Program-made: the position numbers and the translations under genes
Source: Hydrogenophaga sp.
GTDB lineage: Bacteria > Pseudomonadota > Gammaproteobacteria > Burkholderiales > Burkholderiaceae_C
Length of the DNA: 34,912 nucleotides
Assembly (NCBI GenBank): GCA_031426175.1
Contig: JANPKR010000257.1
Coordinates: 1 to 34,912, forward strand
Reading direction: 5' to 3'
Part shown: one piece after another, positions 1 through 34,912 of the stretch
Position numbering within the stretch: position 1 is the first letter of the stretch
Layout of the letters: every line of letters starts with the position of its first letter
The notes under the pieces: generated by a model
Databases searched by the model: none
What the model saw: the letters and a program-made list of their open reading frames with translations, nothing else
What the model was told of the DNA's origin: nothing

Positions 1-119
1 CAGCTCCAGACCACGCGGCCATGCGGATCGATCAGCGCGCTGAAGGCGCAGTTGCCCACCACGCCAAGCGAGAGCGATGGGGCGGCGGGCGGCGCGAAGC
101 CGTTTGGAGAGCGGGTCAT
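1..119 (-). CDS. Glycoside hydrolase family 15 protein (trehalase/glucoamylase-like), N-terminal part only; runs off the window start
   Basis: Not in the ORF track. ATG at 119-117 overlaps the otsB stop (ATGA). Manual translation MTRSPNGFAPPAAPSLSLGVVGNCAFSALIDPHGRVVWS matches the GH15 N-terminal pattern (G.IGNC..SALID..G...W.C). otsB-GH15-otsA is a common betaproteobacterial arrangement. Confidence 0.75.
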   Translation of the reverse strand, partial: MTRSPNGFAPPAAPSLSLGVVGNCAFSALIDPHGRVVWS

Positions 120-856
120 GTGTGGATCAATGGGGTTGGGAGAGCGTCTGCGAGCCAGGCGCGCAGGGCTTCGGGGTTTTCGCAGCGGTGCCGGGCGCAG
201 CTGGTGCCCGCGCCGACCTTGATGCCGGTGCCACCCAGGCGCTGCACGACAGCGAAGCCGGCTTCGTCGGTCACGTCGTCGCCGGCAAACACGGGTAAGC
301 GTCCGGCAAATGGCACTTCGTTCATGAAAGCCTCGATGGCCAGGCCCTTGTTCACGTCCACCGACTTCACTTCAACCACGGCCTTGCCGCGCAACAGTTG
401 GAGACCGCTGGCCTTGTCAATGGAGCGTTCCAGTGTTTGCACGCACAAGGCTTCGAGCGAAGGTGCCAGCCGGAAGTGCAGCGCCATGGAGGTTTGCTTG
501 GTTTCCAGCAGCAGCCCGGTGTGCCGCGAGACCAGGTGTTGAGCGGCGGCCACGGCGCGGTCCAGTCCGGGCGGACGCGTCGCCGACGCATCGCCGTGCG
601 CCGAGATGCGCAAGGCGCCGTGTTCGAACGCGGCGGGCCAGCGCCAGGGAGAGAGCATGGGTTCGATGTCTTCGCGGGCGCGGCCGGTCACGATCGCCAG
701 CGCGCCATTCAGACTCTCGTGCAACCGGTCCAGCAGTCGCGCGAGGTCAACGGGCACGTCCACCGCGTCGGGCCGGTGGGCCAGTTCGGCCAGCGTTCCA
801 TCGAAATCCAGAAAGAGTGCTGACCCTTGCGTCAGCAGCTTGGGCAATGTACTCAT
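116..856 (-). CDS. otsB: Trehalose-6-phosphate phosphatase (HAD family)
   Basis: HAD motif I FLDFDGTL, AIVTGR, GKAVVEVK, NKG, and motif IV FAGDDVTDEAGF. Start placed at MSTLPK (ATG 856). Confidence 0.93.
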   Translation of the reverse strand: MSTLPKLLTQGSALFLDFDGTLAELAHRPDAVDVPVDLARLLDRLHESLNGALAIVTGRAREDIEPMLSPWRWPAAFEHGALRISAHGDASATRPPGLDRAVAAAQHLVSRHTGLLLETKQTSMALHFRLAPSLEALCVQTLERSIDKASGLQLLRGKAVVEVKSVDVNKGLAIEAFMNEVPFAGRLPVFAGDDVTDEAGFAVVQRLGGTGIKVGAGTSCARHRCENPEALRAWLADALPTPLIHT

Positions 857-962
857 CAGCGGGCCACCGTAACACGCGAAGCCTGCGCATGACCAGCCCG
901 TTGGCATACCCCACCTTCAGGGTGCGAAGTTTTTCAGCCCGCTTGACGGATGCGGATCCCGC

Positions 963-2255
963 TCAATCGCCAGCAACGGCGGGGTCTGTGGCGCCGAGGC
1001 CTCGCGCCACGGCCGCCACGCGTGCCTTGTGGATCTGTTCGCCCACTTTGGGGCCGCTCAGGCCGTCGGCTTGTGCCTGTGCAGCGATGCGGGCGGTGTC
1101 CACCGACTGTGCCCACACCAGCGCTTGTGCGAGCCGTCTGCGTTGCGGGTAGGCGATCTCGCTCAACCCGAGCCGTCCGCGCGCGTCGCATTCGCAGGCC
1201 AGCAGCACCTCGTGAAAACGCGCTGGTTTGCGCAGCGCATCGCAGCGCTCCAGCAGCCGCACCAGGGCCGCAGTGCCGAGTGTTTCACTGCGGTGGATGT
1301 TGCCGTGTTCGCGCGCCACCACATCGGCCAGTTCGCGGCAGTCCACCGGCACACGCAGCCGCTCGCACACGCCCTTGAGCAAGCGCGCGCTGCGTTCCTC
1401 GTGACCAATGTGGCGCGGCAATACGTCGGCGGGTGTTGTGCCCTTGCCGAGGTCGTGGCCCAGGCAGGCAAAGCGCACAGTCAGCGGTGCGGCCAGGCGC
1501 GCGCTCATGTCGAGCACCATCATCAGGTGCAGGCCAGTGTCGATCTCAGGGTGGTACTCCGCGCGCTGAGGAACGCCCCAGAGCCGGTCCACCTCGGGCA
1601 GCAGGCGCTTCAAGGCGCCACAGTCGCGCAGGACGTCAATCATGCGGCTGGGCCGCCGCTCCATCAGCCCGCGCGCCAACTCCTGCCACACGCGTTCTGC
1701 CACCAGGTGGTCCACTTCGCCGTGCTTCACCATGCGCCGCATCAAGTCCAGCGTTTCCGGTGCGACCGAAAAATCCGGGAAGCGCGCGGCGAAGCGCGCC
1801 AGCCGCAGAATGCGCACCGGGTCCTCGGTGAACGCGTCGGTCACGTGGCGTAGCACGCGGTGCTGCAGGTCTTGCTGGCCGTTGTGGGGGTCGATGATTT
1901 GCGCACGCGCTGGATCGTGTGCCTCGCTGGCTTCCACAGCCATGGCGTTGATGGTGAGGTCGCGGCGCGCCAGGTCGTCTTCCAGCGTCACGCCCGGTTC
2001 GGCGTGCACCACAAAGCCCCGGTAGCCGGGGGCGGTTTTGCGCTCGGTGCGGGCGAGCGCATGTTCCTCGCGTGTGTGGGGGTGCAGGAACACCGGAAAG
2101 TCGCGGCCCACCGGTAGAAAGCCCTGTTGCACCATGGTCTCGGGCGTGGCCCCCACCACCACCCAGTCGCGATCCACGTGCGAGGCTTCAGGCGCACCTG
2201 CGGCATGTGCCAACAACGCGTCGCGAACCGCGCCGCCGACGAGGTAAGTTTTCAT
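963..2255 (-). CDS. cca: Multifunctional CCA-adding enzyme (nucleotidyltransferase plus HD domain)
   Basis: YLVGGAVRD, DRDWVVVG, VGRDFPVFLHP, EDDLARRDLTINAMA, EDPVRILRLARFAARF, HPEIDTGLH, HDLGKG. Confidence 0.97.
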   Translation of the reverse strand: MKTYLVGGAVRDALLAHAAGAPEASHVDRDWVVVGATPETMVQQGFLPVGRDFPVFLHPHTREEHALARTERKTAPGYRGFVVHAEPGVTLEDDLARRDLTINAMAVEASEAHDPARAQIIDPHNGQQDLQHRVLRHVTDAFTEDPVRILRLARFAARFPDFSVAPETLDLMRRMVKHGEVDHLVAERVWQELARGLMERRPSRMIDVLRDCGALKRLLPEVDRLWGVPQRAEYHPEIDTGLHLMMVLDMSARLAAPLTVRFACLGHDLGKGTTPADVLPRHIGHEERSARLLKGVCERLRVPVDCRELADVVAREHGNIHRSETLGTAALVRLLERCDALRKPARFHEVLLACECDARGRLGLSEIAYPQRRRLAQALVWAQSVDTARIAAQAQADGLSGPKVGEQIHKARVAAVARGLGATDPAVAGD

Positions 2256-2282
2256 GCTGCCGAGTTTAGGCCCGGCTCGTCT

Positions 2283-2972
2283 TCAGCGGCCCAACCGGTA
2301 AGGCTCGTCGAAGTCGATGAAGTCGTGCTCGGCCAGTGCGTCATCGATCCAGGCTTTCACACCCGGCAGCGCACACACTCGATCAACGTAGGCCAGGAGA
2401 TCGGCGGGCAACGGCAGTTCGTAGGTCTTGATGCGCATGCAGACCGGCGCGAAGTAGGCGTCGGCGATGGTGAACGCGCCGAACAGCATGGCGCCGGCGG
2501 GTTGTGCGGCGAGCAGTTCGCTCCACAGTCCACCCAGGCGCGCCATGTCGGCGCGCACAGCTGGCTTGTCGCGCCAGACCAGCCGGCCGATCTCGGGCAG
2601 CGAGGCTTCGATGTTCATGGGGCAGTGGGTGCGCAGCGCGGTGAAGCCGCTGTGCATTTCGGCGCAGACGCTGCGCGCGCGGGCGCGGGCGCGCACATCG
2701 GTTGGCCACAGCTGTTTCTCGGGGAAGCACTCAGCGAGGTACTCAGCGATCGCCAGCGTGTCCCAAATGGCAAAACCGTCGTCCACCAGCACAGGCACCT
2801 TGCCCAGCGGGTTGACGGCGCGCAGGCGCTGCTTGAAGACCGAGTCGACGTCGAACGAGTCGAATCGGACCATGACCTCTTCAAACGGGATGTCCGCCTG
2901 CTTCAGGAGCACCCAGGGCCTCATGGACCAGGACGAGTAGTTTTTGTTGCCGACGTAGAGTTGCAGTGCCAT
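2283..2972 (-). CDS. Glutathione S-transferase family protein
   Basis: LYVGNKNYSSWSMRPW, NPLGKVPVL, WDTLAIAEYL, AEMHSGF, FTIADAYFAPV. Start placed at MALQLY with a GGAG RBS. Confidence 0.93.
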   Translation of the reverse strand: MALQLYVGNKNYSSWSMRPWVLLKQADIPFEEVMVRFDSFDVDSVFKQRLRAVNPLGKVPVLVDDGFAIWDTLAIAEYLAECFPEKQLWPTDVRARARARSVCAEMHSGFTALRTHCPMNIEASLPEIGRLVWRDKPAVRADMARLGGLWSELLAAQPAGAMLFGAFTIADAYFAPVCMRIKTYELPLPADLLAYVDRVCALPGVKAWIDDALAEHDFIDFDEPYRLGR

Positions 2973-3062
2973 GGGGTCTCCTGAAAGAGCCTCCATGGTA
3001 CGGACTTCGGGTTGGTCCATTGATGCCGAAAAGGCCCTGGATTGATCTGCTCCGGCGGGAGC

Positions 3063-3389
3063 TCAAGCGTATTTTTCGAGGATGCGGGTGGAGCGCTCGA
3101 CCTCTCGGAAGGTGTGAACCTCCGATTCGGAGGACGAGACGGCTTCCATCACGGAGGTGGCCATCATCCGGTAGAAGGCCTTGTCCATCGCCTTGCGGGC
3201 GGCCGCCATCTGCTGGGCCACGTCCTCACACGAGCGACCGTCTTCGACCATGTCGATCAATCCGCGCACCTGACCTTCGATGCGTTTCAGGCGGTTGATG
3301 ACATCGCGCTGGTGTTCGGTGCGGTACACCGGGCCGTTGGTGGCTGAGCTTGTGCGGCGGACAGGGGGCTTCACGCTGGTGTCGTTCAT
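3063..3389 (-). CDS. CsoR/RcnR/FrmR-family (DUF156) transcriptional repressor
   Basis: RLKRIEGQVRGLIDMVEDGRSCEDVAQQMAAARKAM family signature; 108 aa. Confidence 0.88.
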   Translation of the reverse strand: MNDTSVKPPVRRTSSATNGPVYRTEHQRDVINRLKRIEGQVRGLIDMVEDGRSCEDVAQQMAAARKAMDKAFYRMMATSVMEAVSSSESEVHTFREVERSTRILEKYA

Positions 3390-3422
3390 GGGAGTTCCTC
3401 GGGTTGGAGTTGTACTGTGTAC

Positions 3423-3475
3423 GGTTTAATGTAAACCCGAAAAACACCCATAAAAATGACACCTTGGTGTTATTT
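3423..3475. promoter_or_regulatory. AT-rich upstream region of the CsoR-family gene with two palindromes (candidate operator)
   Basis: GGTTTA-ATG-TAAACC (3423-3437) and AAATGACACC-TT-GGTGTTATTT (3454-3475, 9/10 match). Confidence 0.35.
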
Positions 3476-3517
3476 GTTGGCGTCAATATCAGTCAAAAGT
3501 CACGAATCGAGCGTCAG

Positions 3518-4480
3518 TCAGACGGCGGGTGGCCGCCCACCCTGGCGGAAATCCAGCAGCTTGCTGCGGCCACCTCGCTGACCGAGGTAGGTGGGCGCCA
3601 CGGTGTGCACGCTGGCCGGCACGATCCCCAGCGAGGAGAGACCCGGCCATTGTTGGGTGGACACGTTGTCGACCGACATGGCGTCGAGGTTGTCGCGGCT
3701 CATCAGGGGTTCGCCGGGCATCATTTCCATCATGCGGGCCTGCAGCCGCGCCAGCGCAGCGGGCAGCGGCAAAACCGGGCGCTGCTGGCTTCCGTACCGC
3801 CCCGCAATGCCCACCAGCTCGCCCAGCGTCAACACGTCGGGGCCGGCGCACTCGAAGGTCTGGCCGACCGTGCTCTTGGGCAAGCCTTGGTCTGCGATGC
3901 AGACCGCCACCGCGTTGGCCACGTCTTCCACCCACACCGGCTGGAAGCGGGCGCCTGCGCTGGCCAGTGGCACCACCGGAAATACCGATTGCAGGCCAGC
4001 AAACACGTTGAGGAACCGGTCGCCCGAGCCAAAGATAACGCTGGGGCGCAGCACGGTGAGGTCCAGCCCGGCGGCCCGCAACAGCTCTTCTCCGCGTGCC
4101 TTGCTGCGCTGGTAGCGAGAAGGCCCGTCGAGGCTCACGCCCAGCGCGCTGATGTGTACCAGGCGGCGCACGCCGTTGGCCACGCAGGCTTCCGACAAGG
4201 CCAACGGCAGCTCGACGTGCACCCGCTCGAACGCTTCTTCTGTGCCGTGCAGGATGGCAATCAGGTTGACCACAGCGTCGTGACCGCTCACCAGTTCCAA
4301 CAATTGCGCGGGGTCGTGCACGTTGGCTTCGATCACGGTCACGCGCGGCAGGTGTTGCACCGCAGCGGCGTTGATGGCGCGGCGCGTGGGCACCGTGATG
4401 CGCCAACCCTGGCGTTGCAGTTTTTCACAAACGTGGCGGCCGACGAAGCCGGTGCCGCCAAGAACGAGGATGTTTTTCAT
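3518..4480 (-). CDS. Complex I NDUFA9-like atypical SDR / NAD-dependent epimerase family protein
   Basis: ILVLGGTGFVG Rossmann motif, VVNLIAIL, HISALG, YQRSKARGE, LRPSVIFG, QPVWVEDVA. Confidence 0.9.
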   Translation of the reverse strand: MKNILVLGGTGFVGRHVCEKLQRQGWRITVPTRRAINAAAVQHLPRVTVIEANVHDPAQLLELVSGHDAVVNLIAILHGTEEAFERVHVELPLALSEACVANGVRRLVHISALGVSLDGPSRYQRSKARGEELLRAAGLDLTVLRPSVIFGSGDRFLNVFAGLQSVFPVVPLASAGARFQPVWVEDVANAVAVCIADQGLPKSTVGQTFECAGPDVLTLGELVGIAGRYGSQQRPVLPLPAALARLQARMMEMMPGEPLMSRDNLDAMSVDNVSTQQWPGLSSLGIVPASVHTVAPTYLGQRGGRSKLLDFRQGGRPPAV

Positions 4481-4484
4481 GGGC

Positions 4485-6470
4485 TCAGGGGAGGTCTTTG
4501 TTGATGGTGGCTTCACCGCTCAGGCGCGGGCCGACCGTGCCCAGACGTGCGCGCAGGGACTGCGGCTGACCCGTGAGCAGCGCGGCGTAACTGGTGGTGT
4601 TGGCCAGCACCCGCTTGACGTAGTCGCGCGTCTCTTCGAACGGAATGTTTTCGGCCCAGATCTCGCCCGGCAATACCGGGCCGTTGCGCCAGTTGCGCGG
4701 GCGGCCTGGCCCGGCGTTGTAGGCGGCGGCGGCCATGGGCAATGAGCCTTCGAAGTCGTCGAGCGCGAGCTTGAGGTAGGCCGTGCCGATCAGGATGTTG
4801 GTGTCGCGCTCCGTGATCTGCGCCGGCCGGAAATCCGTCAAGCCGATCTTGCGCGCGGTCCAGCGTGCGGTGGCGGGCATCACCTGCATGAGGCCTGAGG
4901 CGCCCACGCCCGAGCGAGCATCGGTGACGAACCGGCTTTCCTGGCGGATCAGGCCGTACACGTAGGCTGGATCGAGACCGATTTCGCGCGAGCGGGTCAC
5001 CACCGCCGAGCGGTGAGGTGTGGGAAAGCGCTGGGCATGGTCTTGCGCGGCAGGCGTGCGAAGGCTGGTGTTGATGCAGCGGTCCCACAGCTCGGCTTCG
5101 CAGGCAAGAGCCGCCGCGGCCAGCAGTTCGCGCTCGCCCAGGCCGCCCGCGTCGTGCAGGTTGGTGGTGTAGTTCCACTCCCGCACGCCTTCACTTCGCA
5201 GCCCCAACCGCATGGCGATGAGCGCGCGCCGCAGACCCGGGTTGCGCTGCGCGGCGTTGGTCTCCTCGGCTGTCAGCGGAGCGGGAGCGGGCGGTGTGGT
5301 GATGGGTCGGCCCAGGTCTTCGAGCGCGAGCTGTTCGTAGAAGCCGCGCTCGGAGGCGATGGATTCGAGCAGCGTGCGCGCCTGTGCCGAGGCCGTGGCC
5401 GCGTCGGGCAGCTTGAGCGCTTGCAGTGCGCGCGCTTGCCAGTAGATCCAGTCGGGCTGGCCTCGCTGCGCATCGCTCATGGCTGCCACCGCATCACGCA
5501 CGTGGCCCCAGGCGCCCGCGCGCATGCCGGCGCGTGCTTTCCACTCCAGGTGGTCATCGTGCATGTGGCGGTCTTCGCCGTTGACGAAGTAGGTCAGGGC
5601 CTGGCTTTCCAGCTTCTGCGCCGAGCGCTTGCCGATCACGCCCCAGATCCAGCTGCGTTCTTCCTTCGTGAGCTGGGCTTTCCAGCGCGTGCGGTCCATC
5701 TCCAGAGCAGCCGCTGCGGGGTCGCTCGAAGCCAGCCGGATGATCGCCAGCGTCACCAGTTCCTTGGTGCGCGGGCGGATGGCGGTGACTTTCTCATCGA
5801 GGTACTTGGCCGGATCTTTGGCCACGGTGTCCACCATTGCCGCCCAGTCGGGATCGATCAGCCCCACGGCCTGGCTGGCCACACGCGGTCGGTTCGCGTC
5901 CATGGCCAGGCGGGCGCGTTGCCAGGCGGCCTCGGGCTTGAGATGGCCGCTGCTGAGCAGCGACTGAGCTGCGGTGGCACAACCGTCGTCGGCCTCGCGC
6001 TGTGCGTGCCACAGCGTGCGCACACGCTCTGCAGCGAGCTCGGGCGCCATGCGGGCGCTGGCGGCGTCGAGCATGAGGGCGTAACAACTCACCTGCCGGT
6101 CGTCGTTCATGCGAAAGCGCGGCAACTCGGCGGAGAAGTTCGGCCAATCACGCGCGCGGCCCAGCTGCAGCAACCAGTCGTTGCGCAGCCGGTCTTCCCA
6201 GTAGGTGCCGGCCATGCGGTCCATGGCGGCGCGGATGTCGCTCGCACTGGCCGACTCCAGCCGCGTCTTCATGTCCCAGTAAATCGCCAACGGCTCCAGC
6301 GCATGTCCGCGCACGGCGGGCAGCAGGGCAGCCAGCTGCGCGGTGTTGTTGCGGCGAAATGCGTCGCGCATTTCCAGCACGGTCGCGTCACCTCCGGCGC
6401 TGCTTTGTGCATGCGCCAGACCCGGCAGTACCAGCACGGCCATAATGAAATGCAGAACCCACCGTTGCAT
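4485..6470 (-). CDS. slt: Soluble lytic murein transglycosylase (Slt70-like)
   Basis: C-terminal SLT domain IRQESRF, GASGLMQVMPATA, AAYNAGPGR, IPFEETRDYVKRV; signal peptide ending AHA-Q. Start uncertain (6470, 6479 or 6530). Confidence 0.93.
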   Translation of the reverse strand: MQRWVLHFIMAVLVLPGLAHAQSSAGGDATVLEMRDAFRRNNTAQLAALLPAVRGHALEPLAIYWDMKTRLESASASDIRAAMDRMAGTYWEDRLRNDWLLQLGRARDWPNFSAELPRFRMNDDRQVSCYALMLDAASARMAPELAAERVRTLWHAQREADDGCATAAQSLLSSGHLKPEAAWQRARLAMDANRPRVASQAVGLIDPDWAAMVDTVAKDPAKYLDEKVTAIRPRTKELVTLAIIRLASSDPAAAALEMDRTRWKAQLTKEERSWIWGVIGKRSAQKLESQALTYFVNGEDRHMHDDHLEWKARAGMRAGAWGHVRDAVAAMSDAQRGQPDWIYWQARALQALKLPDAATASAQARTLLESIASERGFYEQLALEDLGRPITTPPAPAPLTAEETNAAQRNPGLRRALIAMRLGLRSEGVREWNYTTNLHDAGGLGERELLAAAALACEAELWDRCINTSLRTPAAQDHAQRFPTPHRSAVVTRSREIGLDPAYVYGLIRQESRFVTDARSGVGASGLMQVMPATARWTARKIGLTDFRPAQITERDTNILIGTAYLKLALDDFEGSLPMAAAAYNAGPGRPRNWRNGPVLPGEIWAENIPFEETRDYVKRVLANTTSYAALLTGQPQSLRARLGTVGPRLSGEATINKDLP

Positions 6471-6539
6471 GCCTCGCATGCCCGCTGTGTTCTGTGGTTT
6501 CGATCCCTGTTTCACACCAACCTGTTTCATGCGTTGATT

Positions 6540-7214
6540 ATGGACACCAAAGACGGCCAGAGTTCCCCTCCACCCCACAGGAAACAGGCCGAAGGATCAA
6601 CGGCGGCAGCCCAGAAAACCGAATGGCGCAAGGCCCTGGTTGAAAAGCGCCTGGGTCTGGCCGACCGCGGCTTTCGCAACGACATGCTGCAGCGGGTCAT
6701 GCGGGTGTGGCTGATCGAGCGACCCGACGCGGTGATTGGCGCCTACTGGCCCATCAAGGGCGAGTTTGACCCCTTGCCGGCGCTGTTTCGCTGGCAGGAA
6801 GCGGGCCTTGAAGAAGACGCTCAAGGGGCACAAAGGCACCGGCGCATCGGCCTGCCGGTGGTCAACAAGGTCGACAAGACGCTGACCTTCTACACCTGGT
6901 ACCCGGGCTGCCCGATGGAAGAGGACGCGTATGGCATCCCGAAACCCAAGGACACCGAGATCGTCGTGCCCACCCTGATTTTTGTGCCTTGCGTCGGCTA
7001 CGGGCCGGGCGGTTTCCGGTTGGGTTATGGCGGTGGTTTCTACGACCGCACGCTGGCCAGCCTTCAGCCCAAGCCGTTCACCGTGGGCCTGGGTTACGAC
7101 TTTGCCTACCTGCCGCACTTGCAGCCCGAAGCCCACGATGTGCCGCTCGACGCCATATTGAGTGACACCGGCGTCATGTGGCCCGAGAGGCAGATGCCTT
7201 CTGGCGAGCTCTAA
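6540..7214 (+). CDS. ygfA: 5-formyltetrahydrofolate cyclo-ligase
   Basis: C-terminal part of track ORF 5013..7214, from ATG 6540. Motifs GAYWPIKGEFDP, YGIPKP, VPCVG, RLGYGGGFYDRTL, HDVPLD. Confidence 0.92.
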   Translation: MDTKDGQSSPPPHRKQAEGSTAAAQKTEWRKALVEKRLGLADRGFRNDMLQRVMRVWLIERPDAVIGAYWPIKGEFDPLPALFRWQEAGLEEDAQGAQRHRRIGLPVVNKVDKTLTFYTWYPGCPMEEDAYGIPKPKDTEIVVPTLIFVPCVGYGPGGFRLGYGGGFYDRTLASLQPKPFTVGLGYDFAYLPHLQPEAHDVPLDAILSDTGVMWPERQMPSGEL

Positions 7215-8128
7215 GGATGTTCCGCGTTCGCGTGCACCTCGGTGATGCGCTTCTCGCGCCGCACCAGGTAGAGCCCGCTGCCGATGATGATGGCCGCACC
7301 CCACCAGGTGTGTGAGGCCGGCAGGGTCTGCCAGATCAGCCAGTCCAGCCCCAGGCCCCAGGCCAGTGCGCTGTATTCGAACGGTGCCACGGCAGACGCC
7401 TGACCGTGGCGGAAGGCCTCGGTGATGGCCAACTGGCCACAGAAACCGGTGATGGCCAGCGCCAGCAGCAACGGAGCGTCGCTGCGCTGAATGGCCACCC
7501 AGTCGGGCCAGGCCAGGGTGCCGGCACCCACCGACATCAGCACCATCATCCACAGCACCATGCTTTCGCTGCTGTCGGTGCGGCTGGCCAGTCGGCCGGT
7601 GACAGCGGCGACCGCATAGCACAGCGCTGCGCCCAGCGTGGCCAGACCCCCCACGGTGACGAAGCCGCTCTGCAAGTCCTCACCGCTGGGCCGCAGGGCA
7701 ATCAGCACGCCGATGAACCCGACCCCGATCGCCCCCCAATGCGCGCCGGGCACGCGTTCCTTGAGCACTGGCACCGACAACATGGTGATGAGCAGTGGGG
7801 AGACGAAAAACAGCGTGTACGCGGCCGACAGCGGCAGCTCGCGCACACCCAGCGTGAACAGCGACAGCATGGTGACACCGAGCACGCCGCGCAGCAGGTG
7901 CAGCGGCCAGCGGACCTTGAGGACCGTGTGCCACGCGCCACGCCAGGTGATGTAGAGGAGCACCAGCGGCATGGCGGTCATGCCGCGCAGCGCTGCGATC
8001 TGCAGCACCGGGTAGCGCGTGGAGAGCGTCTTGAGTACCGCGTCCATGAGCGCGAAGAAACCCACGGCAAGGAGCATGAAAACGATGCTGCGCAGATTGC
8101 CGGCGGCGAGGTGTCGGGCGTTCGGCAT
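7211..8128 (-). CDS. DMT/EamA family transporter
   Basis: About 10 hydrophobic helices in two EamA repeats; PLLITMLSVPVLKERV, ASAVAPFEYS. Confidence 0.9.
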   Translation of the reverse strand: MPNARHLAAGNLRSIVFMLLAVGFFALMDAVLKTLSTRYPVLQIAALRGMTAMPLVLLYITWRGAWHTVLKVRWPLHLLRGVLGVTMLSLFTLGVRELPLSAAYTLFFVSPLLITMLSVPVLKERVPGAHWGAIGVGFIGVLIALRPSGEDLQSGFVTVGGLATLGAALCYAVAAVTGRLASRTDSSESMVLWMMVLMSVGAGTLAWPDWVAIQRSDAPLLLALAITGFCGQLAITEAFRHGQASAVAPFEYSALAWGLGLDWLIWQTLPASHTWWGAAIIIGSGLYLVRREKRITEVHANAEHP

Positions 8129-8133
8129 CGGTC

Positions 8134-9165
8134 TCAGTCCATCTGGTCAACCGTGTCCGGATCGGGCACGTCGCCGATGGCTTCGCGCGTTGCGGCAGCC
8201 TGCAGCAGCAGCCAGTCGCAGAACGCCTTGACCTCGGGCCGTTGCGCGCTGCGCGGTGCCACCATGAGCCAGTAGACGAGCGGTGAGTCCAGCCGCGTGT
8301 GGGGCAGCGGCTCCACCAGCGCGCCGCTGGCCAGGCTCTCGGCCACGAGCGGCAGGCGCGCGAGCGCCACGCCCTGGCCGGTGAGCGCGGCCTGCACGAT
8401 CTGGTTGGCGTAGTTGAAGTACATCCAGCGCTGTGGCGAGAGCTTGGCTGGCGCTGCGCTGGCGCGGGTGCGTTTCCCCGTGGTCGCGGCGGGCTTTGCG
8501 CCGAAGGTGTCCAGCCAGCGCTGCCAGGTGAGCCATTCGAGGTGGCGCGTGCGGTGCGCGTCACCCGCTTCGATCAGGGCGCATTTCGACAGGTCTTCAA
8601 TGCTCTGGATCGGATGGCTCTTGAGCAGCCACGGGCTGGCCACGGGCGTGAGCTGTTCACCAAACAGCCGTTGTGCGCTGGCGGGGATGCCCTGCGGCAC
8701 GGCATAGCGCAGCGCGAGGTCGACGTCGGAAGTGGCGAGATCGACTGCGTTGTCGGTGGCATCGATGCGGATGTCGATGTCGGGGTGGTCGCGCTGAAAG
8801 GCCTCCAGGCGCGGGATCAACCACATCGAAGCGAACGAGGCCCAGGTGGTGATGGCCACGCTCTTGCGCCCGGCGCTCTGGCGAATCTGCCGCACGCTCG
8901 CATCAATACGCTCCAGCGCGGAGGCCGCCGCACGCAGCAACTGCGAGCCTGCGCTGGTGAGTTCCACCGCGCGGGTATGACGAAGGAACAGGGCAGTGCC
9001 GACCTCGTCTTCCAGCGCCTGAATCTGACGGCTGACCGCGCTTTGTGTGAGCGAGAGCTCCTCGGCGGCCGCACGGAAATTGAGGTGGCGCGCCACCGCT
9101 TCGAAGGCGCGCAGGTGGCCGGCGGCAATCGGCCGGGTGCGGGGGTGGCTGCTGGTGAGCTGCAT
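8134..9165 (-). CDS. LysR-family regulator (GcvA-like)
   Basis: LRAFEAVARHLNFRAAAEELSLTQSAVSRQIQALE HTH, WLIPRL, GQGVAL. Confidence 0.93.
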   Translation of the reverse strand: MQLTSSHPRTRPIAAGHLRAFEAVARHLNFRAAAEELSLTQSAVSRQIQALEDEVGTALFLRHTRAVELTSAGSQLLRAAASALERIDASVRQIRQSAGRKSVAITTWASFASMWLIPRLEAFQRDHPDIDIRIDATDNAVDLATSDVDLALRYAVPQGIPASAQRLFGEQLTPVASPWLLKSHPIQSIEDLSKCALIEAGDAHRTRHLEWLTWQRWLDTFGAKPAATTGKRTRASAAPAKLSPQRWMYFNYANQIVQAALTGQGVALARLPLVAESLASGALVEPLPHTRLDSPLVYWLMVAPRSAQRPEVKAFCDWLLLQAAATREAIGDVPDPDTVDQMD

Positions 9166-9180
9166 GGCGGTGCTCCGGGC

Positions 9181-9203
9181 ATTGATGCGGTTATCGAATC
9201 AAT
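9181..9203. promoter_or_regulatory. Probable LysR box between the divergent LysR and DUF2917 genes
   Basis: ATTGAT-N11-ATCAAT perfect dyad containing T-N11-A. Confidence 0.6.
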
Positions 9204-9292
9204 AGCTTAGCGCGCTTTCATTGGACTGCGCGGGGTCAAAGCCCGAGCATTGGACCCCAGGATGAGCTTCATCCCTTCTCAGGAGTCCCGCC

Positions 9293-9784
9293 ATGAACAC
9301 CCTCTCTGCCCACAACGTCGCCGCCCTCAACAGCTGCATGCCTGCCCGCGGATGGCGGCTGGATGCGCGCCGCGCGATGAGTCTGCGCCCGCAGGTGTCC
9401 AGCCGTCTGCACATCACCCAGGGCCGCGCCTGGGTGACGCTGGGCAAGGCGCACGAAGGCCCGGGCAACGAGTCGGGTGACCTGGTGCTGAACGCGGGTG
9501 ACAGCCTGGTGGTGCCCGCCGGTGCGCGACTGGTCATGGAGCCCTGGCAGCCCGGCGCCGACCCCGTGCGGTTTGACTGGTGCGCCGAGCCCCAGGCCCG
9601 CTTCCCGGAGCCCGCCGACCGGTTTGGCCGCGAGGTGTTGACACCGTCGCGTGAGCTCGGGGTCGCGCTGGGTCAGGCCGGTCTGGCGTTCGCGCGTTTG
9701 CTGCGCGGGCTTTTCGGCTACAGCGAGTTCCTCGTGGCCGGCCGGGGCAGGGTGCTCGCGCCCTTTGAATCCAACCCACCTTGA
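9293..9784 (+). CDS. DUF2917 (cupin-like) domain protein
   Basis: LHITQGRAWVT...GDLVLNAGDSLVV motif; AGGAG RBS; divergent from a GcvA-like LysR as is usual for this family. Confidence 0.8.
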   Translation: MNTLSAHNVAALNSCMPARGWRLDARRAMSLRPQVSSRLHITQGRAWVTLGKAHEGPGNESGDLVLNAGDSLVVPAGARLVMEPWQPGADPVRFDWCAEPQARFPEPADRFGREVLTPSRELGVALGQAGLAFARLLRGLFGYSEFLVAGRGRVLAPFESNPP

Positions 9785-9854
9785 GGTGGACCAGCCGCGC
9801 CCAGGGCAGCATGAGCGCCAGCGATTCGAGTGCTTCGTCCGGCAGAATGCGCCG

Positions 9855-10466
9855 ATGGCTCGACCCAAATCCGCTTCCCACGATCTCAAACGCGACGAAA
9901 TTCTCGACGTCGCGGCCAACTGTTTCGCGCGCCAGAGCTTCCCCGCCGCCAGCATGAACGACATCGCCGCGGCCTGTGGCACCAGCAAGGCGCGGCTCTA
10001 CCATTACTACGAGAGCAAGGAAGCGATCCTCTTCGACCTGCTCGACCGATACACCCAGCGCTTGCTGGCGCTCATCGGTGAATCCGAGGCGCGCGCGCAG
10101 CGCAAGAACCTGAGTGAACGCGATGCCTTGAGCGAACTGGTGCGCGCCTTCCTGGCCGAGTACGAGACCTCAGCCACGCGCCATGTCGCCCTGGTGTCCG
10201 ACACCAAGTTCCTCGGCGAGGTGCAGCGCGAACTCATCCTGAACCGCCAGCGCGACGTGGTCGCCGCCTTCACCCGCTTCCTCAAACGCGCTTACCCGGA
10301 GCGCGTGACGCGGGCCAACCAGACCGCGTTGACCATGATGCTGTTCGGCATGATCAACTGGACTTTCACCTGGCTTCGCCCGGGTGGCCCGATGAGCTAC
10401 AGCGCCTTTGCCGACGAGGTGGTCTCCATGATGGAACGGGGCCTTGCGAACCCTGCGCAAGGCTGA
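9855..10466 (+). CDS. TetR/AcrR-family regulator
   Basis: ILDVAANCFARQSF...SMNDIAAACGTSKARLYHYYESKEAIL HTH; C-terminal LFGMINWTFTW. Confidence 0.92.
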   Translation: MARPKSASHDLKRDEILDVAANCFARQSFPAASMNDIAAACGTSKARLYHYYESKEAILFDLLDRYTQRLLALIGESEARAQRKNLSERDALSELVRAFLAEYETSATRHVALVSDTKFLGEVQRELILNRQRDVVAAFTRFLKRAYPERVTRANQTALTMMLFGMINWTFTWLRPGGPMSYSAFADEVVSMMERGLANPAQG

Positions 10467-10472
10467 AGGCAG

Positions 10473-10506
10473 TTCACCTATGCGAAACGAATTTCGTTTA
10501 GGTAAA
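10473..10506. promoter_or_regulatory. Inverted-repeat operator upstream of the MBL hydrolase gene
   Basis: TTCACCTATGCGAAA-CGAA-TTTCGTTTAGGTAAA, 12/15 complementary arms, 30 bp before the ATG. Confidence 0.5.
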
Positions 10507-10535
10507 ATTTGTCACTTCCCCACACGGAGACCGCC

Positions 10536-11516
10536 ATGAGCAAAGCATTCGCCTCCCAGGCCGACCTGGACGACAAGAAAATCACCTTCGAACAGCTGAG
10601 CGCACACTGCTGGGCCTACACCGCCGAAGGAGATCCCAACTCCGGCGTGATCATTGGCGAGAAGTTCATCATGGTCAGCGACGCCACCGCCACCCCGGCC
10701 ATGGCACGCGACCTGATCCAGCACATCCGCACCGTTTCCGACAAGCCGATCAAGTACGTGCTGCTGACCCACTACCACGCAGTGCGCGTGCTGGGCGCCA
10801 GCGCCTACCTGGCCGAGGGTGCCACCGAAGTGATCGCCAGCCGCGGCACCTACGAGCTGATCGTGGAGCGCGGCGCGCAGGACATGCAAAGCGAGATGGA
10901 GCGCTTCCCACGCCTGTTCCGCGGCGCCGACAGCGTGCCCGGCCTGACCTGGCCCACCCTCGTCATTGGTGACGGCAAGCCGGGCCGCCAGGGCAGCCTG
11001 GAAGTGGACCTGGGCGGCGTGAAGGTCAGCATCTGGCACCCGGGCCCTGGCCACACCCGTGGCGACACGATTGCCTGGGTGGAAGAAGAAAAGGTGCTGT
11101 TCAGCGGTGATCTGGTTGAGTACGAGGCCGGCGTTTACACCGGCGACGCGCAGCTCGAAGAGTGGCCCGCCACGCTGGACGCGCTGCGCGCCCTGGGTGC
11201 CGAGTACATCGTGCCCGGCCGAGGCGAAGCCATGAAGGGCAACGCCGACGTGAACAAGGCGCTCGATTACACGAAGCGCTGGGTGACCACACTGTTCCAG
11301 GCCGGCAAGGAAGCGGCAGCCGCCGGCATGGACCTCAAGTCCGCGATGGCCCACACACGCAAGAGCATGGACCCGGTGTTCGGCCATGTGTTCATCTACG
11401 AACACTGCCTGCCGTTCGACGTGAGCCGCGCTTTTGATGAAGCCCAGGGCATCAAGAACCCGCGCATCTGGACAGCCGAGCGCGACAAAGCGATGTGGAG
11501 TGCGCTGCAGGCTTGA
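10536..11516 (+). CDS. MBL-fold metallo-hydrolase
   Basis: DPNSGVII, THYHAVR (variant of HxHxDH), GHTRGD, LFSGDL, VPGRG; GGAGA RBS before ATG 10536. Confidence 0.87.
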   Translation: MSKAFASQADLDDKKITFEQLSAHCWAYTAEGDPNSGVIIGEKFIMVSDATATPAMARDLIQHIRTVSDKPIKYVLLTHYHAVRVLGASAYLAEGATEVIASRGTYELIVERGAQDMQSEMERFPRLFRGADSVPGLTWPTLVIGDGKPGRQGSLEVDLGGVKVSIWHPGPGHTRGDTIAWVEEEKVLFSGDLVEYEAGVYTGDAQLEEWPATLDALRALGAEYIVPGRGEAMKGNADVNKALDYTKRWVTTLFQAGKEAAAAGMDLKSAMAHTRKSMDPVFGHVFIYEHCLPFDVSRAFDEAQGIKNPRIWTAERDKAMWSALQA

Positions 11517-11601
11517 GCCCGCTGCGCTCTTCGCAAATCCAGCCGCCTTCCGGCGCTTTTTGTTGCGCCGCGCTGCGATTCACGGCAGCCTGCCCCCCTC
11601 C

Positions 11602-12870
11602 ATGCCCACACACGCCATGCACCCCACCGCGGCCGACTGGGGCATCGTCGCCGTCTTCACCACCGTCTACCTGGGCATGTTCCTCGGCGGTCTGCCGCGC
11701 CTGAAGCTGGACCGCTCGGGTGTCGCGCTGCTGGGAGCCATTGCGGTGATCGCGCTGGGTGGTGTGGCCGTGGAAGACGCGGCGCGCGCGATCGACCTGC
11801 CCACCATCGTGCTGCTGTTCGCCTTCATGGTGATCTCGGCGCAGATGCGCCTGGGCGGCTTCTATGGTGCGGTGACGCGCCATGTGGGCGCCATGCCGTT
11901 GTCGCGCAACGGTCTGCTCGCGGCATTGATCGGCGTGGCCGGTGCGCTGTCGGCGGTGTTCTCCAACGATGTGGTGTGTCTGGCCATGACGCCTGTGGTG
12001 GCGCGGCTTTGCCTTCAACGTGGCTTGAATCCGCTGCCCTTCCTGATCGGTCTGGCCTGCGCGGCCAACATCGGCTCGGCCGCCACGCTGATCGGCAATC
12101 CGCAGAACATGCTGATCGGCTCGGTGCTGCAGCTCCCTTTTGCAGGCTATGTGCGGCAGGCGCTGGCGCCGGTGGTGATCGGGTTGGTGTTGTTGTGGGG
12201 CTGGCTGGCGTTCGGGCCGGGGGCGAAGGTGGGGAGCATTCACCCGGGCCTCTACCCGCAGGCGGGAGAGGGCGCAGACACGGAACCCCCGTTCGACACC
12301 TGGCAAACCGCCAAAGGCCTCGTGGTCGCTGGCGCGCTCATGCTGATCTTTCTGTTCACCGACTGGCCGCGCGATGTGGCCGCGCTGGTGGGGGCGGGCC
12401 TGCTGCTGCTGAGCCGACGCCTGCACACTTCGCATTTCATGGGGCTGGTTGACTGGCCCTTGCTGATCCTGTTCATGGGCCTGTTCGTGGTGAACCATGC
12501 GTTTGAATCGACAGGACTGGCGGCGCAGACCGTGGCCTGGCTGGGTGCGCAGGGCGTGGTTCTCACGGATCCCGGGCCGCTGCTGGTGGCGAGCGCACTG
12601 CTCTCCAACCTGGTGTCCAACGTGCCGGCCGTGATGCTGCTGCTGCCGCACCTGAGCGGCAGTGGACATGAGTCCGGCGTGATGCTCGCGCTGGTGACCA
12701 CCTTCGCAGGCAACCTGCTTCTGGTGGGCTCGATCGCCAATCTGATTGTTGCTGACCTGGCGCGCCAGCAGGGCATCGACATCGACTGGAAGCGTCACGC
12801 CGTCACCGGCATTCCAGTGACCCTGATGACGTTGGCGGTGGTTTGGGCGTGGCTGCGCTTTGTGGTCTGA
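11602..12870 (+). CDS. ArsB/NhaD-superfamily (SLC13/CitMHS-like) anion permease
   Basis: LSAVFSND, AANIGSAATLIGNPQN, LSNLVSNVPAV, GNLLLVGSIANLIV; polytopic. Start 11602 or 11617. Confidence 0.87.
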   Translation: MPTHAMHPTAADWGIVAVFTTVYLGMFLGGLPRLKLDRSGVALLGAIAVIALGGVAVEDAARAIDLPTIVLLFAFMVISAQMRLGGFYGAVTRHVGAMPLSRNGLLAALIGVAGALSAVFSNDVVCLAMTPVVARLCLQRGLNPLPFLIGLACAANIGSAATLIGNPQNMLIGSVLQLPFAGYVRQALAPVVIGLVLLWGWLAFGPGAKVGSIHPGLYPQAGEGADTEPPFDTWQTAKGLVVAGALMLIFLFTDWPRDVAALVGAGLLLLSRRLHTSHFMGLVDWPLLILFMGLFVVNHAFESTGLAAQTVAWLGAQGVVLTDPGPLLVASALLSNLVSNVPAVMLLLPHLSGSGHESGVMLALVTTFAGNLLLVGSIANLIVADLARQQGIDIDWKRHAVTGIPVTLMTLAVVWAWLRFVV

Positions 12871-12883
12871 TCAGCCGCGCGCT

Positions 12884-13804
12884 TCAACGCTGTGCGCTGA
12901 GCACGCGCAGGTCGTCTTCGTAACCCTTGAGCACACGCGCGGCGTTCGCGCGCTGTTCGCGTGTGGTCGAGTTGTGCAGCTGTGCGAACTGGGCACATCC
13001 CACGCGAACCAGTTCGTCTGCATAGGCCTTGTAGCCGGGCGCAGGTGACTCCACGATCCGTGCAATGTGCCCGCGCACACGTTCGGCGGCGGTTTCTGGC
13101 GCGGCTTGAGCGTCTTTCACCGTTTTCAACAGATCGGCCTGACGGCGCAACCGCTCGGCCTGGGTTCGTTGCGGGTCAAACGGCGAGGCCTTGATGTTGT
13201 TGCGCAGCAGCTCCTTTTGAGCACTGCTCAACGAGCCGTAGAGCATTTCGCTGCGGCTCAGTGCGCGATCAAAGCGCTTTTCGATGCGCGCATCTTCAGA
13301 TGTTTGAAGGAAGTCGTCTTCAAACTCCACGTTGCTTTTGGCCTGGCGGCTCTTGAGGTGTTCGAGTTGGGTGGCATCGAGTTGCAGGGCCAGGCGCGCC
13401 ATGGGCTGCACGCTGGCATCGGCCGCACGGTCGATGCGCTGACGGATCACATCAAACTCGGCGCACACCTGCGCGCCGGTCATGTCTTGCGCAGCCAGCG
13501 TTTGCCAGCGTTGAAGCAGCCCGGCGTAGACCGGCAGCTCGTTGGTTCGGTGCCATTGAAAGAACGCGTTGATGTCGCCGCGCACCGGTGTCGACTGGCC
13601 GCTGTTGAAATCGACGTGGCTGTCCAGCCACCAGTAGGTGGCGTTGTGCGCTTGGTTGTAGGCCAGCCGCGTGGCGGTGCAGGCCGTGAGGGCGGTGGCC
13701 ACAATCACCATCGCGCAGACCCGCACAGACCTCAGGGCGATAATCCGGCGCACGTGAGGCCCGGCAAGAACGCCGCGCAACGATTCCCCGAAAGAGGTGT
13801 TCAT
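12884..13804 (-). CDS. Putative lipoprotein (DUF6279-like)
   Basis: Lipobox LTAC followed by RLAYN...YWWLD..VDF...WHR..ELP.Y. Start uncertain (13804 or a downstream Met). Confidence 0.72.
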   Translation of the reverse strand: MNTSFGESLRGVLAGPHVRRIIALRSVRVCAMVIVATALTACTATRLAYNQAHNATYWWLDSHVDFNSGQSTPVRGDINAFFQWHRTNELPVYAGLLQRWQTLAAQDMTGAQVCAEFDVIRQRIDRAADASVQPMARLALQLDATQLEHLKSRQAKSNVEFEDDFLQTSEDARIEKRFDRALSRSEMLYGSLSSAQKELLRNNIKASPFDPQRTQAERLRRQADLLKTVKDAQAAPETAAERVRGHIARIVESPAPGYKAYADELVRVGCAQFAQLHNSTTREQRANAARVLKGYEDDLRVLSAQR

Positions 13805-15203
13805 GTCGTTCCCTGTGGATGTGGTGGTGATGGCGGCCGGCAAGGGCACGCGCATGAAAAGTCAACGGCCCAAAGTGTTGCACCGTTTGGGCGGCCGCGC
13901 ACTGGCCCAGCACGTGATCGACTGCGCAGCGCGGTTATCGGCGCGCTCGGTGGTGGTGATCACCGGCCACGGGGCTGAGCAGGTGGAAGCCGGCTTGCAG
14001 GCCCCTGCCACCACCGCGCTGCGCTTCGTGCGCCAGGAGCCTCAGCTCGGCACTGGCCACGCGGTGCAACAGGCCGCGCCCGTGCTGCCCGACGATGGCG
14101 TGACACTGGTGCTCTCGGGCGATGTGCCGCTGACCCGACCCGAGACCTTGCAGGCGTTGCTTTACCTGTGCGCGGGCGAGCGACTGGCCCTGCTCACGCT
14201 CGACATGCCCGACCCGGCGGGCTACGGACGCATCGTGCGCGCAGCCGATGCGTCGGTGCAGGCCATCGTGGAGCACAAGGACGCCAGCGACACGCAGCGC
14301 GCCATCACCGAGATTTACAGCGGCATCATGGCCGTACCCACCCTGCTGTTGCATGGCTGGCTGGCGCGGCTGGACAACCGCAACACCCAGGGCGAGTACT
14401 ACCTCACCGACGTGGTGAAGTTCGCGGTGGCCGATGGCCTGAGCGTGGCCGCGCACCGCATTCATGACGCGGTGCAGGTGGCCGGGGTCAACAGCCCTGT
14501 GCAGCTCGCCGAGCTGGAACGCGCCTACCAGCGACGCGTGGCCGATGCGCTGATGGAACAAGGCACCCGCCTGGCCGACCCCGCGCGCGTGGACGTGCGT
14601 GGTGAACTGGTGTGTGGCCAGGACGTGGAGATCGACGTCAACTGCGTGTTCGAAGGCCGCGTGGAGCTGGGTAGCGCTGTGCGCATCGGCGCGAACTGCG
14701 TGATCGCCAATGCCGTGATCGAAGCCGGTGCGGTGATCCATCCGTTCACCCACATCGACGGCGAGAAACTCGGCGTCAAGGTTGGGCCTGGCGCGCTGGT
14801 CGGTCCGTTCGCGCGGCTGCGGCCGGGCGCCGATCTGGGCCCCGAGGTGCATATCGGCAACTTTGTGGAAGTGAAGAACAGCACCCTGGCCGCTGGCGCG
14901 AAAGCCAACCACCTGGCTTATCTGGGCGACGCCACCGTGGGCGAGCGGGTGAACTACGGCGCGGGCAGCATCACCGCCAACTACGACGGTGCCAACAAGC
15001 ACCGCACGGTGATTGAAGCCGACGTGCACGTGGGCAGCAACTGCGTGCTGGTGGCGCCTGTGACCATCGGCGCAGGCGGTACCGTGGGCGGTGGTTCCAC
15101 CATCACCAAGGACACCGCGCCCGGTGCGCTGTCGGTGGCGCGCGGCAGGCAAGTCGGCATTGCCAACTGGCAGCGGCCGCAGAAAAAGAAACAGGCTCCC
15201 TGA
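13803..15203 (+). CDS. glmU: Bifunctional UDP-GlcNAc pyrophosphorylase / glucosamine-1-P N-acetyltransferase
   Basis: MAAGKGTRMKS, QLGTGHAV, GEYYLTD, GPFARLRPG, GNFVEVKNS, ANHLAYLGDA, NYDGANKH. Confidence 0.98.
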   Translation: MSFPVDVVVMAAGKGTRMKSQRPKVLHRLGGRALAQHVIDCAARLSARSVVVITGHGAEQVEAGLQAPATTALRFVRQEPQLGTGHAVQQAAPVLPDDGVTLVLSGDVPLTRPETLQALLYLCAGERLALLTLDMPDPAGYGRIVRAADASVQAIVEHKDASDTQRAITEIYSGIMAVPTLLLHGWLARLDNRNTQGEYYLTDVVKFAVADGLSVAAHRIHDAVQVAGVNSPVQLAELERAYQRRVADALMEQGTRLADPARVDVRGELVCGQDVEIDVNCVFEGRVELGSAVRIGANCVIANAVIEAGAVIHPFTHIDGEKLGVKVGPGALVGPFARLRPGADLGPEVHIGNFVEVKNSTLAAGAKANHLAYLGDATVGERVNYGAGSITANYDGANKHRTVIEADVHVGSNCVLVAPVTIGAGGTVGGGSTITKDTAPGALSVARGRQVGIANWQRPQKKKQAP

Positions 15204-15212
15204 GGAGCCTGT
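15183..15212 (-). terminator. Intrinsic terminator for the DUF2726 gene, overlapping the glmU stop codon
   Basis: Stem ACAGGCTCC-CTGA-GGAGCCTGT (15191-15212) preceded on the + strand by AAAAAGAA, which is a U-tract on the - strand. Confidence 0.65.
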
Positions 15213-15235
15213 CAGATGGTGGTGCGGTGGCCGTT

Positions 15236-16024
15236 TCAGCGGCCGCCGCGCACGTCCATGGAGTCGAACCGGCTTTCACCCGGCGACTTGCTGTTGGGGC
15301 CACCCGCCTCGCCTCTGCGGGGCGCGTTGAAACCGCTGTTGCTGTACGCACGGCTGAAGCCACCGCGGCGGCTTTCCTGGTTCAGGTCCATCAGCCCGCT
15401 CAGACCCATGACTTCGGAATCGCGAAATGCGGTATTGGTGTTGATGGAGTCGAACTCCGAGAACTGGCTCTCCAATTGCTGGCGGCGGCTGTCCCGTGTT
15501 TCTTCCTTCTCTTTCACCAAGGGCTTCGGCAATTCAGCCAGGTTGAGCTGCTTGCGAAAGTCCGCCGGGGATGGCATGCGGTGCAGACCGTTCTTGAGGA
15601 AGACAAAGCGCACGCCAGCGGTCTTGAGGATGCGGTTCTTGAGCTTCACCATGTGGGCCTTGTGCCGGGCGTTGCTCAAGGGGTGCTGTTCGATGTCGAA
15701 GGCAAAAGTCGGCTTGCCGTCGTCGCCACACACCACAAAGTCCACCTTTTGCTTGTTCAGGCGGTCTTCAGCGCGTTTGCGGTTGCTGGCTCTGCGCACC
15801 GACAGCAGGTCTTTGAGCAGCAGGTTGGGCAGCACCACCTGGCCCGGGAAGGTGTCCTGCAGGTAGTCCAGCATCTGAGCTTGCTCGGGTGTCATCAAAC
15901 GCTCCGCGCTGTACCGGTCTTCCCGACCCGACGATTCGCCCGGGCCGCGAAAGCGCCAGACGGCCAGTGCCACCAGTCCCAGCACGGCCAGCGCTCCCAG
16001 CACAGCAATCCACGTCGTGTTCAT
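15236..16024 (-). CDS. DUF2726 domain membrane-anchored protein
   Basis: N-terminal TM; LMTPEQ...FPGQVVLP...KVDFVVC...FAFDIE...KNRILKTAGVRF (PD-(D/E)xK-like DUF2726 pattern); GGAG RBS. Confidence 0.8.
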   Translation of the reverse strand: MNTTWIAVLGALAVLGLVALAVWRFRGPGESSGREDRYSAERLMTPEQAQMLDYLQDTFPGQVVLPNLLLKDLLSVRRASNRKRAEDRLNKQKVDFVVCGDDGKPTFAFDIEQHPLSNARHKAHMVKLKNRILKTAGVRFVFLKNGLHRMPSPADFRKQLNLAELPKPLVKEKEETRDSRRQQLESQFSEFDSINTNTAFRDSEVMGLSGLMDLNQESRRGGFSRAYSNSGFNAPRRGEAGGPNSKSPGESRFDSMDVRGGR

Positions 16025-16186
16025 CAATAACTCCTAAGTACAGTCCGCCTTTTCACATCGGCCAAAAGCGAAGGTTGTTACATAAAGTATGTTTCGTCAA
16101 CTCATGGAAGTGGCAAGAAGTGCGCCAAGTGTGCGCTATGTATCAATTTTCTTCGCCAATCTGAGTACCAATGTGGTGCATTGAAG

Positions 16187-16684
16187 TCACGGGGTCAACT
16201 TGAGCGGCAGGCTCAGGCGTGGGTCGAATTTGGCGCGCTTGAGACTGAAGAAGGCTTTGATGTTGCGCACATTGGTGTCGCTGGTGAACAGTCGCTGAGC
16301 CAGCGCCAGGTAGTCCGGCATGTCGTGGCAATGCACCACAAGGATGAAATCCGGACCGGGGCTGACGCGGTAGCACTGTTGCACTTGCGTCACGGGCAGC
16401 ACGCGCGCTTCGAATGCGTCGAGCAGTTCGGTGCCCTGGCGCTCCAGCGTGATCTCCACCAATGCCGTGAGCCCGTGGCCCAGCACCGGCGCCAGGCGAT
16501 CGGCGCTCAGGATGGCCACTTCGCGCTCGATCAGCCCGAGCTGGCGCAGCCGTTTGGTGCGCCGCAGGCTTGTGGGCGGCGACAGGTGCGCCAGTTCTGC
16601 CAGCGTCTGGTTGCTCTGCGAGGCATCGGTTTGAAGCAGATCGAGCAGACGGAAGTCTGCCTCGTCGATGTTGATTTCTTCCAT
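16187..16684 (-). CDS. Lrp/AsnC-family regulator, divergent from glmS
   Basis: [34 protein letters not shown]...L..LGLI HTH; [14 protein letters not shown]. Confidence 0.92.
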
Positions 16685-16819
16685 ATCATTCGCAAGTTTG
16701 AACCAAATCATCTTGGTGGATCATGTGAGAAATTATTGCTGATTGATCGTGATATTTTGAAGTTTTATTTCAGGCAACAGTCACTAGCATCGGCACTTCA
16801 GCATTTTTCGGAGAGCAAC

Positions 16820-18688
<1,869 letters not shown>

Positions 18689-18720
18689 ACTGTTGGACGG
18701 TCGGTTGACTAGTGTTCCGA

Positions 18721-18780
18721 CCCAATAAAGTCGAAAACTAGTCAATAAAGTCGAAAACCGGAAAAAAGAGTCGAAAACCA
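18721..18780 (+). repeat. Three contiguous 20-bp TnsB-binding-site-like repeats
   Basis: CCCAATAAAGTCGAAAACTA / GTCAATAAAGTCGAAAACCG / GAAAAAAGAGTCGAAAACCA, starting 8 bp from the TGT terminus. Confidence 0.88.
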
Positions 18781-18867
18781 ATCTCTGGCTTGGATGCGGC
18801 ACAGTGACGAGTCTTAAGGTCACCCAAGCAACGCCCATGATGACTACCTGCGCGACGAGGCGAGTTG

Positions 18868-18944
18868 AATGGCTCTTTTGCAGCGGTTGCTGCCGTTCGA
18901 GTTTTCAACGTGAATGCCCTTGGCGTGCCGGATTGCGATCACTC
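18868..18944. repeat. Left copy of a degenerate palindromic repeat (two ~30-bp imperfect palindromes)
   Basis: GCAGCGGTTGCTGC (18880) and GCGATCACTC (18935) recur as GCAGCGATTGCTGC (29365) and GCGGTCACTC (29420) with the same 55-nt offset. Confidence 0.45.
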
Positions 18945-19013
18945 CTATTCATGCATCGTGGTAATGCGCAGAGACAGGTTTCAGGCGCGCAGTTGACATT
19001 GCTAGAGAGTTGA

Positions 19014-19226
19014 CAACAGCGTGCAGAGATCTGCAAGCTCGACGAGCAAGACTGCAGCAGCATCAAGCATGGTGCGATCAATCACCTGGGCGTGTCGCCA
19101 GCGTTGATGGCTTACCGCGAGCACAAGGCCATGCTGGGCAAGACTTAGGCCGGCGAGAAGTTCCCGGCGGTTGTGATGATGGGGGCTGGCTGGATGGTGG
19201 TCCCCGACATCAAACCAGGCAAGTGA
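19014..19226 (+). pseudogene. Gene remnant (C-terminal fragment with an internal stop), family not recognised
   Basis: Frame QQRAEICKLDEQDCSSIKHGAINHLGVSPALMAYREHKAMLGKT*AGEKFPAVVMMGAGWMVVPDIKPGK* has GC3-rich codons, TAG at 19146-19148 and no start codon; hairpins follow immediately. Confidence 0.45.
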
Positions 19227-19229
19227 TGG

Positions 19230-19300
19230 TGAGTGGCTGACCCGCCCTGGGTCAGCCACTCAGTCGGGATCGCTGTTTGCAGGTGATCCCGTCCTTTTTG
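19230..19300 (+). terminator. Tandem hairpins / terminator between the remnant and convergent sorU
   Basis: Perfect 14-bp stem TGAGTGGCTGACCC-GCCCT-GGGTCAGCCACTCA (19230-19262), then CGGGATCGC...GTGATCCCG followed by TCCTTTTTG. Confidence 0.6.
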
Positions 19301-19335
19301 TCAGTTGGCGCAACAGCGCTGTGGCCAACCAGCCA

Positions 19336-19683
19336 TCACTTTGATCCACCCGAAGCCTTGGCCACGTAGGCCGCCAGGGCGGCAATTTGCGCATCACTGA
19401 GTTTGCCGTTGTAGGACGGCATCTGCCCAATGCCGTTGCGCAGCGCGGTGGCCACGCGCTTGGCATCGGGCTTGAGCTCGTCCAGGCTGGGGCCCACGGC
19501 GCCTTCGGCTCCCGCGTCCTTGAGCGCATGGCACAGGGCGCAGGCAGGCACCGCGCCTTGGCCGAACAACACCTTGCCTTGTTGAAGTTGCGCGGCATCG
19601 TCGGCGGCGTGCACGGGCAGCACTGTGAATGCCAACGACCACAGGGCAGCGACCAACGCGTGTTTTTGGATTGTGCGCTTCAT
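19336..19683 (-). CDS. sorU: Monoheme cytochrome c, SorU-type electron acceptor of sulfite dehydrogenase
   Basis: Signal peptide (VHA-A), PACALCHALKDAG..GAVGPSLDELKP, NGIGQMP axial Met; ATGA overlap with sorT. Confidence 0.85.
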   Translation of the reverse strand: MKRTIQKHALVAALWSLAFTVLPVHAADDAAQLQQGKVLFGQGAVPACALCHALKDAGAEGAVGPSLDELKPDAKRVATALRNGIGQMPSYNGKLSDAQIAALAAYVAKASGGSK

Positions 19684-20912
19684 GCCACGCTCACTTTCAC
19701 GGCGTGGTCGGCCCAGCTGGTGTTGTTGTAGCCGCCCGCGTTTTCCATGCGTTGTTCGGGCTGCACGTTGCCTGCGGTGTCGGTGGCTCGGCTCGCCAGG
19801 GTGAACTGGCCCGCCGGCAGGCGCGCCGCAAAAACAAACTGCCGCCACGCAAAGCGGCCGAGGTCGGGCCCCACCATGCGCGCGAGCTGCCAGGTTTTTC
19901 CGCCGTCCAGAGAAACCTCGACCTTGGCCACCGCGTTCATGCCGCCAAACGCCACGCCATGGATCTGTGTGTCACCCGCTTTAAGCGGGGCGCCGTCCGT
20001 GCCGGGACCGTTGATCCACGACTTCACCGTCATTTCCTGCACCGATGGCTGCGACGGGTCGCCCTTCGCGCCGGGCGGTGAAATGCGGTAGCCGTGCGAC
20101 ATGATGCGTGCGTCGGTCTCCTGAGCGGTGAAGGCCAGGCGTTTGACGTACTTGATGTTGTTCACGCCCGTGTAACCCGGCACGATCAAGCGCAGTGGGC
20201 CGCCGTGGGCCAGCGAAATCGGCACACCGTTCATTTCCCAGGCCAGCAGGGCATCGGCGAGTGCGGCAGCAGGCACCGAGCGTTCCACGATCACGCTCTT
20301 GGGGTCCAGTCCATCGGGGAGTTTTTCGCCGCCTGTGCCGGTGAGGTAGGCCATGCCGGCCTCCACGCCGCCCAGGGCATCCACCACCCAGCGCACCGGC
20401 ACACCGCTCCACACCACACAGCCTGCTGCGCCCACTTGCCAAGGCGTTCCACTGGGCTTGTTGGGGAAGTAGCCGCGTCCGTTGCCAGAGCATTGCAACA
20501 CCATCGCCGTGGTCTCGATGCCTATGCGCTTGAGGTCGCCCAGCGTGAGTTTGCGCGGGTTCTTCACCCCCTCGATGTTGATCTCCCAGGCATCGCGGTT
20601 GCCCAGGATCGAGGCGTCGGGCGCGGGCAGGTTGTTGCGGATGTAGAGCTGCTCGGACGGCGTGATTACGCTGGTGCCGAACACACTGCGCTTGGTCTCA
20701 ATGGTGGTGCTGCTGTGCACGATCAGGCTGGCCGGGTCCTTCCAGCCCACGTACGCTGGCAGAGGCTTGGCAGCACCGGCCAAGGCGACGGGCGCGGTCT
20801 CACCAGCAGCGGCTGCGGTGCGGCCAAAGCTGGCCAGACCAACGGCAGCCAAAGCAGCGCCGCTGCCGGCCAGCAGGTGGCGCCGGGGGAGCGAGGTGGG
20901 TTGTTGGTTCAT
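19680..20912 (-). CDS. sorT: Periplasmic molybdopterin sulfite dehydrogenase, SorT-type (sulfite oxidase family)
   Basis: Tat signal RRHLL, YIRNNLP, Mo-ligand LQCSGNGR, WSGVP, HGGPLRLIVPGYTGVNNIKY, Ig-like dimer domain, GYNN. Confidence 0.9.
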   Translation of the reverse strand: MNQQPTSLPRRHLLAGSGAALAAVGLASFGRTAAAAGETAPVALAGAAKPLPAYVGWKDPASLIVHSSTTIETKRSVFGTSVITPSEQLYIRNNLPAPDASILGNRDAWEINIEGVKNPRKLTLGDLKRIGIETTAMVLQCSGNGRGYFPNKPSGTPWQVGAAGCVVWSGVPVRWVVDALGGVEAGMAYLTGTGGEKLPDGLDPKSVIVERSVPAAALADALLAWEMNGVPISLAHGGPLRLIVPGYTGVNNIKYVKRLAFTAQETDARIMSHGYRISPPGAKGDPSQPSVQEMTVKSWINGPGTDGAPLKAGDTQIHGVAFGGMNAVAKVEVSLDGGKTWQLARMVGPDLGRFAWRQFVFAARLPAGQFTLASRATDTAGNVQPEQRMENAGGYNNTSWADHAVKVSVA

Positions 20913-20997
20913 TTCTGGGGTCTCCGGTGGTTGGGCGTCGTGCGCCGGTTGGGGTGAAAGGGGTGAGCGGTTGATTCGTTGACAGGGACGCGGTGCC

Positions 20998-21600
20998 TCA
21001 GCCTGGCCCGGACACGGGAGGTGCCTGCAGTGCCGTCTGCGCGACCGCCAGTGCCTTCTTTTTCTGGGCCACCAGCAACAAGGGCTTGCCCTCGCGCGAG
21101 CGGATCACCTTCCAGTGCACGTTGCTCCACCAGCCGCTGGCCTCGCGCAGGTCCACAGACTGGTCAAAGGCATACACCGTCACCATGCCGCCCTTCTCGA
21201 AGAACGTGGTGAGGTGGTAAGCGAGGTGACCTTCGATATCGCATGGCCGCATGAGTTGGGGAAACCCGGGCACCACGTTGGCGTCCCGCATGCCCAGGTG
21301 CATGAGCAACTGGCGCTGCTCCATGAAACTGCCCCGCAAGCTGCGCTCGTGGTATTCGTGGTCGATCGCGTCGCGCACCATCGCTGGCGGTCGCACGGCG
21401 AGCACCCCGCCGCTGGTGCCACCGGCCAGCAAAAGCGCAGCCAGAAAACGCTGCAAGCCGCGTCGCGCCAGCAGCGGCTGCGGCTTTCGGTACAGGTGTG
21501 CCGGTGCGTCGCTGGCCTCGAAGGCGATCGCCAACTCGGCGCGCGCGCGCAAATCGAATTCGCTGTCGGGCAGGAAAGGCGCGTCGGTATCGGGGCTCAT
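20998..21600 (-). CDS. Putative membrane-anchored anti-sigma factor (DUF3379-like)
   Basis: ATGA-coupled downstream of an ECF sigma; single hydrophobic segment; periplasmic part with DHEYHE and CDIEGHLAYHL. Confidence 0.6.
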   Translation of the reverse strand: MSPDTDAPFLPDSEFDLRARAELAIAFEASDAPAHLYRKPQPLLARRGLQRFLAALLLAGGTSGGVLAVRPPAMVRDAIDHEYHERSLRGSFMEQRQLLMHLGMRDANVVPGFPQLMRPCDIEGHLAYHLTTFFEKGGMVTVYAFDQSVDLREASGWWSNVHWKVIRSREGKPLLLVAQKKKALAVAQTALQAPPVSGPG

Positions 21601-22130
21601 GTCTTGGTCCTGCGAAACGGGGTAACGTTGACATCGGCCTTGGGTGTCGCAGGTACCCCCATGGCCAGCTTCAAAGCGTCGCGCGCACGGGCTAGGCGCG
21701 ACAACACCGTGCCGGGCGCGATCTCCAGCGCCTCGGCCATCTGGGCGGTGGGCATGTCGTCGAAATAAAACAGCACCAGCACCTCGCGGTGGATGGGCGC
21801 CAGGCGCGCGAGCGCCTTGACGACATCGAGTTTGTCGTCCAGCCCCGCGTCGGGCGCCGCTTGCTCGGGCTGCTCTTCATCGTCCAGCGACTGCATGCTG
21901 GGTGCGGCCTGGCGAAAGGCGGCGCGGCGCATGATCTGAAAGAGCCAAGCCCGTGCCAGCGCAGCGTCGCGCAGTTGCTCCCGGTGCTTCCAGGCGTTGG
22001 CAAAACAGTCTTGCACCACGTCTTCGGCAATGGCGCGCGAACCAGTGAGCGCCCACGCACTGCGCAGCAAAAAACGGTAGTGCTCACGCACCCATTGGTT
22101 ATAGCGGGACTCGGCAGACTGGAACAGCAT
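21597..22130 (-). CDS. ECF RNA polymerase sigma factor (sigma-B of the island)
   Basis: AEDVVQDCF, RAWLFQIMRR (region 2); LAPIHREVLVL...AQMAEALEIAPGTVLSRLARAR (region 4). Start 22130, possibly leaderless. Confidence 0.93.
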   Translation of the reverse strand: MLFQSAESRYNQWVREHYRFLLRSAWALTGSRAIAEDVVQDCFANAWKHREQLRDAALARAWLFQIMRRAAFRQAAPSMQSLDDEEQPEQAAPDAGLDDKLDVVKALARLAPIHREVLVLFYFDDMPTAQMAEALEIAPGTVLSRLARARDALKLAMGVPATPKADVNVTPFRRTKT

Positions 22131-22135
22131 GGTGA

Positions 22136-22165
22136 TCAAGAGCGCTGCATGGCTTGGTTCATTCC
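22136..22165 (-). promoter_or_regulatory. ECF-type promoter GGAATGAA-N12-GCGCTCTTGA directly upstream of sigma-B
   Basis: Same boxes and spacing as the copy at 24040-24069; ends 5 nt before ATG 22130. Confidence 0.72.
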
Positions 22166-22200
22166 GTGGCGCTCATTGGTACTTTCCCTAGGGCTGTCGA

Positions 22201-22560
22201 TCAAGGCCCCCGCGTCCCACCCAGCGACGGAAATTCCGCTTCCGCACCTTTGGCTGTGCGCTGCTGCAGGGTGTGCAGTCGGCGTTGCATGCTCTGGATC
22301 TCCACCGTCTGCCCGGCAATGATTTCCTCGGCCAACTGCCGGGTGACAGGATCGCGCCCATGCTGCAACACCAGCCGCGCCATGTCCACAGCGCCGGCGT
22401 GGTGCGGAATCATCATCGCCAGAAAGTCCTGGTCGGCCTGGCCTGCGTAGCCCGGGCTGTGCATGGCCTGCATCATGCGGGCCATCGATTCGTCCATATC
22501 CCGCTGGAATGCGCTGGTGTGCGCGGCGCTGGCGCCGTGGCTGGTGTGCGCGCCGCTCAT
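22201..22560 (-). CDS. DUF305 (CopM-like, ferritin-fold) Met/His-rich protein without a signal peptide
   Basis: DQDFLAMMIPHHAGAVDMA...LAEEIIAGQTVEIQSM; ATGA overlap with the upstream beta-propeller gene. Confidence 0.85.
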   Translation of the reverse strand: MSGAHTSHGASAAHTSAFQRDMDESMARMMQAMHSPGYAGQADQDFLAMMIPHHAGAVDMARLVLQHGRDPVTRQLAEEIIAGQTVEIQSMQRRLHTLQQRTAKGAEAEFPSLGGTRGP

Positions 22561-23951
22561 GCCGTCTGGCCCTTCTCGCCCACACGCACGTAGACGAGGT
22601 TGATGCTCTTTTTGTTGCGCAGCGCGCCAGAGGGCAGCGTCAGATTGCCCAGGGGGATCTGCGCAATGAAGGTCGGGCGCAGCGGGTCGCTCACATCAAA
22701 TGCACTGCACACGGTCTGGCCCGCGTTGGGCGTGCCGGGCAGCTCGTCCTGTTCGTGGGCCACATACAGCAGCGTGTTCTCGGGGTTGGTCCACAACCCG
22801 TGCGACTCGCGGCCACGGCTGGAGAAGGTGCCCACCACCTTGCGCTGTCCGCCCGGAGCGCTGCGGTCGATGATGGCGATCGGGCTCGACGCCACGCCGC
22901 CGGGGCCACCATCGTCGATGCGCGCCAGGCTGGCATAGACCACGCTGCCGCGCGCATTGCGCACGAACTCAACGTGGTTGGGCCGAGCGCCCATGCCGAG
23001 TGGCACGGTGTCGATCAGGTCGAAGCCACCCTGCGTCGAGCGGCAAGACACCGCATCAGCCAGCTTGTGCGAGAACCACACCTCGGCACCGTCGGGTGTG
23101 GTCTTCATGAAGGGCGTGAAGCCGGGTTTGTCCTGTGCGCTGATGTCCAGCGTGGTCAGCCGTTGCGGTTGGCTGTGGCCATCCGCGCCGGGGTTGACGC
23201 GGAACACGTCGATCTTCGACACCTTCTGGCTGGCCACAAAGGCCAACGTACCCTCACGGTTGAACCACACCTGCGCCGGGCCGCTCAGTGTGGGCAGGTA
23301 TTGGCGAACCGCGCTGGAGCCCGGGCTGTCGGCCCCCTTGAGCTGGCGAACGGCACGATCGACGCCGACGATGGCAATACGGTCTTCACCGCGCAGCGTG
23401 ACCCACAGCTCGCGGCCGTTGCGCGTGAAAGTGGGCTCGTGCGGTTCGCGGCCCAGCAGCAGGCCACTACTCAGGCGCTCGGGGTTGGTGGTGGGCCCAG
23501 ACGCAGGGTTGGGTGTGTTGCCGATCACGCGGCGCTGCTCGGCGTCGATCAGATAAATGTTGCTGGAGCCGCGCCCGCTGGTGGCCAGCAGCCGGCCGTC
23601 GGGCGACGGCACCGCGCCGTGGGCGTCGATGCAGCCGTGGTACAGCGGCTTGTGGATCATCGCCGCGTGTGTCGGCGCCACGCCGGCGGTGACGTAGCGA
23701 AATGGAGGCCGCGGGTCTTCGTCGAAGCTGGTCAGGTTGATCGTGCTCTCGACGGTGTTCGTCTTCGGATCGATGACGACCAGCGTGTTGGAGTCTTCAG
23801 TGGTGATGAAGACGCGGTCGCGCGGGTCGATGCCGGTGGCTGCGGCTCCCGCTGAAGCGCCGGACGGGGCCTGGGCATGTGCTGCGGGCAGCGCGCTGGC
23901 TGCCGCGGCGGCCAGGGTGTACTTGAGAATGTCGCGGCGTTGGGTGGTCAT
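22557..23951 (-). CDS. Tat-exported YncE/YVTN-like beta-propeller protein
   Basis: Tat motif QRRDILK plus AHA cleavage site; repeated blade motifs SPDGRLL, TRNGRELWV, NREGTLAFV, TPDGAEVW, NPENTLLYV. Confidence 0.82.
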   Translation of the reverse strand: MTTQRRDILKYTLAAAAASALPAAHAQAPSGASAGAAATGIDPRDRVFITTEDSNTLVVIDPKTNTVESTINLTSFDEDPRPPFRYVTAGVAPTHAAMIHKPLYHGCIDAHGAVPSPDGRLLATSGRGSSNIYLIDAEQRRVIGNTPNPASGPTTNPERLSSGLLLGREPHEPTFTRNGRELWVTLRGEDRIAIVGVDRAVRQLKGADSPGSSAVRQYLPTLSGPAQVWFNREGTLAFVASQKVSKIDVFRVNPGADGHSQPQRLTTLDISAQDKPGFTPFMKTTPDGAEVWFSHKLADAVSCRSTQGGFDLIDTVPLGMGARPNHVEFVRNARGSVVYASLARIDDGGPGGVASSPIAIIDRSAPGGQRKVVGTFSSRGRESHGLWTNPENTLLYVAHEQDELPGTPNAGQTVCSAFDVSDPLRPTFIAQIPLGNLTLPSGALRNKKSINLVYVRVGEKGQTA

Positions 23952-24039
23952 GTGTGCTTTCTGAGTTGGTGTGGAGAGTGATCGCTTGGGTCGTGGGCCG
24001 GGAGCCGCCGATGAACCACTGCCCAGCGCTTGCTTCAGG

Positions 24040-24069
24040 TCAAGAGCGCGGCTCGGGCCGTTTCATTCC
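24040..24069 (-). promoter_or_regulatory. ECF-type promoter GGAATGAA-N12-GCGCTCTTGA upstream of the beta-propeller/DUF305 operon
   Basis: Matches 22136-22165 at all 18 box positions with the same 12-nt spacer. Confidence 0.72.
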
Positions 24070-24112
24070 CTGGGCATGCCGACAGCGCGTCGCGCCGACG
24101 CCGCCCTGGCCT

Positions 24113-25012
24113 TCAGCGCGGGGTGCCAAGTTGCCGATAGACCTCGGCCGACACCTGCGCCAGCACGCTGCGGTCGGCGTCGGACGACAGGGCGTAGCCG
24201 AAGGGACCGTCGACCCAGTAGAAGACATTGACCACACCTTCGCGTGCGAAGCGGAAGGCCGTGTCTGTGTTCTTCACGCTGGCCTGCAGTGCCTTGTCCG
24301 GCCCCGCGGCACTGCCCACGTCGGCGACATCGTTGGATACGTACAGCGTCAGTTTGCTGCCGAGCTCGTTGCGGTACATGAACTGCGCCACCGGCCCCTG
24401 GCCGCCCGGCAACAGGCGCCCGCCTTCCAGCGTATAGCCCTGGGCCTGCAGGTACGGCGGCTTCATCGGCGCGCCCATGCGCTTGGACAGCCAGGCCACG
24501 AGCTGGTCTTCGTGCGCCGCGTCCACCTCGACCGGGCGGCGCGGGTCGGGACTGTATACCGCGTGAGCCACCGCCGCGCGCTGCGCGAAGCCGCCCGCTG
24601 ACGCCAGCGTCAGGCCGCGCTCGGCGGGTGCCGCGGCGGCCATGCGGCCGGCATCGTCGCCCCCCGCGGGCAGGCCGCCCCGCAAGCCCCAGCCTGTGGC
24701 GCCGCTGATGACGGCGATGGCGATCCCAGCGGCCAGGCGCTGGAGGTACCAAGGCGTCTGCGGCACGGCGCGCGGGCGCGCCGATTTCAGCAGGCGCTGC
24801 GGCGGCTGTTCATCCAGCACGGGATCGAACAAGGCGTGCAGTTCGCGCTTATGCGCCCGGTAGGCCTCCAAGCGCTGCGCGTCTTCAGGGCGTGCGGCCA
24901 GATAAGCGGCGATCTCGACCTGGCGCTCAGCGGGCAGGCGGCCATCAACGAACGCATGCAGGTCGGCCTCGGTGACCGGGGGAATGGACGGTGGCGGACG
25001 GTCGGTATTCAT
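24113..25012 (-). CDS. Transmembrane anti-sigma factor (PrtR/RsiW-like)
   Basis: TEADLHAFVDGRL N-terminus, TM segment, AVAHAVYSPD..RPVEV, LVAWLSKRMG, GGRLLP...AQFMY; directly downstream of an ECF sigma. Confidence 0.9.
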   Translation of the reverse strand: MNTDRPPPSIPPVTEADLHAFVDGRLPAERQVEIAAYLAARPEDAQRLEAYRAHKRELHALFDPVLDEQPPQRLLKSARPRAVPQTPWYLQRLAAGIAIAVISGATGWGLRGGLPAGGDDAGRMAAAAPAERGLTLASAGGFAQRAAVAHAVYSPDPRRPVEVDAAHEDQLVAWLSKRMGAPMKPPYLQAQGYTLEGGRLLPGGQGPVAQFMYRNELGSKLTLYVSNDVADVGSAAGPDKALQASVKNTDTAFRFAREGVVNVFYWVDGPFGYALSSDADRSVLAQVSAEVYRQLGTPR

Positions 25013-25031
25013 GGGTTGCTTCGCAATACAT

Positions 25032-25535
25032 TCATTTGACGACTTTCAGCCGCACCGGTTCTGCGCGGCCTTCCATCAGGCCGCGCAGGCGCTCACGGCC
25101 TCGCGACAGGCGCGACATCACGGTGCCGATGGGGATACCCAGGGCCTGCGCCACATCGGCATAGGCCATGTCTTCCAGCGTCACCAGAAGAAGCACTTCC
25201 TTCTGCTCGACGGGCAGCAAGTCCAGTGCAGCCTGCAGATCCAGTACAGCCAGCCTGTCGGTTTGTGTCGGCGCCACCGGCACTTCGGGCGTGTCGTCGT
25301 CCATGGTCACGGTGTGCAGCCTGGGACGGCGCACGCCATCGACGTGCAGGTTGTGCATGATGCTGAAGAGCCAGGCGCGCATGTCGGCCACGCCGCCCCA
25401 CAGGTTCGACTTGGCCCAGGCCCGCTCCAGCGTGTCCTGCACCAAATCGTCGGCGTCGTCACGGTTGTTCACCAGTGCGCGCGAATAGCGGCGCAGGCGC
25501 GGCACCCAGCTCAGCAGGCTTGCGTCGTCTTGCAT
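25032..25535 (-). CDS. ECF RNA polymerase sigma factor, PrtI/ECF26-like (sigma-A of the island)
   Basis: VPRLRRYSRAL...ADDLVQDTLERA, RAWLFSIMHN, YADVAQALGIPIGTVMSRLSRGR. Confidence 0.93.
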   Translation of the reverse strand: MQDDASLLSWVPRLRRYSRALVNNRDDADDLVQDTLERAWAKSNLWGGVADMRAWLFSIMHNLHVDGVRRPRLHTVTMDDDTPEVPVAPTQTDRLAVLDLQAALDLLPVEQKEVLLLVTLEDMAYADVAQALGIPIGTVMSRLSRGRERLRGLMEGRAEPVRLKVVK

Positions 25536-25581
25536 CGGGGGGTCGTGGCCTGAGGGTCTGGACGGAAGTCGACAGCAAATG

Positions 25582-25971
25582 TCATTCCTTGATGATGTGC
25601 CAGACGTCTTTGAAGTTGTCGCCGGCGCGGTCGCCGGGCTTCTGGTCGGCCTGGTAGGTGTACACCGGCTTGCCCTTGTAGGCCCACTGGCGCGCACCGT
25701 CGTCGCGCATGACGATCGTGTATGCACCGGCGGGTTGGTCGCTGGCGGCGGCCATCGCGGGCGGCCACAGCGCGGCGCAGCCGCCGTTGCAGGTGCTTTT
25801 GCCGCTGCCTGCCACGTCCTTGTCGAAGGTGTAGAGCGTCATGCCCTTGGCGTCGACCAGCGCGCCGTTGGCGAGCTTGGCCGGCGCGTCGGCAGCCATA
25901 GCGCCGGTGAGTGGTGCCGCGAAGGAAGCCGCTGTGATCAGCAGCGCGGCCAGAGTCGAAAGGTGCTTCAT
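25582..25971 (-). CDS. COG4315 secreted repeat protein (Yx(FWY)xxD motif)
   Basis: Signal peptide; GMTLYTFDKD, CNGGCAALWPP, QWAYKGKPVYTYQAD, GD...WH. Confidence 0.88.
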   Translation of the reverse strand: MKHLSTLAALLITAASFAAPLTGAMAADAPAKLANGALVDAKGMTLYTFDKDVAGSGKSTCNGGCAALWPPAMAAASDQPAGAYTIVMRDDGARQWAYKGKPVYTYQADQKPGDRAGDNFKDVWHIIKE

Positions 25972-26019
25972 GGGGTTGTCCTTTAGGGTCTGGTGGAGAG
26001 TAGCCACGCTGCGTGCCGT

Positions 26020-26451
26020 TCAGTAAGCCGCAGCCACCGCCAGCTTGGGGTCGATCTGCCAGGTTTCACTGACGATCTTGCCTTCACGGAACGTCAGCAC
26101 GTAGCGCACCTTGATGGGCATCTTGCCTTCGAAGACGACGTTGGCCGAGACGGTGGCGCCCTTGGGGTTGGCCGATTCTTCAATCTGGCCGACTGTGAGC
26201 TTCAGTGGGCCGACGGCCTTGCCGAACTTCTCCCAGGTGCCGCGAATGGCATCGGTGGTGGCATAGGTGCCGTCGAGTGGGCCGCCTACCCAGTTCAGCT
26301 GGGCCTGGTCGGCATAGGCACGCATGACGATCTGGGTGTCGCCCGAGGCGATGGCCTGGAAGTGCGTGCGGGCGTCGTCGCTGGGGGCGGCGAAGGCGCT
26401 GCCGGAGGCGAGCGTCAGGGCGGTGGCGGCGAAAGCGAAAGTCTTGAACAT
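26020..26451 (-). CDS. Secreted SnoaL/NTF2-like protein
   Basis: Signal peptide (AFA-A); HFQAIASGD...YADQAQLNWVGGPLDG.Y...IRGTW; GKIVSETWQ C-terminal strand. Confidence 0.75.
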   Translation of the reverse strand: MFKTFAFAATALTLASGSAFAAPSDDARTHFQAIASGDTQIVMRAYADQAQLNWVGGPLDGTYATTDAIRGTWEKFGKAVGPLKLTVGQIEESANPKGATVSANVVFEGKMPIKVRYVLTFREGKIVSETWQIDPKLAVAAAY

Positions 26452-26530
26452 TGTGGGCTCCGATGAAGGGTTGGTGTGAAGTGAAGGGGGGTGAGTGCTG
26501 GACGAAGGGTCCGATAGGTCCCGACAAAAG

Positions 26531-26560
26531 AGCAGACGGCGTCGGCATGCGGTCTATTCC
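26531..26560 (-). promoter_or_regulatory. ECF26-like promoter GGAATAGA-N12-GCCGTCTGCT upstream of the SnoaL-COG4315-sigma-A-anti-sigma operon
   Basis: GGAAT -35 box with a CGTC -10 box in the same register as the other two island promoters. Confidence 0.55.
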
Positions 26561-26612
26561 AGAGCGTGCAAAGAAATTTAGGGTCAGGGCCCTGGGCCGT
26601 GAATTCGAGGCT

Positions 26613-27719
26613 TCAGCCCAGCAGGGCCGGCACCCAGCGGTTGATGAGCGCGCCTCCGACGATGAGCCAGCCGAACAAGATCAACGCCAGCAGCAGCGGC
26701 TTGGCCCCGGCCTTGCGAATGGCGCCGATGTGCGTGGCCAGGCCGAGCGCAGCCATCGCCATCGCCAGCAGCGCGGTGTCAATCTCGATCGTCACTGCCA
26801 CCACCGACGCCGGCAGCCATTGCAGCGAATTGAGCAACACAACCGCGACGAAGCCGAAGGCGAACCAGGGCACAGCGAGTTGACCCTTGGCGTGAGCATG
26901 CTCTGCCTCCACCAGGGCTTGCAGGGTGCTGTCGCGCGCCAGCCAAGCCGACAGCATCACCAGGAACGGCGCCAGCATCATTACTCGAACCATCTTCGCG
27001 ATGACGGCCGAGTTGGCTGCGTCCGGGCCCACCGAACGTGCTGCGGCCACCACCTGGGCCACCTCGTGGATGGTCGATCCGACGTAGATGCCGAACCCGT
27101 TGGCGCCGCCGGGGATCAGCGCCCAGTGCCGGTTCAGCTCGAACAGCGCCGGGTACAGGAAGATCGCCAGCGTGCCGAACACCACCACCGTGGCCACCGC
27201 CACCGTGACCTGCTCGGCGCGCGCCTTGACCACCGGCTCGGCGGCCATCACCGCAGCAGCGCCGCAGATGGCACTGCCAGCGCCGATCAGCATCGCCGTC
27301 TTGCGCTCCAGGCCCAGCCAGCGCGTGCCGATGAGGCAGGCCAGTGCGAAGGTCGAGCCCAATATCATTGTGTCGATGGCGACACCAGCTATGCCAACAT
27401 GGTCAATGTCCTGCACGGTGAGCCGCAGGCCGTACAGCACCACGCCCAGGCGAAGCAGGTTCTGCTTGGAGAAGTTGACGCCGGCGCCGCTGGCTACCGC
27501 CCAGCGCGGGGCCCACGGGTAAACCGTGTTGCCCACGATCATGCCCAGCACGATGGCCAGCGTCAGCGCACTGAAGCCATGGTCCTGCAGCCAGGCGATG
27601 CGGCCCAGCGCGATACCGGTGGCAGCCAAGGCGCCGCTCAGGGCCAGGCCGGGGAGCATGCGTGCGAAAGCCGATGCAGAGGCCGATGTGCGTGGCTCAG
27701 GAAGTACGTTGATGGTCAT
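26613..27719 (-). CDS. yeiH: YeiH / UPF0324 (putative sulfate exporter, PSE family) membrane protein
   Basis: LLRLGVVLYGLRL, LIGAGSAICGAAAV, GSTIHEVAQVVAA, AKMVRVMMLAP, MAMAALGL. Confidence 0.92.
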   Translation of the reverse strand: MTINVLPEPRTSASASAFARMLPGLALSGALAATGIALGRIAWLQDHGFSALTLAIVLGMIVGNTVYPWAPRWAVASGAGVNFSKQNLLRLGVVLYGLRLTVQDIDHVGIAGVAIDTMILGSTFALACLIGTRWLGLERKTAMLIGAGSAICGAAAVMAAEPVVKARAEQVTVAVATVVVFGTLAIFLYPALFELNRHWALIPGGANGFGIYVGSTIHEVAQVVAAARSVGPDAANSAVIAKMVRVMMLAPFLVMLSAWLARDSTLQALVEAEHAHAKGQLAVPWFAFGFVAVVLLNSLQWLPASVVAVTIEIDTALLAMAMAALGLATHIGAIRKAGAKPLLLALILFGWLIVGGALINRWVPALLG

Positions 27720-27773
27720 GCTGCTTGCCTCCGGTTGAAGTTCATGAGGACGAAGCTTCCGGCTTCATAGATG

Positions 27774-27788
27774 ACCCGTCAAACGGGT
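27774..27788. promoter_or_regulatory. Dyad in the yeiH/yeiE divergent promoter (candidate LysR site)
   Basis: ACCCGT-CAA-ACGGGT. Confidence 0.4.
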
Positions 27789-27836
27789 TGTATCGCTAAG
27801 ATGTACCCATCTGATCGCTTTGCAAACAAATCCGCC

Positions 27837-28766
27837 ATGAATACCCTTCGCCTCACGCTGCGACAGCTGCAGATCTTCGTGGCGGTTGCGCGCAGCGGCA
27901 CTACCACGGCAGCCAGCGCCGAGATCGCGCTGTCGCAGTCGGCCACCAGCTCGGCCGTGAATGAACTTGAGCGGCTGCTGTCGCTGCGCCTGTTCGACCG
28001 CGCGGGCAAGCGCCTGCTGCTCAACGACAACGGCCGTGCGTTACTGCCGCGGGCCCTGGCGCTGCTGGACGGTGCCGCCGGCATCGAGTTGATGTCCCGC
28101 GATGGCAGCGCCCAGGCGCAGTCGCTGCGCATCGGCGCCAGCACCACCATCGGCAACTATGTGCTGCCCAGGCTGCTGGCCCGTTTTGTCGCAGCGCAAC
28201 CGGGCCATGCCAGTGCCTGGCGCTCAAAGGTCGTGATCGGAAACACGGCGGCCATCTGTGACGCGGTCGCTGCGTTTGAACTGGACGTGGGCCTGATCGA
28301 AGGGCCTTGCCACCAAGCGGCGCTGGCCGTCACGCCATGGCACCAGGACGAGATGGTGGTCGTTACATCGCCCGACAGCGCGTGGGCACGAATGAGCCTG
28401 GCCGGCGAGCGGGTGCCAATGCGGACACTGCGTGAAGGGGTCTGGCTGGTGCGTGAGTTGGGCTCGGGAACGCGCGAGGCCACCGACCAAAGTCTGCTGC
28501 CCCACTTGCGCTCCTACCGTCGAAGCATCGAGCTGGGAAGTTCGGAGGCGATCAAACATGCGGCCGAGGCGGGTATGGGGGTGGCCTGCCTTTCGTCGTG
28601 GGTCGTGAGCGACGCTTTGGAGGCCGGCCGCCTGTGCCGCATCGCCACGACCTTGCCGCGGCAGCTCCGACAATCTCACCTGGTCGTGCATCGCGACAAA
28701 CAGCCCACCGCTTCGCTGCTGGCATTTGTCGACCAGGTATCTGGCGCCGAGAAAACGGCGCCATGA
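27837..28766 (+). CDS. yeiE: LysR-family regulator, YeiE/CysL-like
   Basis: LTLRQLQIF...SQSATSSAVNELE, LFDRAGKRLLLNDNG, IGASTTIGNYVLP, GLIEGPC, RELGSGTRE, ELGSSEAIK; divergent from yeiH. Confidence 0.88.
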   Translation: MNTLRLTLRQLQIFVAVARSGTTTAASAEIALSQSATSSAVNELERLLSLRLFDRAGKRLLLNDNGRALLPRALALLDGAAGIELMSRDGSAQAQSLRIGASTTIGNYVLPRLLARFVAAQPGHASAWRSKVVIGNTAAICDAVAAFELDVGLIEGPCHQAALAVTPWHQDEMVVVTSPDSAWARMSLAGERVPMRTLREGVWLVRELGSGTREATDQSLLPHLRSYRRSIELGSSEAIKHAAEAGMGVACLSSWVVSDALEAGRLCRIATTLPRQLRQSHLVVHRDKQPTASLLAFVDQVSGAEKTAP

Positions 28767-29220
28767 AATGTGACTCCATCGAGGTCAGGCCTGAGCAGCT
28801 CGCCAGTCGGCGCTCAAAGCTTATCCACGCACCTTCAACGAGATTCACGGCAGGCTCACCTGCACAAATGCCGGATGCGGATGGCGAGGTCAAGACTGCC
28901 GCATATCCACATACCGCACGCGATGTCTTGGGCATTGCGATCCAACGGCCACCCCTTGTCTCCTTCTTTATTTGCGGCGAGAGCAATGATCAGAATGTTG
29001 CAACAGCATCAGGTCAAAGTGAACTATTGCCCGTCTATCACGCACTTTGAGGAGCACTGGGAACCCGGGTGGCGGGTATTGCGCTACGGACACTGAAGGA
29101 CCAAAAGAAGTGATTCGCCCTCCCTGCTGGCGCTTGAAGAAGGCCTGCCCAGGGTCCAGAACACCGTTTCGTCCGTGACGCAAAGGGCCATTCCAGAACT
29201 TTGCACTTCGCTACAGTGCC

Positions 29221-29470
29221 GAACGACCGGTACAGGTAATCGATCGGTCGCTTGAGATCCTGACCGGTGAGCGACCGCTTGCGGTGGCGCCCATGGACTC
29301 TGCCGTCGAACCTAAGTGGCAGCAATCAGTCTTGAGCGGGCGTCGGAACTTCGAGACCCGCTTCGCAGCGATTGCTGCTTTTGGCTCACTCGGGTTTCAA
29401 ACGCACTCCATGCCCAAAAGCGGTCACTCTTCAGCGTCTTCTGGACAGCTGCTTGCGGACAAAGCTGTCG
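29221..29470. repeat. Cluster of about six degenerate ~25-30-bp palindromes (right copy of the repeat at 18868-18944)
   Basis: CGACCG-N15-CGGTCG (29224-29250), GCGACCGC-TT-GCGGTGGC (29271-29288), TGGCAGC-N12-GCGGGCG (29317-29342), GACCCGC-N12-GCTGC (29355-29378), a unit ending in GCGGTCACTC (29420-29429), GACAGC-N14-GCTGTC (29444-29469). Confidence 0.45.
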
Positions 29471-29507
29471 TAAAAGGCGAGCCGTTGCATTGAGGTTTCT
29501 GGGTGGG

Positions 29508-32500
29508 TCAAGTTGACTCCTGAACCTTGGAGGGTGTACGCGGCCGCCTCATAAGCCGGTACACCACCGGCACCACCAACAGAGAAAGCAATGGCGCGCT
29601 GATCATGCCGCCGATCATGGGCGCAGCAATCCGCTGCATCACCTCGCTGCCGGTGCCCATGCCCCAGAACAGCGGCAGCAGGCCGGCCACGATGGTGGCC
29701 ACCGTCATGGCCTTGGGCCGCACCCGCAGCACCGCGCCTTCCCGGATGGCTTCCAGCAGCGAAGGCTCGTCGGTGCGCCCGGCGTCCAGCCGCTCCTGCC
29801 ACGCCTGCTTGAGGTAGATCAGCATGATCACGCCGAACTCGGCCGCCACACCGGCCAGCGCAATGAAGCCCACCACACTGGCCACCGACAGGTTGTGCCC
29901 CAGCAGCCAGAGGAACCACACCCCACCCACCAAAGCAAATGGCAGCGTGGCCATGATCAACAGCGCCTCGTCGAAGCGGCGGAAGATCAGGTACAGCAAC
30001 ACGAAGATGATCAGCAGCGTGACCGGCACCACCAGCTTGAGCTTGGCGGTGGCGCGCTCCAGGAACTCGAACTGCCCCGACCACGACACCGAGTACCCGG
30101 GGGGCAACACCACCTGTTCTGTCACTGCGCGTTGCATGTCCAGCACCGCACCGCGCAGGTCGCGCCCGCGGATGTCCACGTACACAAAACCAGCCAGGCG
30201 CGCGTTCTCGCTGCGCAGCATGGGTGGGCCTTCGGTGATGCGCAGGTCGGCCACGTCGGACAACACCAGGCGCTGGCCGCCGGGCGCCACGATGGGCAGC
30301 GCGCGCAGCTCGGGAAGCGAGTCGCGCAACTCGCGCGGGTAGCGCAAATTGATCGGGAAACGTTGCAACCCCTCCACCGTCTCACCGATGTTCATGCCGC
30401 CCACGCTGCCGGCCACGATGTCCTGCACGTCGGCAATGTTCAGGCCGTAGCGCGCGGCGTCCGAGCGGCGGATGTCCACGTCGATGTAACGACCGCCCGT
30501 GAGGCGCTCGGCCAGGGCGCTGCTGACGCCGGGTACGTCCTTCACCGCTTTCTCGATCTCGCCGGTCAGGCGGTCGATGGTGGCGAGGTCGGGACCAGCC
30601 ACCTTCACGCCCACAGGGCTCTTGATACCGGTGGCCAGCATGTCGATGCGGTTGCGGATCGGGGGCACCCAGATGTTGGAGAGACCGGGCACGCGCACGG
30701 TGCGGTCGAGCTCCTCGATCAGCGCCTCGGGCGTGAGGCCGGCTCGCCATTCGTTGCGCGGTTTGAACTGGATCGTGGTCTCGAACATCTCCAGCGGCGC
30801 CGGATCGGTGGCGGTCTCGGCGCGCCCGGCCTTGCCGTACACGCTCTGCACCTCGGGGATGGTCTTGATGAGCCGGTCGGTCTGCTGCAGCAGCTCGGCC
30901 GCCTTGGACGCCGAGAGCCCGGGCAGCGCGGTCGGCATGTAAAGCAGATCGCCCTCGTCCAGCGGCGGCATGAACTCGCTGCCCAGTTGGCGCAGCGGCC
31001 ACATGCTGGCCACCAGCACCAAGGCCGCCACCACCAGCGTGAGCTTCGGCGCTTTCAGCACCGCATCCAGCACCGGTCGGTACAGCGCGATCAGCGCGCG
31101 GTTCAACGGGTTGGCGGTCTCGGCCGGGATGCGTCCACGGATCAGGTAACCCATCAGCACCGGGATGAGCGTCACGGCCAGACCGGCAGAGGCCGCCATG
31201 GCGTAGGTTTTGGTGAAGGCCAGCGGTGCGAACAGCCTGCCCTCCTGCGCCTCCAGCGTGAACACCGGAATGAAGCTCAGCGTGATGATGAGCAGCGAGA
31301 AGAAGAGCGCTGGACCCACCTCGGCGGCGGCGTCACCAATCACGCGCCACCGCGGCTCACCCTGCAGCGTTTCGCCCGGGTGGTGGTGCGCCCAGCGCTC
31401 CAGGTGCTTGTGGGCGTTTTCGATCATCACGATGGCCGCGTCCACCATGGCGCCGATGGCAATGGCGATGCCCCCCAGCGACATCACGTTGGCGTTGATA
31501 CCCTGCTGCTGCATCACGATGAAGGCCATCAACACGCCCAGCGGCAGCGACACGCTGGCCACCAGCGCGCTGCGCAGGTGAAACAAAAAGGCCAGGCACA
31601 CCAGCGCCACCACGATGAACTCTTCCAGCAACTTTTCACCGAGGTTCTTCACCGCGCGCTCGATCAGGCCCGAGCGGTCGTACACCGGCACGATCTCCAC
31701 GCCAGCCGGCAGGCTGCGCTGCAATTCGGTCAGCCGCGTCTTCACCGCCGCGATGGTCTGCAGCGCGTTCTTGCCCGAGCGCATCACCACCACACCGCCC
31801 ACCGCCTCGCCCTCGCCGTTGAGCTCTCCGATGCCACGGCGCATCTCCGGCCCGGTCTGCACGCGCGCCACGTCGCCCAGGCGCACCGACACACCAGCGG
31901 CGCTGGTGATGAGCGGAATGGCGCGGAAGTCGTCGAGCGTCTTGAGGTAACCGCTGGCGCGAACCGCGTACTCGGCCTCGCCCAGCTCCAGCACCGATCC
32001 CCCGGCCTCCTGGTTGCCGCGCCCCACCGCATCGGCCACCATGGATTGCGTCACGCGGTAAGCGGCCATCTTGTCGGGGTCGAGCATGATCTGGTACTGC
32101 TTGACCATGCCGCCCACGCTCGCCACCTCGGCCACGTCGGGCACGGTCTTGAGCTCGAAGCGCACGAACCAGTCCTGCAGGGCGCGCAGCTGCGCCACGT
32201 CCTGCCCACCGGTGCGGTCCACCAGCGCGTACTGGTAAATCCAGCCAACGCCGGTGGCGTCCGGCCCGATGCTGGAGCTGGCCCCACGCGGCAGGCGTGC
32301 CTGCACCTGGTTCAAATACTCCAGCACACGCGAGCGCGCCCAGTAAGGGTCCACCGCATCTTCAAACAGCACGTACACAAAGCTGTCGCCGAACATGGAG
32401 AAGCCGCGCACCGCGCGAGCGCCCGGCACCGAAAGCATGGTGGTGGTCAGCGGGTAGGTGACCTGGTTCTCCACGAGCTGTGGCGCCTGGCCGGGCCATG

Positions 32501-32654
32501 TGGTGCGGATGATCACCTGCGTGTCGGACAGGTCGGGCAGCGCGTCCAGCGGTGTGCGCTGCAGGGCTACCACACCCCAGGCGCTCAGCAGCGCGGTGGC
32601 CAGCAGCACGAGGAAACGGTTGGCAATGCTCCAGCGGATCAGACTGGCGATCAT
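29508..32654 (-). CDS. cusA: Heavy-metal RND efflux permease, CusA/SilA type (Cu+/Ag+)
   Basis: 1048 aa; [37 protein letters not shown]; Cu(I) Met triad equivalents [21 protein letters not shown]. Confidence 0.95.
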
Positions 32655-34258
32655 TTGCCGGCCTCCGGTGCCACACGCTGCAGGCTGGTGATGCGCGGTA
32701 CGTCCCCGCCCTGCATTTCAAACTCGATCTGCAGGCGGTCCCCCGCCTCCAGATCGCGTGGCTGCTGCGCTCGCGGCGGCAGTTTGAAGTCCATTTGCAT
32801 CGTTGGCCACTTCAGCGCCGCAATGGGCGGGTGCGTGAGCGTGACCGTGTCGCCGCTGAGTGCGTCGATCACCGCGTCGGTGGTGTAGCGCTGAACCGTG
32901 GGCGCAGGCTCCTGGTTGAGCCGCGCCTCCAGCCCGCGCAGACTGGCTTCGGAGTCGATCAGGAACTGGCCCGAAAGCACCACGCGCTGTCCCATCTGAA
33001 GACCAGCGCTGATCTCGGTCTGGCCACCCACCTCCAGGCCCGCCGTCACCTCCACCGGACGGAACCGCCCGCCCTCCTCGGCCACCATCACCACGCTGCG
33101 CCGCCCGGTGTGAATCACTGCGTCGCTGGGCACCAGCAGCGTGGTGGCGGTCTTGGGTCGATCCAGCCGCATGCTCACCAGCATGCCCGGTACCAGCCGA
33201 CCCTGCGGGTTGGCCAGTTGCACGCGAGCGCGAATGGTGCGCGTGACCGAATCTACTTCAGGCAGCAACGCTTGCACCTGGCCTTCAAACGTCTGCCCTG
33301 GCGCACCGGGGCTGGTGGTACGCACGCGCGCACCCGGCTGCAGCAGCCCTGCCTGGCTCTCCGGCACGGCGCCTTCGGCCCACACGGTGCGGGTGCCCTG
33401 CAGACGCATGAGCGTCATGCCCGGCATCACGGTGGCGCCCTCACGCACCATGAGTTCGCTCACGATGCCGGCGATGGGCGCGGTGAGCGTGAAGCGCGGC
33501 TGCACCACGCCGGAGGCCACCACGCGCTGGATGTGCGCGGGTGTCATGCCGGCCTGGCGCATGCGCTGGCGCGCGGCATCTTTCAATGTGTCGGTGCCGT
33601 CAACGCTCAGGCGCGCAAGCGCGAGGTACTCCTCCTGCGCGGCCACCCAGTCGGGCACGTACAGCTCGGCCAGCGGTGCACCGGCGGCCACACGGTCGAG
33701 CGCGGCCTTCACATGCAGCTTCTCCACGAAGCCCATGGCGCGCGAACTCAGTTCCACACGCTCACGCTCGTTCCAGGCCACATTGCCCACCGCCGTCACC
33801 TCCGACACCAGCGAGCCCTCCACCACCGGCGCGGTGCGCAAGCCCAGGTTCTGCTGGATGCGCGGACTCACCGTGACGCTGCTGGCGTCGGCCGCATCGC
33901 TGCCGGCGTAACGCGGCACCAGCATCATGTCCATGAAGGGCGACTTGGCCGGGGCCTCGAAGTTCTTGCCCGGCACCATCGGGTCGTGGTAGTTCAGGAT
34001 TCGCCGACCCGTGGCCGGGTCCACATCGCCGGCCTTGAGAGCATCGCGGATATGCCGGCGCGTGGCTTCTTCGCCCTGCGGGATGGTCCACAGCGACGGG
34101 TCGTCGGTGGACGCTGTGCTGGTGCTTGCCGCAGGCTGTGCGGTGGTCTGCGTGGTGTGGCCCATGCCCTGCTGCATGCCCAGCCACCAGGCGCCACCGC
34201 CCACGGCAACGACTGCGGCCGCAGCGGCCAGGGCGATGAGGGAGGTTGTCTTGTTCAT
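32651..34258 (-). CDS. cusB: RND periplasmic adaptor CusB with an N-terminal Met-rich metal-binding domain and a fused C-terminal CusF domain
   Basis: YHDPMVP...[11 protein letters not shown]; MFP core ([31 protein letters not shown]); tail [20 protein letters not shown] matches the CusF H-W-M-M motif. Confidence 0.93.
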
Positions 34259-34911
34259 GGCTTCACTCCCGCGGAGGTGTTGGGGAACAGGTATTCAAGC
34301 CGCGCCCAAAGGCCGGCGGTTTCGCGCTCCAGCATCAGCCGCTCCAGCGCCAGGCTCAGCGCATCGCGGCGCGCCTGCAGCACGGCGCCCAGACCCTCTC
34401 TACCGCCACGGTAAGCAGCGAGCGCCACTTCAATCCGCTGTCCCGCCAGCGGCTGGCGTTGCGCATCCAGGTGCGCCAGCCGCTGCAGCCCGGCGCGCCA
34501 GTCTTGCTGCCAGCGCTGCACTTGCAGCACACGCTCGCGCGTCTGCTCTTCGCGCTCGGCTTCCAGCTCGTTCACTCGGGCGAGTCGCGCGGCGACTTCG
34601 CGCTGCTGCCGCTGCGGCTTGTCCCACTGCAACGGCACCGACACGCCGATTGACACCATGTTGGAGAACTGCGAACCGCGCTGGCTGAACATGAGTTCGA
34701 CGCTCCAGTCGGGCTTGAGGTCCTGGCGGGCGATTTCAGCCTCGGCCCGGGCCACAGCCTCGCGAGCCTGCAGCGCAACGAGATCGGGCAGGTTGCGCAA
34801 TGGGTCCGCTTCACCCACCGCTGCGGTGATCTGCCGCATGGGCGGTGGATCGGCCAGCGGCTGGTCCGGCGGCCCACCGGTGAAGCGCGCCAGCGTGAGG
34901 CGGGCGTTGGC
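34255..34911 (-). CDS. cusC: TolC-family outer-membrane factor (CusC-like); 5' part outside the window
   Basis: Frame is open to the window edge; PDWSVELMFSQRG...SNMVSIGVSVPL, ALAAYRGG...VLQAR; ATGA overlap with cusB. Confidence 0.85.
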   Translation of the reverse strand, partial: ANARLTLARFTGGPPDQPLADPPPMRQITAAVGEADPLRNLPDLVALQAREAVARAEAEIARQDLKPDWSVELMFSQRGSQFSNMVSIGVSVPLQWDKPQRQQREVAARLARVNELEAEREEQTRERVLQVQRWQQDWRAGLQRLAHLDAQRQPLAGQRIEVALAAYRGGREGLGAVLQARRDALSLALERLMLERETAGLWARLEYLFPNTSAGVKP

Positions 34912-34912
34912 G

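What the first reader, a model, noticed from the sequence alone, without database searches (positions are those of the whole stretch)
19336..28766. Candidate new system: a mobile sulfite sensing and detoxification island with two ECF switches and a LysR sensor
Seen: ten co-oriented genes (SnoaL-like, COG4315, sigma-A, anti-sigma-A, Tat beta-propeller, DUF305, sigma-B, anti-sigma-B, sorT, sorU) plus yeiH/yeiE, inside a Tn7-like element. Known: SorT/SorU oxidise periplasmic sulfite. In Sinorhizobium meliloti two ECF sigmas (RpoE1, RpoE4) respond to sulfite and control sorT. Starkeya novella sorAB is linked to an ECF sigma. YeiE is a sulfite-binding LysR, and YeiH-family proteins are proposed sulfite/sulfate exporters. 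Inference: a self-contained unit combining cytoplasmic sensing and export (YeiE/YeiH), periplasmic sensing (two anti-sigmas) and periplasmic oxidation (SorTU), with four uncharacterised accessory proteins. I know of no description of this combination as transposon cargo.
Basis: partly seen in the sequence, partly recalled or inferred. Interest (0 to 1): 0.85.

Follow-up and report, generated by a model that had tools for sequence, protein, structure and literature searches.

The report
Mobile sulfite-defence cassette in water bacteria
Twelve genes, most with relatives known to sense, remove or oxidise toxic sulfite, form one 10.5-kb block that occurs almost letter for letter in many bacterial species and nearly always ends at the same two short palindromes, so it likely spreads as a ready-made sulfite-defence cassette and not as a fixed part of the neighbouring transposon.

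Summary
All 12 genes are real, intact and under purifying selection. The unit is 18880-29332 (10,453 bp). It is 98-100% identical in 10 of 126 other genus genomes, in other genera and on a plasmid. Older 80%-identical copies keep the gene order, and two swap SorTU for SorAB, which supports sulfite oxidation.

The parts are known. Sigma-B matches an entry of Tan 2019's unstudied group 3. The lipoprotein, DUF305 and propeller have precedents in RpoE1 regulons. YeiE/YeiH gives Salmonella sulfite resistance.

New here: (1) consolidation into one spreading cassette; (2) two predicted promoter classes: GGAAT-N16/17-YGCTC tracks sigma-B (19/19 sigB upstreams, 0/17 sorT), and GGAAT-N16/17-CGTC precedes snoaL (17/17); (3) the ends. 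At least 22 different left flanks join at one base inside a two-armed site with a 6-bp centre, resembling pdif modules; the recombinase is unidentified.

Tn7 is one parking place: one end at glmS, no tns genes found in this 83%-complete genome. The unit needs host Moco, Tat and haem maturation. Induction and activity are untested. The scan's notes held no record of this island; site-bounded modules were noted on other DNA.

The parts
16817..18688 (+). glmS, the host gene that marks the Tn7-type target site (context)
   Evidence: Pfam SIS and GATase domains
18713..18778 (+). Single Tn7-type transposon end: TGT start at the 25th base after the glmS stop, three repeats 20 bp apart (context, not part of the cassette)
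   Evidence: The same end type follows glmS in 6 of 14 genus loci examined (10 printed), one with a TnsA gene about 15 kb away
18867..18898 (.). Left boundary site: 13-bp outer arm, 6-bp centre GCAGCG (18880-18885), 13-bp inner arm
   Evidence: Flanks switch at 18880
19014..19148 (+). Decayed cusF-like remnant carried inside the cassette
   Evidence: 70% DNA match to a gene on contig C151; weak Pfam CusF hit, E 0.016, under cut-off
19336..19683 (-). sorU, periplasmic cytochrome c (CxxCH at C48, Met88)
   Evidence: NF052248 over cut-off; best PDB match 4PW9_B
19680..20912 (-). sorT, Tat-exported molybdenum sulfite dehydrogenase (Cys141 = Mo ligand, Arg92)
   Evidence: NF052247 over cut-off; PDB 4PW3 E 1.5e-146 with the Cys and Arg motifs aligned
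20998..21600 (-). Predicted anti-sigma-B, one transmembrane segment, DUF3379-like
   Evidence: Overlaps the sigB stop; hydropathy; ESM Atlas feature hits to DUF3379 clusters; no Pfam or NCBIfam hit
21597..22130 (-). sigma-B, group-3 sulfite-oxidase-associated ECF sigma factor
   Evidence: identical by eye to the Acidovorax sp. NO-1 entry in the Tan 2019 supplement
22139..22165 (-). Predicted sigma-B promoter (GGAAT-N16/17-YGCTC) driving sigB-asB-sorT-sorU
   Evidence: 19 of 19 distinct sigB upstreams; also in six loci with sigB-asB-sorTU but no sigma-A in the 20 kb fetched
22201..22560 (-). DUF305/CopM-like Met- and His-rich protein, no signal peptide in this lineage
   Evidence: eight invariant Met and three invariant His in 40 homologues; follows the propeller in 80 of 80 loci
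22557..23951 (-). Tat-exported seven-bladed beta-propeller (YVTN/lactonase fold) with conserved His and Arg residues; function unknown
   Evidence: AlphaFold2 pLDDT 93; best Z 38 YVTN propeller, 37 lactonase, 33.5 N2O reductase; conserved residues
24043..24069 (-). Predicted second sigma-B promoter, driving propeller-DUF305
   Evidence: Within 1.5 kb upstream in 23 of 26 distinct loci with sigB and 0 of 19 without
24113..25012 (-). Predicted anti-sigma-A
   Evidence: Position behind sigma-A; RefSeq name 'anti-sigma factor' on the T1 plasmid; weak NF010501 hit; no segment passed the hydropathy threshold
25032..25535 (-). sigma-A, ECF26/RpoE1-type sigma factor
   Evidence: operon layout and promoter as for RpoE1
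25582..25971 (-). Secreted Lipoprotein_15 repeat protein, counterpart of S. meliloti SMc01418
   Evidence: PF03640; PMC3511301 section 23
26020..26451 (-). Secreted SnoaL-like protein, function unknown
   Evidence: PF12680; dN/dS 0.08-0.11
26534..26560 (-). Predicted sigma-A promoter (GGAAT-N16/17-CGTC) driving snoaL-lipoprotein-sigA-asA
   Evidence: 17 of 17 distinct snoaL upstreams; fits the mapped RpoE1/RpoE4 promoters in PMC6180224 Table 1
26613..27719 (-). yeiH, membrane protein, likely sulfite exporter
   Evidence: TIGR00698 over cut-off; nine hydrophobic segments; Salmonella yeiH is needed for sulfite resistance
27837..28766 (+). YeiE/FinR-type LysR regulator, divergent from yeiH; sulfite pocket retained
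   Evidence: 6 of 8 pocket residues identical, 2 Ser to Thr
29314..29345 (.). Right boundary site: inner arm, 6-bp centre CAGTCT (29327-29332), outer arm
   Evidence: Eight distinct right flanks switch after 29332; two more
29352..29383 (.). Next site of the same kind with a second GCAGCG centre, 32 bp further on
   Evidence: the same 32-bp spacing to a GCAGCG centre occurs with different sequence in G322
29508..34912 (-). cusA, cusB and a cut cusC-like gene: neighbouring metal efflux cargo, not part of the cassette
   Evidence: only 89% identical and about 28 kb away from the cassette in G023

Best explanation
The stretch 18880-29332 is a horizontally spreading 12-gene cassette that likely protects Burkholderiales from sulfite, and it is predicted to work as three regulatory units rather than one operon. 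(1) Cytoplasmic sulfite would bind the YeiE-type LysR, which would switch on yeiH to export it. (2) Periplasmic sulfite would release sigma-B from its membrane anti-sigma; sigma-B would read two GGAAT-N16/17-YGCTC promoters and transcribe propeller-DUF305 and sigB-asB-sorT-sorU, so that SorT oxidises sulfite to sulfate and hands electrons through SorU to the host chain. sorT has no promoter of either class; it would be co-transcribed from the sigB promoter. (3) Sigma-A, an RpoE1-type switch, would read one GGAAT-N16/17-CGTC promoter and make the SnoaL and lipoprotein proteins in answer to a related sulfur or envelope signal; the shared GGAAT allows cross-talk. The cassette encodes no recombinase. 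It likely moves by site-specific recombination at the two-armed sites at its ends, with an enzyme supplied from outside, and then rides in Tn7-like elements, plasmids and other islands. Shown: gene identities, conserved catalytic and pocket residues, co-conservation, recent spread, precise ends, motif distribution. Inferred: every signal, promoter use, export, benefit, and the recombination chemistry.
For: Enzyme and sensor identity. Spread: 99-100% identity over 2.6 kb or more in 10 of 126 other genus genomes whose other genes are mostly 85-92% identical; 99% and 98% in two other genera among 400 family genomes; 99.9% on the Acidovorax T1 plasmid. Co-conservation: 20 of 40 propeller loci with long flanks hold all 12 genes, 23 of 40 the ten-gene block; 42 of 60 with at least 4 kb downstream hold sigB, asB and a sulfite oxidase. 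Two Ramlibacter loci replace SorTU by SorAB, both over cut-off, in the same slot. dN/dS 0.06-0.30 for 35 of 36 gene comparisons, one 0.52. Promoter counts; chance rate 0.0003-0.0007 per 300 nt. Precedents: PMC6527743, PMC3511301, PMC6180224, bioRxiv 10.1101/2025.07.27.662810. Ends: 18 unrelated outer arms share a consensus (information 7.7 bits against 1.8 +/- 0.4; 0 of 2000 random sets reach it); 12 further arms have C at -7 in 12 of 12, G at -9 in 8, T at -3 in 9.
Against: No induction, activity or fitness data exist for this cassette. The halves also occur apart: sigB-asB-sorTU alone in six loci and yeiE-yeiH-lipoprotein-sigA-asA without sorT in G288; 18 of 60 propeller loci lack any sulfite oxidase within the flank and one has MsrPQ instead. 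Near-identical copies that lost yeiH/yeiE exist (T1 plasmid, L094, L097). YeiE misses the equivalog cut-off. The promoter patterns were drawn from some of the same upstream sequences that were then counted, and related loci are not independent. The two end sites have different centres, so a simple excision circle is not expected, and none was seen in eight runs of contigs. Some copies end elsewhere: two join 4 bases further in on the left, one flank type 16 bases early on the right, four lack the left end. A matrix of the arms is not enriched across this genome (11 per Mb against 14 per Mb in a control).
Confidence: 0.72

Rival explanations
1. The cassette serves sulfur-oxyanion metabolism (thiosulfate, tetrathionate or sulfonate use, with energy gain from SorTU) more than detoxification; the propeller, loaded with copper by DUF305, would act on such a substrate.
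For: In Starkeya novella the DUF305-YVTN propeller-RpoE1 locus is induced on tetrathionate, not thiosulfate (PMC6527743 section 15). The host has a sox cluster (contig C8). The propeller has conserved His at several blade starts (my reading of the sequence) and N2O reductase and thiocyanate dehydrogenase are among its fold matches.
Against: Lactonase and YVTN propellers score higher than N2O reductase (Z 37-38 against 33.5). Homology to Snov_0991 was not tested. No xsc over cut-off in this genome. Tan 2019 argues against a main energy role for these enzymes.
Confidence: 0.13
2. Only sorTU and yeiE/yeiH concern sulfite; the sigma-A operon and propeller-DUF305 are a general periplasmic stress kit (chlorine, oxidants or copper) that travels alongside.
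For: Propeller-DUF305 with an ECF26 pair occurs without sulfite oxidase, once ahead of MsrPQ. DUF305 is 8.4% Met and CopM-like. A cusF remnant and cus genes are nearby. An ECF sigma with a Met-rich peptide and methionine sulfoxide reductase scavenges hypochlorite in another bacterium (PMC4436054; title and abstract start only; the ECF detail is recalled).
Against: The propeller promoter is of the sigma-B class wherever sigma-B is present and never where it is absent (23 of 26 against 0 of 19), which ties it to the sorT regulon. The order is kept over 20% DNA divergence. cus is not co-conserved.
Confidence: 0.1
3. The block is ordinary transposon or plasmid cargo; the shared ends are the scar of one old capture that was later copied by assorted elements, with no site-specific exchange.
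For: It lies in Tn7-like elements in the window and near tns genes in G002, beside Tn3 and IS1071 on a plasmid; no common recombinase gene was seen in the flanks (flank genes read by eye).
Against: One capture would leave one flank. At least 22 unrelated left flanks and 10 right flanks join at the same base and share only an arm consensus that mirrors the inner arm.
Confidence: 0.05

Closest known systems
Group 3 SOE-associated ECF sigma loci of Betaproteobacteria (Tan et al. 2019, PMC6527743; also noted in PMC3511301)
   Same: ECF sigma, anti-sigma and sulfite dehydrogenase genes together in Acidovorax, Thauera and relatives; sigma-B matches their Acidovorax sp. NO-1 entry.
   Different: The paper found no known promoter before group 3 SOE genes and, preliminarily, no close RpoE1 homologue in these species. 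Here a distinct promoter lies before sigB and the propeller, and an RpoE1-type operon is adjacent. Mobility and yeiE/yeiH linkage are not mentioned in the parts read.
RpoE4/RpoE1 control of sorTU in Sinorhizobium meliloti (PMC3511301, PMC6180224)
   Same: SorT and SorU orthologues; two ECF switches; Lipoprotein_15 gene before the RpoE1-type sigma; GGAAT/CGTC promoter.
   Different: There the two loci are separate chromosomal sites, the cognate sigma is of group 1, sorT has its own promoter, and a pseudoazurin follows sorU.
Starkeya novella RpoE1 locus Snov_0990-0993 with SigE/SorAB (PMC6527743)
   Same: DUF305 and YVTN propeller genes next to an RpoE1-type sigma and anti-sigma; link to sulfite oxidase control.
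   Different: Gene order differs, the pair is under RpoE1 there but is predicted to be under sigma-B here, and sequence homology of the propellers was not tested.
YeiE/YeiH sulfite resistance pair (bioRxiv 10.1101/2025.07.27.662810; PMC8931317)
   Same: Divergent LysR and membrane protein, start codons about 120 bp apart, sulfite pocket retained.
   Different: A chromosomal pair in enterobacteria, without periplasmic oxidation or ECF control.
pdif (XerC/D) modules of Acinetobacter (PMC12907356, PMC5790767; listings and abstract starts only, mechanism recalled)
   Same: Recombinase-free gene modules bounded by two-armed sites with a 6-bp centre, found in many contexts, sites in runs.
   Different: The arms do not resemble XerC/D arms as I recall them, the module is 10 kb, and the enzyme is unknown.
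RIT (recombinase in trio) elements (described in PMC10214605 passages)
   Same: A trio of tyrosine recombinases with terminal inverted repeats is joined to the cassette through the same GCAGCG centre in G322, G390, L089 and, as a remnant, the T1 plasmid.
   Different: RITs are described without cargo; most cassette copies, the window included, have no RIT beside them, and this genome has none.
Tn7-like elements at glmS
   Same: End 25 bases after glmS with repeated binding sites; relatives carry varied cargo at this end.
   Different: No tns genes or second end in this assembly; the cassette has its own ends and other homes.

Membership tests
SorT sulfite dehydrogenase | Curated family cut-off | tested here: met
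   NF052247 653 > 570; SorA 206 < 600
SorT sulfite dehydrogenase | Mo-ligating Cys, active-site Arg, twin-arginine signal, adjacent SorU | tested here: met
   Cys141, Arg92 aligned to PDB 4PW3; RR motif in the sequence; SorU over cut-off
SorT sulfite dehydrogenase | Sulfite oxidation activity | not testable with these tools
   Needs an assay
Group 3 SOE-associated ECF sigma | Sequence in the group 3 clade | tested here: met
   Sigma-B reads identical, by eye, to ZP_09328597/EHL23495 of the Tan 2019 input tables
Group 3 SOE-associated ECF sigma | No GGAAT/CGTC promoter before the SOE gene | tested here: met
   0 of 17 distinct sorT upstreams
Group 3 SOE-associated ECF sigma | Activation by sulfite | not testable with these tools
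   Untested for the whole group in the text read
RpoE1-type ECF26 sigma | Lipoprotein_15 gene upstream, anti-sigma downstream | tested here: met
RpoE1-type ECF26 sigma | Autoregulatory GGAATA/GT-type promoter before the operon | tested here: met
   17 of 17 snoaL upstreams; compare Table 1 of PMC6180224
RpoE1-type ECF26 sigma | Orthology to SMc01419 or Snov_0992 | tested here: inconclusive
YeiE sulfite-sensing LysR | Equivalog cut-off | tested here: not met
   NF040889 334 < 480; subfamily NF008095 passes. Filed as YeiE/FinR-type, not as YeiE proper
YeiE sulfite-sensing LysR | Eight sulfite-pocket residues including the selectivity Glu and the Arg | tested here: met
   6 identical, 2 Ser to Thr
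YeiE sulfite-sensing LysR | Divergent yeiH neighbour | tested here: met
Tn7-like transposon | End at the glmS target site with repeated binding sites | tested here: met
Tn7-like transposon | Second end, 5-bp duplication and tns genes | tested here: inconclusive
   None found, but the contig ends inside the cargo, the genome is 83% complete and the two family searches had no positive control
pdif/dif module | Two-armed sites with a 6-bp centre at both module ends; flank switch at the centre | tested here: met
pdif/dif module | Arms that match XerC and XerD binding sites | tested here: inconclusive
   Arm consensus differs from dif arms as recalled; the host dif site was not located
pdif/dif module | Recombination by XerCD or another defined enzyme | not testable with these tools
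   Needs an assay
Integron gene cassette | attC site with crossover at G/TTRRRY; single promoterless gene | tested here: not met
   The switch lies at GCAGCG or CAGTCT, and the unit has 12 genes with their own promoters. No attC model was run
RIT element | Three tyrosine recombinase genes inside terminal inverted repeats | tested here: not met
   None in the cassette or genome; present only beside some copies
Thiocyanate dehydrogenase / N2O reductase copper propellers | Full set of copper-ligand His, Asp and Lys | tested here: inconclusive
   Seven conserved His against six His listed for TcDH (PMC6504805); no residue-level superposition was available; fold alone does not discriminate

The most novel reading that the evidence does not exclude
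Burkholderiales have an undescribed pdif-like module-exchange system: two-armed 32-bp sites with fixed 6-bp centres (GCAGCG, CAGTCT) bound large recombinase-free modules and are recombined by tyrosine recombinases supplied from outside, possibly those of RIT elements, which join the same GCAGCG centre. Its current passenger is a complete three-sensor sulfite defence, now spreading through water-system bacteria, that includes a new copper-loaded periplasmic propeller enzyme acting on sulfur oxyanions.
Probability: 0.35. Interest if true: 0.8.

Novelty: new variant of a known kind. Interest (0 to 1): 0.58.

Why it matters
It makes an open question directly testable: Tan 2019 left the betaproteobacterial (group 3) sulfite sigma factors unstudied and without a promoter; this gives a candidate promoter, a regulon and cultured carriers (Acidovorax T1, Thauera aminoaromatica S2, Piscinibacter sakaiensis, Alicycliphilus Ylb10). 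It shows that circuits scattered over the chromosome in rhizobia and enterobacteria have been gathered into one unit that is moving between genera now, which points to present-day selection by sulfite or related oxyanions in fresh and engineered water (habitat from record titles; cause inferred). The end sites may reveal a general route by which large cargo blocks enter Tn7-like elements, plasmids and islands, and a role for RIT recombinases.

Tried and rejected
Complex prediction of propeller with DUF305: no answer, score 0.00; it says nothing either way. Single-sequence fold of the propeller failed (pLDDT 37.5); the alignment-based one worked. RNA-labelled runs hold the block (22 rows, 9 studies, 7 on record as RNA), and in run X11 one contig covers 19069-26912 while yeiH/yeiE lie on separate contigs; these are contigs, conditions are unknown and DNA may be present, so this is not used as evidence of expression or induction. 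No circular junction in eight runs; contigs drop rare forms. A genome-wide matrix scan for the end sites showed no enrichment, though four further high-scoring sites or neighbours carried the unscored GCAGCG centre. No second Tn7 end or tns gene. Search for a recombinase common to the flanks: RIT beside 4 GTDB or plasmid loci and 2 of 29 metagenome loci (one RIT end, one short ritA hit); other flank genes were read by eye only, not scanned with a family model. An integron-integrase-like gene on contig C419 (name from recall) was set aside because the junctions are not attC-like. The idea that the extra gene in older copies is an SMc02156-like binding protein failed. cus as part of the unit: rejected. 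Sigma-B at E <= 1e-45 was found in 1 of 300 other class-wide genomes. Literature searches returned no description of this 12-gene unit or of these end sites; the library lacks most subscription papers, including the original RIT papers, and supplementary figures S8-S10 of Tan 2019, which may draw these neighbourhoods, could not be seen.

Full report
Observation. SorT, SorU and YeiH pass curated cut-offs; the LysR passes a YeiE-containing subfamily but not the YeiE equivalog; the two sigma factors are ECF type; DUF305, Lipoprotein_15, SnoaL and a Tat-signalled propeller are confirmed by Pfam. SorT keeps the Mo-ligating Cys and the active-site Arg of the S. meliloti enzyme (PMC4760952 passages). 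The LysR keeps all eight positions lining the sulfite pocket of Cronobacter YeiE, six identical and two Ser to Thr (PMC8931317 passages). The anti-sigma assignments rest on position; hydropathy gave one segment for anti-sigma-B and none over threshold for anti-sigma-A.

The Tn7 claim. A Tn7-type end begins at 18713, the 25th base after the glmS stop, with three repeats 20 bp apart. The same kind of end follows glmS in 6 of 14 genus loci examined, and one of these has a TnsA gene about 15 kb away, so the glmS-side end is the cargo end in this family. In this genome neither a second end nor a tns gene was found; it is 83% complete and the contig stops inside the cargo. The element is plausible but unclosed.

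The real unit. The stretch 18880-29332 is 99-100% identical over 2.6 kb or more in 10 of 126 other genomes of the genus; 4 more have short or diverged matches. Other genes shared with four of these genomes are mostly 85-92% identical. Among 400 family genomes, two from other genera hold it at 99% and 98%, two at 91-92% and four at about 80% over 4.6-7.3 kb. It is on the Acidovorax T1 plasmid at 99.9%, cut in yeiH by IS1071, and on Methylibium T29 plasmids at 83%. None of the other copies examined lies at glmS; G002 has it downstream of a different tns-type operon.

Co-conservation. A search with the propeller returned 277 relatives, of which the best 80 were kept, so the set is biased to close relatives. 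DUF305 follows in 80 of 80. Of 60 loci with at least 4 kb downstream, 42 hold sigB, asB and a sulfite oxidase, and 18 do not. Of 40 loci with long flanks on both sides, 20 hold all 12 genes and 23 the ten-gene block. Two Ramlibacter loci have SorA and SorB, both over cut-off, in the place of SorTU, and one distant locus has MsrPQ. Against three diverged copies dN/dS is 0.06-0.30 in 35 of 36 comparisons. The halves also live apart, so the cassette looks like a fusion of older modules; older copies carry extra genes (a second propeller, an MBL-fold hydrolase).

Wiring. Upstream sequences gave two conserved ECF promoter classes. GGAAT-N16/17-CGTC lies before 17 of 17 distinct snoaL genes and matches mapped RpoE1/RpoE4 promoters (PMC6180224 Table 1). 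GGAAT-N16/17-YGCTC lies before 19 of 19 sigB genes and before 0 of 17 sorT genes, also in six loci without sigma-A nearby. It precedes the propeller in 23 of 26 loci with sigB and 0 of 19 without. Chance rates are below 0.001 per 300 nt. The patterns were derived from an overlapping set and the loci are related, so the counts overstate independence. The reading is that sigma-B transcribes propeller-DUF305 and sigB-asB-sorT-sorU, and sigma-A transcribes snoaL-lipoprotein-sigA-asA. This would explain why Tan 2019 saw no promoter before group 3 sulfite oxidase genes (section 17).

What is already known. Sigma-B reads identical to the Acidovorax sp. NO-1 sequence in the Tan 2019 tables (by eye). 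The lipoprotein gene heads the S. meliloti rpoE1 operon (PMC3511301 section 23). A DUF305 and YVTN propeller pair is the RpoE1 target in Starkeya novella and is induced on tetrathionate. YeiE activates yeiH, which Salmonella needs for sulfite resistance (bioRxiv 10.1101/2025.07.27.662810 passages). Only SnoaL lacks a precedent in what I read. Tan's preliminary statement that group 3 species lack a close RpoE1 homologue sits badly with Thauera aminoaromatica S2, which has all 12 genes (L144); orthology to RpoE1 is not proven, as about half the core residues match by eye.

The ends. In GTDB and plasmid loci, 12 distinct left arms and 8 distinct right arms join at exactly 18880 and 29332. Leaving out 2 RIT-linker arms, the 18 share a consensus that mirrors the inner arms (C at -7 in 18, G at -9 in 15, T at -3 in 14; 7.7 bits against 1.8 +/- 0.4, 0 of 2000 random sets). 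A metagenome scan with the left end gave 29 loci and 12 further non-RIT arms, with C in 12, G in 8 and T in 9; one is a variant of an earlier flank. Five arms seen as loose ends in sequencing runs all have the G and the C (read by eye, one repeated). Exceptions: two loci join 4 bases further in, one right flank type switches 16 bases early, four loci lack the left end. The layout, 13-bp arms around a 6-bp centre, is that of tyrosine recombinase core sites (established knowledge). The two centres differ, but the window and G322 each have a second GCAGCG centre 32 bp beyond the right end, so exchange between matched centres of neighbouring modules, as recalled for pdif modules, is possible. RIT trios join the same GCAGCG centre, on both sides in G322. 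Most copies have no RIT beside them and this genome has none, so the enzyme remains open. Contig C483 of this genome ends in the first 119 bases of the cassette behind another arm: a second copy or a strain variant.

The propeller. A confident model (pLDDT 93) is a seven-bladed propeller closest to YVTN and lactonase folds, then N2O reductase. Seven His and many Arg are conserved. DUF305 overlaps its stop codon in 37 of 41 distinct pairs, lacks a signal peptide in this lineage and has invariant Met and His. A copper-loaded enzyme on a sulfur oxyanion is my guess (about 0.3); a lactonase-like hydrolase is as likely.

Host. It has moaA, a sox cluster, XerC/D-like genes and no other yeiH or sorT orthologue; xsc was not found over cut-off. 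The cassette therefore depends on host cofactor and export machinery.

Papers seen. PMC6527743: abstract, introduction, sections 15 and 17, passages, supplement text rows; not the figures. PMC3511301: passages and section 23. PMC6180224, PMC8931317, PMC4760952, PMC10214605, PMC5737581, PMC6504805 and the bioRxiv YeiE paper: passages. PMC4436054, PMC12907356, PMC5790767: listing and abstract start. Ten searches found no description of the unit or its sites; subscription papers are largely absent.

Verdict. A real, spreading cassette built from known sulfite-response parts: a new variant of a known kind. The predicted group 3 promoter and the end sites are the valuable additions. Interest 0.58.

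Noticed in passing
G000 contig C483, 19900-20230: The contig ends in the cassette's first 119 bases behind a different outer arm, with another GCAGCG-centred site about 90 bases before it, next to an aromatic oxygenase/P450 gene cluster: a second junction in the same genome bin.
   Followed up: partly
G000 contig C398, about 8671: A further two-armed site with a GCAGCG centre, unrelated to the sulfite cassette.
   Followed up: no
G322:C1:1283600-1306200 (L062, L063): Three identical RIT trios surround the cassette; their ends join other modules through GCAGCG and a perfect 20-bp palindromic linker, which also occurs without an adjacent RIT in L087.
   Followed up: partly
window 18800-18830: A possible further site with a GAGTCT centre between the Tn7 end and the cassette, which would make a 65-bp mini-module like the 27- and 32-bp ones elsewhere.
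   Followed up: no
window 19014-19148: Decayed cusF-like remnant inside the cassette, suggesting earlier residence in a copper island.
   Followed up: partly
window 29508-34912: cusA, cusB and a cut cusC-like gene; a second cusC-like copy at 81% lies on contig C49.
   Followed up: partly
L192-L204 (glmS loci of genus relatives): A family of Tn7-like elements at glmS with very varied cargo; G457 seems to hold a 6.3-kb element with both ends and no tns genes.
   Followed up: partly
L159: Propeller-DUF305-ECF sigma-anti-sigma followed by msrP and msrQ in a Hydrogenophilales genome.
   Followed up: partly
L099, L149: Ramlibacter copies with SorAB in place of SorTU.
   Followed up: yes
G000 contig C419: An integrase that looks like an integron integrase (name from recall; Pfam integrase hit only).
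   Followed up: no
L069 12727-13533 and 15237-17352; L068 9726-10760: Older copies carry extra secreted proteins: a second propeller, an MBL-fold hydrolase and an unassigned protein, some with their own sigma-A-type promoter.
   Followed up: partly
runs X1 and X5, near window 26750: Variants interrupted inside yeiH by unrelated sequence; loss of yeiH/yeiE seems recurrent.
   Followed up: no

Follow-up and report, generated by a model that had tools for sequence, protein, structure and literature searches.

Gene content and boundaries of the cassette

The window, by which we mean the whole 34,912-nucleotide stretch of Hydrogenophaga sp. DNA analysed here, contains a sharply bounded mobile cassette of 10.45 kb (18880..29332, no strand assigned) that is 98-99.9% shared across genera. 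It carries a propeller-DUF305 gene pair, sorTU, two ECF/anti-sigma pairs and yeiH/yeiE-like genes; all features below lie on the minus strand unless stated otherwise. The cytochrome c SorU (19336..19683; NF052248, 118.1 bits, cut-off 100) and the sulfite dehydrogenase SorT (19680..20912; NF052247, 652.9 bits, cut-off 570) neighbour a putative anti-sigma factor, assigned by position and with no family match (20998..21600), and the ECF sigma factor 'sigB' (21597..22139), which sits directly upstream of this anti-sigma gene and sorT. The DUF305 gene (22201..22560) and the propeller gene (22557..23951) follow, together with an anti-sigma factor that bears the RefSeq name of the plasmid copy (24113..25012), a second ECF sigma factor, 'sigA' (25032..25535), a Lipoprotein_15 secreted-repeat protein with a SnoaL-like protein (25582..26451) and a YeiH-family exporter (26613..27719; TIGR00698, 371 bits, cut-off 232.6). 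A divergent LysR gene on the plus strand (27771..28766) is best matched by YeiE, at 334 bits and below the cut-off of 480. YeiE/YeiH confer sulfite resistance in Salmonella (bioRxiv 2025.07.27.662810).

A search of the genome (83% complete) gave no match to TniQ (Tn7 genes), nor did the control for that search, and a second copy of the cassette end repeat was not found in the genome. The nearby cusCBA genes were considered as a copper clue and rejected; they are located beyond the cassette ends and are therefore no evidence for copper. Matches resembling cusA were found near 3/80 and 1/80 propeller loci, and no copper gene was conserved nearby.

The propeller and its conserved histidines

The propeller ORF (464 aa) begins MTTQRRDILKYTLAAAAASALPAAHAQA and encodes a predicted seven-bladed YVTN-type beta-propeller with a predicted multi-His metal site. 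An initial annotation of this DNA had described a Tat-exported propeller with a signal-less DUF305 partner, and this overall observation was confirmed. The twin-arginine signal peptide (QRRDIL ... AHA, about residues 1-26; 23874..23951) is present in the ORF and scores 19.8 bits against Pfam TAT_signal, below the 22.7 cut-off. The motif RRx[FLIVAM][LIVMF] within the first 45 aa is near-universal in close (119/121) and mid-distance (125/126) homologues. Just 2 of 28 distant homologues carry it and one core member lacks it, so the predicted metal site is independent of Tat.

AlphaFold predicts that the whole mature chain forms a propeller of seven blades (pLDDT 95.2, pTM 0.93). The match to the TIGR02276 repeat (30.9 bits, cut-off 27.85) places the protein in the YVTN fold; its database name is 'YncE family'. 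A single-sequence search of the PDB returned 0 matches and a profile search returned 13 generic propellers. None of the related solved structures exceeds 21% identity, which is the value for the best structural match, 1L0Q (Z 38.3, rmsd 1.9 over 298 residues).

All seven His motifs quoted in the initial annotation were found and map to H95, H100, H105, H111, H171, H295, H326, H384 and H399. Inner strands start with H111 in blade 2 (23619..23621), H171 in blade 3 (23439..23441), H326 in blade 6 (22974..22976) and H384 in blade 7 (22800..22802). Second strands end with H295 in blade 5 (23067..23069), next to the conserved K296, and with H399-E400 in blade 7 (22752..22757); in the model, R127, R187, K243, H295/K296 and H399/E400 all lie at or just past such strand ends. 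Propeller topology would thus put H111, H171, H326, H384, H295 and H399/E400 on one face. The loop H95-C107 (23631..23669) precedes blade 2, with H95, M98, Y104 and H105 conserved in the core family, and might form a cap over the predicted site.

H326 and H384 are present in 275/275 full-length homologues, and H111, H171, H326 and H384 are retained in 28/28 relatives below 55% identity. The His content of the mature protein is ordinary (10/421 positions). Among these 28 relatives, which are not independent, 5/10 His are at least 85% conserved, compared to 11.6% of all positions (binomial P 0.003). Across 15 proteins chosen by hand from the core, intermediate and sister sets, Y104, H111, R168, R187, K296 and H326 are always present, H384 and E400 are present in 14, and H171 is retained save for one H171Y. 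Putative ligands are swapped in some of 126 members (H171 in 7, H295 in 17, H111 in 4), and solved YVTN propellers have different residues at the aligned blade-start positions. The earlier reading of a His-lined propeller holds in so far as the histidines are conserved and topologically convergent in a confident seven-bladed model; the excess is marginal in the 55-75% identity bin (8/10, P 0.05), and H100, like C107, is not conserved family-wide. We consider it probable that the predicted site binds metal.

The propeller might instead be a metal-free hydrolase or ligand-binding protein of the lactonase/YncE type, with the His as acid-base residues. It partially matches PF10282 (35.4 bits, cut-off 21.7, residues 168-339) and aligns with 6-phosphogluconolactonases at Z 33-37, and lactonases too have a blade-start His (GPRH). 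However, the GPRH and NE motifs, which are catalytic in lactonases, are not kept and align to GPAQ/GPAM and SQK in the propeller. YVTN/YncE propellers (1L0Q, 3VGZ) and PF10282 lactonases also differ from it in having neither the His ring nor the cap loop. This explanation also fails to account for the constant CopM-like partner and for the six to eight His, and we regard it as decidedly improbable. Binding of heme or another tetrapyrrole, as in NirF or NirN, would fit a weak NirF profile match (E 1.9e-7), the NirN and cd1 entries among the Foldseek matches, the His plus Arg on one face, and Tat export. Propellers of the heme d1 family have eight blades rather than seven, however, and no nir genes were found among the scanned neighbours, which leaves very little room for this alternative.

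Few copper propeller enzymes are known, and all of these carry out unusual chemistry on small molecules. Selenium-binding protein / methanethiol oxidase (2ECE), a copper-dependent thiol oxidase, is also seven-bladed and aligns with Z 27.6 at 11% identity; the propeller has no SBP56-type family match in Pfam or NCBIfam. The CuZ domain of nitrous oxide reductase (2IWF) aligns with Z 31.3 (rmsd 3.6 over 336 residues). In a blade-by-blade comparison with NosZ, blade 2 aligns H111 with the NPHG (xHG) histidine (E 2.5e-5), which by its spacing would be the CuZ ligand H326 of PMC8179356; a second blade is weak (E 0.077), and 4/6 tested blades place no His. The whole-domain profile comparison is not significant (probability 18%). 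Unlike nitrous oxide reductase, two of the six His end second strands, and the propeller has no C-terminal CuA domain, nos cluster or TIGR04244 match. An Atlas cluster with nos_propeller_2 scores 0.90 once lactonase-like families are skipped, and is a lead only.

Thiocyanate dehydrogenase (5F75) aligns with Z 28.0 (rmsd 2.7 over 323 residues, 12-14% identity). PMC6504805 describes it as a propeller of seven blades that is exported by Tat and holds copper in its central cavity, and our propeller shares the seven blades and the Tat signal. Sequence searches with the propeller returned no thiocyanate dehydrogenase, and its identity lies below the >30% homology to 5F75 given in PMC6504805. The neighbours differ as well, being CopCD or Cus for thiocyanate dehydrogenase and DUF305 for the propeller.

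A constant DUF305 partner

The DUF305/CopM-like protein (119 aa) has a single domain with a PHH motif, three helices and no signal peptide. Its start overlaps the propeller stop as ATGA and it contains 10 Met and 8 His, which bears out the earlier description of an ATGA-coupled, Met/His-rich protein. It scores 63.4 bits against PF03713 (cut-off 27) and 86.3 against CopM NF049983 (cut-off 90); with one domain and no signal it falls outside CopM proper. The PHH motif is found in 120/120 DUF305 matches, and a conserved, low-confidence C-terminal tail, [FY]PxLxGxRG (22204..22236), in 116/120; this tail is a candidate docking motif. CopM and single-domain DUF305 structures (5FEJ, 7VW0-7VW2) share the HH motif and Met-rich helices (E 2.4e-15 and 4e-11). 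The protein differs from CopM in its one domain, the missing signal here, the family-specific FPxLxGxRG tail, and its pairing with a propeller rather than with copper-resistance genes. Synechocystis CopM binds copper and acts in copper resistance (PMC4335983).

The missing signal is real at this locus, since there is no ATG/GTG/TTG in the 45 open codons 5' of the start and the RefSeq copy on the Acidovorax T1 plasmid starts at the same ATGA overlap. As a correction to the initial annotation, it is not the family norm and has been derived repeatedly. A signal peptide is present in 54/67 distant DUF305 partners, and a tree of 91 rows shows 13 changes of the signal label, at least 8 of them forced. 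In locus L183 the DUF305 annotated as signal-less can be started further upstream and then includes a signal, and similar errors may affect some 'none' labels. Beside propellers without a twin-arginine signal, 6/6 DUF305 proteins retain their own.

DUF305 lies directly downstream of the propeller in 79/79 GTDB and 62/63 metagenome loci with room for it (141/142), the exception being L132. In the sister family (19-24% identity) it is directly upstream in 5/5 loci viewed, and two long propeller homologues, P0206 and P0232, contain the DUF305 motif internally. The partnership proposed earlier is therefore one of near-universal neighbours, sister family included. Because of the predicted His ring, this constant CopM-relative neighbour and the shared mobile sulfite-defence cassette, we consider the pair likely to be an undescribed copper enzyme with a metal-loading partner. 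Copper is the metal that we would name with some confidence, and a catalytic propeller is, to a similar degree, the better bet. Against such an enzyme stand a two-gene unit without an obvious electron carrier, the tolerated ligand swaps, the blade-start His of lactonases and the non-significant NosZ comparison.

Some of these points also fit a non-catalytic periplasmic metal sink, which would sequester Cu or another transition metal and limit metal-catalysed sulfite radical chemistry; metals promote sulfite autoxidation. The missing electron carrier and the ligand swaps would be expected of a sink, and CopM confers copper resistance through copper binding (PMC4335983). However, the invariant R168 and R187 and the near-invariant K296, E400 and Y104 around the His resemble a substrate pocket, the propeller is not His/Met-rich overall, and copper-resistance genes are not co-located with the pair. 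We therefore judge a sink to be unlikely.

Regulation and a possible role in sulfite stress

An ECF-type promoter-like motif, GGAAT-N16-CGCTC, lies 5' of the propeller (24044..24069, minus strand) and again 5' of the sorT-linked sigB (22140..22165, minus strand). In its strict form it has these two occurrences alone in the 3.39 Mb genome. Across distinct loci, it is found 5' of the propeller in 21/28 with sigB, compared to 0/22 without sigB. None of the 17 distinct upstream regions listed for sorT has the motif directly 5' of the gene. By its gene order the operon matches group 3 of PMC6527743, Burkholderiales with ECF/anti-sigma directly upstream of sorT. In the Burkholderiales cassette, the pair and sorTU are probably activated by one and the same ECF sigma factor.

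In the literature searched, which covers few subscription journals, the proposed role of the pair does not appear in print. In Starkeya novella, Snov_0990 (DUF305), Snov_0991 (YVTN propeller) and RpoE1/anti-sigma show the same pairing beside ECF/anti-sigma genes, tied to sulfite-dehydrogenase regulation, with the two genes in reverse order relative to the pair here (PMC6527743). Expression of this sister pair is driven by RpoE1/SigE and rises on tetrathionate; the paper offers no function, metal site or partnership for it (PMC6527743). The qPCR primers of that study encode TLKDIG and IAHNAN, which fit the sister group (about 20-30% identity) and not the core family, so that these 13 primer-encoded residues would place Snov_0991 in the sister group.

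The initial annotation had suggested that the propeller feeds sulfite to SorT. A sulfur-catabolic copper oxidase like thiocyanate dehydrogenase or methanethiol oxidase, making sulfite (or sulfur) for SorT, would agree with the shared class of fold, the export through Tat, the number of His, the likely co-regulation with sorTU and the tetrathionate-induced sister gene. However, thiocyanate dehydrogenase and selenium-binding protein are at 11-14% identity and rank below lactonases, and no sulfur-oxidation pathway is conserved among the neighbours. The rest of the cassette removes sulfite. We found no specific support for the feeding of SorT, and regard such an oxidase as improbable.

The wider sulfur link stands for this lineage, where the propeller and the sorT-linked sigma factor have the motif in common. 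Among GTDB loci below 88% identity, sorT is present in 3/20, and it is absent from all 26 distant loci whose downstream sequence spans 3 kb or more; sulfur is therefore not the family-wide link. Neighbours of distant members are mixed and include some antioxidant genes. The pair could be a metalloenzyme of general oxidative/nitrosative stress, with superoxide, peroxide or NO as its target, that was secondarily recruited to sulfite regulons. Distant loci without sorT have Fe/Mn SOD (5 loci) and cytochrome P460 (4), and also ankyrin proteins, catalase, thiol peroxidase and thioredoxin reductase. However, a single small clade accounts for most of these loci, and the majority of the other neighbours are unrelated. 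Five loci have DsrC-like genes, and the sister loci L089, L182 and L183 adjoin TDT or YeiH-type exporters, of which TDT exporters have a sulfite-export role. On balance we find a general stress enzyme quite unlikely.

For the copper enzyme with its loading partner, a mechanism can be outlined. The folded seven-bladed propeller would leave through Tat to the periplasm, where six conserved His and Glu400 may ring the mouth of the central channel and bind one or more metal ions, and an adjoining Arg/Lys pocket might hold a small anion. DUF305, the constant genetic partner, would be the copper-loading subunit. Where it has no signal peptide, as here, it may be exported in complex with the propeller, or else load the propeller while still in the cytoplasm; co-export has close to an even chance. 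The most plausible job would be to destroy reactive sulfur species, or the radicals that arise alongside sulfite stress; the enzyme would then work side by side with SorT and YeiH and not as a supplier of SorT, and a sulfur compound is our tentative choice of substrate. The combination of a copper detoxification enzyme, a loading DUF305 and a sulfite-stress role is likewise tentative, at somewhat under an even chance. The original interpretation is partly supported, by the conserved His, the constant DUF305 partner, the genuine signal-less start and the promoter-like motif shared within this lineage; its sulfur link holds for the lineage and not for the family.

More speculatively, and in our view doubtful, the propeller might be the founding member of a widespread, undescribed copper beta-propeller family, distinct from NosZ, thiocyanate dehydrogenase and methanethiol oxidase, that detoxifies reactive sulfur species, with a DUF305 that delivers copper and has repeatedly shed its own signal to hitchhike through Tat. 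DUF305 would then gain a client protein for the first time, and the promoter so far missing for the sulfite-responsive ECF sigma factors of beta-proteobacteria would be GGAAT-N16-CGCTC. The family, annotated merely 'YncE', has no solved structure and spans several phyla, with E. coli plasmids in the sister group. A metalloenzyme in it would represent a new reaction in bacterial sulfite or redox stress defence and a client for DUF305 proteins. The promoter motif opens the unstudied beta-proteobacterial sorT regulators to direct testing, and with the natural signal-bearing and signal-less DUF305 variants the evolution of Tat hitchhiking could readily be tested.

A propeller family with conserved histidines predicted to line its channel

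The initial annotation had paired a Tat-exported beta-propeller (22557-23951(-), 464 aa) with a CopM-like DUF305 protein (22201-22560(-), 119 aa), and both ORFs, the twin-arginine signal, every quoted His motif and the ATGA overlap were confirmed on the window sequence. The absence of a signal peptide from DUF305 was also borne out, the 45 open codons 5' of its start holding no ATG, GTG or TTG. Family matches were weak for the propeller (PF10282, 35.4 bits; TIGR02276, 30.9; TAT_signal, 19.8), while DUF305 matches PF03713 and scores slightly below the CopM cut-off.

A word-index search with the propeller returned 1747 proteins at E ≤0.001 among 7997 scored, the top 120 at 79-92% identity. An exhaustive search yielded 349 representatives: a tight family above ~50% identity, then a tail of more distant members at 30-44%. 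Source names include Betaproteobacteria, Bosea, Sulfurifustis, Nitrospirota, Rokubacteria, Binatia and Zixibacteria. Occurrence is patchy: near-full-length propellers were present in 15/400 family genomes and 1/400 other phylum genomes, one more of which had a distant match (33%). A single-sequence search against solved structures gave no match. The propeller represents a real, undescribed family.

Conservation of the propeller histidines was read from the 275 of 404 stored proteins that aligned nearly full length. H326 and H384 are present in all 275. Across the identity bins ≥75%, 55-75% and <55% (121, 126 and 28 proteins), H326 and H384 are kept in 121/121, 126/126 and 28/28, H111 in 121/121, 122/126 and 28/28, H171 in 121/121, 119/126 and 28/28, H295 in 120/121, 109/126 and 25/28, H399 in 121/121, 126/126 and 15/28, and E400 in 121/121, 126/126 and 26/28; R168 and R187 are invariant. 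H95 (121/121, 126/126, 0/28), M98 and H105 are confined to the core, the close propeller family. H100 and C107 are variable, with His at both positions in 15/28 distant proteins. Since the His content is ordinary, the signal lies in position and conservation. A hand-picked set of 15 proteins reaching down to 19% identity keeps Y104, H111, R168, R187, K296 and H326 throughout; H171, H384 and E400 have one exception each. P0133, P0175, P0191, P0196 and P0200 form an intermediate group lacking a twin-arginine motif, which has all six His and often extra His at positions 100 and 107.

The AlphaFold model (146-row alignment; pLDDT 95.2, pTM 0.93) has the predicted strand pattern of a seven-bladed propeller whose C-terminal strand closes the ring. 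Inner strands start at H111, H171, H326 and H384, second strands end at H295 and H399/E400, and R127, R187, K243 and K296 lie at or just past such ends. In a propeller, inner-strand starts and second-strand ends face the same channel mouth, and we infer from the model that the histidines would converge there. The best structural match was 1L0Q (Z 38.3), followed by PF10282-type lactonases (Z 33-37), nitrous oxide reductase NosZ (31.3), thiocyanate dehydrogenase (5F75; 28.0) and selenium-binding protein (27.6), none of them above 21% identity, and fold alone does not decide among them. Beside the lactonase matches stands the rival reading of a metal-free hydrolase; the lactonase GPRH and NE motifs are absent from the propeller. 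In blade 2, the NosZ NPHG histidine aligns with propeller H111 (E 2.5e-5); blade 7 gives a weak alignment of this kind and the other four tested blades none, and the whole-profile comparison with NosZ was not significant. By spacing, this NosZ histidine would be the CuZ ligand H326 (PMC8179356). The family plausibly works as copper propeller enzymes do, yet belongs to none of them.

A CopM-like partner and a putative copper site

Among loci with ≥450 nt of room, drawn from the best 80 of 277 GTDB and best 80 of 407 metagenome stretches, DUF305 lies 3' of the propeller in 79/79 GTDB and 62/63 metagenome cases; locus L132 lacks it. In the sister family, a distant DUF305 and YVTN family, it lies upstream in 5/5 plasmid loci viewed, and a DUF305 motif occurs within two long propeller homologues. 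A sister DUF305-YncE pair is found on Escherichia plasmids (15 records), and the L181 pair (E. coli plasmid NZ_CP076707.1) is near annotated virulence genes.

A simple hydrophobicity criterion, used in place of SignalP, assigns a signal to 16/80 GTDB and 54/67 metagenome partners. Where the propeller lacks a twin-arginine signal, 6/6 partners have a signal of their own, a small sample. Thinning 118 propellers at 97% identity left 91, and on a quick IQ-TREE tree of these the signal label switches 13 times, at least eight of them forced by strong branches. Since sister partners bear signals, loss is more likely than gain. This pattern fits hitchhiking and cytoplasmic loading alike and does not tell them apart. 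Upstream of signal-less DUF305 starts, L072, L075 and L081 hold short out-of-frame remnants resembling the L079 signal peptide, a possible snapshot of signal loss in progress. RR motifs in the DUF305 N-termini of L063, L067 and L169 suggest that the partner may sometimes have its own Tat-like signal. The DUF305 model consists of three helices and a low-confidence tail, in which an FPxLxGxRG motif is kept in 116/120 matches.

CopM is periplasmic and binds copper (PMC4335983). Six to eight His, one Glu and one Met at one channel mouth, beside invariant Arg/Lys, would form a copper site that adjoins a pocket for an anion. The CopM-like partner, retained over some 80% divergence, would be a dedicated copper loader. 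This is the best reading of the pair; rival readings are a heme-binding propeller and a metal sink formed by the pair.

Probable regulation by sulfur-linked ECF factors

Control of sorT by ECF26 factors in response to sulfite has been described (PMC3511301). GAATGAA-N13-CGYTC occurs twice in the window, against 0.01 expected, and the whole 3.39-Mb genome likewise has two sites, one 5' of the propeller and one 5' of sigB, the sorT-linked ECF factor (21597-22139(-)). The strict pattern derives from those same two sites, making the chance figure generous, and more weight falls on the comparative test. Upstream of the propeller, GGAAT-N16-CG[CT]?TC is present in 21/28 distinct loci with sigB downstream and 0/22 without, the loci being kin rather than independent; 4/7 misses are near-matches by eye. 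It precedes sigB in 53/54 loci (not dereplicated), and a looser pattern matched 0/64 metagenome upstream regions and 4/634 coding windows. The motif varies the GGAAT/CGTC consensus, one that PMC6527743 reports as not found before beta-proteobacterial sorT genes; our search directly before sorT likewise gave none in 17 distinct upstream regions. We infer from these sites that sigB drives both the propeller-DUF305 pair and sigB-anti-sigma-sorTU. Canonical GGAAT...CGTC motifs (3 in the window against 1.0 expected) lie at 26535-26560(-) before snoaL, where 18/18 distinct loci have one, and at 25561-25588(-) before the second ECF gene, sigA, which suggests a putative second regulon controlled by sigA.

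In Starkeya novella, Snov_0990 (DUF305) and Snov_0991 (YVTN) adjoin RpoE1, which activates their promoter, as SigE does weakly; Snov_0991 is tetrathionate-induced and low on thiosulfate, and the sections consulted put forward no function for either (PMC6527743). The Snov_0991 primers given there translate to TLKDIG and IAHNAN, matching sister proteins, and Snov_0991 is therefore probably a distant homologue of the propeller. Our literature search found DUF305 named together with YVTN nowhere else.

A mobile cassette and its sulfur context

Window 18,880-29,332 is 98-99.9% common to loci labelled Hydrogenophaga, Curvibacter, Acidovorax, Polaromonas and others, with differing flanks, and public-run contigs break at both of the same boundaries. 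The cassette contains sorU, sorT, two ECF/anti-sigma pairs, the propeller-DUF305 pair, a secreted-repeat protein, SnoaL, yeiH and a YeiE-like LysR gene. YeiE/YeiH give Salmonella sulfite resistance (bioRxiv 2025.07.27.662810), and in Hyphomicrobium they head the list of thiosulfate-induced genes (PMC12423496). Among loci with ≥3 kb downstream, sorT accompanies the propeller in 46/47 GTDB loci at ≥88% identity, 3/20 GTDB loci below that and 0/26 metagenome loci.

In two distant lineages the pair has been recruited to sulfur-linked ECF factors, and the other cassette genes remove sulfite. Both points suggest that the pair would detoxify a reactive sulfur species or its radicals; a sulfite-producing oxidase is a rival reading of the propeller in this setting. 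The pair lacks an electron carrier, which suggests that O2 may be the acceptor or that the reaction is a dismutation. Around distant propellers the gene content varies: among the 58 cluster representatives, 110 additional neighbours and 14 genes of one clade that were scanned, out of 824 called genes, a minority are SOD, DsrC-like, P460, catalase and peroxiredoxin genes. A general oxidant-stress enzyme is a further rival. In one clade (L112, L132, L157, L162, L164), SOD, cytochrome P460, thiol peroxidase, DsrC-like and heme-synthesis-like genes surround the pair.

cusCBA begins outside the cassette; immediately beyond it (29508-34912(-)) lie cusA, cusB fused to a CusF domain and a cut cusC. 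The cassette has sharp ends (18880-18899, 29150-29480), and no transposase or integrase was found within. Several short imperfect palindromes lie at the ends and in the spacer before cusA, and the left 20 nt match further places in related genomes; such an arrangement could belong to a site-specific cassette system. At 18713-18782, a TGT start 24 nt past the glmS stop is followed by three 20-nt direct repeats, a stretch that we take to resemble a Tn7-type transposon end at attTn7. Neither TniQ nor a second transposon end was found in this incomplete genome. In about ten of 58 same-genus genomes, the match continues past the glmS stop into this stretch. A truncated cassette copy on an Acidovorax sp. 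T1 plasmid (L088) lies between Tn3-family transposases and adjoins chromate-resistance genes.
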